From the NCBI GenBank assembly GCA_041615815.1, contig JBFJCP010000029.1:1-55473 (forward strand): a stretch of 55,473 nucleotides of DNA, given 5' to 3'. Origin of the DNA: Gemmatimonadales bacterium. GTDB taxonomy: Bacteria > Gemmatimonadota > Gemmatimonadetes > Gemmatimonadales > GWC2-71-9. Below are positions 1 to 55,473 of this stretch, piece after piece (the stretch's first letter is position 1; every line of letters begins with the position of its first letter). Made by a program: the position numbers and the translations under genes. Below the pieces are notes generated by a model. That model was not told where the DNA came from. It made no database searches and worked only from the letters and a program-made list of their open reading frames with translations.

Positions 1-20
1 AGCGCTGCCGGCCTCCTCCA

Positions 21-2111
21 TCACTTCCCGTTGCTCTCCTCTTTCTCCCGCTCTTCGATCAATCGCTGCGCAACATCCGGCGGCACATCCTGGTAACTCG
101 AGAAGTGCCAGTGGTACGTGCCTCGTCCATGGGTCATGGAGTGTAGCTGTGTCGCATACCGATGCATCTCTGCTTCCGGAACGTATGCCCGGACTTTCGT
201 CAGTCGGCCATCGGGCTCGCTCCCGAGGATCTGTCCGCGGCGGGATGACAGGTCTCCCATGACCTCCCCCAGGTTCTCGTCCGGGGTCCAAACTTCGACC
301 TCGAGAATGGGCTCCAACACCACAGGCTTTGCGTTGCGAGCGACGGTCCGAAACGCCATGATACCAGCCATCTTGAAGGACTGCTCACTGCTGTCGACGT
401 CGTGATAAGAGCCGTCATAGCACTCGACCTTGAAGTCGACGACCGGATAGCCCGCCACCACCCCACGCTCAGCCGCCTCCTGAATCCCCCGATCCACCGC
501 AGGAATGTATTTCCCCGGAATGACGCCGCCGGTGATCTTGTTGTCGAATTCGTACCCTGACCCGCGTGGCATGGGCATGATCCGAATCCAACAGTCCCCG
601 TACTGACCGCGCCCACCGGTCTGTTTCTTGTGCCGTCCTTGACCTTCCGCTTTGGCGCGGAACGTCTCACGGTAGGCGACCTTGGGGGCCACGAGGTCGG
701 CGTGCACACCGAACTTTCGCTCCAAACGGCTGATCACGATTTCCAGATGCCGTTCACCGCGACCGCTGATGATGGTCTGCCGTAGCTCGGGATTGAACTC
801 ATGGCGAAATGTGGGATCTTCCTCGTGCAGCTTCTGAAGACCCAACGATAACTTCTCTTCATCACCTCGCTGTTTGACCTCCACCGCCATTCGCGTGAGG
901 GCTCCCGGAAAGGGAATGTCACGCAGGGCGATGGGGTGGGTTGCCAGGGACAGCGTGTCGTTGGTGTGGGTATCCTTGAGCTTGGCAACCGCTGCGATAT
1001 CCCCTACGTGGAGCGCCGGCACCTCCGTACGCTCCTTGCCCTGCACAATACTGAGGTGATTCAGCTTTTCCGGCGTCTCCCGACGTGCGTTATGCACCGT
1101 GGCGCCATTGGACACGTTCCCCGAATAGATGCGGAAGAAGGTCACATCTCCCACGTGGGGCTCAGAGACGGTCTTGAAGACCCTGGCGACGAAGGGACCC
1201 CCGTCCTTGGGCTCAACCGTCGCAATGTCGCCATTGGGTTGGAGTCCTTCCAGGGCGGGAGTTTCGACCGGCGCGGGGACGAGCTCAACGATCTTCGTCA
1301 GTAGCGCGCGCATCCCATACGTCAGCGGAGATGCACCGCACAGCAGTGGAAAGAGCTCACCCGAGGTCATACCTGCTTTCATCGCCGTGATGGCTTCTTC
1401 CCTCGAGATTTCCTGACCACCGAGATAGCGCTCGAGCAGGTCGTCATCCGTGGTCGCAATCGTCTCAATGAGTTCCTGGGAGTACTTCTCCAGTCGATCC
1501 TGATACTCCCCGGGGACCTCCACCTCCTCATACTCTCCCGTCTTCGTGCCCTGCTTGTACATGTGACACTTTTTTGAGAACAGATTGACGATCCCGTGGA
1601 ACTCCGGCCCCTCACCCACGGGAATTTCGATCGGTATCACCTTGGCCGTGAGATGCTCCTTGATGTCCCGATACACCTTTTCGAAATCCGCATGCTCCTT
1701 GTCCAGCATGGAGACAAAGAACAGCCGTGGCATTGCCCGCTCTGAGGCATACTCCCAGACTTTCTCGGTCCCTACTTCTACGCCGGACGTCGCCCCCACC
1801 ACGACCAGCGCCGCGTCACCTGCGTAGATCCCGGCGAGCGCATCTCCGGTGAAGTCGAGATAGCCGGGAGTATCGATGAGGTTGATCTTGGTATCCATCC
1901 ACTCGGCATGCGCGAGCGCCAAGTTGATGGAGTACTGGCGGGCGATTTCTTCGTCGGTGTAGTCAGTGAGGGAAGTTCCGTCGGTCACCGAACCGTGTCG
2001 CTTGCTGCTTCCGGCCACAAACGCGAGGGCATCCACCAAACTGGTCTTTCCGCTCGCGCCGTGGCCTACGACAGTGACATTCCGAATGGCATCTCCTGTA
2101 TAGACGCGCAC
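21..2111 (-). CDS. fusA: Elongation factor G-like protein (EF-G2 type paralogue)
   Basis: G1 GHGASGKTSL, G3 DTPG, domain IV HKKQTGGRGQYGD and YHDVDSSEQSF, C-terminal LEPI...VMGDLSSRRG. Start moved to GTG 2111, which follows a GGAGG SD. G2 and G4 motifs are non-canonical. Confidence 0.92.
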   Translation of the reverse strand: MRVYTGDAIRNVTVVGHGASGKTSLVDALAFVAGSSKRHGSVTDGTSLTDYTDEEIARQYSINLALAHAEWMDTKINLIDTPGYLDFTGDALAGIYAGDAALVVVGATSGVEVGTEKVWEYASERAMPRLFFVSMLDKEHADFEKVYRDIKEHLTAKVIPIEIPVGEGPEFHGIVNLFSKKCHMYKQGTKTGEYEEVEVPGEYQDRLEKYSQELIETIATTDDDLLERYLGGQEISREEAITAMKAGMTSGELFPLLCGASPLTYGMRALLTKIVELVPAPVETPALEGLQPNGDIATVEPKDGGPFVARVFKTVSEPHVGDVTFFRIYSGNVSNGATVHNARRETPEKLNHLSIVQGKERTEVPALHVGDIAAVAKLKDTHTNDTLSLATHPIALRDIPFPGALTRMAVEVKQRGDEEKLSLGLQKLHEEDPTFRHEFNPELRQTIISGRGERHLEIVISRLERKFGVHADLVAPKVAYRETFRAKAEGQGRHKKQTGGRGQYGDCWIRIMPMPRGSGYEFDNKITGGVIPGKYIPAVDRGIQEAAERGVVAGYPVVDFKVECYDGSYHDVDSSEQSFKMAGIMAFRTVARNAKPVVLEPILEVEVWTPDENLGEVMGDLSSRRGQILGSEPDGRLTKVRAYVPEAEMHRYATQLHSMTHGRGTYHWHFSSYQDVPPDVAQRLIEEREKEESNGK

Positions 2112-2140
2112 GCGCCACACCTCCTGCAAGGGGGGGAAGG

Positions 2141-2169
2141 AAAATGTCGCGGCGGCAAATGGCTGTCAA
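2141..2169 (-). promoter_or_regulatory. Putative sigma70 promoter of the EF-G-like gene
   Basis: Minus strand reads TTGACA-N17-CATTTT, ending about 30 nt upstream of the GTG start. Confidence 0.55.
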
Positions 2170-2415
2170 ACGACAAGGGCTGGGGGTGGCAGCGACCGGT
2201 CCACGGCGGCGAGCAGAGCGTTGAAGGCACAGGTGAGTGTCGTGACAGTGTAGCTTTCACAGACTTCGGTAGCTTCCCCTATTCCTTATAACCACGCCGC
2301 ACCCCTCGGCCTTGACGGGGCGACCCGCGATACGGCATCTCTCCCGCATGCCATGCTGCGCGAACCTTCATAATCTCATCCCGGTAGCGCTGGATCGGAC
2401 CCCGGGGTAAACCAC

Positions 2416-3999
2416 GTGCCTTCCCAGTACGACGCCGTCGTAATCGGCGGAGGACACAACGGCCTGATCAGCGCGGCGTACCTAGCCCGGGCTGGCCGGC
2501 GAGTGCTCGTGCTCGAGCGCCGTGAACGGGTGGGGGGTGCCGCCGTGACCGAGGAGGTCTTCCCCGGCTTCAAGTTCTCGGTCTTTTCGTACGTCGTGAG
2601 TCTGCTGCGTCCTGAGATCATCCGCGACCTGGCCTTGCCGCAACACGGCCTGCATATCCTGCCCCTCGAAAGTACTCTCACCCCCCTGCCCAACGGCGAC
2701 TATCTGGCGGGCTGGGCAGACCCCGACCAGGCACGCCAAGAGCTCTACCGCCATTCTCCGCGAGACGCAGAGGCATACGACGAGTTTGGGCGCGTGCTGC
2801 ATCACATGGCTTTCGCCGTCAAACCGATCCTGAGTATGGTACCGCCGGATCCGACGTCGCTCACTCCGAACGAACTCCGAGGATTACTGCGACTCGGCCG
2901 ACATTTTAGCGACCTGGGCGAGGAGCGTTTTTACGGCCTCTACAAGCTCATGACGATGAGCTCGGCGGATTATCTCGATGAGTGGTTTGAGTGTGAGCCG
3001 CTCAAGGCGACCAAGTCTGCCAGCGGGATCATCGGGACTTTCCTCGGGCCGCGATCTCCGGGGACTGCATACGTCCTCCTGCACCATTACATGGGTGAGA
3101 TCGACGGCGCCTTCCGAGCCTGGGGATTCGCGAAGGGGGGGACCGGAGCAGTCAGCGAGGCCATTGCCAACGCCGCGCGCTCCTTCGGGGCCGAGATTCG
3201 GACTTCGGCAACAGTCACCGACGTGTTGGTGCGCCAACGCCGCACGTCTGGCGTCGTGCTGCAAGACGGCGAGGAGGTCGGCGCAAAGACCGTCGTCTCC
3301 AGTCTCGATCCACGCCGCACCTTTCTCCAGCTCGTCGACCCCGATCTTCTCCCAGAAGACCTTGTCAGTGCCGTAAGGCGGTTTCGATTTCGTGGATCGT
3401 CCGGCAAAGTGAACCTCGCCCTGAGCGAACTGCCAAGTTTCACCTGTCTGCCGGGCATGGGACCACACTTACGTGGCGCCATATCTGTCAGTCCAAGTAT
3501 CGACTACTTGGAGCGAGCGTACGACGAGGCGAAGTACGGCGCGTTCTCGACGCGGCCGTACCTCGATGTCGTGATCCCATCGATGATCGATCCCGACATG
3601 GCGCCGCCAGGCAAGCACGTGATGTCGATCTTCGTACAATACGCTCCGTACGATCTCACAGGCGGCTGGACCGACGAGCGGAAGGAGGCCTTTGGTGATA
3701 CGGTGATCGACACCTTGTCGGAGTTTGCGCCGAATCTGAAACGATCCATTCTCCACCGGCAGGTGATCACGCCCGTGGACATTGAAGAAATCACGGGCCT
3801 CACCGAAGGAAATATCTTCCAAGGCGAGCTTGGTCTCCACCAGTTGTTCTTTCTCCGGCCGGCCCCCGGGTGGGCCCAGTACCGAACACCTATCAAGGGC
3901 CTGTACCAGTGTGGATCCGGGACCCACCCCGGCGGCGGCATCATGGGCGCCTCGGGACGCCTCGCCGCGCAGACGATCCTGAAGGACGCAAGCCGGTGA
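2416..3999 (+). CDS. NAD(P)/FAD-dependent oxidoreductase, phytoene dehydrogenase-like (PYROXD2-like)
   Basis: N-terminal YDAVVIGGGHNGL FAD-binding motif, ERRERVGGA, C-terminal YRTPIKGLYQCGSGTHPGGG. Confidence 0.85.
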   Translation: MPSQYDAVVIGGGHNGLISAAYLARAGRRVLVLERRERVGGAAVTEEVFPGFKFSVFSYVVSLLRPEIIRDLALPQHGLHILPLESTLTPLPNGDYLAGWADPDQARQELYRHSPRDAEAYDEFGRVLHHMAFAVKPILSMVPPDPTSLTPNELRGLLRLGRHFSDLGEERFYGLYKLMTMSSADYLDEWFECEPLKATKSASGIIGTFLGPRSPGTAYVLLHHYMGEIDGAFRAWGFAKGGTGAVSEAIANAARSFGAEIRTSATVTDVLVRQRRTSGVVLQDGEEVGAKTVVSSLDPRRTFLQLVDPDLLPEDLVSAVRRFRFRGSSGKVNLALSELPSFTCLPGMGPHLRGAISVSPSIDYLERAYDEAKYGAFSTRPYLDVVIPSMIDPDMAPPGKHVMSIFVQYAPYDLTGGWTDERKEAFGDTVIDTLSEFAPNLKRSILHRQVITPVDIEEITGLTEGNIFQGELGLHQLFFLRPAPGWAQYRTPIKGLYQCGSGTHPGGGIMGASGRLAAQTILKDASR

Positions 4000-5591
4000 C
4001 CCAGAAGTCCTACGACGCGATCGTCCTGGGTGGCGATGCGAACGGGTTGGTCGCGGCCGGTTACCTGGCGCGAGCCGGATTGCGTGTTCGCCTGCTGGAG
4101 GCCCGTGAAGAACCTGGGGCGGAATTGTCTCAGACCGAGGTTGTACCGGGATTTCGCTGCGATACCGCAGTGCACGATGTGGGCTGGATCCCACCGGCGA
4201 TCCTGCGCGATTTCGGACTCGCCTCGCGAGGACTCACGCCATTGGCACCCGATCCTAGCGTGGTTGCGCCGCAACGAGATGCCCCGCCCCTGGTGCTCTG
4301 GCGGGAACCCGCCCATACACAGGAAGCGCTCCGATCGCACTCGTCACGAGATGCGGAGCGATGGCCGCGATTTACAGCGCTTGCGCACCGCTTGGCGGGA
4401 TTCCTCCGAAGGCTCTACGAGAACTCGCCACCCCAACCGGTGTTCCGTGGCGCCACGGAGGGCGTCTCGCTTCTCCCGCTGGCGTGGCACCTCCGACGGC
4501 TAGGGCCGCAGGACATGATGGAGCTGCTCCGCGTATTCCCGATGTCGGTGGCAGAGTGGCTCGACGAGTGGTTCGAGAACGATCTCCTCAAGGGAACGAT
4601 TGGGGCGGGGGGGATCACGGCAATTCGACAAGGGCCGCGGTCGGGAGGAACGGCATTCGTCTTCCTGCACCACCTAGTGGGGGCCGACGTCGGTGTTCTC
4701 CGCCCTCGGGGACTCATACGCGGAGGAGCGGCACGTTTCGCCACCGCCGTAGCAGAGGCAGCCGAGGCCATGGGCGCAACGATCAGCTACGGAGAACCCG
4801 TTCTACAGATCATCACACGAGACGGTCAGGCACAAGGCGTGGTGCTCTCGGACGGAGAGGAGATTCGCGGTAGGTGTATAGTATCGAGCCTGGACCCCCA
4901 CCGGACGTTTATCGAGCTGGTTCCCGGCGATCAGCTGGACCCACATTTCGCCCGGGCCGTATCCAACATCAAGTTCCGTGGTTCCGTTGGCAGAGTAAAC
5001 CTCGCACTGGAACGCATGCCGAGGTTCCATGGCATCGACGGCGACCCTTCGCAGCTCGGGGGCGTGATCTCCATCAGCCCGAGCCTAGATTACCTCGAGC
5101 GGGCCTACGACCGTGTGAAGCACGGTCAGCACACACATCGTCCATACCTCGAGTGCGTTTTCCCGTCTCTGAACGACGAATCGCTTGCCCCACCCGGGAA
5201 GCATGTCATGTCGATCACCGTTCAATACGTCCCACTTCAGTCCAACGCCACCGCTTGGACCGGCGCAGACAGCGAGGCACTGGAGCAAACGGTGCTCGAA
5301 ACTTTGAGCGAGTATGCGCCCAACTTGCCTGATATCATCGCTGGCAGTGAGGTGTTGGCTCCCAACGACCTCGCAACCCGCTTCGGCATGCGAGAGGGTC
5401 ATTTGTATCGTGGCGAGCTCACTCTCGACCAGATCCTGTTCATGCGCCCGCTCCCGGGCTGGTCACGATATCGAACCCCGATCGAAGGATTGTTTCTCTG
5501 CGGTCCGGGGTGCCACCCTGGAGGCGGGATCGCGGGCGGCGCTGGGCTGCTCGCCGTCCGGGAAATCCTACGGAGCCTCAAAAAATCATGA
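3996..5591 (+). CDS. Second phytoene dehydrogenase-like FAD oxidoreductase (tandem paralogue)
   Basis: GTG 3996 overlaps the upstream stop (GTGA). YDAIVLGGDANGL and YRTPIEGLFLCGPGCHPGGG; colinear with the upstream protein. Confidence 0.85.
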   Translation: MTQKSYDAIVLGGDANGLVAAGYLARAGLRVRLLEAREEPGAELSQTEVVPGFRCDTAVHDVGWIPPAILRDFGLASRGLTPLAPDPSVVAPQRDAPPLVLWREPAHTQEALRSHSSRDAERWPRFTALAHRLAGFLRRLYENSPPQPVFRGATEGVSLLPLAWHLRRLGPQDMMELLRVFPMSVAEWLDEWFENDLLKGTIGAGGITAIRQGPRSGGTAFVFLHHLVGADVGVLRPRGLIRGGAARFATAVAEAAEAMGATISYGEPVLQIITRDGQAQGVVLSDGEEIRGRCIVSSLDPHRTFIELVPGDQLDPHFARAVSNIKFRGSVGRVNLALERMPRFHGIDGDPSQLGGVISISPSLDYLERAYDRVKHGQHTHRPYLECVFPSLNDESLAPPGKHVMSITVQYVPLQSNATAWTGADSEALEQTVLETLSEYAPNLPDIIAGSEVLAPNDLATRFGMREGHLYRGELTLDQILFMRPLPGWSRYRTPIEGLFLCGPGCHPGGGIAGGAGLLAVREILRSLKKS

Positions 5592-6718
5592 CCCGTTTTC
5601 ACCCCACTCGAGACACGTACCGCCCGGGCGGGACAACCCTGGCGAGCATCTACTACACGTCGGCCGAGATCTATCAGGAGGAGTTGGAACGCGTGTTCTC
5701 GCGCAGTTGGCTGTGTGTGGGACGGACGGCGGATCTCCAGCACCATGGCGACTACAGAGTGGTGACCGTCGGCACCGAAAGCGTCATCATCGTCCGCCAA
5801 GATCAGAAACAGATCCGAGCATTCCACAACGTGTGTCGACACCGTGGAACGCGACTCTGCGACGGCCCCGATGGCCGGTTCCGAAAAAGCATTCAGTGTC
5901 CGTACCACGGTTGGACCTACGGATTGGATGGAACGCTCCTCGCGGCCCCCCACATGACGGAGGTGGAGGGATTCGACGCGCGTGACTACCCCCTGCACTC
6001 CGTCGCCCTATGTGAGTGGCAAGGTTTTCTATTCATCGCACTTGCGCAGCGATCCGACCTCGGGGACCCACCGGCCCGTGTGCTCGACGAGCGACTCTTC
6101 CCGTACAACCTGTCCAGTCTCACCACAACGCGGCGAATCGAGTATGACGTTCGTGCCAATTGGAAACTCATTTTCTTGAATTTCTCGGAATGCCTGCACT
6201 GTCCTGTCATTCATCCGGACTTGGCGAGGCTCACGCCCTACAAGAGCGGGAGGAATGATCTGGTAGAGGGACCCGTCCTCGGCGGTTTCATGACGATTTC
6301 CCGACAGCACGGCAGCTTGACGAAGAGCGGGGAGATGTGTGGTATACCTTTGGGTGAACTTCCGCAAGAGAATCGGCAGCGCGTCTACTACTACTCGGTC
6401 TTTCCCAATATGCTCCTGAGTGTGCATCCGGATTATGTCATGTTTCACACCCTGTGGCCGGTCGGGGCGTTTCAAACGCGCATCGTGTGCGAGTTTCTCT
6501 TTCATCGTGACGCAACGAGCAGCGGCAAGTTCGATCCGAGCGATGCCGTTGATTTTTGGGACCTGACCAACCGCCAAGACTGGCAGATTTGCGAGGCGAG
6601 TCAGTCCGGAGTCGCTTCGAGAGCGTATACACCCGGACCGTACAGTCCTCAAGAAAGCCTTCTGTGGGCCTGGGATCAGGAATACCTGAGACAGATTGGG
6701 AGAACGGAGAAAGCGTGA
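5588..6718 (+). CDS. Rieske non-heme iron oxygenase alpha subunit (GbcA/Stc2/choline monooxygenase-like)
   Basis: ATGA overlap with the previous gene. Rieske CRHRG...CPYHGW; mononuclear iron motif NFSECLHCPVIH and distal NRQD. Confidence 0.88.
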   Translation: MTRFHPTRDTYRPGGTTLASIYYTSAEIYQEELERVFSRSWLCVGRTADLQHHGDYRVVTVGTESVIIVRQDQKQIRAFHNVCRHRGTRLCDGPDGRFRKSIQCPYHGWTYGLDGTLLAAPHMTEVEGFDARDYPLHSVALCEWQGFLFIALAQRSDLGDPPARVLDERLFPYNLSSLTTTRRIEYDVRANWKLIFLNFSECLHCPVIHPDLARLTPYKSGRNDLVEGPVLGGFMTISRQHGSLTKSGEMCGIPLGELPQENRQRVYYYSVFPNMLLSVHPDYVMFHTLWPVGAFQTRIVCEFLFHRDATSSGKFDPSDAVDFWDLTNRQDWQICEASQSGVASRAYTPGPYSPQESLLWAWDQEYLRQIGRTEKA

Positions 6719-6900
6719 TCATGCGCCTACCTGCCCGCGGGGGGAAGGCGACGTAGCCCGCCAGCAACCACGCAGTTCCTCGGTGCCCGACCAATCTACC
6801 TCGTGGTGTTGCACCAGTACGACAGCTCTTGGAACGCCTCTCCACCGACGCCCAGCGGACGCTCGGTACGTGAGTTGCCGGGGTAAACTGCGTCCTCACC

Positions 6901-9573
6901 ATGGTGCGTGCTGTGTCGAAACACGATGCCGCTACCGGGTTCAGACCGTTCCTCAAGTCTGAGATCGAACAGTCGATCCCCGCACGCTTCGAGCAACAGG
7001 TTCGACGCTTCCCCGATCGCGCGGCGGTGTGGACCAAGCACCAAGCGCTGTCGTATAGGACCCTCGATCGGACGGCCAATCGGGTGGGCAATGCCATCCG
7101 CGAGCGCTCTCTCAGCCCCGGTGAACCCGTGGCCCTGCTATTCGACCAAGGTGTGCCCAGTACCATCGCGATCCTGGGAGCCCTCAAGGCTGGGGGGGTA
7201 TACGTTCCCCTCGATGGGACGGCCCCGCACAAGCAGTTAGAAGCGCAACTCGGAGACGCAGACGCTTCCCTCATCCTGCACGATGCCAGCCATGCAGCGC
7301 TTGCGCGTTCCCTTAGCGCGCGTTCACGACGTACGCTTCATATCGGCGAACTTGGCGGTCGAATCTCCGACAAACGACCGGAGGTTCAGCTTGGCCCGGA
7401 CAGCCTTGCCTACATCTTCTACACCTCCGGGTCAACCGGTAGGCCCAAAGGAGTGGTCGACAACCACCGCAATGTGCTGCATAACGTCCTGCGGTACACG
7501 AACAGCTTGAAGATCAGTGCTGGAGACAAACTCACACTGGTGCAGCATCCCGCGTTTAGCGGGTCGGTGTCCAGCCTCTTCTGTGCCCTTCTGAACGGCG
7601 CAACGACGTTCCCGCTCGACCTTCGGCAACACGGATTGAAAGCGCTCGCGGCACTGATTGTCGATCAGGAGCTTACGGTATACCACTCCGTGCCCGCGAT
7701 CTTTCAGGAGCTTCTCAGTATCCATGCCTCGTTTAAGACGCTGCGGGTCATCCGGCTCGAGGGAGACCAGGTGCTGCCGCGGCACGTCGACTCGTTCAAA
7801 CACCACTTTTGCCCGCCCTGTGTACTCGTCAATGGTCTCGGGGCGACGGAAACTGGTATCACGCGACAATTCTTTCTTTCCCCCGATACCGACCTCACCG
7901 GTCACACCGTGCCGATCGGATTCCCTACCGAGGATATGGACACATATATCGTCGACGAGGCCGGATCAGAGGTCCCGGCGGGCCAGATCGGAGAGATCGT
8001 CATCGGGAGTCGTTACTTGGCTTTGGGGTATTGGAGGCAACCCGACCGCACGCGCTCAGCTTTCGAGACGCGTTCCCGTGATGACAGATACCGAACGTAC
8101 CGAACCGGTGACCTCGGTCGACTGCACGCTGACGGCTGCCTCGATTTCCTTGGCCGGTCCGACTTTCATGTCAAGCTGCGCGGCCGGTGGGTGGATGTGG
8201 CAGCCGTCGAGGATGCGCTGAACAATCTTCCCAATGTGGCCGAGGCAGCAGTACGACCTCATGAAAATGCACTCGGAGAGCGCCGCCTGATTGGTTACGT
8301 TGTCCCCACCAACGGCTACCTCTCTGTCAGCCAGATCCGCCGAAACCTCGCTGAGTCCACGCCCGCCGAACTGATTCCGGCCAGATTTGTATTCCTCGAC
8401 GCTCTGCCATTGGATCCCAACGGCAAGATTGCGCGCAGCGCCCTTCCCGCCCCGCAAGATGACCGGCCGGCCCTCGACACACCGTTCGTGCCGCCACGGG
8501 GTAGGACGGAGACCGCACTGGCCAGGCTCTTCGAGCAGGTCCTGGGGGTCGCCGACATCGGCATCGAGGATGATTTCTTCGACCTCGGTGGCGACTCACT
8601 GCGGGCCTTGCGACTCCTGGGACTGATCGAAGCCAAGTTTGGCATCACCATCCCAAACTCGGTACTCCTCCAAGCCCGGACCGTCGCGGCGCTTTCTCAG
8701 CTCGTGGAGAGCCGCCCAACCTTTGGAAACCTGGTGCTGCTGCGCCGCGGCAGCCGCACACCGCCGGTGTTTCTCGTGCACGCACACCTCGGTCAAGTCC
8801 TGCACTTTAGCCGACTTGCACATTGGCTTGGAAACGACCGATCGATCTATGGCGTGCAAGCCGAAACCCCAGGTGGTACCCGGGTGGGAGCGGCCACCGT
8901 CGAATCGATGGCTCGGCAATACCTTGCCGCGATTCGCGAGGTTCAGCCCCACGGCCCTTTTCTCCTCGGCGGCCATTGCTTTGGCGCCCGAGTGGCACTC
9001 GAGATGGCACAGCAGCTGACTGCCCAAGGAGAACGAACGGCACTACTCATCCTGCTCGATCCAGATCCACCGCGGGGAGTGCCCAATCCGTTAGCCTACG
9101 CATCCGCCGCACATCGACAGAGGATTCAGCGACACCTCGAGCAACTCCGTACGGGCAACATGGTCACGCGTCTCCGATATCTAGGAGCAAGAAGCAGCCG
9201 CGCCATCGCGCATACAGCGGCGTGGTGTCGTCGGCGGCTGACGGCGGCCGGGATCGAGATCGCACTCAAAACGGGAATCCCCCGCCGGTGGCTCCCCTTC
9301 TTGCTGAGAACAGCGTTCGCTGAAACGGTCCATCAGCGTGCAGCGCGGAGCTACCACGTTCGAACATACGGCGGACAGGTCGTCCTGGTGGGACTGCGAG
9401 ATGGTGATGCGACCCTGAAGGATTACGATGCCTGGCGGCATTACTTGCCGGGCGCCCTGGAGATGCACATGGTGAGCGCCCCACCGTGGCGCATGCTCCA
9501 GGAGCCGCACGTTCGGGAGGTAGCACGCCAGATCAGACCCATCTTACACTCGGCCGCGCACGACTCGTCATAG
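6901..9573 (+). CDS. Stand-alone NRPS-like protein, adenylation-thiolation-thioesterase (A-T-TE)
   Basis: A3 AYIFYTSGSTGRPKG, A7 YRTGDLG, A8 GRSDFHVKLRG, A10 PNGKIAR; carrier motif DFFDLGGDSL; TE elbow GGHCFG. No condensation domain. Confidence 0.9.
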   Translation: MVRAVSKHDAATGFRPFLKSEIEQSIPARFEQQVRRFPDRAAVWTKHQALSYRTLDRTANRVGNAIRERSLSPGEPVALLFDQGVPSTIAILGALKAGGVYVPLDGTAPHKQLEAQLGDADASLILHDASHAALARSLSARSRRTLHIGELGGRISDKRPEVQLGPDSLAYIFYTSGSTGRPKGVVDNHRNVLHNVLRYTNSLKISAGDKLTLVQHPAFSGSVSSLFCALLNGATTFPLDLRQHGLKALAALIVDQELTVYHSVPAIFQELLSIHASFKTLRVIRLEGDQVLPRHVDSFKHHFCPPCVLVNGLGATETGITRQFFLSPDTDLTGHTVPIGFPTEDMDTYIVDEAGSEVPAGQIGEIVIGSRYLALGYWRQPDRTRSAFETRSRDDRYRTYRTGDLGRLHADGCLDFLGRSDFHVKLRGRWVDVAAVEDALNNLPNVAEAAVRPHENALGERRLIGYVVPTNGYLSVSQIRRNLAESTPAELIPARFVFLDALPLDPNGKIARSALPAPQDDRPALDTPFVPPRGRTETALARLFEQVLGVADIGIEDDFFDLGGDSLRALRLLGLIEAKFGITIPNSVLLQARTVAALSQLVESRPTFGNLVLLRRGSRTPPVFLVHAHLGQVLHFSRLAHWLGNDRSIYGVQAETPGGTRVGAATVESMARQYLAAIREVQPHGPFLLGGHCFGARVALEMAQQLTAQGERTALLILLDPDPPRGVPNPLAYASAAHRQRIQRHLEQLRTGNMVTRLRYLGARSSRAIAHTAAWCRRRLTAAGIEIALKTGIPRRWLPFLLRTAFAETVHQRAARSYHVRTYGGQVVLVGLRDGDATLKDYDAWRHYLPGALEMHMVSAPPWRMLQEPHVREVARQIRPILHSAAHDSS

Positions 9574-9702
9574 GCCAGTGTCCGGCGAAGATAAGCCGAA
9601 TCCCACCCCGGACCGGTACCCCGCTCGCAACTCCCCTTGGGCGATACCTTAACAAGCGGGCCGTTGACACGTCCTACTCTCAGACCGTGTGACGGGACGA
9701 CC

Positions 9703-11373
9703 ATGACGATCAGGATGATAGTGCTGGGCTTGGTGCTCCTCCCGCTGGCCACTCAACAGCCGGGCAGATCGGACGCCGCGGCGCCGGCGGATTCCCTGAC
9801 CCGCGCCCGTGTCGTCCACCTTCTCAATCGTGTGGCCTATGGACCACGCCCCGGGGAGGTGGAGCGGGTGCTGGGAATGGGCATTCCCCAATACCTCGAG
9901 CGCCAGCTGTATCCCGAACGCATTTCGGACAGCGCATTGGAGCGGACGCTCGATGAGTTCGAAATCCTGGAAATGTCCACCAAGGAGATCGCGCAGCTCT
10001 TTCGTGCAGTCCGGCAGGAACGTCAGCAGATGGCGCGGACGCGCGCTGCTCGTGACGGCAACGACGCCGATGAGAGACGGGCGCCCGTCACTGAGACAAT
10101 GCGGCGGTTTCGCCGATTGATAGGCGAGTTTCGTCAGCTGTCGGTGACACGTGCAGTGCTCTCAGAGCGGCAGCTCTACGAGATCATGGTCGACTTTTGG
10201 ACCAATCATTTCAACGTCTATATCGGGAAGGGGATTGAGCCAGTCCTGTTGCCGGCACATGTCGCGACCGCCATTCGACCAAATGCACTCGGGCGGTTCG
10301 AAGATCTACTCGTCGCGACAGCGCAGAGTCCGGCCATGTTGTTTTACCTCGATAACGTCCAATCCGTGACGCCGGGTGCCGAGCCGCCAGGTCTGCAACG
10401 ACTTCGCGAGATGCGCGCCAACCCGAGGGCCCGGCGGGGTCCACGGCGCGCTGCGATGCGGGCGCGAGCCGACTCCATACTCAGCACCTTGGAGGACCGG
10501 CTTCCCGCGGGCCTGAACGAAAACTACGCGCGTGAACTGCTTGAGCTACACACCCTCGGTGTTGACGGCGGCTACACGCAGCAAGACGTCGTTGGGGTCG
10601 CACGTATCCTCACGGGGTGGAGCATGAACCGTCGCGACCGGTACCGGTTCGTGTTCAACGACTGGGCGCACGACTATGGCGCGAAAGACGTGATGGGGGT
10701 GAGATACCCTGCCGGACGGGGTATCGAGGAGGGACGAGCTCTGCTGCGCTACCTGGCATCACATCCCTCCACTCGACGGCATGTGAGTGTGAAGCTCTGT
10801 GCGCGATTCGTGGCCGACGAACCACCCTCCGGATGTGTTGACGCAGCCATCGCGGCTTGGGATGAAACGGACGGCGACATACGGCAGGTGCTGGCGGCGA
10901 TATTCGAGTCGCCGGATTTCTGGGAGCATCGTGGAAGCAAGCTCAAGTCTCCGCTGGAGTTCGTCGTGAGTGCCACACGCGCGCTAGACGTGATGCCCGG
11001 AGATGAGCCGTCGCTGGCAATGATGCTCCAGCGCCTGGCGCAGCCGCCGTACGGTCATGAGGCCCCCACGGGGTATCCGGAAACTCAAGAGTCGTGGGTC
11101 AGCTCCGGCGCACTGTTGGAACGCTTCAACGTGGCGATGGCAATGGCATCCGGGCGGATTCCAGGCATAACGGTCGATCTTGCGAAGCTGGTGCCAACAA
11201 CCGAGCCTCACGCGCTGGTCGATGCGGTGGATCGCCTCATCCTGCAGGGTGGCGCCACTGCGGCAACCCGGGATGTTCTCCTCGAGCAAGCGAGCGAGAC
11301 GGCGTTGGGTGCCGACGCTCGTGCCCTGGTCGTGGGTCTCGCCCTTGGCAGCCCCGAGTTTCAGCGCCACTAG
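9703..11373 (+). CDS. DUF1800 family exported protein
   Basis: HLLNRVAYG, FWTNHFNV, PAMLFYLDN, NENYARELLELHTLG, C-terminal SPEFQ; signal peptide after ATG 9703. Confidence 0.85.
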   Translation: MTIRMIVLGLVLLPLATQQPGRSDAAAPADSLTRARVVHLLNRVAYGPRPGEVERVLGMGIPQYLERQLYPERISDSALERTLDEFEILEMSTKEIAQLFRAVRQERQQMARTRAARDGNDADERRAPVTETMRRFRRLIGEFRQLSVTRAVLSERQLYEIMVDFWTNHFNVYIGKGIEPVLLPAHVATAIRPNALGRFEDLLVATAQSPAMLFYLDNVQSVTPGAEPPGLQRLREMRANPRARRGPRRAAMRARADSILSTLEDRLPAGLNENYARELLELHTLGVDGGYTQQDVVGVARILTGWSMNRRDRYRFVFNDWAHDYGAKDVMGVRYPAGRGIEEGRALLRYLASHPSTRRHVSVKLCARFVADEPPSGCVDAAIAAWDETDGDIRQVLAAIFESPDFWEHRGSKLKSPLEFVVSATRALDVMPGDEPSLAMMLQRLAQPPYGHEAPTGYPETQESWVSSGALLERFNVAMAMASGRIPGITVDLAKLVPTTEPHALVDAVDRLILQGGATAATRDVLLEQASETALGADARALVVGLALGSPEFQRH

Positions 11374-11381
11374 GAGAAGAT

Positions 11382-12656
11382 ATGCCTGGTCGCATTGATC
11401 GTCGCGTTTTTGTGAAGGCCGGTGGGCTCGCGCTGCTGAGCCTGGGCCTCGACCCGATTTTCCTCACTCGGGCCGCCTACGCCGTTCGGCGTACCGGAAA
11501 CGCCGGCGGCGGTCGCAAGACACTCGTGTGTCTCTTCCAACGCGGCGCCGTAGATGGACTCAGCATGGTCGTTCCGCACGGCGATCCGCATTACCAGCGG
11601 GAGCGCCGTCGCGTAGCAATCCCGGCCCCGGGCAAACCCGACGGAGCGCTGGACCTGGACGGATACTTCGGCCTTCACCCGGCGATGGCTGCCTTGCTGC
11701 CACTGTACCGGGACGGCTCGCTGGCGGTGGTGCACGCGGTCGGGTCACCCCACGCTACGCGGAGCCATTTCGACGCCCAGGACTACATGGAATCCGGGAC
11801 CCCGGGCCGGAAGTCCACTGTGGACGGGTGGCTCAACCGACATCTCCAACACGCCGCCGAGCACAGGGACACACCATTCCGTGGAGTTGCGCTCGGCCCA
11901 CGGCTGCCTCGCGCGTTGCGCGGCGTGGCTCCCGCACTGGCCATTGGCTCGCTCGACGGATTCGGGCTCCGCGCAAGCCAAGAGGTCGTGCGGGACCGCC
12001 TCATGAGCGCCTTCGAGGAGCTCTACGCGGCGTCCGCGACCGGGCTCGTGGCCTCGTCATCCGCAGAGGCGTTCGAGGCGGTGCACATGCTCCGCACTCT
12101 CCGTCCCCAGGAGTACGAACCCGCGAAGGGGGTGTCGTATCCACCGAGCCGCTTGGGAAGGTCCCTCCGGCAGATCGCCCAACTGATCAAGGCGGATCTT
12201 GGACTGGAAATCGCTTTCACCGACATGGGCGGATGGGACACCCATGTCAATCAGGGTGGTGGAACCGGACAGCTCGCGGGTCGACTGCGGGAGTTGGCAA
12301 CGTCGCTCGCCGCGTTCGCACACGATCTCGGAGCGCGCATGGCCGATGTCAGTGTACTGACCATGAGTGAGTTCGGCCGTACCGTAGCGGAAAACGGAAA
12401 CGCAGGAACCGACCACGGTCACGCCACCGCCATGTTTGTGTTGGGAGGGGCCACTGTCGGAGGTCGGGTAGTGGGTCGCTGGCCGACCCTCGACCCGGCC
12501 CATCGGTACGAGGGGCGAGATCTCGCCGTCACGACCGACTTTCGCGATTTGTTTGGCGAGGTGCTTGTACGCCATCTTGGGGACACGGACCTCACGCGAG
12601 TCTTTCCGGGACACCCCGTGGATCCCACCCGCTGGCTCGGGGTGATGCCGGGGTGA
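11382..12656 (+). CDS. DUF1501 family protein, Tat-exported
   Basis: SD AGGAG before ATG 11382; twin-arginine DRRVFVK; FQRGAVDGL, RSHFDAQ, GGWDTH, SEFGRT, GTDHG; usual partner of DUF1800. Confidence 0.87.
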   Translation: MPGRIDRRVFVKAGGLALLSLGLDPIFLTRAAYAVRRTGNAGGGRKTLVCLFQRGAVDGLSMVVPHGDPHYQRERRRVAIPAPGKPDGALDLDGYFGLHPAMAALLPLYRDGSLAVVHAVGSPHATRSHFDAQDYMESGTPGRKSTVDGWLNRHLQHAAEHRDTPFRGVALGPRLPRALRGVAPALAIGSLDGFGLRASQEVVRDRLMSAFEELYAASATGLVASSSAEAFEAVHMLRTLRPQEYEPAKGVSYPPSRLGRSLRQIAQLIKADLGLEIAFTDMGGWDTHVNQGGGTGQLAGRLRELATSLAAFAHDLGARMADVSVLTMSEFGRTVAENGNAGTDHGHATAMFVLGGATVGGRVVGRWPTLDPAHRYEGRDLAVTTDFRDLFGEVLVRHLGDTDLTRVFPGHPVDPTRWLGVMPG

Positions 12657-12676
12657 CCACGCCTTAGATTCCAAGT

Positions 12677-13390
12677 GTGAATCTCGAGGGTGCACACTGC
12701 GTGGTGACCGGTGCTACCGAAGGCATCGGACGGGCTATTGCCTTTGCGCTCGGAGGGCATGGTGCCCGCGTCGCCATCTGCTCACGCACGGCCGGCAACG
12801 TCGACGCCGCGGTCGCTGCTCTCCGCGAGACCGGCATCGACGCCCTTGGGTCGGCCTGCGATGTGGCCAGCGAACCCAGCGTTGCGTCGTTCGCCTCATT
12901 CCTGGACGAGCGCTTGGGCCATGTGGACGTCCTCGTGAACAATGCCGGTGTGGGCCACGCCGGCAACGTAGACGAAATGAGCGTGCAGGCGTTCGACGAG
13001 ACCATCTCCGTGAATGTGCGAGGAGTCTTTCTCATGACCAGGGCCATCCTTCCGGGGATGCGACGCCGCCGTTCGGGCACGGTGGTGAACATCGCGAGCC
13101 TCGCCGGAAAGAACCCCGTCCCCGGTGCGGCCGCCTATGCGGCCTCCAAGCATGCGGTACTCGGGTTCTCCAAATCTCTGATGCTGGAGGTTCGGAAGGA
13201 GGGAATTCGCGTGCTCACCATCTGTCCGGGCTCCGTCGTCACTACCTTCTTCGAGAAAGCCGGGATGCAGCTTGCCAATCAGGATCGGAAGCTTCAGGCG
13301 GAAGATGTAGCCCATGCCGTGGTGGCAGCGGTTCAGCTTCCAGATCACGCCAATCTCTCGGACCTCGATATCCGGCCTGCCAACCCCTGA
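12677..13390 (+). CDS. Short-chain dehydrogenase/reductase (classical SDR)
   Basis: TGATEGIG, NNAG, catalytic YAASK. Confidence 0.9.
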   Translation: MNLEGAHCVVTGATEGIGRAIAFALGGHGARVAICSRTAGNVDAAVAALRETGIDALGSACDVASEPSVASFASFLDERLGHVDVLVNNAGVGHAGNVDEMSVQAFDETISVNVRGVFLMTRAILPGMRRRRSGTVVNIASLAGKNPVPGAAAYAASKHAVLGFSKSLMLEVRKEGIRVLTICPGSVVTTFFEKAGMQLANQDRKLQAEDVAHAVVAAVQLPDHANLSDLDIRPANP

Positions 13391-13547
13391 GGCGCCTCGT
13401 AACGCTTTCGTGTCATGTACCCGGGCACCGGTGTATTATTGAGCGTCCACGGAACCGCGGGAGCGCCATCGATGTTGTTGAGAAGGTCCTGCCCACGGTG
13501 AGCGCCACCGCTAACTGTCACTTCGACTGCACATAGGAGCGAAGACT

Positions 13548-14339
13548 GTGGTCTTTGCCAAAGACCTGCTGAAAGGCAAGGTGGCACTCGTCACCGGGGG
13601 CGGCACGGGAATCGGCTTCGGGATCGCGACCGAGATGGCACGGTGCGGCGCCGATGTGGCCATTGCGAGTCGGAAGCCTGAACACCACGAGCCGGCCGCA
13701 GAGGGACTGCGGCAGCACGGTGTTCGGGCGATCGCGGTTCCGGCGAACGTTCGCGAGCCCGAATCCGTTCAGGCGATGGTGCGTCGCACCGTGGAAGAGC
13801 TCGGCCGTCTCGACGTCCTCGTGAACAACGCGGCTGGCAACTTCTACGCCCCCTCTGCGGACCTGTCCCCCGGTGGGTGGAGAGCCGTTGTCGAAACCGA
13901 CCTCTATGGAACTTTTTTTAGTTCGCAGGCCGCCTACCCGGTCATGAAGCAACAGGGCGGCGGGAGCATTATCTCCATATCGATGACGCTGCACTACCGG
14001 GGTTGGCCGATGATGGCACACGCCACTGCGGCCAAGGCAGGCATCGATGCCCTGACCAAGACCTTGGCCCTCGAGTGGGCACCTGAGCAGATCACCGTCA
14101 ACGTCATCGCCCCGGGTCCCATTCTCACCGAAGGAGCGCAGCAGGCCTTTGCCGCAGGAGACCCTACTAAGGGCGCGGCGACTCTCGATCAGCGGCTTGC
14201 CAAAGTGGTGCCGCTTGGCAGAGTCGGGATGCCGGACGACATTGGTCAGATGGCTGTCTACCTTTCGAGCCCTGCGGCGCGATGGATCACCGGAGCGATC
14301 TTCGTCGTGGACGGTGGTAGCTCGCTCTCGAAGATGTAA
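13548..14339 (+). CDS. SDR, 2,4-dienoyl-CoA reductase-like
   Basis: TGGGTGIG, NNAAGNF, and HATAAK with His in place of the catalytic Tyr, as in the DECR2/SPS19/FadH subgroup. SD AGGAG upstream. Confidence 0.8.
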   Translation: MVFAKDLLKGKVALVTGGGTGIGFGIATEMARCGADVAIASRKPEHHEPAAEGLRQHGVRAIAVPANVREPESVQAMVRRTVEELGRLDVLVNNAAGNFYAPSADLSPGGWRAVVETDLYGTFFSSQAAYPVMKQQGGGSIISISMTLHYRGWPMMAHATAAKAGIDALTKTLALEWAPEQITVNVIAPGPILTEGAQQAFAAGDPTKGAATLDQRLAKVVPLGRVGMPDDIGQMAVYLSSPAARWITGAIFVVDGGSSLSKM

Positions 14340-14531
14340 TCCAGGTGACTCGAGCGGTGCATCGCCGCGTGCTCTCGACCGATGCGGGCCGGCCCTTGCC
14401 CATTTCCTCGTCCCCGCTAGCCAAGATCTGCGGCCCGTGAACATCGAGTTCTGGAACCCACACCGCGTGAACTCTGCGCGCATTGATGGCATCGACGCCA
14501 TGATGAACAGAGGTGACGAGACTGAGCCAAC

Positions 14532-16031
14532 ATGGCAATCGCGCTAATCGTAGGACTCCACTTAGCCGCCTCGCTCCTCCTTGCAGCCTTTGGCTTGCAT
14601 CGACTGTTCCTCGCCGTTCGTTACCTCCGGCTTGTGAGTCCACGGCCGGCGGTACCACGCCTCGACTGGCAGCGACTTCCCTCGGTCACCGTGCAAATCC
14701 CGCTCTACAACGAGCGGTACGTAGCCGAGAGAGCGGTTCGGGCGGCAGCGGCGATGCAATATCCGCGAGATCGTTTCGAGATCCAAGTGCTCGACGACTC
14801 GACCGACGAGACGACGGCGCAAGTCTCAAGAGTCGTCAGCGAGTTACGGAAAGAGGGCGTCCGCGTGACACACGTACGCCGGGGAAGCCGGCAGGGCTTC
14901 AAGGCTGGCGCGCTGGCTCATGGATTACGCCAGAGTCGGGGCGAGCTGATCGCCATTTTCGATGCGGATTTCACACCTCGAGAGGATTTTCTCCTCCGCA
15001 GCGTCAACGAGTTCACCGACCCCCGGGTGGGTATGGTGCAAGCACGCTGGGAACATCTCAATGGACAGGCTTCCGTGCTGACTCGGGCTCAAGCGCTACA
15101 ATTGGATGCTCATTTCACGATCGAGCATGGCGTACGCGCGGCGACGGGGTGCTTCTTCAACTTCAACGGCACGGCAGGTGTTTGGCGTCGCACCGCGATC
15201 GAGGACGCCGGAGGATGGCAGTCGGACACTCTCACCGAGGACCTAGACCTCTCCTACCGAGCGCAACTCGCCGGATGGCGATTCGTGTATCGCGATGACA
15301 TCGGGGTCCCATCCGAGCTTCCGGTGGAGGTAGCGGCGTACCGCATCCAGCAGCAACGGTGGGCGCAAGGTGGCGTACAGACGGCACGCAAAGTCCTCCC
15401 GATCATCGCGAGAGCTTCTCTTCCAAGCCACGTCAGACGAGAGGCCTTTTGGCACCTGACCGGCCACTTCACCTATCCCATTCTCATCTTGCTCGCATTG
15501 GCCGGGCTCTGCGTGACGTGGACGGCTGGTGCCGAGCAGCGAAGCTGGGTTGTGGCGGTGGATGGGACGCTGCTGCTATTCGCCACCATTGCCCTTTCCA
15601 TCTTCTACGGAACGGCCGCTCGTGCTCGACAAGTGGGCGGCTCGTGGAGATCCATCATGATGGTCCCTGTGATCATGGTGCTGGGCGCTGGAATCGCCCT
15701 TGGGCAAAGTGCCGCCGTGGTTCGTGGGCTCCGCCAGCAGGCCACTCCGTTCCGCCGCACGCCCAAGTATCGACTGGGCCAGCGGCATGACCGCTCTTGG
15801 CGTTTGGCCGCCTATCGTGTCTCAGCTTCTCGCATTGCGCTGGGCGAATGCCTGGCCGGCACACTCGTCTTCGGTGTTGCATGCATCCAGGTACTCACGG
15901 GTGTGGCGGTTCCGACCGGCATGGCCATACTCGTGGGGGCGGGGTCACTCGCCGTGGGAACCGGAATCTTGCTACAACACCAGGGACCCCTGGGCCGTGA
16001 CTACACACGATCCCGGGCTTCCGCCGCGTAA
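14532..16031 (+). CDS. Membrane glycosyltransferase family 2 (cellulose synthase-like)
   Basis: QIPLYNE, LDDS, FKAGAL, FDADF, TEDLDLS and QQRW (D,D,D,QxxRW signature); N- and C-terminal TM helices. Confidence 0.88.
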   Translation: MAIALIVGLHLAASLLLAAFGLHRLFLAVRYLRLVSPRPAVPRLDWQRLPSVTVQIPLYNERYVAERAVRAAAAMQYPRDRFEIQVLDDSTDETTAQVSRVVSELRKEGVRVTHVRRGSRQGFKAGALAHGLRQSRGELIAIFDADFTPREDFLLRSVNEFTDPRVGMVQARWEHLNGQASVLTRAQALQLDAHFTIEHGVRAATGCFFNFNGTAGVWRRTAIEDAGGWQSDTLTEDLDLSYRAQLAGWRFVYRDDIGVPSELPVEVAAYRIQQQRWAQGGVQTARKVLPIIARASLPSHVRREAFWHLTGHFTYPILILLALAGLCVTWTAGAEQRSWVVAVDGTLLLFATIALSIFYGTAARARQVGGSWRSIMMVPVIMVLGAGIALGQSAAVVRGLRQQATPFRRTPKYRLGQRHDRSWRLAAYRVSASRIALGECLAGTLVFGVACIQVLTGVAVPTGMAILVGAGSLAVGTGILLQHQGPLGRDYTRSRASAA

Positions 16032-16049
16032 CGACGCTACGACGCCGTC

Positions 16050-17837
16050 ATGATTCAAGATATTTTGCTCGGTCTTGCCAGCATCGTCGTGTTGGGCATC
16101 GCCGCTCAATGGCTCGCCTGGCGGTTGAAGCTCCCGTCCATCCTGTTCCTGCTCGTGGTGGGTTTCCTCGCCGGCCCCGTAGCCGGCTTCATCGATCCAG
16201 ACGCCCTCCTCGGGGATCTCCTTTTTCCCATCGTCTCACTTTCGGTGGCGGTGATCCTGTTCGAAGGCGGCCTCAGCCTGAAGATCTCGGAGCTGGGAGA
16301 AATTGGGCGCGTCATACGCAACTTGATCTCGGTGGGCGTTCTTATCACCTGGGCGCTGGCTGGTTTCCTCGCGTTCGCCGTGCTGGGCTTCGCCTTCCCC
16401 CTCGCCGCTCTCCTAGGTGCGGTCTTCGTAGTCACGGGCCCAACGGTTATCGTCCCGCTCTTGCGACATATCCAACCGGAAGGTCGCATTGGATCTACGG
16501 TGAAGTGGGAGGGCATCGTGAATGACCCCATCGGTGCCATCCTCGCGGTGCTGGTGTTCGAGGTCATCGTGGCTGGAGGGTTCGAGCAAGGGGCCAGCGT
16601 CGCCGCCATTGGCATTTTCCGAGCCGCCACCGTGGGCGGGATTCTGGGTCTCGCCGGAGCAGGCGTGATTGTCCTGCTCTTGAAAAAACATTGGGTCCCG
16701 GATTTCCTGCAGAACCCCATCGCGCTGGCCATCGTTCTGCTGGTGTTCACGAGCTCGAATCTCCTGCAAGAGGAATCAGGACTTCTCACCGTGACCTTGA
16801 TGGGGTCCGCGCTGGCGAGTCAGCGGATCGTAACCGTGAAACACATCGTGCAGTTCAAGGAGAATCTCGGCGTGCTGCTGCTTTCGACCCTGTTCATCAT
16901 TCTGGCGGCCCGGCTCCCGACGCAGGATCCCGTCTACACGAGCGCGACGAGCTATGTCTTCCTCGCGGGGCTCATCGTCGTGGTCCGACCTGTCAGCGTC
17001 GCCATCTCCACGCTGGGCTCGAACTTGAACTGGAAGGAGCGGGTCCTTCTCGGGTTCATGGCTCCGCGCGGTATCGTGGCGGCGGCCGTCGCGTCCCTCT
17101 TTGCCCTGAAGCTGGTGGAGGAAGGGTATGCAGATGCAGAGCGCCTGGTCCCCGTCACCTTTCTCGTCATCGTGGGCACTGTAGCTGTGTATGGGCTTTC
17201 GGCACCCGCCGTGGCGCGGTGGCTGGGACTGGCCAATCCGAATCCGCAGGGGTTGCTGTTCGTTGGAGCCTCCCCCTGGGTGCGGGAGCTCGCACAGCTA
17301 CTCGTTTCGGAGAAGGTGCACGTCGCCTTGGTCGATACCAATTATGGAAATGCCTCGGCAGCGCGACGTGCTGGACTCCGCGCGCATTACATGAACATCC
17401 TGGCCGAGGGAGCCATGGAGGATCTCGAGCTCGACGGCATCGGCCGGCTCCTGGCGGTCACCCCCAACGACGAAGTGAATGCGCTGGCCGCACTCCGATT
17501 CGAAGACGTGTTTGGACGGGCGGGCGTTTTCCAACTCCGCCCTCAAGCTGGCAAGTCCACCGAGCCGCTAGCCCGGCATCTCGGTGGCCGCCTGCTGTTC
17601 AACGAACAGGCCACATACACCCATCTGGCCGAGCGGTTCGCCCACGGCGCCATCTTCAAGAAGACCAAGCTCACCGAGGAGTCCGATTTCGAAGCCTATC
17701 GACAGCGCTATGGCGACACCGCAATCCCCCTCTTTCTGGTGAAAGAGTCGGGGGACACCGTCGTGTTTGGCACCGAATCCATGCCGGCGCTGAAAACGGG
17801 TCAGACGCTCATCAGCCTGGTTGACCCGGTGGATTGA
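16050..17837 (+). CDS. CPA1 cation:proton antiporter with C-terminal TrkA-N-like domain
   Basis: ILFEGG, TGPTVI, WEGIVNDPIG, APRGIVAAA; many TM segments followed by a soluble Rossmann-like tail. Confidence 0.88.
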   Translation: MIQDILLGLASIVVLGIAAQWLAWRLKLPSILFLLVVGFLAGPVAGFIDPDALLGDLLFPIVSLSVAVILFEGGLSLKISELGEIGRVIRNLISVGVLITWALAGFLAFAVLGFAFPLAALLGAVFVVTGPTVIVPLLRHIQPEGRIGSTVKWEGIVNDPIGAILAVLVFEVIVAGGFEQGASVAAIGIFRAATVGGILGLAGAGVIVLLLKKHWVPDFLQNPIALAIVLLVFTSSNLLQEESGLLTVTLMGSALASQRIVTVKHIVQFKENLGVLLLSTLFIILAARLPTQDPVYTSATSYVFLAGLIVVVRPVSVAISTLGSNLNWKERVLLGFMAPRGIVAAAVASLFALKLVEEGYADAERLVPVTFLVIVGTVAVYGLSAPAVARWLGLANPNPQGLLFVGASPWVRELAQLLVSEKVHVALVDTNYGNASAARRAGLRAHYMNILAEGAMEDLELDGIGRLLAVTPNDEVNALAALRFEDVFGRAGVFQLRPQAGKSTEPLARHLGGRLLFNEQATYTHLAERFAHGAIFKKTKLTEESDFEAYRQRYGDTAIPLFLVKESGDTVVFGTESMPALKTGQTLISLVDPVD

Positions 17838-17895
17838 CCTGCCGGCTCCCATGCTGGGGAACCGGCGGCGGAGATTTCGCCTTTCTTGAAGTACC

Positions 17896-19005
17896 ATGAA
17901 GATTCTCGTTTCGTCTACCATGCTCACCTTGGCTCTGTCACCTGCCTTGACGCGCTTGGCAGCAGCGCAGTTCCCGGAGTGGGATACCGACTTTTCGCAG
18001 CATACCGTTCCTCTCGAGGAGATCGTCTCCGGAGGTCCTCCAAAGGACGGGATCCCCGCCATCGACCGCCCCAAGTTCGTCTCAGTGCGTGAAGCCGACC
18101 GGTGGCTCGATGATCGCGAGCCGGTCGTGGTGGTCTCGCTGGGTGGAGAGACCAAAGCCTATCCACTCCAGATCCTCATGTGGCACGAGATCGTGAATGA
18201 CGTGGTGGGTGGTGTCCCGGTCACGGTGACATTTTGCCCACTCTGTAACACCGCGCTCACCTTTGACCGCCGTCTGGGCGACCGGATCCTCGACTTCGGA
18301 ACCACCGGGCGTCTGCGACACTCAGACTTGGTCATGTACGACCGTCAGACGGAGAGTTGGTGGCAACAGGCCGTCGGCGAGGCAATCGTCGGTGAACTCT
18401 CGGGCCAGCGCTTGGCCTTCATCAGCTCACCTCTCGTGAACTGGAAGACCTTCAAGGACGCACACAAGGACGGCCAGGTGCTGTCTCGCGAAACAGGCTT
18501 CCGGCGCGATTATGGCCGAAATCCCTACCTGCGATACGACGATCAACGGAATGGCCCCTATCCGCACTTCTTCCGCGCCCGAACCGATAATCGGCTACGC
18601 GCGATGGAGCGCGTCGTTGCCATCGAGCACGACGGTGAATCCAGAGCCTATCCATTCTCCGTCCTGGCCGAGAAGCGTGTGGTCAACGACCAGATCCGGG
18701 ATGTTCCGATCGTCGTGTTGTGGGCACCCGGCACGGCCAGCGCGCTGGACGACGGCCAGATCGCGCTCGGCCGGGATGTCGGATCCAGCAATGTCTTCAG
18801 CCGACGCGTGGGCAGTCAGCTGCTGGAATTCGAGGCGTTCGGAGATGGGGCGTATCGTGACCGCCAGACCGACTCCACTTGGGACATCCTCGGCCGCGCC
18901 GTAGCCGGGGCGCTTCAAGGGACACAGTTGGAAGCCATCCCCCACGGCAACCACTTCTGGTTCGCATGGGCCGTGTTCAAGACCGAGACCAAGATCGTTC
19001 GGTGA
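17896..19005 (+). CDS. DUF3179 family exported protein
   Basis: Signal peptide; SGGPPKDGIPAID, WHEIVND, TFCPLCNT, LVMYDRQTESWWQQ, FWFAW. Confidence 0.87.
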   Translation: MKILVSSTMLTLALSPALTRLAAAQFPEWDTDFSQHTVPLEEIVSGGPPKDGIPAIDRPKFVSVREADRWLDDREPVVVVSLGGETKAYPLQILMWHEIVNDVVGGVPVTVTFCPLCNTALTFDRRLGDRILDFGTTGRLRHSDLVMYDRQTESWWQQAVGEAIVGELSGQRLAFISSPLVNWKTFKDAHKDGQVLSRETGFRRDYGRNPYLRYDDQRNGPYPHFFRARTDNRLRAMERVVAIEHDGESRAYPFSVLAEKRVVNDQIRDVPIVVLWAPGTASALDDGQIALGRDVGSSNVFSRRVGSQLLEFEAFGDGAYRDRQTDSTWDILGRAVAGALQGTQLEAIPHGNHFWFAWAVFKTETKIVR

Positions 19006-19038
19006 TTACTGTGAGAGAGGAAAGCCCGTGGATCGCCG

Positions 19039-20613
19039 TCAGTGGTGGTCGTGGCGCTGGTGAGACCCAGCGGACGATGACTGATGTGCAGCACCGCGTT
19101 CGAGCTCGGAACGGATCAGGGAACGCAGCGACTTGAGCTGCTCTACCCCACCATAGCCAATCCACCGATTGACGATACGCCCATCCCGATCCAGCAGCAC
19201 CGTGAAGGGAAGCCCAACGTAAAAGTACTTCCTCTGGAGGTCTCCTCGCCCTAGGAGAACGGGGAAAGAGAATCCGTACTCCTCAATGAAGGCGGCGGCG
19301 CTCGCCACCTTCACATCTTCGTTCAAGGTGATGAGCGAGAATGCTGGATCGTCGATCTCCCTCCAGAGACTGTCCAGCGCGGGCATCTCCTCACGACACG
19401 GCCCGCACCAACTCGCCCAAAAATTCACGAGCACCACTTTGCCCCTTAGATCGGCGAGATTCAGCACCCCTCCTCCAAGACGTTCCAGCTCGAAAGCCGG
19501 GAATTTTTCGCGCTCCCTCGGTGCAACACCGGTAACCAGCCGGAAGGGATCGAGCGCGTGGAGCCGTCCGTCTGGCGCCACCGCGACCGTGGGCAGAGGA
19601 GTGTCCAGCTCGGCCGTCCGTCGGAGCACCCCCGTGGAGCGATCGAATACGTCCAATCGGCTCTCTGAGGTCGTGTATCCGTTCACGCTGAGGACATAGA
19701 GGTGGTGGTCCGGGCCGAGCGCGATCCCGAGATTCACCGGAGCATAGTCGATGGTCGGCCCTTCGGGCCCCACCTCAAAGCGAGGCTCATCGACACTCTG
19801 TGGGAGTCCGCGACGGGCGACCCACAACGTGTCTCCGGCGAGGGAGAACGCAATCACCTCATCCCGAATGAATGGCGCGTAGTAGACGGCACCGTCTCCC
19901 ACGGCAATGTGGCCGGAGCCAGCAAGCTCAGCGAGCAACACGTGTTCGGGTATTGGCACTTGGCCGATACCGCGGGCTGCTGTCCCACTGGCATCCAGCG
20001 ACACGACTATCGGTTGTGGCCCGTTCGGGAGCCGAAAGGCGAACTGCGAAGCAGATCGGACCAACCATGGTGTCCCGTCTCGCCCGGTCGCCACCGTCGC
20101 ATAGTCGAACGGACCCGGCACGGACTGCTGGACACTGCCATGGCGGTCGAGCCGCAACACCTCACCGCCGGCATCCACCACCCAATACCCGTCGGTCGCC
20201 GCCGCAATGCTTGCGGGCTCACGTACCCCCAGTCTGAGCGGCATCCGAAGCGGGCGCAGCCGCCCATCGAATCTGACGGCTCCACCTCCCCTATCGAGGA
20301 CGATGGCCCCGTCACCGTCCGGCGCTGCCGGACGCCCTTCGAACCACAGAAGCCGTACCGCTCCTCGGGGAAAGGCACTGTCCGCGATGAGAAGCGCTGG
20401 CGCTCCCGCTCGGAACACATGTCGGACGCCGCCGATCGCCGTTTCCGCCGTCGGTGTCGCGTTCGGATTGGTCGTGAGCAGAGGACCGCCGATCGCCTCC
20501 GGGGAGCCTCGCGAGGCTGCCGCGAGGACGATCCCAAGCACTCCTGTCACGACAAGAGTCACCAGAGCGGGCCGGCTGAGCTTCCGGCCCGCTCGAGCCG
20601 CAACAACCCTCAT
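19039..20613 (-). CDS. Membrane-anchored/exported protein with beta-rich N-terminal region and C-terminal TlpA-like thioredoxin domain
   Basis: LRGKVVLVNFWASWCGPCREEMP and cis-Pro loop GLPFTVLLDRDG; hydrophobic N-terminus; His-rich tail; ATGA overlap with the upstream gene. Confidence 0.8.
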   Translation of the reverse strand: MRVVAARAGRKLSRPALVTLVVTGVLGIVLAAASRGSPEAIGGPLLTTNPNATPTAETAIGGVRHVFRAGAPALLIADSAFPRGAVRLLWFEGRPAAPDGDGAIVLDRGGGAVRFDGRLRPLRMPLRLGVREPASIAAATDGYWVVDAGGEVLRLDRHGSVQQSVPGPFDYATVATGRDGTPWLVRSASQFAFRLPNGPQPIVVSLDASGTAARGIGQVPIPEHVLLAELAGSGHIAVGDGAVYYAPFIRDEVIAFSLAGDTLWVARRGLPQSVDEPRFEVGPEGPTIDYAPVNLGIALGPDHHLYVLSVNGYTTSESRLDVFDRSTGVLRRTAELDTPLPTVAVAPDGRLHALDPFRLVTGVAPREREKFPAFELERLGGGVLNLADLRGKVVLVNFWASWCGPCREEMPALDSLWREIDDPAFSLITLNEDVKVASAAAFIEEYGFSFPVLLGRGDLQRKYFYVGLPFTVLLDRDGRIVNRWIGYGGVEQLKSLRSLIRSELERGAAHQSSSAGSHQRHDHH

Positions 20614-21002
20614 GATTTGCGTGCGATCTTCTCGATCTCGATGGCCTTGGCCCCGCCGGCTTCCAGCACTTTGCCCGTAATCGTGACTTCTTGCTCCGCG
20701 AACTCCTTGAGGCGCGCGTTCTGGCTCTCACCTGGCATACCGCCGCTCACAGGGAGATAGAGCGAGCCATTACTCGTGAGAATCGCCAAGGGGATTCCCT
20801 TGTCCGCGCACACTTGGCTGCACATCCGGTGATCGGCGCCCGAGAGGCCATGGCGGAACTTGCATGAGAGATCGATCACCGTGCCCGTGATCGTGGCCTG
20901 TTCGTGCTTCGGCGCGCTGGTCATCTGTGCTTCGACCGCCGTCGGTAACGCAAAGGCGAAAACCGCGGTGATCCCCAGTCCGGCCATAATGCGTTTCACC
21001 AT
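20610..21002 (-). CDS. Small secreted hypothetical protein with Cys/His motif
   Basis: SD GGAGGAGG before ATG 21002; signal peptide ending VEA; ITGTVIDLSC...HRMCSQVC; stop overlaps the start of the TlpA fusion. Confidence 0.8.
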   Translation of the reverse strand: MVKRIMAGLGITAVFAFALPTAVEAQMTSAPKHEQATITGTVIDLSCKFRHGLSGADHRMCSQVCADKGIPLAILTSNGSLYLPVSGGMPGESQNARLKEFAEQEVTITGKVLEAGGAKAIEIEKIARKS

Positions 21003-21232
21003 CGTCCTCCTCCGAAAGTGGTTTCTGTCCACGGTGCCACCCACGCCACCGCGACACCCGATACATCGGCCCTCCGAACGCTGCCTTTGGGGATGTCGGC
21101 TGCCGGCCGCGGCGCGCGCTTGGGCGTGGTTCCATGGGACATTGCACTTTGGGAAACAGAGGGTGCGGCACGGCGGTTCCCGAACAGAAACGCACCGCGG
21201 GCAAGCAGGCGGGCTATACGGCGATGATTTCG

Positions 21233-23524
21233 CTAAGCACTTGCAGCAACCTTGGCTGGGGCGTCCAACAGCTCTCTGATCTTTTCAGCCAGCTCTGCGA
21301 GCGTCCATGGTTTCCGAAGCAGCGGAAGCGTCGGATCGAATTCGCCGATATCACCCTTTCCACGGAGGATGTACCCACTCATAAACAAGACCTTCAGATT
21401 CGGGTGCTCTTTGCGGAGAACTTCGCGCAGCTGAGGACCGGTCACCTTTGGCATGACGACGTCGGTGAGGACAAGGTCGATGGACTCGGCATGTTGGCGG
21501 AAGACCGCAATGCCTTCCGCACCATCGGATGCGAGGAGAACACGATACCCAAGCTTACCGAGCCCCCGCCGGACTGCTTCACGTACCGCGGGCTCGTCTT
21601 CGACGACGAGGACGGTTTCATCGCCGCCTCGGATCGGTGTCGAGCGAGGCAAACGGGACGACCGCACGGCCGGGACCCGACGCGCGGGGAGAAACAACAC
21701 GACCGTTGTGCCGCTCCCCAGTTGGCTGGTCACGTCAACGTAGCCCTCGTGCTGCTTGACAAGTCCGTAAATCATGGCCGCACCGAGTCCGGTCCCACTT
21801 CCCGGCGCTTTGGTCGTGAAGAACGGCTCGAAGAGGCGCCGTCGCGTCTCGGCGTCCATGCCGGTACCGGTATCACTCACGTGCACGCAGACGTACTCAC
21901 CGATCTGACCCCACCCATGTCGCGCGACATGCCGCTCGTCAATGCGACCACGTTTCACATCGATACGAAGCGTACCGCCGCGAGGCATCGCGTCTCGAGA
22001 GTTGGTAGCGACATTTACGAGAATTTGCTCGATGGAACCGGCATCCGCTTCCACCGCCGGCAGCGATTGGCCGGTCGAGACCTGGATCTCGATGTTTTCT
22101 GGCAGGAGCCGTCGGAGAACCTCTGCGGTTTCTCGTACCACCGCGCCGAGATCGATGGGTTCTCGCACCAGTCTCTCTCGGCGACTGAACGCCAGCAGCT
22201 TGCGAATCATCGCCGCCCCGCGTCTGGCCGCCTCCCGTAACTCATTGAGCTCCGCCTCGGCTTCGGCGCTTCCATGGAGCGGATGCGAGGACGCCGCCAG
22301 CAGGTCAGCGTTGGCGAGGATGACCGTCAAGAGATTGTTGAGGTCGTGCGCGATCCCGCCCGTCAGCTGACCCACTGCCTCCATCTTCTGCGATTGTCGC
22401 AGTTGCTCTTCCAGTATTTTCCGCTCGGTCACGTCCTCGACGATCATCTCGAACCCGCGACCGCGGGAATCCGCATACGGCCGTCCGCTCAGCCGCACCG
22501 TGATCGGTGTTCCGTCCTGCCGCCGCCAATCCACCTCGACATTCTCGATGTGATCGACCTCGCGGTATCGGGACACCAACCTGGCTCGCTCGGCAGGGTA
22601 GCGGTACAGATCGTTGGCCAGCGACAGCGCGAGCACGTCCTCTTCGGAGCGATAGCCGAGCATGTCCACCAACGCCGGGTTGACGGCCAGGAACCGGCCG
22701 TCTTCAGAGGAACGGTACATGCCATACGCCGCACCCTTGACCAGCGTACGGTAATCTTCCTCGGATCGACATAGTGCATCCTGAGTACGGCGCATTTGAC
22801 GTGCCAATATCGAACTCCAGACGACCGCCGCGGAAACGAGTAGGATCGTCGTGACCAAGAGAAACGCCATGATCACGTGCTTGAGCCATCGTGCCCCCTC
22901 CCCCAGCGTCACCGAGAACTGCCGTTCCATGGCCGTGAGCAGTTGATTCAGCGTGTCGATATCGTCAAGGGTGGCCGCGATGACCTCGGGATCGGGACGG
23001 TCGGACAGAATCTCAGCCCGGATACGCTGGGCGTTTGCTTCGATTCGCTCGATCAGGGCGTCTCCGTGCTCCCAAATCTGCAAGGCACGTTCGATGTACT
23101 TGAAATGCTTGAACGCCCTGAGCGCGGCCGTGAAACCCGCAATGTCATCTGGATGATTTCCAGCTTGCGCAAATGCCTCGTGAACGGCAGCCATGTCCGG
23201 ATCTGGCTGTTTGAGCAGCTCCCGTGCACGCCGATTGGATCGAGGGACCTGCATGGCCGTCTGATATGCGCCATAATCCGACTCGTTACCCGTCCGTGCA
23301 TAGCGTTGCAGTGCTATGGTCGCGTCTTTTTGTCCCCGGGACCACAGACCTTCGCCCGCGACATACGACCGAGACCATGACAGAATCTCGAGCCCTGTGA
23401 AACTCACGTACAGGAGGAGTGCGACCACTGCAGCAAAGACACCGACGACCACGAGAACGCTCGTGTCCGCCTTGCGGAGCCCCGTTTGGACTTTGTAGGA
23501 CTGGCCCAGCATCATTGGGATCAT
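21233..23524 (-). CDS. Membrane hybrid histidine kinase (2 TM sensor, PAS, HisKA, HATPase, REC)
   Basis: [20 protein letters not shown]-box, [13 protein letters not shown], receiver VVEDE...DVVMP...KPW. Confidence 0.92.
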
Positions 23525-26500
23525 CGTGCGGTAGCCGGGCGTGCCAGGAGGCCCGCCGGTGCACGGGGAAGTGCCGGTGCCTGGTCGAGGACTTCGCGGA
23601 CTCGGCGGAGTAGGTCCGCAACGGTCCAGGGCTTGTGCAGGAACGGCAGCGCGGGATCGAGAGACCCACAGTCGGTCATCTCACGTGGGGCGTACCCACT
23701 GGTGAAGATGAACCGAACGTTCAACCCAGCTTGTCTCGCGGTGGCAAACAGCTTCTGACCACCGAGCTTGGGCATCACCACGTCCGTGATGACCAAATCA
23801 ATGTGGACCTCGGGGTTGAGGAGAAGCGCCAAAGCTTCCTGTCCATCGGCAGCTACCCGGAGGCGGTAGCCATAACGGTGCAGCACGCGCTGGCTAGCAC
23901 GGCGGATCGCCTCCTCGTCTTCCACCAACAATATCGTCTCGCTCCCACCGCGGAGAGCCGCGACGCCATGCGCGGTGGTCCCGACCGGTTGATCGCCCCG
24001 ATCCGCCGGGAAGTACATGGAAATCGTGGTGCCGTGCCCCACCTCGCTCTCGACGTTGATGAAACCGCCATGTTGTTTGATGAGTCCGTATACCATGGCC
24101 ATTCCGAGACCCGTTCCCTCCCCGGGTGGTTTGGTCGTGAAGAAGGGCTCGAAGATCTTCGTCCTGATGGAATCCTCGATACCCGTACCCGTATCAGTCA
24201 CCGCGAGACAGACATAGTCTCCCGGATCCCCCCACCCGTACTTGGCCCGGTATTGATCGTCGATAGCCGCTTCTCGGATCTCGATCGTCAGGGAACCACC
24301 ATCCGGCATCGCATCCCGGGAATTGGTGGCCAAGTTCAATACGATCTGCTCCACAGCTCCTCGATCTGCCCGCACGATCGCGTGACTGGGATCCCGAATT
24401 ACCTGGACTTCGATGTGCTCTGGCAGAAGACGTCGGAGCATGGAGCCCAGTTCGTCGGCAATCTCCCCCAAGTCCAGGCGCTCGATGTCGAGGTGCTCCC
24501 GGCGCGAGAACGCCATCAGCTTGCGGATCATCGCAGCGCCGCGTCGCGCGGCAGCGCGAATGTCATCGACCTCGGAGTGAAGAAGCACATGTTCGTTGGG
24601 AAGCGCCCCCGCCAGCAGTTCCGCATTCGAGAGTACGGCGGTGAGAATATTGTTGAAATCGTGCGCAATCCCTCCGGTCAGCTGCCCGATCGCTTCCATC
24701 TTCTGCGCCTGTCGGAGCTGCGACTCCAGGGCACGCTGCCTCGTGACGTCTTCGGCGATCATTTCGACGGCCAACGCGGTTCCTGCCCGGTTACGCACCG
24801 CCCGTCCGCTCAGCCGCACGGTGATCACAGAGTCATCGCTTTGCTTCCAACGCGTCTCAACACCATCGACGCGATCAACAGTCGCGAAGCGTTCCATCAG
24901 CCGCCCCCACTGTTCTGAGTCGACATAGACCTGATGGCGGATATCCACGGCCATGAGATCCTCCGCCGATGCATATCCGAGCATTTCGACGAGTGCAGGG
25001 TTCACCGCCAAGAATTCACCACTGTGGGAGGCGCGGAAAATGCCGTAGGTAGCGTGCTCGACGAGCGCACGATACTTCGCCTCGGATTCCCGGAGAGCCC
25101 GCTCAGCCTCCTTCCGCGGCGTTATATCGACGAGCGCGTTTACGAGGCCGATCACCGCTCCGTCGCTATCGCAAAGCGGGGCGGCGGCGAGGCTGACGTT
25201 GATGGTTGCCCCGTCCTTGGTCACCCGGTATGTCTCGACCCCACGCACCGTCTCACCACTCATGACCGCCCTGCGAATCTGGTGAAACTCCGCGACTCGT
25301 TCTTCGGGTACGATGAGGGGACGCTGACCCAAAAGTTCATCGATCGTCCAGCCAAAAGTGTTTTGTGCGGCGGAATTCCACATGCGCACGTAGCCTTCCC
25401 GATCCAACATGAGCGTGGGGAGTGGCGAGGCGTCGAAGACCGCACGCAGCGCATCGCGACTCGCGCGCAGTGCCTCGGCCACCTGCTGCCGCTCGGTGAT
25501 ATCCGTCATGCTTCCCCGGACGAGGCGGCGGCCGGCATAGGGAAGGCTGACGAGACGGACCTCACAGGGTATGAGGCCACCACCCGCGTGCCGGTGGGTC
25601 CACTCGAACGCCGGCACCTCGCCGTCCAAGGCGCGCTCGATCTGCTCCCAGGAACGTTCAACGGAGGGACGGCCATCGGGCTGCAGTGCGGGACTCAGCT
25701 GCACGGGGCCCATCTGCAACAGCTGGTCACGCTCGAGCCCAAACAGCTCTTCGGCTCGACGATTGACTTCGACGAACCGCCCGCTGTCCACGTCCAAGAT
25801 CACCACAGCTTCCGGCGCCTGCTCGACGAGTATTCGCAGTCGCTGTTCGCTCTCCCGAAGAGCACGCTCGGCTTGCTTCCGATCCGTGATGTCGCGCACC
25901 ATCGCCAGGGTTTTGCGCTCACCGGCTGGCACGATTCGCGCTTCAAAGCTCCGCGGTCGGCCTCTATGCTCGAGCTCGTACTCCAACGTTTGGATGCGCT
26001 CGGTCTCGAGCGCATCCCGCACGGCGCTCGTCATTCTTCCGGAGAGGGCTTCGGGGAACACCTCGTGTATACGACGCCCGAGAAACTGATCGGGTGGCAC
26101 GACGGGCTTGAATCCCTTCGCCGGGATGAAATCGAGAAACACCCCGTGTTCGTCGAGCTGGAAGATGGCGTCGGGGATCACGCTCAAGAGGACTCGGTTC
26201 TTTGCCTCGCTCTCACGTAGGGCTTGTTCGACGTGCTTTCGCTCAGTGATGTCCTCGAGAATGCCGAGGCAATGAACACCCCCACCCTGTTCCGCCGCAA
26301 TCGCCCAAACGGTGAGGTTCACCCAGACGGTCGAGCCATCGCGACGCACGTAGCGTCGCTCGACTTGGTAGTGGTCGAGCTCTCGCGCAAACATCTTGCT
26401 CACCTGCTTGCGCGAGTGTGAAATGTCCTCTGAATGGGAGAACTCCAGGAACGAGCGACCTACCATGTCCGCGGGCGGGTATCCGAGCATTCGCGAGATG

Positions 26501-26706
26501 GCCTTGTTGATGGCCAGGATCCGGAAATCGGAGTCTACCAATGCAACCCCGAAAGGCCCTTCCATTAGTATCCCGCTGAGCTTCTCACGAGCCACGATGT
26601 TCGGAAACTCTGGCGGTTTTCGCCGGCGTCCGAAGCGGGCGCCCACCCAGACGCCCACCAGCAAGGCGGCGAGTCCGGTGGCTAGGGCCGCAACGCCCGC
26701 GGTCAT
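23521..26706 (-). CDS. Multi-PAS hybrid histidine kinase (N-terminal TM, about five PAS, HisKA, HATPase, REC)
   Basis: Repeated PAS ends (DITERK, DITDRK, DITERQ, DITPRK, DVTRQR); GGIAHDFNN; receiver domain. ATG 26706 overlaps the upstream stop. Confidence 0.92.
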   Translation of the reverse strand: MTAGVAALATGLAALLVGVWVGARFGRRRKPPEFPNIVAREKLSGILMEGPFGVALVDSDFRILAINKAISRMLGYPPADMVGRSFLEFSHSEDISHSRKQVSKMFARELDHYQVERRYVRRDGSTVWVNLTVWAIAAEQGGGVHCLGILEDITERKHVEQALRESEAKNRVLLSVIPDAIFQLDEHGVFLDFIPAKGFKPVVPPDQFLGRRIHEVFPEALSGRMTSAVRDALETERIQTLEYELEHRGRPRSFEARIVPAGERKTLAMVRDITDRKQAERALRESEQRLRILVEQAPEAVVILDVDSGRFVEVNRRAEELFGLERDQLLQMGPVQLSPALQPDGRPSVERSWEQIERALDGEVPAFEWTHRHAGGGLIPCEVRLVSLPYAGRRLVRGSMTDITERQQVAEALRASRDALRAVFDASPLPTLMLDREGYVRMWNSAAQNTFGWTIDELLGQRPLIVPEERVAEFHQIRRAVMSGETVRGVETYRVTKDGATINVSLAAAPLCDSDGAVIGLVNALVDITPRKEAERALRESEAKYRALVEHATYGIFRASHSGEFLAVNPALVEMLGYASAEDLMAVDIRHQVYVDSEQWGRLMERFATVDRVDGVETRWKQSDDSVITVRLSGRAVRNRAGTALAVEMIAEDVTRQRALESQLRQAQKMEAIGQLTGGIAHDFNNILTAVLSNAELLAGALPNEHVLLHSEVDDIRAAARRGAAMIRKLMAFSRREHLDIERLDLGEIADELGSMLRRLLPEHIEVQVIRDPSHAIVRADRGAVEQIVLNLATNSRDAMPDGGSLTIEIREAAIDDQYRAKYGWGDPGDYVCLAVTDTGTGIEDSIRTKIFEPFFTTKPPGEGTGLGMAMVYGLIKQHGGFINVESEVGHGTTISMYFPADRGDQPVGTTAHGVAALRGGSETILLVEDEEAIRRASQRVLHRYGYRLRVAADGQEALALLLNPEVHIDLVITDVVMPKLGGQKLFATARQAGLNVRFIFTSGYAPREMTDCGSLDPALPFLHKPWTVADLLRRVREVLDQAPALPRAPAGLLARPATAR

Positions 26707-27110
26707 CGACTTCGCACCTGGAACGCGGGCCCATAGAGGGCTTCCAGTGCCCGGGGCATCTGCACCGTCCAATCGGCCTTGGTGACAAAGGCGTCAGCCC
26801 CGGCCGCGGATGCCGCATCGCGATACGCGGGATCGTCGTACAGTGTCAGGATCACGACCTGCGGTGGATTGTCGTCGGCCTTGATCAGGCGGGTGGCTTC
26901 GAGCCCGTTCATTTCGGGCATAGCGAGGTCCATCAGGACCAGATCGGGAGTCAGTGCCGCCACCAGCTGGATCGCTTCGCGACCGGAGGACGCGCATCCC
27001 ACCACCTCCACACCGGCGTCGAACGCGAGGCGCCGCAACGCCGAATTCACGAATTCGGGGCTGTCATCCACCACCACGACTCGGAGCGGCGCGGGTGCTT
27101 TGGCGGGCAT
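26703..27110 (-). CDS. Stand-alone receiver-domain response regulator (NarL-like REC)
   Basis: VVVDD, LMDLAMPEMNGLEAT, ILT, FVTK; no output domain. Confidence 0.88.
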   Translation of the reverse strand: MPAKAPAPLRVVVVDDSPEFVNSALRRLAFDAGVEVVGCASSGREAIQLVAALTPDLVLMDLAMPEMNGLEATRLIKADDNPPQVVILTLYDDPAYRDAASAAGADAFVTKADWTVQMPRALEALYGPAFQVRSR

Positions 27111-27236
27111 GAAGGTTCTCGCTCTGGGACTTGGCGGAAGACACCCAAGCCGTTGAAGGTTAAATACTTAAGGTACTAGCTAGCTTTCGGCTGCCGTGGC
27201 CAGTCTCACAGTAGGAGATCTCAGCTGCGGTGGGTA

Positions 27237-27274
27237 TCGGGAGAACCCTGAGTGTGGGAGGGGGAAATTCCCGA
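27237..27274. promoter_or_regulatory. Two imperfect inverted-repeat boxes, candidate NarL/LuxR-family operator
   Basis: TCGGG-AGAAC-CCTGA (27237) and GGGGG-AAATT-CCCGA (27260) in the gap between the NarL gene and the REC gene. Confidence 0.4.
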
Positions 27275-27300
27275 GGGGGGCCGGGGGGAGTACGGGGAAG

Positions 27301-27951
27301 CTACTCCAAGGGAACCAATCCCATCCGAATGGCATGACGCACGAGACCCGGCACGTCACGGACGCCGAGCCGTTTCATGATCTGAGCGCGGTGTGTCTCC
27401 ACCGTCTTGGTGCTGAGCTCGAGCTTGCCCGCGATCTCCTTGGTTGATGATCCTTCGGCGATGAGCTGCAGCACTTGGCGTTGCCTGGGAGACAACCGCT
27501 CACGCGGCGAGTCCCCCGAAGCAGTGGCCCGCAGATAGTTCTCCACCACCGACCTGGAGACGCCGGGACTCAGGTACGTCTCACCGCGGGCAGCCGCCCG
27601 CACGGCGATCTCCAGCTCTCCCAATCCGGCATCCTTCATGAGGTAGCCGGCGGCGCCCGCTTTGAGGGCTTGAGCGACGTACTCGTCGTCACCGTGCATC
27701 GAGAGGATGAGGACCTTGACGTCGGGATAGTGTGTGCCGATCTGCATCGCTGCATCCAGGCCGTTGAGCTCCGGCATCGTGAGGTCCATCAGCACGACGT
27801 CGGGACGGCGCGATGCAACGAACGCGACGGCCTCTCTCCCGTTGGCAACCTCGCCGATCACCTCCACACCGTCCAACTCCTCGAGCAGCGCGCGGAACCC
27901 GGAGCGGACGAGCTCATGGTCCTCGGCCAGCAGGACGCGGACGGGACGCAT
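27301..27951 (-). CDS. NarL/LuxR family DNA-binding response regulator
   Basis: LLAEDH, MDLTMP, LSPRQRQVLQLIAEG, TKEIA...TVETHR helix-turn-helix; TGATG coupling to the kinase. Confidence 0.93.
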   Translation of the reverse strand: MRPVRVLLAEDHELVRSGFRALLEELDGVEVIGEVANGREAVAFVASRRPDVVLMDLTMPELNGLDAAMQIGTHYPDVKVLILSMHGDDEYVAQALKAGAAGYLMKDAGLGELEIAVRAAARGETYLSPGVSRSVVENYLRATASGDSPRERLSPRQRQVLQLIAEGSSTKEIAGKLELSTKTVETHRAQIMKRLGVRDVPGLVRHAIRMGLVPLE

Positions 27952-29327
27952 CAACGGGCTACGACACGCCGCTCGAGTCGCTGGCTGGCCCTGAGCGGCA
28001 GGCGGGCTCGGATGACGGTTCCCTCCCCGCGCCGGGATTCCGCTCGGAAAACGCCACCGACGTTCTGCGCACGTTCCCGCATTCCGAGCAAGCCCAGTTG
28101 CTCCTGCGCGGGTTTGGTGTGCCGGCGCGACTCCGTCCGGAACCCGACCCCGTCGTCGCGCACCGTCAATTCCAGCACTCCTTCCGCCTCGTGAAGCTCG
28201 ATCTCCAGGATGGACGCGGAGGCGTGTCGCACGACGTTGGTCAATGCCTCTTGGAGAATGCGGAAGCAGGCGGTCTCGACTTCCTTTCGGATCGGGTCGA
28301 TCCGGGTGATCGCGAGCCGCAGTTCGAGTCCTGCCTTTGCAGCCACCCGCTTCGAATATGATCCGACCGCCACCGCAAGCCCCAGATCATCCAGAAGCGC
28401 TGGCCGCAATTCAAACGAAAGCGTGCGGACTTGTTCGATGGCGTGATCGATCAAAGCAATACTCTCGGCCACATCCTCTTTGCGCAGATGGGTGGCGTGC
28501 GCCTGCGCCGTGGCTTCGAAATTCAGTTTGACCGCTGTCAGTGCCTGACCAATCTGATCGTGCAGTTCACGCGCAATACGGCTTCGCTCCAACTCCTGGA
28601 TCTCCAGCAGCCGGCGGGACAGCGCTTGCTGTTGCATCCTCGTGAGCCGGAGCGCGTCTTCCGCGTGCTTCCGCTCGATCACGCGACCGAGCTGCGTTCC
28701 CACATGACGAGCAACCTCGAGAAACTCGTCATCGCGTGGAATGGCCTTGGGAGTAAAGAACTCCAGCACGGCGACGACCTCGTCGCGCACGAACACCGGG
28801 AAAGCGAAACCGACTCGCAATCCACTCTTGACGGCTTCAGTGGCGTTCGGCAAATGCAGTTGGGCTGACAGGTCTTCCACCCATACCGGCTCCTTGCGAT
28901 CGAGCACTTGCCCGGGCAGCCCAAGCCCGCGCTCGAACGACACGCTCTCAGACTCGCGACGAAACGCGGCAAAGCGCTCGACGTCGTCGAAATGCCAGGA
29001 ACCGCTGGGCACGAGTCGGCCAAGTCGGCTTTTCTCAACGACGTACGCATGTCCCACCGGCCATCCCGTATGCTCACACACCCGGTCCAGGCCGATGCGC
29101 AGCGCCGCTGCCACCGACGGCGCCTCATTGGCTGCTGTCGCCACGGACTGCAGCAAGCGGACGAGCCCGTGTTGGCGCCGAAAGGCCGTGTCCTGCTCCA
29201 GCCGCAGCCGGCGTTCCTCCTCTGCCCGCTGCCGATACTGTTCCCCCAGCACCTCGAGCTCGGCCACCCGTTGGCGCAACGAGGCTACCTCGTCGGCCAC
29301 GTGGGTTCGCGAAGGATTTTGGGTCAT
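27951..29327 (-). CDS. Soluble GAF-domain sensor histidine kinase (HisKA_3 type)
   Basis: ERSRIARELHDQIGQ, FRILQEALTNVVRH, DDGVG, GLLGMRERA; GAF with GLGLPG. Confidence 0.92.
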   Translation of the reverse strand: MTQNPSRTHVADEVASLRQRVAELEVLGEQYRQRAEEERRLRLEQDTAFRRQHGLVRLLQSVATAANEAPSVAAALRIGLDRVCEHTGWPVGHAYVVEKSRLGRLVPSGSWHFDDVERFAAFRRESESVSFERGLGLPGQVLDRKEPVWVEDLSAQLHLPNATEAVKSGLRVGFAFPVFVRDEVVAVLEFFTPKAIPRDDEFLEVARHVGTQLGRVIERKHAEDALRLTRMQQQALSRRLLEIQELERSRIARELHDQIGQALTAVKLNFEATAQAHATHLRKEDVAESIALIDHAIEQVRTLSFELRPALLDDLGLAVAVGSYSKRVAAKAGLELRLAITRIDPIRKEVETACFRILQEALTNVVRHASASILEIELHEAEGVLELTVRDDGVGFRTESRRHTKPAQEQLGLLGMRERAQNVGGVFRAESRRGEGTVIRARLPLRASQRLERRVVAR

Positions 29328-29355
29328 CGATGTCTTCCAGACATGTCCGCGCGGT

Positions 29356-30477
29356 TCATTCCGTAGCCAACGCCTCGACGATCTCGCCTCGAGTGGTTGC
29401 ACCGCCCAACGCGGTGTTCACCATGATCAGTTCGCCCACGTTTTCCAAGGTGAGCAACCCCACGAGGTCTCCACCCCGCACCACCGGTAGCGCCGAGCAT
29501 TGCTGTGCTCGCATATGTGTGAGTGCCCGCTCCAACGGCTCGTCTTCCCGTAGGGTGGGACATTCGCCACGCATCACCTCTGCCACGGGCGTCTCCCGCC
29601 CAAGTTGCTTGAGGCCGGAAATCAAGTCCTTCCGCATCAACATTCCAATGACCCTGCCGGTCTCCGTCACGGGGAAGTCCTGCTGCGATCCGGCCAGCAG
29701 CTCTTCGATGGCCCTGTGAAGGGGATCACCGCCCTCGAGCGTGATGAAGCGGGTCATCATGGCGTCCGCTACCGGTATGCCCTCGAGGGCAACCTTGAGC
29801 TGCACCTGCTGCGACTCGGCTTGGGCACCGAGATAGACGAAGATCGCAATGAGAAACAGCACCGGGTTCCAGTTCACGAGGGCGAAGAGACCAAACAGAA
29901 TGGCCGCACCCTGACCGATGCCGGCGGCGATTTGGGTGGCGCGTACGTAGTTGAGCCTCATCGCCAGCACGGCGCGCAACCTACGTCCGCCGTCCATGGG
30001 AAACGCCGGCAGCAGGTTGAACGCCACGAGCAGCACATTCATCCAGGCGAGAGGAATGAGAATGGCTCCGGTAAGGAAGAACTGTGGATTGAGTGGCTCG
30101 AGCCGGCCGGTGATAGCCAGGCTGGTGAACAACAAGATGGCGATGACCACGTTCACGGCGGGGCCGGCAACCGCAACGAGCAGCTCTTCACTCGGCTTCT
30201 CCGGCATGCGTTCCAGCCGAGCCACGCCACCGATGGGGAGCAGGGTGATGTCTCGCGTCCGAACGCCAAAGCGCTTTGCCGTCAGTGCATGCCCGAGTTC
30301 ATGAAGAACCACACAGGAGAACACGGCCAGCACGAGAATCACTCCTCGAATTACTTGGGTCACATCTGCGCCGAGTGACGCGTACTCCCAGACCACCCAG
30401 GCGATCAGGATCAAGAACGTCCAATGCACCTGGATCTTGATTCCAGAGACTCTCCCGAGCTTCCATGACCACTTCAT
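29356..30477 (-). CDS. Site-2 protease (M50) with C-terminal CBS pair
   Basis: HELGH, AGPAVN, FNLLPAFPMDGGR, then two CBS repeats. SD GGAGG before ATG 30477. Confidence 0.92.
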   Translation of the reverse strand: MKWSWKLGRVSGIKIQVHWTFLILIAWVVWEYASLGADVTQVIRGVILVLAVFSCVVLHELGHALTAKRFGVRTRDITLLPIGGVARLERMPEKPSEELLVAVAGPAVNVVIAILLFTSLAITGRLEPLNPQFFLTGAILIPLAWMNVLLVAFNLLPAFPMDGGRRLRAVLAMRLNYVRATQIAAGIGQGAAILFGLFALVNWNPVLFLIAIFVYLGAQAESQQVQLKVALEGIPVADAMMTRFITLEGGDPLHRAIEELLAGSQQDFPVTETGRVIGMLMRKDLISGLKQLGRETPVAEVMRGECPTLREDEPLERALTHMRAQQCSALPVVRGGDLVGLLTLENVGELIMVNTALGGATTRGEIVEALATE

Positions 30478-30819
30478 TATTCTGACTGCCTCCGAATGGA
30501 TTGCCACAACCGAAAGGTACGTCACCGCGGAGGCCGCTCCAACGCCAACCCCGGGTCGATCGCCGTACGCACCGGGGTTCCAGGACGCCCTGTGCCGCGC
30601 GCGCGCGAAGCCAGTGTCCCGATTCGTGTCATTTGTACCGTCCCGAGGCAGCCCACGAAGACCGTCAAGAACGTCTAACTGGTTTTACCACAGACACTTA
30701 CTGTAGCATCCACCGCCGGAACACCGTTTGCTTTTCAAGAAGGGGTCACCGGCCCCCTCGCACGGCAGGCCGGTGTCGACACGACCACCCCACCGACACC
30801 GCACACAGAGGAGTTTCCG

Positions 30820-32058
30820 ATGTTCGCGCATCGACATCGAAGGCACGCCCCACTGGTCGCAGTCCTCGCAGGGCTATTCTTGGGGTGTAGCGACACAACG
30901 GCGCCATCGCTGGAATCCGGCGCGATACAGTTCTCGCGAGACATTACCCTACCCGAGCTCGGCGATGCATTGAGCGCCGGCCCGTCGCGTATTGAAATCG
31001 AGATCCTCGCCGATGGGGGCCTCGTCGCGCGAGAGGTGGAGCTGGAGACGGACGACGAGCTTTTCGACCGCGAAGAGATCGAGAGCCCCGTGGCGGGCGT
31101 GGAATCCGGCGCGAGCAGCGGCACCCTCATTCTCGCGCTCGGCAACCTGCGAGTGGACTTCGACGAGACTACACGCTTTCGGAGCGAGGGGAGCGACGAT
31201 CTGACCGTCACGGCATTCGTTGATCGGATCGACGCCGCCTTGGCGGAGGGCCGGATGCCGCCCGTAGAGGCCAAGCGAGCTCCCCCACTCGTTCCGCAGG
31301 ATCCGGACGATCCGAGCTTCTTCGCGACCGAGCTCCGTCTGAACGACGAAGCCGATGAACCGGAGATCGAGATCAACGTCGACGGGGATAACCTCGTGAC
31401 CAACAACGCTCCACCGCCCGATGGATGGATAGCCGTCTTGGGACTGATGATCGAACTCCGGGTCTCCGAGGGGGTCACCGAGATCGAGGCCGAGATGGAC
31501 GACTTGGACGACGAGTTCGAGTTCGAGGGCCTCGTTGCCCAGGTCGATGTGGTGGACCAAACGGTCACCCTGCAGAACGGCACGGTGATCCGTCTCGTGG
31601 ACCGTACGAAGATCGATCGTGAGCCTGGGGACGACGATCAGCTCCACTCGCTGCAAGAGGTTGCCGCCGCGCTGGATGCGGGTCAGCTCGTTGAAGCCGA
31701 GGGGGAAGGCATCGCCGAAACCGCCGATCCGTTGGTCGTGATTGCCATTGAGGTCGAGTTCGAGATCGAAGACGAGGATGACGGCATCCCCGGAGCCCAG
31801 GAGTTCGAAGGACAGATCGACGCGGTGAACCTGACGGATAGAACGTTCACTCTCTCTGGCGGGACCATTGTACGCTTCACGGATGAGACCCGCGTCGCGC
31901 AGGATGGAGATCTTCTGACACTGGAGGCGGTCGCACAAGCGCTCAATGGACCGGATCCGGTACGGGCGGAAGGCGATGCCCTGGTGGACGACGTCGGTCC
32001 TCCCCTCGGGCTCCGCGCGCTTTCGGTCAAGTTCGAGGTGGACGAGCCGGCATCGTAG
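30820..32058 (+). CDS. Acidic lipoprotein with repeated DUF5666-like beta domains
   Basis: SD GAGGAG; lipobox LFLG-C; internal repeats EFEGLVAQVD...TVTLQNGTVIR and EFEGQIDAVN...TFTLSGGTIVR; very Asp/Glu-rich. Confidence 0.72.
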   Translation: MFAHRHRRHAPLVAVLAGLFLGCSDTTAPSLESGAIQFSRDITLPELGDALSAGPSRIEIEILADGGLVAREVELETDDELFDREEIESPVAGVESGASSGTLILALGNLRVDFDETTRFRSEGSDDLTVTAFVDRIDAALAEGRMPPVEAKRAPPLVPQDPDDPSFFATELRLNDEADEPEIEINVDGDNLVTNNAPPPDGWIAVLGLMIELRVSEGVTEIEAEMDDLDDEFEFEGLVAQVDVVDQTVTLQNGTVIRLVDRTKIDREPGDDDQLHSLQEVAAALDAGQLVEAEGEGIAETADPLVVIAIEVEFEIEDEDDGIPGAQEFEGQIDAVNLTDRTFTLSGGTIVRFTDETRVAQDGDLLTLEAVAQALNGPDPVRAEGDALVDDVGPPLGLRALSVKFEVDEPAS

Positions 32059-32078
32059 CATCCTGACCGCCATTGACA

Positions 32079-32106
32079 TGAGCCCCCGGGAATCCCCGGG
32101 GGCTCA
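32079..32106. terminator. Hairpin between convergent genes (putative bidirectional terminator)
   Basis: TGAGCCCCCGGG-AATC-CCCGGGGGCTCA, perfect 12-bp stem; no U-tract. Confidence 0.65.
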
Positions 32107-32134
32107 AGCGTTCGACTCGGTACGGCAGAAGCCG

Positions 32135-32575
32135 CTACTTGATGGCGATCCGACTCTTGACGGCGGGCTCCGTTTTGGGAAGCCGCAGTGTCAACATCCC
32201 ATCCTCGTAGGTGGCCGCGACCTTGTCGGCCAGAACGGGCTTGGGAAGCCGCAACGACCGAATGAATTTCCCTTCCTCACGCTCTCTCCAGATGTACTCC
32301 TCGCTCTCGTGCTCCTTTCGGAATTCGCGCTTGCCCGAGATCGTGAGCACGTTCTGCTCGAGGCTGACATCCAGGTTCTCCTTGTGAACACCTGGTACCT
32401 CGAGTCGGATGACGAACTCCTTCTCGGTCTCCGAGCAGTCCAGGGCCGGTGCCCACTCTGTCTCGACCAACGGCGCCTCGAAACGACGGAATGGAATGTC
32501 GAACAATCGTTCGAAGAACCGGTCGAATTCCGGCCGAACCCGAGGAACGCTTGGTGCTGGTTTGGTGAGTTTCAT
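32135..32575 (-). CDS. Hsp20/alpha-crystallin small heat shock protein
   Basis: WAPALD, EVPGV, LTISG, GKFIRSLRLP, ATYEDGMLTLRLPK; SD GGAGG. Confidence 0.93.
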   Translation of the reverse strand: MKLTKPAPSVPRVRPEFDRFFERLFDIPFRRFEAPLVETEWAPALDCSETEKEFVIRLEVPGVHKENLDVSLEQNVLTISGKREFRKEHESEEYIWREREEGKFIRSLRLPKPVLADKVAATYEDGMLTLRLPKTEPAVKSRIAIK

Positions 32576-32604
32576 CGCAACCCTCCGGTTCCGTAGTACG
32601 CCAC

Positions 32605-32648
32605 ACGATAAAAACGGTCGGGTGAAGCCGACTTGAACCTCGGCTGAA
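32605..32648 (-). promoter_or_regulatory. hsp20 promoter: three 11-nt-spaced TTCA repeats plus -10
   Basis: Minus strand TTCAG (32648), TTCAA (32637), TTCAC (32626); TATCGT starts 16 nt after the last repeat (32610). Confidence 0.7.
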
Positions 32649-32673
32649 CCTCACGTATGGGTCCTCCGGTCGT

Positions 32674-32728
32674 ATGAAGATCCTTTTAATCCGCGCTCAC
32701 CTGGGTCTCATGGCATGCCGTCTACCCT
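32674..32728 (+). promoter_or_regulatory. usp-cbs-cba promoter: 11-nt-spaced repeats plus -10
   Basis: ATGAAG 32674, TTTAA 32685, CTCAC 32696, CTCAT 32707; TACCCT at 32723 (+16). Confidence 0.65.
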
Positions 32729-32766
32729 CCCTCTGTCAGAGCATTTTCCGTCCAGGAGCATTCTCG

Positions 32767-33705
32767 GTGACTCAAATCCAGTGGAAACCCGTTGTCGTCG
32801 GCGTCGACGATTCGACCGAAAGCGCCAGTGCGGCCGCCATCGGATGGAAGATCGCCCAGGCGGCGGGAACCGACTGCTATCTCGTGCACGGCACGCGGGA
32901 GGTCTCCGCCATCCCGGTGGCGCCGCCGCTCCCCCCGTTCGATCCGGCAGAGCTCAGCGAACAGCTCACACAGGCTGCCCGGACGCGGTTGGAGGGTATC
33001 CTGAGTGGTACCGTGCCAGCCGCAGTGCTCGAGCACTTCGAGGTGCGGCTGGGGAACGGTGCCTGGGCCATCCGCCACGCGGTGGAAGACCACGACGCCG
33101 GCCTCGTGGTCGTGGGGGGGAAGCACCACGCGCCGCCTGCCCGATGGCTTGGCGGGAGCACGGCCCACCATGTCGTCCGAACGGTCGACGTGCCCCTGAT
33201 GATCACCTGGTCCCCCCGCCAAGCCGTGCGGCGCATTCTCGTGGCCGTCGATCTCTCCTATGCGGCACAGCCAACCCTCGAAACCGCAGCCCAGTTCGCG
33301 AAGCTTTTCTCCGCCCAGCTTCGCATCCTGCACGTTATCGAGGAACTTCCGTACGTGGCCGAGTTGCCGATGCAGATCGATCCGGAGGACTACCGGCGGC
33401 AGTGCATGGAGCAATTCGGACAGCTGCTCGCACGGGTATTGGGCGACCGCGAGGTCGAGCATGCGGTGCACTCCGGGACACCCTCGAGAGTCATAGTTGA
33501 CGAGAGTGGTTCCTGGGATGCAGATCTGGTTATCGTCGGCTCGCATGGACGGGGATGGGTGGACCGGCTGCTGATCGGCAGCACCACGGAACGGCTCATC
33601 AACCACTTGCCCACGTCATTGCTGGTCGTTCCCGTCCGGGCTTCCGCGGAGCAAAGCACCGTCTTGCGACTCACCGGCGCAACAACTAAACGGGCCAAGG
33701 TGTGA
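32767..33705 (+). CDS. Tandem-domain universal stress protein
   Basis: SD AGGAG then GTG 32767; PVVVGVDDS...LGGSTAHHVV and RILVAVDLS...VGSHGRG...LIGSTTERL. Confidence 0.9.
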   Translation: MTQIQWKPVVVGVDDSTESASAAAIGWKIAQAAGTDCYLVHGTREVSAIPVAPPLPPFDPAELSEQLTQAARTRLEGILSGTVPAAVLEHFEVRLGNGAWAIRHAVEDHDAGLVVVGGKHHAPPARWLGGSTAHHVVRTVDVPLMITWSPRQAVRRILVAVDLSYAAQPTLETAAQFAKLFSAQLRILHVIEELPYVAELPMQIDPEDYRRQCMEQFGQLLARVLGDREVEHAVHSGTPSRVIVDESGSWDADLVIVGSHGRGWVDRLLIGSTTERLINHLPTSLLVVPVRASAEQSTVLRLTGATTKRAKV

Positions 33706-33719
33706 CGGATGAGGCTGCC

Positions 33720-34121
33720 ATGAAAGTCGCCGAATTGATGGAAACGAACCTGAAAGTGGTGATGGATGACACTACCGTGGCCGAGGCCGTCGTCACCTTG
33801 GCCGATGCCCACGTTTCCGCAATGCCCGTGCTGGACCGCCAAAGCCGTTTCGTGGGTGTTCTCTCGACCACGGACGTGCTACAGGCGGAGGCGGAAGCGG
33901 CGAACGCAGAAGAGCGGGAACGGCTGTTCCAAGACACGCTGGTGCGTGAGATCATGAGCACGAAACCGCAGACGGTCGAACCCGATGACGACATCAAGGA
34001 AGTAGCCCAGCGCATGTTGTATCTCGATGTCCACCGCCTGTTCGTCGTGTACGACGGCGAGCTGGTTGGCGTTGTCTCACAAAGCGACATCGTGCGCGCG
34101 GTGGCGACCGCAAAACTGTAA
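33720..34121 (+). CDS. CBS domain pair protein
   Basis: MKVAELM...MPVLD...VGVLSTTD and VREIM...LVGVVSQSD. Confidence 0.88.
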   Translation: MKVAELMETNLKVVMDDTTVAEAVVTLADAHVSAMPVLDRQSRFVGVLSTTDVLQAEAEAANAEERERLFQDTLVREIMSTKPQTVEPDDDIKEVAQRMLYLDVHRLFVVYDGELVGVVSQSDIVRAVATAKL

Positions 34122-34158
34122 GTCTATCCTGTCGTTCCCGGAAAGACCGGAGGAATTC

Positions 34159-34299
34159 ATGAGCGACCTCGATCGCGATGTTGGAAAGCATCCGCGCGGT
34201 ACTCTGGCGATCATGGCCGTGTACGGCGTGGTGTTCGTGCTCGGGTGGCTGGCGCTGTTCTTCTTCGTGTATCTACCGCGCGGCGCCGTGACGAGGTGA
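34159..34299 (+). CDS. cbaD: ba3-type cytochrome c oxidase subunit IIa (46 aa)
   Basis: SD GGAGG; single TM peptide PRGTLAIM...W...YLPRG resembling Thermus subunit IIa; directly upstream of subunit II. Confidence 0.78.
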   Translation: MSDLDRDVGKHPRGTLAIMAVYGVVFVLGWLALFFFVYLPRGAVTR

Positions 34300-34302
34300 C
34301 CC

Positions 34303-34779
34303 ATGCATGTTGACCTATACGAGAAGTTCTGGATGTGGGCCGCAGGCATCATGATCGCGGGATTTCTGGTTATCACCGCGTTCGTGACCGTCTCACAAGG
34401 ACGGGTTCCCCCGAGCCACGTCGAAACGATTGACCCGCAAACCGTTTGGACCGACGCGCGATTCGCCGACCGCGGGGTGAGGACCCAACCCGGCGGCGGC
34501 GTCGAAGTCACGATGATCGCCATGACGTTCGCGTTTCAACCGTCGGAGATTCGCATCCCAGCCGGGAGACCGGTGACGTTTCGCATCACCGCCGCGGACG
34601 TGGTACATGGATTCCAGATTATCGGCACGAACGGCAATACCATGGTGGTCCCTGGGTACGTGAGTCAGTTCACCATGGTGTTCGACACCCCCGGTGACTA
34701 TCTCATCGTCTGCAACGAGTATTGCGGATTGGGCCACCACGGCATGTTCGGCAAGCTGATCGTGGAAGAGGCATCATGA
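34303..34779 (+). CDS. cbaB: ba3-type cytochrome c oxidase subunit II (CuA)
   Basis: One N-terminal TM; DVVHGF and CNEYCGLGHHGM CuA ligands. Confidence 0.92.
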   Translation: MHVDLYEKFWMWAAGIMIAGFLVITAFVTVSQGRVPPSHVETIDPQTVWTDARFADRGVRTQPGGGVEVTMIAMTFAFQPSEIRIPAGRPVTFRITAADVVHGFQIIGTNGNTMVVPGYVSQFTMVFDTPGDYLIVCNEYCGLGHHGMFGKLIVEEAS

Positions 34780-36398
34780 TTCCCAATCGAAGGCTGGCCA
34801 CGGCCAATATCGGCGTTGCAGTGGGCGCCTTCGCGCTGGCCACATTCATGGCCTTCATGCAAGCGCTCTCCCGAGCCAACCTGGACCTGCCCGGGCGGTC
34901 CGCCCGGATGTATTACCTCTCGGTCACGGGCCACGGAGTGTTGATGGCTCTCGTCTTCACGACATTCTTCATCATGGGGATGGGTGTCGCCTTCACGACC
35001 AGAGCGTTGGATCGCCCACTCCGGTTCGCCCGTCTGGGCTGGGTGGGCTTTTGGCTTGGGCTCGTAGGATCGCTCGCTGCCCTGTGGGCAATCTTCTGGG
35101 GCAAAGCGACGGTCCTCTATACGTTCTATCCGCCGCTCCAAGCCCACCCCGCCTTCTACATTGGCCTGACCCTACTCGTGGTCGGCTCATGGCTCTGGAG
35201 TATCGTGATCATCGCGACGTACCTCGCGTGGCGGCGGGAGCACCCGGCGACGCCGGTGCCCCTCGCAGTACACGGCATGCTGGCCACGATCATCGTATGG
35301 CTCATCGCCACCGTCGGCGTTGCCGCCGAGATGTTGCTGCAGCTCATCCCGTGGTCCTTGGGGCTCACGGACACCGTGGACCCGCTGCTCGCGCGAATTC
35401 TCTTTTGGTACTTTGGGCACCCGCTCGTCTACTTCTGGCTCATTCCGGCCTACGTCGTCTGGTACACGGTCTTGCCCAAGGTAGCCGGTGGCAGGTTGTT
35501 CAGTGATCCGCTGGCCCGCATGGTGTTCATTCTCTTCATCGTCTTGTCGACTCCCGTTGGTTTCCATCATCAATTCATGGATCCGGGCGTCCAGTCGGGT
35601 TGGAAGCTCTTCCACACGTTCAACACCTTCGGCATCCTGTTCCCGAGCTTCGTCACCGCGTTCACCATCGTGGCCTCATTGGAAGTCGCAGGCCGGATGC
35701 GGGGCGCCACGGGCTTGTTCGACTGGCTCGGAAAGCTGCCGTGGGGCGATCCGCTCGTGGCCAGCGTTCTCCTCAGCATGTTGTTGTTCGCCGTGGGAGG
35801 CTTTGGGGGAAGCATCAACGCCGCGTTTGGAATGAATGCAACGGTGCATAACACGGCGTGGATCCAGGGACATTTTCATTTGACGGTGGGGACCGCCACA
35901 GCATTGACCTTCATGGGCGTCGCATATTGGCTGGTCCCGAAGCTCGTGGGACGCGACCTCGAATTGGGTCTCCTGGCAAAGGTGCAGCCGTATCTGTGGT
36001 TCCTCGGCATGCTGCTCTTCTCCATCGCCAACCACATCACCGGGCTCATGGGGATGCCGCGCCGCGTGTACGACGCGAGCTACGGCGGGAGCGCCATTGC
36101 GGCCGAGTGGAGCGGACTCACGCTCGTATCGGCCGTCGGTGGCATTCTCCTGTTTCTCAGTGCCGCGTTCTTCCTCTTGGTCATGCTCGGCACCGTGCTG
36201 GCCGGGCGGCGAGCAGAACAACCGGCCCTCGAATTCGCGGCGCCTCTCGAGGGCGCGCCGGAGCGGCGAGGGGTTTGGGACCGCATCGGTCTGTGGGTGG
36301 GTGTGGCCATCGTCCTGGTCGTCATCGCGTATGCGTATCCGCTCATCCAACATCTCCAACTGGAGCGGTTTGGTTCACCCGGATTCCGGCCGTTCTGA
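34776..36398 (+). CDS. cbaA: B-family (ba3-type) heme-copper oxidase subunit I
   Basis: ATGA coupling; TGHGVLM, LYTFYPPL, FWYFGHPLVYFW (His-Tyr), VGFHH, VHNTAWIQGHFH, GMPRR. Confidence 0.93.
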   Translation: MIPNRRLATANIGVAVGAFALATFMAFMQALSRANLDLPGRSARMYYLSVTGHGVLMALVFTTFFIMGMGVAFTTRALDRPLRFARLGWVGFWLGLVGSLAALWAIFWGKATVLYTFYPPLQAHPAFYIGLTLLVVGSWLWSIVIIATYLAWRREHPATPVPLAVHGMLATIIVWLIATVGVAAEMLLQLIPWSLGLTDTVDPLLARILFWYFGHPLVYFWLIPAYVVWYTVLPKVAGGRLFSDPLARMVFILFIVLSTPVGFHHQFMDPGVQSGWKLFHTFNTFGILFPSFVTAFTIVASLEVAGRMRGATGLFDWLGKLPWGDPLVASVLLSMLLFAVGGFGGSINAAFGMNATVHNTAWIQGHFHLTVGTATALTFMGVAYWLVPKLVGRDLELGLLAKVQPYLWFLGMLLFSIANHITGLMGMPRRVYDASYGGSAIAAEWSGLTLVSAVGGILLFLSAAFFLLVMLGTVLAGRRAEQPALEFAAPLEGAPERRGVWDRIGLWVGVAIVLVVIAYAYPLIQHLQLERFGSPGFRPF

Positions 36399-36420
36399 AA
36401 CAGGCACTGGGAGCCATGAA

Positions 36421-36449
36421 CGGGGGACGGCGACATCGCCGCTCCCCCG
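36421..36449. terminator. Hairpin between convergent cbaA and ZIP genes
   Basis: CGGGGGACGGCG...CGCCGCTCCCCCG, GC-rich stem with one bulge. Confidence 0.55.
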
Positions 36450-36460
36450 CTCTGCGCGCA

Positions 36461-37189
36461 TCATAGGGATTGCTGGAAGAGCACCATGGCCACCAAGGTG
36501 AGACTCACCAACAGGGCAACGGCCGGCTTGCGGGCTCGCCCGTAGGCCTCGGGCAGGAGTTCCACCAGCACCATGAAGACCATCGCGCCGGCCGCGAAGC
36601 CGATCCCGTAGGGCAACGCCGCATGAAACGCTTCCACGAACAGAAATGCCGGGACCGCCATGATGGGTTGCGGCAGAGAAGATACCACGCTCCATCCGGC
36701 ACACCCCAAGACCGACACCCCCCGCGGACGAAGCACAGCACTGATCGCGAGCCCCTCGGGGACGTTGTGCACCGCTATGGCCGCTGTAATTACCACGGCC
36801 AGCGTCACCCCCCCACCGAATGCCACACCCACGGCCACGCCTTCTGAAAAGGAGTGCGCCGTCATCACCACTACCATGAGCACCATTTGGCGAGCACCGG
36901 CTCCACGCGCCCTGCCGAACTGGATGTCGTAATGCCCCAGCACTCGCTGAGTGACCAGGATGAACACGACCCCCACCGTCGCGCCCACGATCGTCTGCCA
37001 GGCCCCGAACGCGGTACCCTGCGCCACCAAACCAAAGCTGGCTCCTAACATCAGCCCCGCCGCTGTGGCATTGGCATACGCGACCAGTCGGGTCGATACC
37101 GTCCGGACCAAGGCAAACGGCAGTGCACCGAGCCCGGTGGCCAGCGCGGTGATCAACCCGTACATCAGGACGACCAATGCCGGATGCAT
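36461..37189 (-). CDS. ZIP family metal transporter (ZupT/GufA-like)
   Basis: ATGLGALP, AAGLMLGAS, HSFSEG and HNVPEG, GFAAGAM, ELLPE. Confidence 0.88.
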   Translation of the reverse strand: MHPALVVLMYGLITALATGLGALPFALVRTVSTRLVAYANATAAGLMLGASFGLVAQGTAFGAWQTIVGATVGVVFILVTQRVLGHYDIQFGRARGAGARQMVLMVVVMTAHSFSEGVAVGVAFGGGVTLAVVITAAIAVHNVPEGLAISAVLRPRGVSVLGCAGWSVVSSLPQPIMAVPAFLFVEAFHAALPYGIGFAAGAMVFMVLVELLPEAYGRARKPAVALLVSLTLVAMVLFQQSL

Positions 37190-37217
37190 TCAGCGACTCA
37201 CCGGAGGGCCGCGCTCC

Positions 37218-37949
37218 TCATGGGCCAATTCCCACCAAGAGGACCACCATGCCCATACTCAGGATCGTGACGAGGGCGATCGTGGTTGGTCCGGCCTGCC
37301 GATACGACTCCGGGAGCAGCTCGACCATGACCAGATAGACCAGCGATCCCACGGCAAAGCCCAGCGCCCACTGCAGGGTGGATGGGGCCGCCTGCACGAT
37401 CGCGTATGTGAACACCGCCAGCAGGATCTGGCTGACGTTCGTCACCACCGCGAGGCCAGCAGACTCCCAATGCCCAACGCCGCGACTGGTGAGAATGGCG
37501 GACAGGACGGTCCCTTCCGGAACGTTATGGACGGCGATGGCGAGAGCCATGAACACACCAAAGGGCACGCTCACCACCATCGCGACGCCTATCGCAACGC
37601 CTTCTGGAGCGGCGTGTAGGGTGTTGATGAGCATCACCTTGTAGCCGTAATCGGCACTGGTCTCGCCAATGCGGTTGAGATCCAGATCGGCAGTTTTGGA
37701 CGCGGCGTGCGTGAAGTAGACGAAGGCGACCCCGAGAACTGCTCCCGCCGCCCCAACGGCTGGGCTATGATCGAACCCCGCCACCATGAGGGTGTACGCC
37801 GCGCCGAGCATCAGCCCCGCCGCCAAGGCGTTGGCCCACCCCATCCAGAATGCTGGCGGGCGGGGCCTGAACACCAGCGGAAGTGGACCCAGCGCCGCCA
37901 TCCCGGCGGCGATGGACGCGTAGAGCAGGACGATGAGGGTCAGGTCCAT
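37218..37949 (-). CDS. ZIP family metal transporter, second paralogue
   Basis: AAGLMLGA, HAAPEG and HNVPEG, ELLPE. Start is ATG 37949 or GTG 37961. Confidence 0.85.
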   Translation of the reverse strand: MDLTLIVLLYASIAAGMAALGPLPLVFRPRPPAFWMGWANALAAGLMLGAAYTLMVAGFDHSPAVGAAGAVLGVAFVYFTHAASKTADLDLNRIGETSADYGYKVMLINTLHAAPEGVAIGVAMVVSVPFGVFMALAIAVHNVPEGTVLSAILTSRGVGHWESAGLAVVTNVSQILLAVFTYAIVQAAPSTLQWALGFAVGSLVYLVMVELLPESYRQAGPTTIALVTILSMGMVVLLVGIGP

Positions 37950-38049
37950 GAGCCGTACCACATGAGTCGCTTGAGACAGTAGTCCTGTTGAACTCGGATG
38001 TCACGCCAGCCTGGCAGCCCAGCCGGGCCTTGGGTAAGCTTCCCCACAT

Positions 38050-39288
38050 ATGCCTGAGGTTTCCTCGGTTCAGCGAGGCGCCCTCTGGAAACGCGTCGAG
38101 CGGCTGTGCCGTGCGGCGATCCGCATCACCGCCGAGCACGAGCTCAATCGTGTGCTCCAAGAGGTGGCCGATTCCGCCCGCGAAGTCATCGGTGCCAAGT
38201 ACGCCGCGCTCGGCGTCTTGGATTCGTCGGGGACCGCGCTCGAAACCTTCGTGGTGAGCGGACTCAGTAAGGAAGAGTACGAGCGGATCGGAGACCTGCC
38301 CACCGGAAAGGGGTTGCTCGGGGTGCTTATCGAGCAACCTAAGCCCTTGAGAATCAAGAATTTACGCGAACACCCCCGCGCCCTTGGATTCCCTCGCAAC
38401 CACCCACCGATGCACTCGTTCCTCGGGGTGCCCATTTTGGGCCGGGACGGTCCCATCGGCAATCTCTACCTCACCGAGAAGACAGGCGCCGAGGCGTTCT
38501 CCCGGGAGGACGAAGCCTTGGCCGTGATGCTCGCCGCCCACGTCGCAGTGGCCGTCGAGAACGCGAGGCTCTACGAAGAGCGGGAACGACTCCTCGACGA
38601 GCTGAAGGGACTTCAGGTTTCCCGAGACCGGTTCTTCGCCATGATCAACCACGAGCTGCGCAATGCGCTCACGGCCGTCCACGGCTGGAGTGAGCTTTGG
38701 CTCCGCAAGGCCGGGGACAACCCGCCACGGGCAGCCCGGGAGGTGACGGAGTCGGCCGAGCGCGCCATCCGCCTCCTCGAGGATATGCTCGATCTCAGTC
38801 GACTCGATGCGGACAAGCTCAAGCCCCGGATCGAAGATGTCGAGATGGGCGGCGTCGTGCGGGAGTCGGTCGCGTCCCTGGAGCCGGCCGCTCACCACCG
38901 GGGCGTTCGGATCGAAACCGTCGGGGCCTCCGACCCGCAGCTCTGTCGTTCTGACTCGCTACGCATCCGACAGATCATGGTCAATCTCTTGAGCAACGCT
39001 GTGCGGCACAGCCCGGAAAACGAGACCGTGACGGTCGAGCTGCGCGTAGACGACGCGAGTCTGGAGCTGCATGTCGTGGATCGAGGCGAGGGGATCCCCG
39101 TGGCGCAACAAGCCCTGATCTTCGAGGCGTTCGAGCGGGCCGGCGCTGACCAGGAGCGGGGGACGGGACTGGGCCTCACGTTGTCCAAGAAGTTGGCGCA
39201 CCTCTTGGGTGGCGACCTAACCGTTGCCAGTCAACCTGGTGCTGGCGCAAGGTTTACGTTGCGAATCCCGCGGTGGTCGCAATCATGA
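38050..39288 (+). CDS. Soluble sensor kinase: DosS/DosT-like GAF domain plus HisKA/HATPase
   Basis: GAF with PKPLR...GFPRNHPPMHSFLGVPI...GNLYLTEK; NHELRN, NLLSNAVR, DRGEG, GTGLGL; no TM. Confidence 0.9.
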   Translation: MPEVSSVQRGALWKRVERLCRAAIRITAEHELNRVLQEVADSAREVIGAKYAALGVLDSSGTALETFVVSGLSKEEYERIGDLPTGKGLLGVLIEQPKPLRIKNLREHPRALGFPRNHPPMHSFLGVPILGRDGPIGNLYLTEKTGAEAFSREDEALAVMLAAHVAVAVENARLYEERERLLDELKGLQVSRDRFFAMINHELRNALTAVHGWSELWLRKAGDNPPRAAREVTESAERAIRLLEDMLDLSRLDADKLKPRIEDVEMGGVVRESVASLEPAAHHRGVRIETVGASDPQLCRSDSLRIRQIMVNLLSNAVRHSPENETVTVELRVDDASLELHVVDRGEGIPVAQQALIFEAFERAGADQERGTGLGLTLSKKLAHLLGGDLTVASQPGAGARFTLRIPRWSQS

Positions 39289-39339
39289 AGACCGGTTCAC
39301 GACCTCTTCAAATGGGGATCAGCCATGCGCGGATAGCCT
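39285..39339 (+). promoter_or_regulatory. Response-regulator promoter: 11-nt-spaced repeats plus -10
   Basis: ATGAAG 39285, TTCAC 39296, TTCAA 39307, ATCAG 39318; TAGCCT at 39334 (+16), 7 nt before the ATG. Confidence 0.7.
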
Positions 39340-39346
39340 TCTCCGC

Positions 39347-40033
39347 ATGAGAATCCTGATCGTGGAAGACGACCGGAAGGTCGCCGGGTTCATCGAGATG
39401 GGTCTTCGCGAAGAGGGCTACGCCGTCGACGTCGCCAAGGACGGCGATGAGGCTTCCACGTTGGCCCACGTGAACGACTATGATGCCATCTTGTTGGACC
39501 TCATGCTTCCCAAGAAGAACGGCCTGCAGGTGGCGTCCGAGCTTCGGCGTGAGGGTCGCCGCACACCCATTCTCATGTTGACCGCTCGCGATGCTACGGA
39601 AGACGTGGTGCGCGGCCTCGATGCCGGTGCGGACGACTACCTCACCAAGCCCTTCAAGTTTGACGAGCTGCTGGCCCGAGTACGCGCGCTGGTGCGGCGT
39701 GGCGGGAGTGCGAGGCTCGAACGACTCACCTACGGGCCGCTGGAGTTGGATCGGTTGAAACACCGCGCGTTCGCCGGAGGCAGACGCCTGGAGCTCACGC
39801 CTCGGGAGTTTCAACTCCTAGAGCACTTCATGCTCCATCCCGAGAACGTGGTACGCCGTACGGAGTTGCTCGAGAAGGTCTGGGATATGCACTTCGATCC
39901 CGAGAGCAACGTCGTCGATGTTCACGTCGGTAATCTGCGACGCAAGCTCCGCGAAGCGGGCCACGATCGAATCATCATGACGGTTCGTGGAGTGGGATTC
40001 CAGCTGAAGGTGCCGGACGGCGACGAGGCCTGA
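39347..40033 (+). CDS. OmpR/PhoB family response regulator (CusR/MprA-like)
   Basis: MRILIVEDD, LDLMLP, GADDYLTKPF, winged helix LTPREF...SNVVDVHV...TVRGVG. Confidence 0.94.
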   Translation: MRILIVEDDRKVAGFIEMGLREEGYAVDVAKDGDEASTLAHVNDYDAILLDLMLPKKNGLQVASELRREGRRTPILMLTARDATEDVVRGLDAGADDYLTKPFKFDELLARVRALVRRGGSARLERLTYGPLELDRLKHRAFAGGRRLELTPREFQLLEHFMLHPENVVRRTELLEKVWDMHFDPESNVVDVHVGNLRRKLREAGHDRIIMTVRGVGFQLKVPDGDEA

Positions 40034-41415
40034 TGCGTTCGCTGCGCCGCACGCTCGCGGTGCGGTTTAGTGTTACCGTCTTCTTTGCGCTGTTGTTGAT
40101 TGCGCTGTGGGCCTATCTGGGTGCACAGCGCATTCTGCGTGCGGAGTTGGACCGCGGCCTAGCGGCGGCCTGCGAACTGGAAGGCGCGGTCTTGGCCGCA
40201 GGTCTCGAACTGCCCACCCACCCAGGACCCCAAGACCTCGAGCGCTTCGTCGCCACGGTCAACCGCTTCGTCGCGATCAGGAACGCCGACGGCTCGATCC
40301 GACAAACCAACACGCCGCTAGCCCAGGACCTTCCGGCCGACCCGGTGAGCGTCGCCCAGGCCGGAGGCGGCGCCCGCAGCTGGAAGTCCGAGCGATGGAA
40401 AGGCCAACGGATCCGCTCCGTGTACGGCCCGGTTCCGGGAAGCACGGACGGCCGCGTGATCCAGGTATCCGCGTCCTTGATTCCCCTACGGGCCGCCAAT
40501 CGAGAGATCCTCTTTTTGATGCTGGGCACAGTGCTTTTGGGCACGGTGGCAACCTCGCTCGGAGCCGCATGGCTCGCGGGCTCCGCCGTCCAGCCGGTCA
40601 TGGACATCACCGCCCAGGCGGAGGAGATCGGCACGGGACGACTCGGACACCGCATCACTGCTCACTGGGATGTGGCCGAGTTTCAGGGACTCGTGCGAGT
40701 CCTGAATGGCATGTTGAAGCGTTTGGACAGCATGCTGGAGTCACAGCGGCGCATGGTGGCAGACGCTGGCCATGATCTCCGTACCCCGCTCACGGCCATG
40801 CGGGGGGAGATCGAAGTGGCCCTTCGAGGCTCGCGATCGCCAGACGAATATCGCCAGGTGCTTCACAGTGTCATGGAGGAGGTGGATAGACTGGGATCGA
40901 TCTCCGAGTCCCTGGTGCTCCTGGCGCGGGTGGAGGGCGGCACCCTCGTTCCAAGCCCCGTGCCCTGTGATCTCATCGACTTGCTCGAGGGAGCGGTGCG
41001 GCGAGCACAGGCTAGAGGAGGCGACCGCACATTCGGACTGACGTCGCCGGTGGCCATCCCACAAGTCGAGGTCGATCAGCGGATGCTGACGATCGTGTTC
41101 GACCATTTGCTGGATAACTGCCTACAGCACACTCCACCCGGAACCGCGGTCGAGCTCTCCATAACACGAGACGGCCGCTGGGCCAGAGTCGACGTGGATG
41201 ACGATGGCCCGGGGGTCCCCACCGAGGGGTTGGAACGGCTCTTCGACCGGTTCTATCGAGACGACACAGCGAGGACCCGAACGGCCGGAGCTGGACTCGG
41301 CTTGTCCATTGCCTCGGCCATCGTGGGCACGCATGGCGGCAGGATCGAGGCTGCCCGGAGCCGGTTGGGGGGTCTACGTGTGACGATCCGTCTGCCGCTC
41401 CTCCGCCAGAGTTGA
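40033..41415 (+). CDS. Membrane HAMP-domain sensor histidine kinase
   Basis: TGATG coupling; 2 TM, HAMP, DAGHDLRTPL, DDGPG, FDRFYR, GAGLGL. Confidence 0.92.
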   Translation: MRSLRRTLAVRFSVTVFFALLLIALWAYLGAQRILRAELDRGLAAACELEGAVLAAGLELPTHPGPQDLERFVATVNRFVAIRNADGSIRQTNTPLAQDLPADPVSVAQAGGGARSWKSERWKGQRIRSVYGPVPGSTDGRVIQVSASLIPLRAANREILFLMLGTVLLGTVATSLGAAWLAGSAVQPVMDITAQAEEIGTGRLGHRITAHWDVAEFQGLVRVLNGMLKRLDSMLESQRRMVADAGHDLRTPLTAMRGEIEVALRGSRSPDEYRQVLHSVMEEVDRLGSISESLVLLARVEGGTLVPSPVPCDLIDLLEGAVRRAQARGGDRTFGLTSPVAIPQVEVDQRMLTIVFDHLLDNCLQHTPPGTAVELSITRDGRWARVDVDDDGPGVPTEGLERLFDRFYRDDTARTRTAGAGLGLSIASAIVGTHGGRIEAARSRLGGLRVTIRLPLLRQS

Positions 41416-41421
41416 GCCGCT

Positions 41422-41465
41422 TTCACTTTACGTTCCAAAAAACTTCACAGCACGATTTGCACGTT
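41422..41465 (+). promoter_or_regulatory. DUF2892 promoter: 11-nt-spaced repeats plus -10-like hexamer
   Basis: TTCAC 41422, TTCCA 41433, TTCAC 41444; CACGTT at 41460 (+16). Confidence 0.62.
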
Positions 41466-41502
41466 GCCGAGAGAGACTTGGCTCGAGCGCAGGAGACAAG
41501 CC

Positions 41503-41721
41503 ATGCAACGTAACGTTGGGCGGGCGGACGCTTGGATTCGAGGAGGGTTGGCCGTTTTGTTATTTGGGATGGCTGCCATCTTGAACCATCTCTCCCTCGT
41601 CTCTCTCGCGGCCGCTCTCGCAGCACTCATCCTGGTGGGAACCGCACTGACCAGGAGCTGCCCGTTGTATCGAGTGCTGGGCATCGACTCTCAGCGCGAT
41701 CGCCGGACGGGTCACGCGTGA
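41503..41721 (+). CDS. DUF2892 (YgaP-like) small membrane protein
   Basis: SD AGGAG; NVGRADAWIR, two TM, SCPLYRVLGI. Confidence 0.85.
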   Translation: MQRNVGRADAWIRGGLAVLLFGMAAILNHLSLVSLAAALAALILVGTALTRSCPLYRVLGIDSQRDRRTGHA

Positions 41722-41857
41722 TCCGTCCGGCCCCCCGTCCGCGGGTGGCGTCGATGGGTCCTCCTCATCTAATTTCCGGCCTCATGACACCGACCGCTTC
41801 CGCCACGGTGGGTGGCTCGAAGCATGTCGTGCTGGACTTCTACAAGGAGAAGAGGCC

Positions 41858-42250
41858 GTGCGCAGAATAGTCTCGATGCTCGTGGTGGTTGGGCTCGTCC
41901 TCACCGCTTCCTCAGTTCTCGCTCAGGTTCCCGACTCGCTGCCGGAAGGGGTCACGGCAAAGATGGTGTCCGACGGGAGCACGCTGTTTTCCGGCCAGGG
42001 GATCTGCGTTGCCTGCCACGGTCCTCAGGGCAAAGGCATCCCCAATCTGGGGACCGATTTGACGGACGCAGAGTGGACGCACAGTGACGGCTCGTACAGC
42101 GGCATTCTCGAGACCATCCGGCAGGGTGTCACCGCTGACAAGTCCACCAGCGGCGTGGCGATGCCACCAAAGGGCGGGAGCAACCTCAACGACGATCAGT
42201 TGAAAGCGGTTGCGGCCTACGTCTGGAGTCTGGTTCGGGCCAAGAAGTAA
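41858..42250 (+). CDS. Periplasmic monoheme cytochrome c
   Basis: Signal peptide ending VLA; CVACHG; distal AMPPKGG. Confidence 0.88.
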   Translation: MRRIVSMLVVVGLVLTASSVLAQVPDSLPEGVTAKMVSDGSTLFSGQGICVACHGPQGKGIPNLGTDLTDAEWTHSDGSYSGILETIRQGVTADKSTSGVAMPPKGGSNLNDDQLKAVAAYVWSLVRAKK

Positions 42251-42292
42251 CGACCGCTCGCAACGCAACCCAGAACGGGAAGGGAAACGTCC

Positions 42293-43405
42293 GTGTCATT
42301 GTGCACGACCTGGCGCCGCGCCACCGTCACCGGCGCGTGTGGATTGGCAGCTCTAATGGTGCTCGCCGGTGTAGCAGTCAACACGGGCCAGGCGCAGGTG
42401 GAAGTCAATTCCCGTGCGGTCGAAATCACGCTCACGGGCAGACTCCACGCCCAATTCAATACCACTTCCGTCTTGGACGAGCCCGACGCCGAGTTTCTCG
42501 TCCGCCGCGCGCGATTCACTGCGGACGTCACCATCAACGACTTCGTCAGCGGCCGTATCCAGCCGGACTACGGTGAGGGGAAGATCTCGTTGAAGGACGC
42601 TTTCGTGCGGCTCACCTTCCATCCTGCGTTTCGCGCCACCATGGGCCAGTTCAAGCGCCCATTTGATCTGTTCGAGCTCACTAGCTCGACACAGATCCTC
42701 GTGATCGAGCGCACCGGCGAGGTGCGGGGCGTGGACACCTGCAGCGGTCCTGGTGGTACTTGCTCGTTCAGCCGCCTCACGGAGAAACTCCAACTGTCCG
42801 ATCGTGACATCGGGGTCATGTTCGACGGGACCGACCCATCAGGGCTGGTGCAGTACATGGTCTCCGTCACCAACGGGACCGGCCAGAACACCGAAGACGA
42901 GAACGGGGCGAAGTCCTTCACGGGTCGGATCGAGCTGACTCCGTTTCCCAACGTCACGGTCGCCGGCAATGTCGCTGCTCATGACTACCTGCTGCCGGTG
43001 ACTCCCACGGTGGCGGAGAATGAGTACGCCGTGGCCTTCGGGGGCGACGTGGAACTCGGCAATTACGATGGCGGCATCCACTTCCAAGGCGGTGTGGCTG
43101 CCGGCGACAACTGGCTCAACCTCGCGGCCGGAACGCCCACGTCGTTCTTGACCGCGCAGGGAATCCTCACGTGGAAGGTGCCCTTTCAGCCCAACCGGCT
43201 CGCCTCGGCCATCGAGCCGGTCGTCCGCGTCAGTTGGGCCGATCCCGACACCGACACGGCTGACGACGACGGCATCTTGGCCACCGGCGGGCTGGTGGTT
43301 CATTTCGTGGGTAGAAACAAGATCGCGGCCAACGTGGACGTTTGGTCGCCACGGGTCGGAGACACTGAGTACTCCCTTAAGGTTCAGTCTTACTTGCACT
43401 TCTGA
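42293..43405 (+). CDS. Outer-membrane porin, OprO/OprP-like
   Basis: Signal peptide; FLVRRAR, LKDAFV, GQFKRPF, RDIGV; C-terminal YLHF. Exact start uncertain. Confidence 0.72.
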   Translation: MSLCTTWRRATVTGACGLAALMVLAGVAVNTGQAQVEVNSRAVEITLTGRLHAQFNTTSVLDEPDAEFLVRRARFTADVTINDFVSGRIQPDYGEGKISLKDAFVRLTFHPAFRATMGQFKRPFDLFELTSSTQILVIERTGEVRGVDTCSGPGGTCSFSRLTEKLQLSDRDIGVMFDGTDPSGLVQYMVSVTNGTGQNTEDENGAKSFTGRIELTPFPNVTVAGNVAAHDYLLPVTPTVAENEYAVAFGGDVELGNYDGGIHFQGGVAAGDNWLNLAAGTPTSFLTAQGILTWKVPFQPNRLASAIEPVVRVSWADPDTDTADDDGILATGGLVVHFVGRNKIAANVDVWSPRVGDTEYSLKVQSYLHF

Positions 43406-43408
43406 CTC

Positions 43409-43464
43409 TTTAAAAAGTCTTCATAATCCCGCCACACCTCCTTCATGGCGGGCCCCGTTACTTG
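43409..43464 (+). promoter_or_regulatory. nos operon promoter: 11-nt-spaced repeats
   Basis: TTTAA 43409, TTCAT 43420, GCCAC 43431, TTCAT 43442; TTACTTG at 43458 (+16, imperfect -10). Confidence 0.58.
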
Positions 43465-43573
43465 CTGCCCGGGCAACGGCACCGGACCAAGACTCGGCCG
43501 ACCGACCCGGCGGGGCCTGGGCGCCTCCGTGTTTTTGAACCGCCTATCACCCACACAGGAGTTCGATTACCGC

Positions 43574-44011
43574 ATGTCCCTGCGAATTCTGGCGGCGTGT
43601 GCCGTCCTGGTGACCATCGGTTGCTCCGGCGGCGACGGCGAGGAAGCTGCACCCCCGGTATCACAAACGACCACGACCGCCGCAGCGTCAGTCGCCCCAC
43701 CACCGACTGGCCCCATCGACCAAGCTCTGGCGACTCGCGGAGAGCAGCTCTTCCAGAGCAAAGGGTGCATCGGGTGTCACACGATCGGCGGAGGCCGCCT
43801 CACCGGGCCAGATCTCCAGGCGGTAACCACCCGTCGAGAGTATGGGTGGATCATGGCCATGATCATCAATCCCGACTCGATGCTCAAAGCCGACGCTACG
43901 GCACGTCAGCTGTTCGCCGAGTACATGACCCCCATGATGAACATGGGCGTCACACCGGAGGAAGCACGAGCGATATACGAACATCTCAGAAGAGCCGCTG
44001 GCGCGAACTGA
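43574..44011 (+). CDS. nosC: Monoheme cytochrome c lipoprotein upstream of nosZ (NosC-like)
   Basis: Lipobox VTIG-C, Thr/Ala/Pro linker, CIGCH, GPDL, PMMNM. Confidence 0.8.
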   Translation: MSLRILAACAVLVTIGCSGGDGEEAAPPVSQTTTTAAASVAPPPTGPIDQALATRGEQLFQSKGCIGCHTIGGGRLTGPDLQAVTTRREYGWIMAMIINPDSMLKADATARQLFAEYMTPMMNMGVTPEEARAIYEHLRRAAGAN

Positions 44012-44046
44012 CGCGCCATCCAAACAACATTTTTTAGGAGCGCCAG

Positions 44047-46008
44047 ATGCGATCCAACCGATTCTTGTGGACCCTTTCCTCGGCTGCCGTTGTCGCCGTC
44101 TTGGCGGTCGTGGGCGCGCAATCTTGCGCGGGGCCCGGTGCAACGACCGATGTCAGCTCTATCGCCCGGCAACGAAATCTCACCGATGCCGATGTGGTGG
44201 CGGCCCTCAAGACCTATCAGCCCACGGGCCGAATGGACGAGTACATCCTGTTTGGCTCCGGCGGACACTCCGGACAAGTTCTGGTCATTGGGGTGCCCTC
44301 GATGCGGCTCCTCAAGGTGATTGCCGCATTCACGCCAGAGCCTTGGCAGGGGTTCGCCTACGGCGCCGAGGAGCACAAGACATTGCTGGCCAGCGGTCGG
44401 ATGTCCGGTCACGACATCACGTGGGGTGATACCCATCACCCGGCGTTATCGGAGACGGATGGCGACTACGATGGGCAGTTCCTATTCATCAACGACAAAG
44501 CCAACCCTCGGATCGCGTTGATCGATCTCCGCGACTTCGAGACCAAGCAGATCGTCACCAATCCCAACATGGGGACCAACCACGGCGGCGCCTTCGTCAC
44601 GCCAAACACGGAGTACGTCATCGAGGGGGCGCAATACGCGGTTCCCCTCTGGACCGATTACGCCGACGTGGATCGCTACCAAGAGGATTACCGCGGTCTC
44701 GTGACCCTGTGGAAGTTCGACCGGCAACGCGGTCGGATCGACCAGGCGAGCTCCTTTTCGATCGAGTTACCGCCGTACTGGCACGACCTGTCCGACGCCG
44801 GAAAAGGACCTTCGGCTGGGTGGGCATTCCTGAACTCGTTCAATACCGAGATGGCCACTGGCGGCATCGAAGCCGGCAACCCACCGTTCGAAGCCGGCGC
44901 GTCCCAGAACGACATGGATTATCTCCATATCATCAATTGGGAAAAGGCGGCCCAGGTGGCAGCGCAGGCGGGCAAAACGCGCATGGCGCGGGGCCAACGC
45001 GTGATTCCGCTCCAGACCGCCATTGACGAGGGACTGCTCTTCTTCGTCCCCGAGCCCAAGAGCCCTCACGGATCAGACGTCACGCCTGACGGCCGCTACA
45101 TCATCGTCTCGGGTAAGCTGGATCCCCATGTTACGGTCTACTCATGGGAGAAGATCAAGCAGGCCATCGACGCCAAGAACTTCAGTGGCACCGATTCTTA
45201 CGGGGTGCCGGTGATCGACTTCAGCTCGGTGATCGACGGACAGCTCGAGGTGGGCCTGGGCCCATTGCACACCCAGTTCGACGACCAGGGGAACGCGTAC
45301 ACCAGCATTTTCCTCGATACCAAGGTGACGAAGTGGAGCTTGAATCCGCTCGCGGTGGTCGACCAGATCGATGTGCACTACAACGTCGGGCACTTGGCGG
45401 CGGCGGAGGGTGATACCCGCTCACCGGACGGGAAGTACCTGATTTCGATGAACAAGTGGTCCATCGATCGGTTCAACGACGTGGGCCCTCTCCTCCCACA
45501 GAACTTCCAGCTGATCGACATCTCGGGCGAGCGGATGCAGCTCCTGTACGACATGCCGATCGGGATCGGCGAGCCGCACTACGCGCAAATGATCAAGGCG
45601 GACAAGCTGCAACCGTTCCGCGTGTACCCGCAGATCGGCTATGACCCCGGCACGATGAGCGCCGCCAGAAACGCCGTGATGGGTGGCCAAGAGGGCATCC
45701 AGCGTAGCGGCAATCAGGTGACCGTACGGATGACGGCGATCCGTAGTCACTTCACACCGGAGTACATCCGTGTGCGGCAGGGTGATCGTGTAACGATCCA
45801 TATCACCAGCATCGAGCAGGCTCACGACGCGACCCATGGCTTTGGGATCTCGAAATACAACATCAACCTGAGCCTCGAGCCCGGAGAGTCTCAGACCGTC
45901 ACGTTCGTGGCCGATCAAGCCGGCGTATTCCCCTTCTACTGCACCGAATTCTGCTCGGCGCTGCACCTGGAGATGACGGGTTATCTCCTGGTAGAGCCGA
46001 GGGGCTAA
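44047..46008 (+). CDS. nosZ: Clade II (Sec-type) nitrous oxide reductase
   Basis: No twin-arginine; SGGHSGQ, GVPSMR; CuZ His motifs DTHH, NHGG, SPHG, PLHT, VGH, EPH; CuA THGF...CTEFCSALHLEM. Confidence 0.97.
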   Translation: MRSNRFLWTLSSAAVVAVLAVVGAQSCAGPGATTDVSSIARQRNLTDADVVAALKTYQPTGRMDEYILFGSGGHSGQVLVIGVPSMRLLKVIAAFTPEPWQGFAYGAEEHKTLLASGRMSGHDITWGDTHHPALSETDGDYDGQFLFINDKANPRIALIDLRDFETKQIVTNPNMGTNHGGAFVTPNTEYVIEGAQYAVPLWTDYADVDRYQEDYRGLVTLWKFDRQRGRIDQASSFSIELPPYWHDLSDAGKGPSAGWAFLNSFNTEMATGGIEAGNPPFEAGASQNDMDYLHIINWEKAAQVAAQAGKTRMARGQRVIPLQTAIDEGLLFFVPEPKSPHGSDVTPDGRYIIVSGKLDPHVTVYSWEKIKQAIDAKNFSGTDSYGVPVIDFSSVIDGQLEVGLGPLHTQFDDQGNAYTSIFLDTKVTKWSLNPLAVVDQIDVHYNVGHLAAAEGDTRSPDGKYLISMNKWSIDRFNDVGPLLPQNFQLIDISGERMQLLYDMPIGIGEPHYAQMIKADKLQPFRVYPQIGYDPGTMSAARNAVMGGQEGIQRSGNQVTVRMTAIRSHFTPEYIRVRQGDRVTIHITSIEQAHDATHGFGISKYNINLSLEPGESQTVTFVADQAGVFPFYCTEFCSALHLEMTGYLLVEPRG

Positions 46009-46033
46009 CGAAGGACAGATCAACTCCCCCGTT

Positions 46034-46073
46034 ATCCCGCCCATCCCCGCTAGGCTCGAGGGATGGGCGGGAT
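46034..46073 (+). other. Stem-loop between nosZ and nosB
   Basis: ATCCCGCCCATCCC-N12-GGGATGGGCGGGAT, perfect 14-bp stem without a U-tract. Confidence 0.7.
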
Positions 46074-46100
46074 GGCCGAAGGGGCGAGACACCAACAACC

Positions 46101-46703
46101 ATGGACAAACTCACTTCGTTCTTTCAGGGCCAGCTCTCCAATACGAGCCGGATCCTCATCGTAGTCGCGACGCTCGCGATCTTACCAAGCATCTTTCTGC
46201 CTACGTGGACTATTACGCTCCGGGCACCACAGTATCCGCAGGGCCTCGAGCTCACGATCTATCCGAATACCGTGGGCGGTGACGTGCGCGAGATCAACAT
46301 CCTGAACCACTATATCGGGATGCACGAGATCGAGGCAGACGAGTTCCCGGAATTTCGTTTCATCCCTTTCTTCATTCTTCGGTTTCTCGGATTTGCGCTC
46401 CTGACCGCTCTGATTGGCCGTATGCCGATCGCTGCGCTGGGTTGGATGGACTTCGTGCTTTTCGGGATGGTGATGCTCTACACCATGCAGCATTGGCTCT
46501 ATGAGTTCGGGCAGAACCTCTCGCCAAACGCGCCGCTCCAGGTAGATCCGTTCGCGCCCAACCTGCTGGGGACCACGACCGTGGGTCAGTTTGCCGTGGC
46601 GAGTTGGCCGGCCACCGGAGCCATCCTCATGGCTTTGGCCGGCCTCATCGGTCCGGTGATCGTGCTGTTTGAGTGGCGGCGCATGCGGCGGTCTCCGGGA
46701 TGA
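46101..46703 (+). CDS. nosB: NosB-like membrane protein of clade II nos clusters
   Basis: PTWTITLRAPQYPQGL, EINILNHYIGM, WLYEFGQNL; position directly after nosZ. Confidence 0.85.
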   Translation: MDKLTSFFQGQLSNTSRILIVVATLAILPSIFLPTWTITLRAPQYPQGLELTIYPNTVGGDVREINILNHYIGMHEIEADEFPEFRFIPFFILRFLGFALLTALIGRMPIAALGWMDFVLFGMVMLYTMQHWLYEFGQNLSPNAPLQVDPFAPNLLGTTTVGQFAVASWPATGAILMALAGLIGPVIVLFEWRRMRRSPG

Positions 46704-48040
46704 TTGCCGCCACAACGCTCCTCGCGCAGGCTGCAGCCGTTGTGGTGGGAGCCGGCGGATTCGAGTCCATCACTGCCGCATTGGCAGCAGCTCGCGCCGG
46801 CGATACCGTCCGCGTGACTGCCGGTAATTATCATGAACACCTCATGATCGATCGTGCGGTGACGCTACTCGGGGAGCCGGGGGCGGTGATCGATGGCGAC
46901 GGCAGGGGAGTCGTGCTCTACGTAACGGCGCCGGCAGTGATCAGCGGCTTCACCATCAGAGGGTCGGGGGCGAACCAGGCGAGAGAAGATGCGGGGATCC
47001 TGGCGGAGCGATCCGGCGGCCTCCGGGTCGAGCACAATACGTTCGAAGATGTGCTCTTTGGCGTCTACGTGAAGCAAAGCGACAGCGTCATCATTCGAGG
47101 TAACACGATCGGAGGAAAGAACGTTGCGATACCCCTGCGCGGTGATGGCATACGGCTCTGGTATAGCCATAATGGTAGCATAGAAGACAATGTGGTCCAG
47201 CGCACGCGCGATGTGGTGATCTGGTTTTCCAACGGTACCAGGGTCCGTCGCAATATGGTTCGCGATGGCCGGTATGGGCTGCACTATATGTACAGCAACC
47301 GGAATTCCTTTGAGGAGAATCAATTCATCGGGAATCACGTCGGGGCGTTCATTATGTACTCATCCGACATCCACTTTCGTGGCAATCTCTTCGCCGATGC
47401 CCGAGGCACGACGGGACGGGGCTTGGGATTCAAGGACTCCGAGAACATTGTTGCCGAGCAGAACGTTCTCGTCAAAAACGCCGTTGGGATTTCGATCGAC
47501 AATTCCCCTCATACTCAGGGCGTGCACAATCAGTTCAGGGACAATCTGATCGCCTACAATGACGTGGCCGTTGTCATGCTTCCGTCGGTCCACTCCAACA
47601 TATTTCTTGGGAACGATTTTGTAGACAACATGCGGCCCGTGACGGTCTCGGGCGGTGGGACCGCATTGGCGAACGATTGGCGGGGAAACTACTGGAGTGA
47701 GTACGCGGGATTCGACGCCGACGACGACGGCCATGGGGATTCACCGTTCGTCTACGAGCGGCTCTCTGACGATCTGCTGGCCAGGCATGACGATCTACTC
47801 ATGCTGAATCTGAGTCCGGCGCTGGAGCTGGTGAACACGCTGACGCGCGTTCTCCCGTTCCTCACGCCGAAACCGGTGATCATCGACTCATTCCCGCGAC
47901 TAACGATCTCGGACGCGCGACGGATTTCAACAGCTGCGCCATCGAGCCGGCACACGGCCGCATTCGGATTCCTCCTAGTCTGCGCCGCCGCGGTGACGCT
48001 GGTGACTCGCCTCCGGCGCCCGTTTCGGAGACTCGGATGA
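46700..48040 (+). CDS. nosD: Nitrous oxide reductase maturation protein NosD
   Basis: RGDGIRLWYS, RYGLHYMYS, GNYWSEY, D-P motifs, beta-helix repeats; ATGA coupling. Confidence 0.93.
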   Translation: MIAATTLLAQAAAVVVGAGGFESITAALAAARAGDTVRVTAGNYHEHLMIDRAVTLLGEPGAVIDGDGRGVVLYVTAPAVISGFTIRGSGANQAREDAGILAERSGGLRVEHNTFEDVLFGVYVKQSDSVIIRGNTIGGKNVAIPLRGDGIRLWYSHNGSIEDNVVQRTRDVVIWFSNGTRVRRNMVRDGRYGLHYMYSNRNSFEENQFIGNHVGAFIMYSSDIHFRGNLFADARGTTGRGLGFKDSENIVAEQNVLVKNAVGISIDNSPHTQGVHNQFRDNLIAYNDVAVVMLPSVHSNIFLGNDFVDNMRPVTVSGGGTALANDWRGNYWSEYAGFDADDDGHGDSPFVYERLSDDLLARHDDLLMLNLSPALELVNTLTRVLPFLTPKPVIIDSFPRLTISDARRISTAAPSSRHTAAFGFLLVCAAAVTLVTRLRRPFRRLG

Positions 48041-48960
48041 TCGAAGCCAGAGGAGTCACGAAGCGGTTCGGCTCACACGCCGTGCTCGACGGTATCGACC
48101 TCCAGGTGAAGGCGGGTGAACGGGTCGCCCTGCTAGGCCTCAATGGCGCTGGAAAGACGACGCTGATGCGGTGCCTCCTCGGATTGATTCGGTACGACGG
48201 AGACCTGCGCATCGGCGAGCGGGACGTTCGCGCTGAACCACGAGAGGCTCGGGCGCTGCTGGGATACGTACCGCAGCGAGCACCGCACTTCGATGGCACG
48301 CTGGCCGAGGTCGTCGAGTTCTTTGGGCGGCTCCGCGGGATCGAACGCCACGTAGTGCTCGAGCGGCTGGACTCGTTGGGGCTCTCCATCGCTGAACACG
48401 GATCCAAGACCGTCGCCACCCTCTCCGGGGGTATGCTCCAAAAACTGCTGCTCGCACTGGCCCTTGGCGACGATACACCCTTGCTGCTGCTCGACGAGCC
48501 GACAGCGAATCTCGATCCCCGCGCGCGTCACGAGTTTCTCCGCGCGCTCCGCCGCGTAGATCGACGAACCACCGTGTTGTTGGCGTCGCATCGCCTGGCC
48601 GATGTGCAGGCCGTGGCTGAACGCATGCTGGTGCTCCACCACGGCGGTCTCGTGTTCGACGGCACCATGCATGAGCTCTGGGAGCGGGTGGGAGCTACCG
48701 TCACACTCTGGCTGCGAGTCCCTCCCAATGTCCGGGACGAGGCGCGGGATCGCCTGCGTACCCGGTACCAGCTTCCCTCCACGGCTGCCAACGGCGCCGC
48801 GTTCGGTGTCTGCGTAGTACGCGGCGGCGGCGCAGACGTTCTGGTGGACCTCCGCAAGGCCGGGATTCCCGTGGAGGAGTTTTGGACCGAGAGCCCTTCT
48901 CTCCAAGATCTCTTGGAGGGTGTTCTCAGCCCGCACGGAGGCGTCGATGCCCACTCCTAG
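48037..48960 (+). CDS. nosF: ABC ATP-binding protein NosF
   Basis: GLNGAGKT, LSGGM, LLLDEP, SH; between nosD and the permease. Confidence 0.9.
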   Translation: MIEARGVTKRFGSHAVLDGIDLQVKAGERVALLGLNGAGKTTLMRCLLGLIRYDGDLRIGERDVRAEPREARALLGYVPQRAPHFDGTLAEVVEFFGRLRGIERHVVLERLDSLGLSIAEHGSKTVATLSGGMLQKLLLALALGDDTPLLLLDEPTANLDPRARHEFLRALRRVDRRTTVLLASHRLADVQAVAERMLVLHHGGLVFDGTMHELWERVGATVTLWLRVPPNVRDEARDRLRTRYQLPSTAANGAAFGVCVVRGGGADVLVDLRKAGIPVEEFWTESPSLQDLLEGVLSPHGGVDAHS

Positions 48961-49783
48961 CCAGAAACTCCCCCGAACGGTTTTGTTCGTGCAGCGAGAG
49001 CTTGCTGCCTCATTCCGGGCCCGATGGTTCTTGGTGTACTCGATTGCGTTTCTCGTCAGTGGACTGTTGTTGGCGGCGTTCGGAGCCGGTGACGTCGCCA
49101 TCCATGGATATCGCGGTTTCGCCCGAGCGTTTGCGGGACTCGTCCATCTCGCCTTGCTCTTCGTCCCGCTGATGGCACTCTTCCCTGCCACCGCAGCAAT
49201 CGCAGAGGAGCGTGAGAGCGGCGCTCTGGAGTATCTCCTGGCGCAACCGATCACTTTCGGCGAAGCATTCGTCGGGAAATGGGGCGGCGTGAGTGTGGCC
49301 GTGTTCCTCGCGCTGACCATCGGGTTTGGAGCCGCGGGCACTGTGGCGGTCATGCGAGGTGTTCCTGTCGCGCTGCTGGTGGCTCTGTACGGCTTCGTGG
49401 TCCTCCTGGCGCTCGCGTTCGTCTCCGTGGGCCTGCTGATCTCCACCCTCGTTACCTCCCGAGCTCGCGCAACCACCCTCGGTGTGCTCACGTGGTTGAT
49501 CCTCGTCGCGCTTGGGAGCCTGGGAATTCTCGTCGCATTCGTACGATGGGGAATCTCGGAGAATCTGTTGGTGTTGTGGTCGTTTGCGAATCCGGTCGAA
49601 GCGTTTCGCTTGGGGATCGTGGGCATCCTGGACGCAGATCTCAGCTTGCTGGGACCAGTGGGCGCGCAAGTCATGGATCGCTTCGGCCCGGTCGGCACAC
49701 CGGCCCTGGCTGCCGTGACCCTCGTCGTGTGGATCGTCGTGCCTGGGCTCCTGGGCTGGCTCCGGTTTCGCCGGCCCGCATGA
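48947..49783 (+). CDS. nosY: ABC permease NosY
   Basis: SD GGAGG; VPLMAL, ERESGALEYLLAQP, NPVEAFR; about 6 TM. Confidence 0.9.
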   Translation: MPTPSQKLPRTVLFVQRELAASFRARWFLVYSIAFLVSGLLLAAFGAGDVAIHGYRGFARAFAGLVHLALLFVPLMALFPATAAIAEERESGALEYLLAQPITFGEAFVGKWGGVSVAVFLALTIGFGAAGTVAVMRGVPVALLVALYGFVVLLALAFVSVGLLISTLVTSRARATTLGVLTWLILVALGSLGILVAFVRWGISENLLVLWSFANPVEAFRLGIVGILDADLSLLGPVGAQVMDRFGPVGTPALAAVTLVVWIVVPGLLGWLRFRRPA

Positions 49784-49882
49784 GCGCACCAGGGTCGCCT
49801 CAGAAGCTCCCCACCCCACCGCCCCGCCGTTCGATTACTTTTCGCGATCCACCGTAGGCCGGCCTTCAAGCAAGGGCATCAG

Positions 49883-52162
49883 ATGACATCGCACGCCTTC
49901 ACCGAACCCCGAGCACTCGTCCTTCTCGGCATCGGTTTTCTCGCAGCGGGTTGTGGATCCTCCACGCAACAGGCCGCCCCCGAACCGGTGGTGCCGACGG
50001 AGATTCCAACGCAGGTAGTCCAGATGGATTCCGTGAACGTCGTGACGGGACGCGAGCCCGCGCGACTCCCGGGCGTCAATCTCGATACGGTCCGCGCCGG
50101 CCGCTTTGACAATGGCAAGATGTGGACGTTCGAGTATCCGCCCTTGGAGTACTTTGCGGAGACTTACGCGTTCGTTCCCGACTCCGCCTGGTTTGCGCGG
50201 GCGCGGCTGGGTGCGCTCCGCCTTCCCAACTGCTCCGCGTCTTTCGTCTCACCCCATGGCCTCGTCCTCACGAACCACCACTGCGCTCGAGAAAGCGTGA
50301 CCGAGGTGTCCCGCGAGGGTGAGGACTTGTTGGATGTTGGATTCTACGCTCCGTCGGTCACCGAGGAGCGGCGGGTCGAACAAACGCATGCCGATCAGCT
50401 CATCACGATCCGCGACGTAACGGCGGACGTCGAGGCGGCTCTGGCAGGCGTGTTGGGTGACTCGGCGCGGGCCGCGGCCCGTGAAGCGGCTACAGCAACC
50501 ATTCGTGAGCAGATCTTGGCTGAATATGGAGGCGAAGAGAGCGACCACGTCGTCGAAGTGATCTCGCTCTGGGATGGAGCCAAGTATTCTGCATATGTCT
50601 TCCGTCGGTACACAGACGTGCGTTTGGTACTCGCACCAGAGCTCCAGATTGGTTTCTTTGGCGGTGACCCCGACAATTTCACCTATCCCAGATACAACCT
50701 GGACATGTCGTTCTACCGCATATACGACGACCAGGGCGAGCCACTTCAGACTGAGCACTACTTCTCTTGGAGCGATCGGGAAGTCCACGAAGGAGATGGC
50801 GTCTTCGTGATCGGTAACCCCGGATCGACAAATCGCCTTCAAACCACGGCACAACTCGAGTTCCGAAGGGACGTTCAGGATAAAGCGATTCTGCAGTTAC
50901 TAACCAGCCGTGCCGATGCGTTGCAGGCATTCGCCGATACCCATCCCGCGGCAGCGGCGGAACTCGATCTCGTGAATGAGATCTTCAGCCTCCGCAATTC
51001 CGAGAAGGCGTATCGCGGGATGTGGCAGGGCCTGAACGACCCGGTGATCATGGCACGGCGGAGAGACAGCGAGCGCAAATTCCGCACGGCGATCCTGAAC
51101 GATGCCCGGCTCCAGGCGCAGTACGGCAGTTTACTCGACCGGATGGCGCAAATCCAACGAGACAAACACGAGCTAGCCGCGGATTACGGAGCCTTTCTGG
51201 CGCTCGGAAATCCCAGCTTCACGTCAACGACCTTGCTCCGGGCTTTCAAGAGTTTCCAGTATCTAGGCGCGCGCGAAGGCGGTGCGCCGCCAGCCGTGCT
51301 CCGAGAAATCGAAGGAGAGATCTTGGGTGTGCAGGACCAGCCACGGGATCTACAGGCTGCGCTGCTTGCCGCCCGCCTGCGCGACATCCAACGATCGCTC
51401 GGCCCCTCGAGTACGATGGTGACGCAGCTCCTCCAGGGCCGCAGCCCAGACGACGCCGCTGCCGCTTTCGTGGATGCATCCGCGCTGCGCGATTCCACGA
51501 ACACTGCGGCGGCACTCGCGAGTGGCTCACTCAACCGATCAGACCCGGCAGTGCAAGCGGCCGGGCTCATCCTTCCGCGGCTCGCGCGATACCAACAGCG
51601 CCTCTCCGGACTGCTCCAACAGGAGAATGAGCTGGCAAACCAGCTGGGCCGGGCCCGGTTCGATGTTTTCGGCACGAGCATACCACCCGATGCTACCTTT
51701 TCGCTGCGCATCGCCGACGGCGTGGTGCGAGGATACGACTATAATGGAACCGTTGCACCAACGCACACCACCTTCTATGGGCTGTACGATCGCTACTACT
51801 CGCATTCCGGCAATGAGTGGGACCTGCCGCCTCGGTGGCTCAGCCCTCCACCATCGTTCGACCTCTCGACGGCCATTAACTTCGTGTTAACCGCCGATAT
51901 CATCGGCGGTAACTCGGGCTCCCCTGTCATCGACCGAGAGCAACGCCTCGTAGGTCTCATCTTCGACGGTAACATCGAAAGCCTACCTGGCGATTACATC
52001 TATGCGCCTGAGAAAAACCGCGCGGTGGCCGTGCACGCGAGAGGAATTCTGGAAGCGCTCGATGACATCTATGACGCGGATCGCATCGTGTTGGAACTCA
52101 CCACCGGGCGCCTCGTTCCCACCGAGGCCGAAGCGGACGCCGTGATGACTGGCAGGCAATAA
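49883..52162 (+). CDS. S46 family dipeptidyl peptidase, lipoprotein
   Basis: Lipobox LAAG-C; GKMW, CSASFVS, TNHHC, FGGDPDNFTYPR, DIIGGNSGSP, FDGN. Confidence 0.92.
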   Translation: MTSHAFTEPRALVLLGIGFLAAGCGSSTQQAAPEPVVPTEIPTQVVQMDSVNVVTGREPARLPGVNLDTVRAGRFDNGKMWTFEYPPLEYFAETYAFVPDSAWFARARLGALRLPNCSASFVSPHGLVLTNHHCARESVTEVSREGEDLLDVGFYAPSVTEERRVEQTHADQLITIRDVTADVEAALAGVLGDSARAAAREAATATIREQILAEYGGEESDHVVEVISLWDGAKYSAYVFRRYTDVRLVLAPELQIGFFGGDPDNFTYPRYNLDMSFYRIYDDQGEPLQTEHYFSWSDREVHEGDGVFVIGNPGSTNRLQTTAQLEFRRDVQDKAILQLLTSRADALQAFADTHPAAAAELDLVNEIFSLRNSEKAYRGMWQGLNDPVIMARRRDSERKFRTAILNDARLQAQYGSLLDRMAQIQRDKHELAADYGAFLALGNPSFTSTTLLRAFKSFQYLGAREGGAPPAVLREIEGEILGVQDQPRDLQAALLAARLRDIQRSLGPSSTMVTQLLQGRSPDDAAAAFVDASALRDSTNTAAALASGSLNRSDPAVQAAGLILPRLARYQQRLSGLLQQENELANQLGRARFDVFGTSIPPDATFSLRIADGVVRGYDYNGTVAPTHTTFYGLYDRYYSHSGNEWDLPPRWLSPPPSFDLSTAINFVLTADIIGGNSGSPVIDREQRLVGLIFDGNIESLPGDYIYAPEKNRAVAVHARGILEALDDIYDADRIVLELTTGRLVPTEAEADAVMTGRQ

Positions 52163-52186
52163 GCCAGATCCGCCGCCTGGCACAGC

Positions 52187-52229
52187 CGGAAGTTGGGGGC
52201 GGCAGGTGACCAGCCGCCCCCAACTTCCG
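52187..52229. terminator. Hairpin between convergent S46 and glnA
   Basis: CGGAAGTTGGGGGCGGC-N9-GCCGCCCCCAACTTCCG, perfect 17-bp stem. Confidence 0.7.
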
Positions 52230-52303
52230 TTCGCTAGGGCATTCGTGGGTTACGATTGGGCGGCAACAACACCACGTTCCACCGCTCCATTCCCTATCCC
52301 ACC

Positions 52304-53782
52304 TTACACATCGTAGTAGAGAAAGAATTCGTACGGGTGGGGCCGAAGCATGACCGGTCCGCACTCTTTCTCGCGGCGATAGGTGAGCCAAGTCTCAATC
52401 AGATCTCTCGTGAAAACATCGCCTTCGAGAAGGAACGCGTGATCGGACTCGAGGGCTGCCAACGCCTCCTCCAACGAACGGGGTGTGTTTCGGACCAAGA
52501 GACGTTCGTCCGGATCGAGTTCATAGAGATCCTGGTCGATGGGTGCCTGCGGCTCGGTCCTATTCTTGATCCCGTCGAGTCCCGCCATCAACATTGCTGC
52601 CAATCCTAGATACGGATTGCAGGAGGGATCGCCCGCTCGAAACTCCACGCGCTTGGCTTTGGCCGAGTCCGAGTACATGGGGATCCTGCAGATCGCGCTC
52701 CGATTGCGCTTGGAGTAGACCAGGTTGACGGGGGCTTCGTACCCGGGAACTAGACGTCGATACGAATTCGTGGTAGGCGCCGCGAATGCCAGGATCGCAC
52801 CGGCGTGCTCGAGGAGCCCGCCAATGTAGAATCGTGCAAGATCTGACAAACCGGCGTAGCCTTCGGCGCCGTAAAACAAGTTCTCACCGCCATTCCAGAG
52901 ACTCTGGTGGACGTGCATACCCGAGCCGTTGTCACCAAACAAGGGCTTGGGCATGAACGTGGCGGTATATCCGTGCTTATGGCACACGTTCTTCACGATG
53001 TACTTGTACATCATGATCTGATCCGCCATTCGAAGCAGCGTTCCATATCGCATGTCCAGCTCCGCCTGTCCCGCCGTGCCGACCTCGTGGTGCTGGCCCT
53101 CGACCTCGATCCCGGATTCCTCCAACGCCATCATGATCCGCGAACGAAGGTCTTGCAGTTTGTCCACCGGTGGCACCGGGAAGTACCCCTCCTTGTGACG
53201 AGGTCGGTGCGCGAGGTTCGGACGGCCCCCGTCGCGGCCGGAGTTCCAGATCCCCTCCTCAGAATCGATGTGGTAGTAACCCTCGTGTGCGTTCTGATCG
53301 AACCGCACCGAGTTGAAGATGTAGAACTCCGCTTCCGGCCCCCAATACGAGGTGGTGGCAATGCCCGTCTCCCGAAGGTACTGCTCCGCCTTGCGCGCTA
53401 CATGACGTGGGTCGCGGCTATACCGCTCACCGGTCGTGGGATCGACGATATCGCAGATCAGCACGAGGGTCGGTACTTCCAAACATGGATCGACGAAGAC
53501 CGAGGCTGGATCGGGGAGCAGCAGCATGTCACTCTCGTGTATCGCCTGAAAACCACGAATGCTCGAGCCGTCGAACCCGAGTCCGTCCGTGAAGACCTCT
53601 GCCGTGAGCTCCCGGGCCGGAATGGAGAAATGCTGCCACTGGCCGGGAAGATCGGCGAACCGTACATCGACCACCTTGACGCCCGCCTCCTTGGCACGGT
53701 GGATGACGTCCGCCGCGGCGTCGAGTGAGACGGAACGGGCGGTACCGTTTCCATCGGTTCGTGGGGGAAGGATGGCGGTCAT
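52304..53782 (-). CDS. glnA: Glutamine synthetase type I
   Basis: FDGSSIRGF, HHEVG, TFMPKP...NGSGMHVH, RLVPGYEAP, NRSA, NPYL; DLYEL matches the adenylylation-site region. Confidence 0.97.
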   Translation of the reverse strand: MTAILPPRTDGNGTARSVSLDAAADVIHRAKEAGVKVVDVRFADLPGQWQHFSIPARELTAEVFTDGLGFDGSSIRGFQAIHESDMLLLPDPASVFVDPCLEVPTLVLICDIVDPTTGERYSRDPRHVARKAEQYLRETGIATTSYWGPEAEFYIFNSVRFDQNAHEGYYHIDSEEGIWNSGRDGGRPNLAHRPRHKEGYFPVPPVDKLQDLRSRIMMALEESGIEVEGQHHEVGTAGQAELDMRYGTLLRMADQIMMYKYIVKNVCHKHGYTATFMPKPLFGDNGSGMHVHQSLWNGGENLFYGAEGYAGLSDLARFYIGGLLEHAGAILAFAAPTTNSYRRLVPGYEAPVNLVYSKRNRSAICRIPMYSDSAKAKRVEFRAGDPSCNPYLGLAAMLMAGLDGIKNRTEPQAPIDQDLYELDPDERLLVRNTPRSLEEALAALESDHAFLLEGDVFTRDLIETWLTYRREKECGPVMLRPHPYEFFLYYDV

Positions 53783-53897
53783 GTGTTCTCCTCGAAAACG
53801 GTGGCCGGGCCGCTATAGCACTCGGGGGCGACCCGCCCTGCCTGGCCCGAAGCCACCACGCCGGGTCGACAACGGGGGTCGCATGACCATCGTGTCA

Positions 53898-53914
53898 GGC
53901 ATTTTTTGCGCCAG
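53898..53914 (-). promoter_or_regulatory. Sigma54 (-24/-12) promoter of glnA
   Basis: Minus strand CTGGCGCAAAAAATGCC: GG-N10-GC, about 115 nt upstream of the ATG. Confidence 0.7.
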
Positions 53915-54081
53915 ATGCAAAAATTCTAGCTTAATTGGCTGATCACGAGCCGTAATATGCATGTCTGAATCCAGAGAAACGCAGAAAATGCAGATAACTG
54001 GTCACACGTGCGGCATCTGAGCCACAGTGGCGGCGTGGTGAGAAGGTCCGGCGGCAGACCGCGGAGCCGCCAAACGAGGAG

Positions 54082-55269
54082 TCAGTTGGGGCGTCGAGGC
54101 TTGGAAAACCTCACCGGTGGCGACGCGCGGGACGTCCGCGAGACGCTACGAGTCGAGGACCGAGACGAAGGTATTGCCCACCGAGCGCCCTGGTCTGCCT
54201 GCCGCGAACCGGCTTCTGAAAACGTCCCGCCCCTGTTGGTACGCGGGAAGGGGTCTGGCCACGCTTGTGGCCATGGCGACCCCATCGGTTGCCGGAGGCC
54301 TCGTCGCGAGCGCTCAAATCGCTCCGACGCCGTAGGGAACGGCACGGGAGGTTGCTCGTTCGTGTTGAAACCCCCGTTCGCTTGACCCGCGATGTCAGCC
54401 TCATCGTCCCCAAACAACACGCGCGACGCGGGCGTAATCGGTGGCGGATTCACTTGCACGACGCTGGTTTGAACATGACGTGCCTCGACAGGTCCGCCTA
54501 GCACATCTCGCGGAAACTTGGGAAATGGTGGCGGGTCGATGATCAGTGTATCGACCGTCGCGCTGTCCCGTGGCTCCGGAGGTGCTGCGTCTTCGGGGAC
54601 AGCATCCGAACAGTACGTGAAACGACCATCCGAATAAGAGACCGGATACACGGAACCTGGGGCGACGGTGCTCGTGCATAAGTAGGCGAAACGATCGGCG
54701 TCGTGCACCAAAGGGGCGTCCACGTAGTAGCTGAGCACCGCGACCACCGCGCCCGGCCCGCCAACGCGCGCCACCAGATCGTCTATGGTCCGCTGAGGAT
54801 TCAAGCTCGCTGGGCGAAGCGAGAAATGGAAATCCGCCCGCCACCGACCCAGGTAGCCGAGGCCGAGAAGCTGCTGCTTCAACGGAAACGCCTCGGGCGC
54901 GGCGATCGCCAGCAGATACCCAAACCCGGACGCACGGGGGGCTATCCAGTGGCCCGCGCTTGCACCCACCATCGGTACGAGGTGCTGGCCCCGAGCGGTT
55001 GCGACCGGTGGGCCTGCGTCGTACGGGTGGAGAACCCGAAGCCAATGAGACGGGGTAAGCTCGAGAATAACCACGTGCCCCGGATCGGACAGTTCGAGAT
55101 AGAGCGGCAGTCGCTCGCCCGGGTGCACCACCACGTAGTCGTCGTACTGGGTCGGGTACCCCAACCTGAGCCGGGCGTCAATGAAATCCTGACCTCGAGC
55201 GGACGGAGGGGAGAGCACAACTAGCGTGACGAGGGCAGCGACGGCAATGGCTGGGTGGGAGGGCTTCAC
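54082..55269 (-). CDS. Secreted hypothetical protein (DUF4384-like N-terminus, Pro/Arg/Ser-rich tail)
   Basis: SD GAGGAGG before GTG 55269; signal peptide ending ARG; GERLPLYLELSDPGHVVIL...LRVLHP resembles DUF4384 (tentative). Confidence 0.6.
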   Translation of the reverse strand: MKPSHPAIAVAALVTLVVLSPPSARGQDFIDARLRLGYPTQYDDYVVVHPGERLPLYLELSDPGHVVILELTPSHWLRVLHPYDAGPPVATARGQHLVPMVGASAGHWIAPRASGFGYLLAIAAPEAFPLKQQLLGLGYLGRWRADFHFSLRPASLNPQRTIDDLVARVGGPGAVVAVLSYYVDAPLVHDADRFAYLCTSTVAPGSVYPVSYSDGRFTYCSDAVPEDAAPPEPRDSATVDTLIIDPPPFPKFPRDVLGGPVEARHVQTSVVQVNPPPITPASRVLFGDDEADIAGQANGGFNTNEQPPVPFPTASERFERSRRGLRQPMGSPWPQAWPDPFPRTNRGGTFSEAGSRQADQGARWAIPSSRSSTRSVSRTSRASPPVRFSKPRRPN

Positions 55270-55473
55270 GAGTGCCTCCTCGCGGGAACTCCGGTAGTTG
55301 GCGACGACATCATTAATGCCGCAAACTTTGTTCCGAAGGATGGAGGAACTTAACTTATTGTAAAACAATCACTTAAAGCGCTTGCAGGATTGGGTTCTGT
55401 GTCCGTCTCCCAGGACATTGCGTGCTTTGGATGGACAGGGTCCAGGCCGACCTTCGGTGTCAGCGGAAGGTCG

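Follow-up and report, generated by a model that had tools for sequence, protein, structure and literature searches.

Arrays of TTCA-like units spaced 11 nt apart were found upstream of five transcription units in a 55,473-nt window (the whole stretch of Gemmatimonadales DNA that was analysed; Table 1). These arrays probably serve as sites for the OmpR/PhoB-family response regulator encoded at 39347, which the soluble kinase encoded at 38050, a predicted heme-GAF sensor, would phosphorylate upon loss of oxygen, thus launching a low-oxygen programme that includes a ba3-type oxidase and a clade II nos cluster. At the sequence level, it was demonstrated that the arrays exist, are enriched and conserved, and covary with the regulator.

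Table 1. Genes, putative targets and predicted regulator arrays in the window, in order of position.
Feature	Position	Strand	Details
Hsp20 small heat-shock protein	32135..32575	-	PF00011; target
hsp20 array	32605..32648	-	TTCAG 32648, TTCAA 32637, TTCAC 32626; hexamer TATCGT 32610; score 24.4
usp array	32674..32728	+	half-site ATGAAG 32674; TTTAA 32685, CTCAC 32696, CTCAT 32707; hexamer TACCCT 32723; score 18.2
Tandem USP and CBS-pair genes	32767..34121	+	PF00582, PF00571; targets
ba3-type (B-family) oxidase small subunit, subunit II, subunit I	34159..36398	+	subunit I vs 1EHK, E 2.6e-121
Soluble sensor kinase, DosT/DosS-type GAF + HisKA + HATPase	38050..39288	+	Gly55, His118, Tyr140, His201
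Regulator array (putatively autoregulatory)	39285..39339	+	half-site ATGAAG 39285; TTCAC 39296, TTCAA 39307, ATCAG 39318; hexamer TAGCCT 39334; score 27.4
OmpR/PhoB-family response regulator	39347..40033	+	PF00072 and PF00486 above cut-off; Asp51
Membrane HAMP-HisKA kinase, CopS/CusS-like	40033..41415	+	TIGR01386 221 bits, under cut-off of 293
DUF2892 array	41422..41465	+	TTCAC 41422, TTCCA 41433, TTCAC 41444; hexamer CACGTT 41460; score 18.4
DUF2892 (YgaP-like) gene, monoheme cytochrome c, porin	41503..43405	+	PF11127, PF00034, PF07396; target
nosC array	43409..43463	+	TTTAA 43409, TTCAT 43420, GCCAC 43431, TTCAT 43442; weak hexamer TTACTT 43458; score 18.8
Clade II nos cluster	43574..49783	+	cytochrome c, NosZ, membrane protein, nosD, nosF, nosY
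nos cytochrome c	43574-44011	+	PF00034
Sec-dependent NosZ	44047-46008	+	TIGR04246 870 bits, above cut-off of 625; TAT model 431, below 625

Phased arrays in the window and across the genome

The initial annotation had described, in five intergenic regions, TTCA-like pentamers in 11-nt phase, followed after 16 nt by a -10-like hexamer. All pentamers and hexamers were recovered at the positions in Table 1, far above chance, and the two ATGAAG elements that had also been pointed out (32674 and 39285) proved to be the inverted half-site of a full motif, TGAAG-N4/5-(C)TTCA-N7-TTCA(-N7-TTCA), with the -10 hexamer 15-16 nt past the last unit. The hexamer is real as a class, 21 of 52 promoters having nAnnnT at +16 and no other offset exceeding 6, but the nos hexamer TTACTT, which lacks A at position 2, is poor. 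The reported absence of an FNR box (TTGAT-N4-ATCAA) from the five gaps also held, the closest match in the regulator gap having 3 mismatches and that in each other gap having 5, and none of these gaps contained a consensus -35/-10 pair.

A site model was trained on 45 regulator promoters of relatives, with DNA of the studied genome excluded. The five sites were its top five in the window, the next best on either strand scoring 14.6. A cruder model, based on 7 promoters, placed the usp, DUF2892 and nos sites outside its top 60 with scores of just 8-11; these three sites, including the three degenerate units of the usp array, are of medium strength. The regulator array ends 7 nt 5' of the regulator ATG, 46 of 70 loci have TAnnnT 5-10 nt upstream of the first codon of the regulator gene, and the regulator mRNA is likely leaderless.

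Genome-wide, 40 of 2189 upstream regions scored at least 18, compared with 0.6 after doublet shuffling (maximum 3 in 20); with an earlier model, the figures were 28 of 2188 regions versus 0.85 in exact dinucleotide shuffles. The enrichment was specific to the period: at the same threshold of 18, periods of 12 and 13 yielded one region and none, and distances between TTCA pairs in upstream DNA peaked at 11 (48 pairs) and 22 (20 pairs), with no more than 9 pairs at any other distance. No site scoring at least 15 was present in 277 convergent gaps. While all five of the originally listed units are real, the genome-wide scan indicated a regulon about ten times larger, with arrays predicted to precede about 40-50 genes or promoters.

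It is hardly credible that the repeats are a by-product of base composition, stop codons or helical-period DNA with no regulatory role. The window contains three degenerate sites among its five, and in 47 of 68 regulator promoters the upstream kinase gene terminates at the TGA or TAA of the first half-site, as it does here at the TGA of ATGAAG at 39285; in 16 other loci, the half-site was kept though the kinase stop is located elsewhere. Against a by-product, orthologous promoters conserve arrays scoring at least 16 (hsp20, 7 of 11; usp, 20 of 41; DUF2892, 10 of 13), but the corresponding regions before zip, HK, cytc, porin and nosD do not. Enrichment over shuffles, together with the loss of sites along with the regulator inside genera (see below), largely refuted this explanation.

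Covariation of sites with the regulator and predicted targets

The best PDB match of the regulator was PrrA, and its best NCBIfam model, TIGR01387 (232 bits), remained under the cut-off of 279. Its recognition helix is near-invariant among orthologues. Judged by sequence, the arrays have the layout of OmpR/PhoB-type sites, in which tandem units spaced by about 11 bp take over from the -35 element. The exact triple TTCA-N7-TTCA-N7-TTCA occurred in 55 of 71 regulator-positive genomes (229 sites), the other 16 lacking it, versus 10 of 50 regulator-negative genomes (17 sites); controls with the reversed pattern gave none in most genomes. Within seven genera of one family, exact sites were present in 30 of 36 regulator carriers but in only 1 of 15 non-carriers, a contrast reached in none of 200,000 within-genus permutations.

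Orthologous nos upstream regions, also suggested for comparison, carried arrays scoring at least 16 in 27 of 38 regulator carriers (the remaining 11 scored less than 16) and in 0 of 12 non-carriers, although this contrast is confounded with kinship because 11 of the 12 non-carriers belong to one other family. The arrays lay mostly 480-710 nt 5' of nosZ and also preceded NosZ lineages just 38-47% identical to the studied protein. The latter is assigned to clade II, with the Sec-dependent model above its cut-off; the cluster further encodes a 200-aa membrane protein without a Pfam match and contains a TIGR04247 match (394 bits; cut-off 300). Conservation and phylogenetic profiling thus agree with the proposal, made in the initial annotation, of an autoregulated OmpR-family regulon centred on 39347 with nos, ba3 and stress-protein targets, and the arrays are likely binding sites of this regulator.

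Binding by another protein, such as a paralogous OmpR regulator, Rex, a CRP-family protein, the NarL/LuxR protein encoded at 27301 or an alternative sigma factor, is very improbable. The genome encodes two OmpR paralogues with similar recognition helices as well as Rex and two CRP-family proteins, and Rex half-sites also read TGAA/TTCA. However, the arrays space these half-sites as TGAA-N6-TTCA rather than with the N4 of Rex, the FNR, CRP and Rex consensus sequences require 3-6 mismatches in the gaps, and no site precedes the paralogue genes or rex. In cross-genome profiling of the OmpR-family and NarL/LuxR candidates, CusR-like paralogues (47-53% identity) were found in regulator-negative genomes without sites, and the local NarL/LuxR protein in only 3 of 121 genomes.

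Gaps of at most 120 nt suggest co-transcription of the ba3 oxidase genes with usp, and DUF2892, cytochrome c and porin presumably form an operon. Site-bearing units contained 6 of the 9 genes with a USP domain, versus 95 of 3579 genes overall. Further predicted targets encode CBS and nitroreductase proteins, two phosphoribosyltransferases, two hemerythrins, a di-heme cytochrome c peroxidase, ccmE-F-H, four multiheme cytochromes and Sqr-like/DsrC/DsrE proteins; a Ser/Thr kinase, an NtrY-like sensor, copper-binding proteins and unknowns are not obviously hypoxic. In the genome scan, no site preceded the two A-type oxidases or the four other full-length OmpR regulators. The target set, rich in USPs and nitroreductase, appears to resemble the hypoxia sets of DosR and FNR.

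Sensor kinases and the putative input signal

The initial annotation overlooked the constant partner of the regulator, the soluble kinase encoded at 38050, whose gene lies directly 5' of the regulator gene in 69 of 70 loci. Kinase and regulator occurred together in 68 genomes (kinase in 70, regulator in 71), and in a large Gemmatimonadales family the kinase was detected in 92 of 112 sampled genomes. Two genomes (G041 and G141) had the regulator and the sites, while the kinase was not found. The kinase consists of a single GAF domain (residues 30-170) followed by HisKA (PF00512) and HATPase domains, and no array was found upstream of its gene. Its GAF domain matched DosT (2VZW) with an E-value of 1.9e-39, and orthologues retain His118 (68/69), Tyr140 (68/69), Gly55 (66/69) and His201 (69/69). 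The first three correspond to His147, Tyr169 and Gly85 of DosT, for which roles are described in PMC4082495. The kinase is therefore likely both a heme gas sensor and the cognate kinase of the regulator, which would thus receive its input from this DosT-type protein rather than from the membrane kinase encoded downstream.

With the same kinase, regulator and sites, the trigger might instead be NO, CO or heme redox state, or the regulator might repress at some sites as ArcA does; either is unlikely. DosS and DosT respond to O2, NO, CO and possibly redox (PMC4082495; PMC8534201), and hemerythrins, nitroreductase and peroxidase are among the targets, but Gly55 is the DosT-type residue tied to stable O2 binding, an interpretation that PMC4082495 itself calls uncertain. 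Sites of ArcA, which comprise 2-5 repeats at 11-bp spacing, occur at repressed and activated operons alike (PMC3798270). The arrays described here, however, stop a fixed 15-16 nt before nAnnnT, in gaps devoid of a consensus -35/-10 pair, which is the geometry of an activator.

Copper or another envelope cue could also be the main input, sensed by the membrane kinase encoded at 40033 and matching ba3 and NosZ expression to copper supply, with the GAF kinase as an accessory. This arrangement is decidedly unlikely. The best NCBIfam models of regulator and membrane kinase are the heavy-metal pair TIGR01387/TIGR01386; sister regulator-kinase pairs adjoin genes for a multicopper oxidase, an outer-membrane efflux protein and an AcrB-family pump; Corynebacterium glutamicum CopR binds a TTCA-type unit (PMC3140484); and ZIP transporter genes occur in the cluster and copper-binding proteins among the targets. 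Both models nevertheless missed their CusRS/CopRS cut-offs, an array preceded zip in 0 of 21 cases, and the annotated targets contained no identified copper-efflux pump. Moreover, the membrane kinase follows the regulator in just 29 of 70 loci. The 41 loci without it, of which 35 have at least 1.6 kb of downstream DNA, include a whole clade with SH-aLRT support of 99 in a tree made in a quick version only, and regulator and nos arrays stay strong in these genomes. The sensor region contains one His here, whereas sister-clade proteins have 4-6; the phospho-His has been lost from one orthologue (L017). A local metal-efflux regulon with an obligatory membrane kinase was seen in the sister clade only, whose loci also carry local arrays; regulator alpha-1 is identical with or without the membrane kinase but different in that clade. 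The membrane kinase thus appears dispensable across the clade. In the studied genome its His and G-boxes are intact, and it may therefore convey a second signal.

Comparison with known systems and proposed mechanism

The low-oxygen reading aligns the soluble kinase with mycobacterial DosS and DosT, with which it shares a heme-type GAF domain, the proximal His, the distal Tyr and the DosT-type Gly (PMC4082495). As in the DosR regulon, targets include USPs and nitroreductase (PMC11876180), phosphoribosyltransferase and M50 protease (PMC7753917) and an S30AE protein (PMC3390679), and as for DosT, the sensor gene lacks a site for the regulator. DosS and DosT, however, have two tandem GAF domains (PMC8534201). 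The transmitter core of DosS/DosT is of the HisKA_3 type, whereas a single GAF and a class I HisKA transmitter are present here. Membership of the DosR regulon was rejected: DosR is a NarL/LuxR-type regulator with a palindromic site, whereas the partner here is OmpR-type, the units are phased TTCA repeats, and no DosR core motif was found in the window. Outside Gemmatimonadota, 38 of 47 loci with a DosT-type GAF encoded a full-length NarL/LuxR regulator. Respiratory modules (ba3, nos and multiheme cytochromes) are a further difference from the DosR regulon.

CopRS and CusRS provide the nearest family models. The site of C. glutamicum CopR is TGAAGATTT-nn-TGAAGATTT, the TTCA unit on the other strand with a period of 11 (PMC3140484), and TTCA at this period is not unique to the regulator at 39347. 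That CopR has one site per genome (PMC3140484) versus 40-50 here, where many lineages have lost the membrane kinase and the heme-GAF kinase is the constant partner. Because sister regulators adjoin copper-resistance genes, the regulator probably arose through the rewiring of a CopRS-like protein to oxygen.

OmpR-type global control of respiration is shared with ArcAB, ResDE/SrrAB and PrrAB; ResDE and PrrAB are OmpR-family low-oxygen or redox regulators. ArcA units differ in sequence, and the arrays here include an inverted half-site; the signal for ArcB and SrrB is redox state or quinones, not a gas bound to heme in a GAF domain (PMC8534201). Low-oxygen induction of nosZ is also known from control of clade I nos by FNR, DNR and FixK2 (PMC10100939; PMC5582078), whereas control here would use phosphorylation and act on a clade II operon. 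An FNR/CRP regulon was rejected, with no FNR box in the gaps and both CRP-family proteins devoid of cysteines. The FNR regulon is characterized by the TTGAT-N4-ATCAA box and a Cys-ligated FNR.

By homology, His118 of the GAF domain would ligate heme and Tyr140 would read the distal ligand; the off state would be oxy-heme and the on state deoxy-, NO- or CO-heme, as in DosT. Gene order suggests phosphoryl transfer from His201 to Asp51. If the regulator behaves like its family, phosphorylated dimers would load on one inverted pair, TGAAG-N4-CTTCA, as well as on further TTCA units arranged head to tail at intervals of one helical turn; standing in for the -35 element, they would bring polymerase to the -10 hexamer 15-16 nt past the last unit. 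The regulator would amplify itself from its probably leaderless promoter, leaving the site-free kinase gene outside this loop. A CopRS-like copper pair may have gained the upstream heme kinase, many lineages later losing the membrane kinase.

No description of such a low-oxygen switch was found in the literature searched. A wider reading is mildly favoured, in which this large Gemmatimonadales family has a master hypoxia switch, a DosT-type sensor grafted onto a class I kinase and wired to a former copper regulator. It would directly control clade II nosZ, also in several nos operons that are only distantly related to one another and each acquired the same array, and have converged on a DosR-like dormancy regulon. 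If so, it would be a natural DosT-OmpR hybrid and give the phylum its first defined O2-sensing regulator of N2O reduction, with a DNA motif for which genomes can be scanned, and uncultured Gemmatimonadales N2O consumers would possess a low-oxygen switch.

TTCA arrays in the window and across the genome

All pentamers and hexamers that the initial annotation placed in five intergenic gaps, those of hsp20, usp, the regulator gene, the DUF2892 gene, and nosC, were found at the claimed positions. Scores were obtained with a site model that was trained on 45 regulator promoters, taken from relatives only, and that accepted either −10 register as well as a degenerate middle unit. The five sites scored 27.4, 24.4, 18.8, 18.4, and 18.2, and no other independent site in the 55-kb window exceeded 14.6. 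This model superseded an earlier 7-promoter model, which under-scored three of the five sites; because the usp, DUF2892, and nos sites ranked outside its top 60, they were classified as medium-strength. Elsewhere in the window, a stand-alone NRPS-like A-PCP-thioesterase protein is encoded next to the genes for a Rieske oxygenase and for two flavin oxidoreductases (6901–9573).

Gene order around the regulator in the window
Feature	Coordinates	Strand	Place in order
hsp20	from 32135	−	first gene
usp, cbs, three ba3 oxidase genes		+	after hsp20
Two ZIP transporters		−	between ba3 genes and GAF-HisKA kinase
GAF-HisKA kinase	38050–39288	+	
OmpR regulator	39347–40033	+	
Membrane kinase	40033–41415	+	
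DUF2892, cytochrome c, porin			after membrane kinase
Clade II nos cluster			after porin

The genome containing the window (4.19 Mb, 95.7% complete) was scanned with the same model. Scores of at least 18 were reached by 40 of 2189 upstream regions, as compared to 0.6 in doublet shuffles, and scores of at least 16 by 52 (2.0 in shuffles); control periods of 12 and 13 yielded at most 4 upstream regions. The earlier model, with exact dinucleotide shuffles as control, gave 28 of 2188 upstream regions versus 0.85, and none of 277 convergent gaps carried a site. These counts are approximate, since upstream genes were called with our own crude gene finder. The motif proposed to be shared by five units is real and lies well above shuffled background, but it is not limited to those five units, as it recurs genome-wide; the feature is thus larger than first claimed.

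Orthologous regulator promoters shared the consensus aTGAAg-N5-cTTCA-N7-TT(T/C)A-N7-TTCA, followed by TAnnnT at 16 nt (30 promoters) or 15 nt (15 promoters) from the last unit. As aTGAAg precedes cTTCA in this consensus, the ATGAAG element was interpreted as an inverted half-site. In this genome, TGAA occurred 10 nt ahead of TTCA in 18 upstream pairs, the peak of that histogram, and the half-site was seen again in nos promoters. Its TGA/TAA also serves as the stop codon of the kinase gene in 47 of 68 loci, and the half-site was kept in 16 loci in which the kinase stop lies elsewhere. Among 52 promoters of this genome, nAnnnT was found at +16 in 21 and at any other offset in at most 6; the nos hexamer departs from this pattern. 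In 46 of 70 loci, 5–10 nt separate the regulator hexamer from the start codon, a spacing suggestive of a leaderless mRNA. A sigma-70 scan detected no consensus promoter in the five gaps and 4 sites overall, with 3.6 expected. Two divergent gene pairs on other contigs of this genome (C15, 30210–31732; C8, 16792–18585) are each arranged around a single central inverted pair, from which direct units extend in both directions, likely a bidirectional layout; comparable pairs were also seen elsewhere.

The probable regulator and its predicted sensor kinase

A regulator orthologue (at least 71% identity) was present in 71 of 121 genomes. Of these 71, 55 contained the exact triple TTCA-N7-TTCA-N7-TTCA (229 sites), as did 10 of the 50 regulator-negative genomes (17 sites); two of these ten (G040, G114) are incomplete, and other members of their genus have the regulator. 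When kinship effects were limited by comparison within genera (51 genomes, 7 genera), an exact site of either pattern was found in 30 of 36 carriers versus 1 of 15 non-carriers. CusR-like paralogues (47–53% identity) do not account for the motif, since several non-carriers retain them. Of 70 orthologues, 52 shared an identical recognition helix and 14 had one or two residue changes in it; the remaining 4 were unread by the pattern.

Other candidate regulators were considered. The other OmpR genes and rex of this genome had no site of their own. FNR, CRP, Rex, DosR, and CusR-type palindromes, searched as consensus motifs, were not found in the five gaps; the nearest matches to the FNR, CRP, and Rex consensus carried 3–6 mismatches, in agreement with the earlier statement that an FNR box is absent. 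Both CRP-family proteins of this genome are without cysteines. A NarL/LuxR and GAF-HisKA_3 pair (27301–29402) was rejected as a DosR-like cause, as the LuxR gene occurred in only 3 of 121 genomes and the GAF domain of its kinase is without the heme-His stretch. The surrounding segment (26703–30477), which adjoins the cluster and also encodes a receiver protein and an M50-CBS protease, is without an array.

Two kinases flank the regulator. The soluble GAF kinase was encoded immediately upstream in 69 of 70 distinct loci, whereas the membrane kinase followed the regulator in 29 of 70; among the 41 loci that lack it, 35 extended far enough downstream to reveal the gap. In a quick tree, one clade (28 rows, including a long-branch paralogue; SH-aLRT 99) lacked the membrane kinase throughout, and its members retained strong arrays. 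On gene order, the membrane kinase was judged unlikely to be the main partner. One orthologue (L017) has Arg in place of the phospho-His.

The best solved relatives of the GAF domain of the upstream kinase were DosT (2VZW, E 1.9e-39) and DosS. In the alignment, His118, Tyr140, and Gly55 correspond to the DosT proximal His, distal Tyr, and channel Gly, and are conserved in 68, 68, and 66 of 69 sequences, respectively; the phospho-His201 is conserved in all 69. PMC4082495 describes the roles of DosT His147, Tyr169, and Gly85 and presents the Gly/Glu interpretation as disputed. The kinase has no membrane segment and, unlike DosT, consists of one GAF domain and a HisKA core, joined in the AlphaFold model (pLDDT 85.6) by a long helix.

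Of 47 non-Gemmatimonadota loci with this GAF domain, 38 had a full-length NarL/LuxR gene and 6 an OmpR gene (35–44% identity), one of these nearby (L089). The kinase was found in 92 of 112 sampled genomes of the window's family versus 7 of 138 others of the phylum, and in 7 of 24 genomes of family f3 in the relatives set. Among 8000 candidates scored, 1635 proteins matched at E ≤ 1e-60, and the 120 of these that were listed had generic names or none. Plasmids yielded 9 hits, all GAF-only and none a full-length homologue of the kinase. No named Gemmatimonadota isolate was among the 80 loci listed of 497. Three loci (L047–L049), two of them from Methylomirabilota records, encode GAF-plus-kinase proteins with 38% identity, followed by a receiver-only match instead of a full OmpR gene.

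nos promoters and other predicted targets

Clade II N2O reductase is common in Gemmatimonadota, and NosZ was found in 53 of the 121 genomes searched. In 50 of these, 1.5 kb upstream was scored; G029, G059, and G063 were left out because their short contigs provided less than 700 nt. Arrays of at least 16 occurred in 27 of 38 regulator-positive and in 0 of 12 regulator-negative genomes (31 of 38 and 1 of 12, respectively, at a threshold of 12), and other periods reached 16 in 6 of the 38. Most arrays lie 480–710 nt ahead of nosZ, before nosC, and array-bearing nos clusters span NosZ lineages at 38% to 88% identity. Contrary data are that 11 regulator-positive nos promoters scored below 16 and that 11 of the 12 negatives belong to family f2. 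Of 70 fetched regulator loci, 17 also contained nosZ and 18 ba3 subunit II. In the literature examined, the nos regulators named are FNR-type proteins of clade I organisms (PMC10100939). According to PMC10100939, nosZ of G. aurantiaca is expressed in the presence of O2.

Two relatives showed further nos-related features. In G002, a nos-type array (L001, 13343–13410; score 19.1) remains after a porin gene, with no nos genes found near it or elsewhere in the genome, possibly a footprint of nos loss. In G010 (L003, 7063–8400), nosC and nosZ are separated by a gene on the other strand that was judged Rrf2-like by eye, and two TTCA units directly precede nosZ; this arrangement may add another level of nos control.

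Within this genome, 6 of 9 USP-domain genes lay in units with a site of at least 16, as compared to 95 of 3579 genes overall. Site-bearing units also encode Hsp20, CBS proteins, a nitroreductase, two phosphoribosyltransferases, two hemerythrins, LonC, FtsH, a Na/Ca exchanger with a P-type ATPase, a di-heme cytochrome c peroxidase, CcmE-F-H, four multiheme cytochromes, a Cyc2-like protein ahead of succinate dehydrogenase genes, Sqr-like/DsrC/DsrE proteins, copper-binding proteins, and many unknowns. The minimal DosR regulon comprises USPs and nitroreductases (PMC11876180), and DosR-related proteins include a phosphoribosyltransferase and an M50 protease (PMC7753917). Among the oxidases, the ba3 unit carries a site, but neither the two A-type oxidases nor a second B-like oxidase does. 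The latter (C15, 6185–14221; L242) is encoded with SCO and an Rrf2 regulator, beside a divergent cytochrome b/4Fe-4S/FlpD gene.

In the loci of relatives, arrays of at least 16 preceded 7 of 11 hsp20, 20 of 41 usp, and 10 of 13 DUF2892 genes, but none of 21 zip, 26 membrane-kinase, or 23 cytochrome c genes. The genes hpf and dodecin were left out of the firm targets, as each follows a site-bearing gene at a distance of at least 170 nt and lacks a site itself. The array-bearing Cyc2-like protein (C36, 4309–9059; L118, L243) has a single heme and no Pfam hit; its gene precedes succinate dehydrogenase/fumarate reductase genes, and homologues occur in 8 of 70 regulator loci. The presence of arrays at several operons for multiheme cytochromes and porins (C20, 57224–88419; C18, 73877–77297) suggests that extracellular electron transfer belongs to the regulon too.

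Possible origin and significance of the proposed regulon

The closest outgroup regulators (61–68% identity) were accompanied by a membrane kinase only and, in 3 of 5 loci, adjoined a multicopper oxidase, an outer-membrane efflux protein, or an AcrB-family pump. Outgroup membrane kinases have 4–6 sensor His, as compared to 1 in that of the window. As general background outside the present argument, cyanobacterial CopR/NrsR recognize a TTCAT repeat. According to PMC3140484, C. glutamicum CopR binds TGAAGATTT-nn-TGAAGATTT, which on the other strand is TTCA at period 11, as in the arrays described here. The TTCA unit therefore appears to derive from a regulator of the copper type, to which the heme kinase was presumably joined at a later stage; this presumed order was read from a quick tree with midpoint rooting.

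Judged from sequence, the best and a fairly probable reading is a low-oxygen regulon in which a DosT-type heme kinase acts through a CopR-derived OmpR regulator. This system resembles DosS/T-DosR in sensor and targets and ArcA/PhoB in promoter geometry; membership of either DosSR or CusRS/CopRS did not hold. No description of the kinase-regulator pair or the motif was found in the full-text literature, a search mostly outside subscription papers.

These results supply a concrete predicted sensor, regulator, and motif for clade II nosZ, so that O2 control of this gene from uncultured organisms becomes testable in a heterologous host. Presence of the array sorts genomes into those in which nos is predicted to be induced at low O2 and those under other control (no array in the 12 regulator-negative genomes), which could help account for the differing O2 tolerance of N2O sinks. 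The system is also a candidate natural rewiring, in which a heme gas sensor exchanged a NarL-class for an OmpR-class partner and a copper regulator became a global hypoxia regulator.

Follow-up and report, generated by a model that had tools for sequence, protein, structure and literature searches.

A DosT-like heme-GAF sensor kinase paired with an OmpR-family regulator, and a predicted promoter box for low-oxygen genes, in Gemmatimonadales

What does a soluble histidine kinase carrying a GAF domain of the mycobacterial dormancy-sensor type respond to, and which regulator does it serve, when its gene is followed by those of an OmpR-family regulator and a membrane kinase? This arrangement is found in the window, the stretch of 55,473 nucleotides from a Gemmatimonadales bacterium that we analysed. 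An earlier note on this DNA had proposed that O2/NO/CO sensing and an extracytoplasmic signal, with copper as one candidate, converge on the single regulator. The genes and features concerned are the following.

38050..39288, + strand: HK1, a soluble sensor kinase of 412 aa with a DosT-like GAF, a HisKA and a HATPase_c domain (Pfam, PDB sequence matches, AlphaFold)
38137..38559, + strand: GAF domain of HK1 (residues 30-170) with a predicted heme pocket, for which we infer heme binding
38650..38667, + strand: H-box of HK1 with phospho-His201 (sequence, orthologue alignment)
39347..40033, + strand: OmpR/PhoB-family response regulator of 228 aa with Asp51 (Response_reg and Trans_reg_C, Pfam)
40033..41415, + strand: HK2, a membrane HAMP-HisKA kinase with phospho-His247 and a Pro at H+5, probably accessory (Pfam, alignment)

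Pfam placed the GAF domain of HK1 at residues 30-170, followed by HisKA (192-254, E 3e-14) and HATPase_c, and gave no HisKA_3 match in this protein. The top five PDB sequence matches to HK1 are all GAF-A domains. The best of them is 2vzw (E 1.9e-39), which PMC8534201 describes as the heme GAF of DosT, and DevS/DosS entries come next (E 1e-38 to 1e-37). In the PDB alignments His118 (codon 38401) and Tyr140 (codon 38467), 22 residues further, are aligned with the corresponding His and Tyr in the DosT/DosS motifs, which correspond to the proximal ligand and the distal position, respectively, of the predicted heme pocket. Both residues are present in 49/49 rows of an alignment of HK1 orthologues (at least 42% identity over 380 residues), and Gly55 is conserved in 48/49. 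Gly55 is at the position of DosS Glu87 and DosT Gly85 and hence is the DosT-like residue; the roles of the equivalent His, Tyr and Gly/Glu positions in DosS and DosT are taken from PMC4082495. The HK1 GAF is 47-59% identical to the DosS-like GAFs fetched from outside Gemmatimonadota, and tblastn detected no DosS-like GAF in this genome besides that of HK1. Together, these data support, at the level of sequence, the view of the earlier note that HK1 carries a DosT-like heme-GAF on a HisKA core.

Such a GAF might respond to the redox state of heme, to its availability or solely to NO, and not to O2. Whether gas or redox is sensed is disputed even for DosS (PMC4082495), position 57 of HK1 is hydrophobic (Leu in 42/49 orthologues) where DosS has His89 and DosT an Arg, and nirK and nos are among the predicted targets described below. 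However, the Gly found at the DosT Gly85 position is linked to a stable oxy complex (PMC4082495), and PFL, hydrogenase and Usp targets fit anoxia. We consider the chance that O2 is not sensed to be very slight, and favour HK1 as a direct sensor of O2, NO and CO.

The AlphaFold model of HK1 (mean pLDDT 83) contains a single GAF, without a tandem GAF-A/GAF-B, and one long helix (residues 152-221) that links it to the DHp. The fold of the whole model resembles HK853-type cores according to Foldseek; the matches listed were kinase cores and phytochromes, and do not inform on the GAF. The H-box has a Glu at H+1 and an Asn at H+4 in 49/49 orthologues, and a Pro at H+5 in 0/49, this residue being Ala or Ser in all of them. 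HisKA phosphatase activity is described to need a Thr or Asn at H+4 (PMC3510030), and the P222A exchange in VicK to abolish phosphatase activity (PMC3582566).

The earlier note paired HK1 with the adjacent regulator on the argument that HisKA kinases usually pair with OmpR regulators. This is weak as a sole argument, but the pairing itself stands because of synteny: the regulator is located directly downstream of HK1 in 47/51 informative loci, and HK1 occurs without it in four (duplicate loci L056, L070 and L074 were excluded throughout). No HK2-like kinase was detected at E<=1e-50 in 10/26 genomes with HK1, and all ten contain the regulator. In two further genomes without a full HK1 match the regulator lies at a contig end, and a C-terminal piece of HK1 is present in one of these. 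In addition, receiver helix 1 and the recognition helix of the regulator are nearly invariant among HK1-linked copies (alignment rows with at least 58% identity). Judged by gene order, HK1 and the OmpR regulator form the conserved unit.

DosS and DosT serve a regulator of the NarL type, and HK1 might be an orphan or cross-talking kinase with its true partner elsewhere, for instance in the NarL regulator at 27301, and HK2 would then be the sole kinase of the OmpR regulator. All characterised DosS/DosT kinases signal to one regulator type (PMC4082495), most DosS-like GAF loci fetched outside Gemmatimonadota have a NarL neighbour (the HisKA_3/NarL arrangement being present in actinobacterial ones), and the four loci with HK1 and no regulator would also fit. 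The NarL gene (27301-27954), however, overlaps its own GAF-HisKA_3 kinase (27951-29402), the GAF of which lacks the His motif, and it is located near HK1 in only one relative (L029). We rejected it as partner of HK1 on account of its own kinase and the missing synteny. Linkage of HK1 to the OmpR regulator persists, moreover, in genomes where no HK2 was found, and we regard an orphan HK1 as highly improbable.

What, then, is the role of HK2? Its ATG overlaps the stop codon of the regulator gene, which indicates translational coupling in this genome. Among the 47 loci, HK2 follows the regulator in only 14 and is absent beside it in 30; three end at a contig edge. The strongest form of the convergence proposal holds that O2/NO/CO (through HK1) and extracytoplasmic copper (through HK2) are two positive inputs to one regulator of copper enzymes. 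Besides the coupling, several observations favour it. In NCBIfam, HK2 and the regulator score best against TIGR01386/TIGR01387, a heavy-metal pair, HK1 is the best helix-1 match of HK2 among 20 other HisKA kinases of this genome (4/6 positions identical), separate regulator plus HK2 pairs form the sister group, and a heavy-metal P-type ATPase follows the regulator in 20/30 loci without HK2. Yet both TIGR scores are below the curated cut-offs (221 against 293 and 232 against 279 bits), and the helix-1 likeness is not exclusive, as the BLOSUM score of a PhoR-like kinase against HK1 equals that of HK2, and 4/6 positions are likewise shared by two CckA-like kinases. The outside domain of HK2 contains no His/Met/Cys column at 30% or more of 22 rows (at least 34% identity) and is largely deleted in two relatives (L067 and L138), the phospho-His is replaced by Arg in L057, and most of the predicted targets are not copper enzymes. 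Copper as HK2 signal was therefore rejected, the outside domain being without conserved ligands, and we find the model of two positive inputs very unlikely. The layout of regulator then HAMP kinase and the best-scoring families do recall CusS-CusR and CzcS-CzcR; the low scores, the lack of conserved metal ligands and the fact that most lineages here pair the regulator with the heme kinase set the present system apart. Two kinases acting on one regulator is thus a proposal that the coupled gene and the similar helix-1 residues favour in this genome, but the 14/47 loci and the 10/26 genomes without an HK2-like kinase imply that the system does not hinge on convergence. HK2 is probably an accessory input, and possibly the phosphatase.

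The spacer upstream of the regulator gene contains the following element.

39286..39339, + strand: predicted autoregulatory promoter of the regulator (24.8 bits, own site left out of training)

It consists of an inverted TGAAG (39286-39290), TTCA-type repeats at 39296, 39307 and 39318 (11-nt period), and a -10-like hexamer (39334-39339) located 7 nt before the regulator ATG; the transcript would be leaderless. The first repeat is positioned 49-53 nt upstream of the ATG in 41/48 spacers, and TAnnnT is present 4-9 nt before it in 33/48, versus 0, 0, 8 and 2 of 48 in four control windows. For training of the weight matrix we omitted eight spacers in which the motif was shifted or missing, L041 (alignment gap) and this genome itself. 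The strongest box in the genome was the site before the regulator. Seventeen sites scored above 16 bits versus two on the reversed sequence, and 11/16 top sites were intergenic versus a background of 6%. Above 20 bits, period 11 gave nine sites, and periods 8, 10, 13 and 14 gave 1, 0, 0 and 0; periods 9 and 12 match or exceed period 11 in high scores, which we attribute to a putative codon-frame effect. Filtering on TAnnnT retained only 4/83 sites in this genome, and the looser nAnnnT was the informative test elsewhere: it lies exactly 12 nt downstream of the box in 35/60 independent sites, any other offset reaching at most 10. These 60 sites were selected on the repeat pattern alone and come from other genomes (60 of the 82 exact sites outside this genome were fetched, distant genera being favoured).

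Exact matches to the pattern numbered 197 in 62 HK1-positive genomes of the family (control 13), 15 in 33 sister-family genomes (control 12) and 45 in 15 genomes of other classes (control 14). They are missing from 13/62 HK1-positive genomes, and co-occurrence of box and HK1 is not independent because the genomes are kin. It might be argued that HK1 is indeed a heme sensor paired with this regulator, but that the box belongs to another OmpR-family regulator (e.g. of PhoB/PhoP type), in which case the regulon would be misassigned. Streptomyces PHO boxes are described as 11-nt direct repeats with GTTCACC (PMC6988585), and this genome encodes five other clear OmpR-type DNA-binding domains, each a potential binder. 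Furthermore, GAF and close regulator were both absent from five tested genomes of the other classes, which means that a box of this kind can serve other members of the OmpR family. A close regulator was also absent from G156 (4 sites), G148 (3 sites) and G040 (5 sites; 87% complete). Against this, the pst-pho region of the present genome (C10:39000-49500, minus strand), which has a separate PhoB-like gene, contains no box (best 6.8 bits), and identity with the PHO box was rejected on this basis. In addition, the strongest site fronts this very regulator and is conserved in about 41/48 spacers, and exact matches are at background in the sister families without HK1, including G028 and G030, which have the regulator plus HK2 pair only. 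We therefore judge another owner of the box unlikely, and regard the HK1-linked regulator as its probable binder.

Two predicted boxes follow HK2 in the window.

41421..41449, + strand: predicted regulator box (14.4 bits) before genes for a YgaP-like small membrane protein (41503-41721), a cytochrome c (41858) and a porin (42293)
43419..43447, + strand: predicted regulator box (12.0 bits) before genes for a cytochrome c (probable start 43574), nosZ, nosD and ABC-transporter genes
44047-46008, + strand: Sec-dependent clade II nosZ (TIGR04246 870 bits, cut-off 625)

In other genomes the box is found before Usp, nirK, hydrogenase, PFL and multiheme cytochrome genes. Upstream regions scoring above 10 bits were obtained for 21/52 Usp genes versus 2/52 on reversed sequence, and for 0/7 coxII genes in relatives; a box was present upstream of 1/51 HK1 and 0/13 ZIP genes. 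Genes of low-oxygen or dormancy type are the first or second gene behind 18/60 foreign sites, versus a baseline of 4.6% in this genome. Here the target category accounts for 9/28 versus 87/2077, the category being defined post hoc, after the matches were known; leaders of single a priori sets gave weak results (Usp 1/4, CBS 1/4, multiheme 2/8), and scores of no more than 1-7 bits were obtained for the promoters of the hydrogenase, nirK-like and oxidase genes. FNR was considered and rejected for this genome: both Crp-family proteins examined lack an FNR-type cysteine cluster, and two more matches are weak.

The HK1-regulator system thus probably switches on low-oxygen genes, among them that of the enzyme which breaks down the greenhouse gas nitrous oxide, via a repeated DNA site. 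We think it fairly likely that HK1 is a direct cytoplasmic heme b sensor of O2, NO and CO, cognate to a regulator that activates a low-oxygen regulon, with HK2 as accessory. By analogy with DosT, O2 on the ferrous heme (His118 proximal, Tyr140 distal) would keep HK1 off, and loss of O2 or binding of NO or CO would lead to autophosphorylation of His201 and phosphotransfer to Asp51. The phosphorylated regulator would then bind the three 11-nt-spaced TTCA direct repeats, which would lie over the -35 region and stop 12 nt short of the -10 hexamer. It would activate its own leaderless gene, giving positive feedback, the sensor gene being without a box. The regulon may comprise nos and nirK, genes for multiheme as well as monoheme cytochromes c and for the maturation of these, and those for hydrogenase, PFL, 2-oxoacid:ferredoxin oxidoreductase, Usp, CBS and Hsp20. 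HK2 would be the older membrane partner of the regulator, retained by a minority of the lineages, this one among them, and would provide a second input and possibly the main phosphatase. A bolder version, which we hold to be doubtful, is that a large FNR-less Gemmatimonadales family uses the system as its master oxygen switch, in which a DosT-type direct O2 sensor grafted onto an existing OmpR/HAMP-kinase pair controls clade II N2O reductase together with the anaerobic programme via the promoter box, HK1 (without Pro at H+5) acting as kinase only and HK2 resetting the regulator on a second signal.

HK1 resembles DosT/DosS of Mycobacterium tuberculosis in GAF-A sequence, proximal His and distal Tyr, and DosT in its Gly and in being soluble; it differs in having one GAF instead of tandem GAFs and a HisKA instead of the HisKA_3 transmitter of DosS. 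DosR is of the NarL type, whereas the regulator here is of the OmpR type and would use direct repeats. FixL shares with the HK1 proposed here a heme O2 sensor on a HisKA-type core, but its partner FixJ is a LuxR-type regulator and not an OmpR one. ResE-ResD of Bacillus subtilis and SrrB-SrrA of Staphylococcus aureus also combine a HisKA kinase with an OmpR-family activator of low-oxygen genes; their kinases, unlike HK1, are membrane Cache/PAS sensors of quinone redox without a heme-GAF. PMC8534201 describes SrrAB as such a HisKA/OmpR-family low-oxygen system, FixL as an O2 sensor with its heme in a PAS domain (a GAF in HK1), and ArcB as a membrane hybrid kinase reading quinone redox, again unlike HK1. 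ArcA of Escherichia coli is an OmpR-family regulator active at low oxygen that binds two to five direct repeats with 11-bp spacing (PMC3798270); it is mostly a repressor, while the geometry of the present box points to activation, and the repeat sequence differs.

The known O2 control of nos transcription is by FNR-type regulators, as presented in 10.1101/2022.10.27.514152, and our searches of the open-access literature turned up no publication that describes a heme-GAF/OmpR system, or a regulator of nos, in Gemmatimonadota. The parts of the HK1-regulator system are all small and soluble, and all of known kinds, so that the system is a variant of these. An uncultured Gemmatimonadales group appears to have combined the oxygen-sensing heme domain known from dormancy sensors of mycobacteria with a kinase and a regulator of other types. 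If so, a sensor, a regulator, a promoter box and a regulon can be named for low-oxygen expression in a widespread family, many members of which carry clade II nosZ, and the box would allow O2-regulated genes to be predicted in metagenomes. It would also be a natural rewiring of a sensor domain from HisKA_3/NarL to HisKA/OmpR with similar stress targets.

The DosR regulon includes the Usp, CBS and Hsp20 classes, which are also among the target classes predicted here; respiratory targets (nos, nirK, multiheme cytochromes) distinguish the present system. Within the window the following site belongs to the first group.

32621..32649, - strand: predicted regulator box (18.8 bits) upstream of hsp20, with a -10-like hexamer 12 nt downstream of the box
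32135-32575, - strand: hsp20, downstream of the predicted box

Divergent Usp-CBS-oxidase genes are located on the other side of this box.

The system analysed here comprises three genes of the window, which is contig C29 of G000, the Gemmatimonadales genome under study:

38050-39288 (+), HK1, soluble kinase with a DosT-like GAF, HisKA and HATPase_c
39347-40033 (+), regulator, OmpR/PhoB-family response regulator
40033-41415 (+), HK2, membrane HAMP-HisKA kinase

The earlier note had read HK1 as a DosS/DosT-like heme-GAF on a HisKA core, and this was borne out. In comparisons with solved structures DosT and DosS GAF-A were the best matches of its GAF (E 1.9e-39 to 1.3e-37), and the predicted model displays a single GAF followed by a long helix into the HisKA core, for which structure searches returned HK853-type folds. 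According to PMC4082495, the proximal ligand is His149/His147 and the distal hydrogen-bond partner Tyr171/Tyr169 in DosS/DosT, and a stable oxy complex is tied to DosT Gly85 (Glu87 in DosS), a point that is disputed. Among 49 HK1 orthologues, His118 and Tyr140 were conserved in all and Gly55 in 48. These positions and their roles in DosT/DosS therefore make HK1 DosT-like. We infer that it binds heme, and with high confidence it would be a heme gas sensor.

The proposed pairing of HK1 with the adjacent regulator also held in the synteny check. The regulator was located directly downstream of HK1 in 47 of 55 non-duplicate loci, was absent in 4 and could not be assessed in 4, and HK1 very probably phosphorylates it. 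We judge the HK1-regulator arrangement to be real, a new combination of parts that are all known. It resembles DosT on the input side and ArcA/ResD on the output side, but departs from DosS/DosT-DosR in three defining features, having a single GAF, a HisKA transmitter and an OmpR-type regulator. No description of a heme-GAF/OmpR system was found in a search of the open-access literature.

HK2 followed in 14 of the 47 HK1-regulator loci, a contig edge in 3, and HK2 was absent in 30; 10 of 26 HK1-bearing genomes contained the regulator and no HK2-like kinase (E<=1e-50). Five genomes carry a stand-alone regulator-HK2 pair, whose regulators (62-68% identical) fall outside the 45 HK1-linked regulators in a tree with weak support (85/72). 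We infer that HK1 would have been recruited to a pre-existing regulator-HK2 pair, with frequent loss of HK2 later. In 20 of the 30 loci lacking HK2, a heavy-metal P-type ATPase with a TPCP motif is situated downstream of the regulator (L036:6737-8626 (-), L047:11285-13165 (+) and 18 more), and both of two tested scored over the TIGR01525 cut-off. Because this gene usually overlaps the stop of the regulator, it is probably co-transcribed with it from the boxed promoter described below. In L034 and L035 the ATPase is present further downstream.

A pattern search picked out 21 HisKA kinases in G000; of these, HK1 matched HK2 best over six helix-1 positions, though not exclusively. Because of this likeness and the overlap of the HK2 and regulator genes, we favour the view that HK2 acts on the same regulator as HK1 in G000. 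The arrangement of two kinases and one regulator proposed before finds partial support in this locus, but not in the 30 loci without HK2. Copper, suggested as the signal of HK2, was not evident from HK2 family scores or its outside-domain sequence and is very unlikely. Position H+5, counted from the phospho-His, is Ala or Ser in 49/49 HK1 and Pro in 22/22 HK2; in VicK, P222A abolished phosphatase and retained kinase activity (PMC3582566). Because HK1 retains an Asn that supports phosphatase activity (PMC3510030) and most HK1-regulator lineages do without HK2, a kinase/phosphatase split between the two is just a possibility. Some HK2 relatives look degenerate: the phospho-His is Arg in L057, and the outside domain is largely deleted in L067 and L138.

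The HK1-regulator spacer (~57 nt) contains, in conserved order, an inverted TGAAG, three TTCA-type repeats with an 11-nt period (the box) and TAnnnT. The repeats were kept in place in 41/48 spacers and TAnnnT about 6-9 nt before the ATG in 33/48; Shine-Dalgarno-like words occurred in only 7/48. A weight matrix trained on 38 spacers, G000 left out, ranked the regulator's own spacer first in G000 (24.8 bits). Sites above 16 bits numbered 17 vs 2 on reversed DNA, and 11 of the top 16 were intergenic (background 6%). Off-frame periods yielded almost no sites in G000, and periods 9 and 12 gave as many high scores as the 11-nt period or more, which we ascribe to codon frame. Among 60 exact-pattern sites from 16 other genomes, selected without use of nAnnnT, this motif started exactly 12 nt past the last repeat in 35; being independent of the selection, it shows a fixed geometry of the predicted promoter. 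The repeats would cover the -35 region, as expected of an activator, for which PhoB is the comparison case. For ArcA, binding to multiple repeats at 11-bp spacing has been described (PMC3798270). It is likely that the regulator binds the box.

Within the family of G000, genomes with HK1 averaged 3.2 exact-pattern sites and those lacking it 0.8; 7 of the 10 sites in the latter group come from two genomes that have the regulator at a contig end. Sister groups had 0.4-0.5, near control. Fifteen genomes of other classes averaged 3.0 (control 0.9), and the HK1-regulator system was absent from 5/5 genomes tested among them, which tells against assigning the box to this regulator. The box resembles the Streptomyces PHO box (PMC6988585); a matrix scan found none in the G000 pst region.

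The window has boxes in front of hsp20, of the YgaP-like/cytochrome c/porin genes and of cytochrome c-nosZ. In relatives L029, L031, L055, L057 and L079 a site above 10 bits lies ahead of the nos block or of the cytochrome c that goes with it, and no such site was found up to 330 nt from nosZ in L043, L064, L073 (9.5 bits) and L075. Other G000 boxes are located in front of multiheme cytochromes, ccmE-ccmF, Usp, CBS, hemerythrin, FtsH and unrelated genes. Genes that follow a box in relatives are those for NiFe hydrogenase, PFL with its activase, 2-oxoacid:ferredoxin oxidoreductase, NapC/NirT cytochrome, nirK (TIGR02376 over cut-off), Usp, CBS and Hsp20, as well as peptidases, aconitase and genes without known function; by our count, low-oxygen/dormancy-type genes lie behind 18/60 sites. 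Usp upstream regions exceeded 10 bits in 21/52 cases vs 2/52 reversed, and the region upstream of HK1 itself in 1/51. Pooled targets were enriched in G000 (9/28 vs 87/2077), the category having been set after the hits were seen, and the matrix scan of upstream regions found no strong site at several expected targets. The regulon is fairly likely to be induced at low oxygen. Two exact boxes fall where a radical SAM gene with weak NirJ2/AhbD-type matches begins (G000:C2:88089-88260 (-), L160:7720-9150).

At E<=1e-60, HK1 was present in 62/74 genomes of the family of G000, 1/33 in two sister families, 4/28 elsewhere in the class and 0/15 in other classes. A protein-cluster search matched 6096 of 8000 scored clusters at 1e-30, generic kinases included. 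In a quick FastTree of 46 sampled GAFs, 21 Gemmatimonadales rows formed one branch (support 90) among actinobacterial and chloroflexal DosS-like GAFs, most of which adjoin NarL regulators; a single fusion event possibly lies behind Gemmatimonadales HK1. In the Methylomirabilota loci L087-L089 a DosS-like GAF is joined to a HisKA core (L087), and the protein encoded next is of receiver type but different from the OmpR regulator of HK1. Their GAFs lie outside the Gemmatimonadales group, which suggests a separate rewiring. Two HK1 copies exist in some genomes (G019, G063, G155), and the second copy of G019 (C8:54681, L033) has no adjacent regulator. G148 (L257-L261), which belongs to a different family, shows five GAF matches at 33-42% identity, located in open reading frames about 800 residues long.

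The closest relatives of the contig are Gemmatimonadales/Gemmatimonadota MAGs. On one side of HK1-regulator-HK2 is a block of Usp, CBS, oxidase and ZIP genes, on the other a block of cytochrome c, porin, cytochrome c and nosZ genes. This nosZ is Sec-dependent, scoring 870 bits with TIGR04246 against a cut-off of 625. Neighbouring features are:

29356-36398, adjoining the system, M50 peptidase with CBS domains, hsp20, Usp, CBS (these four resemble DosR-regulon members) and a two-subunit heme-copper oxidase cluster
36461-37961 (-), two ZIP-family transporter genes in tandem, pointing away from HK1 and conserved in close relatives; box upstream in 0/13
46101-46703 (+), membrane protein (200 aa) between nosZ and nosD, without Pfam/NCBIfam matches, presumably nosB by label
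6901-12656 (+), single-module NRPS-like gene (A-T-TE), then DUF1800 and DUF1501, preceded by two flavin oxidoreductases and a Rieske oxygenase
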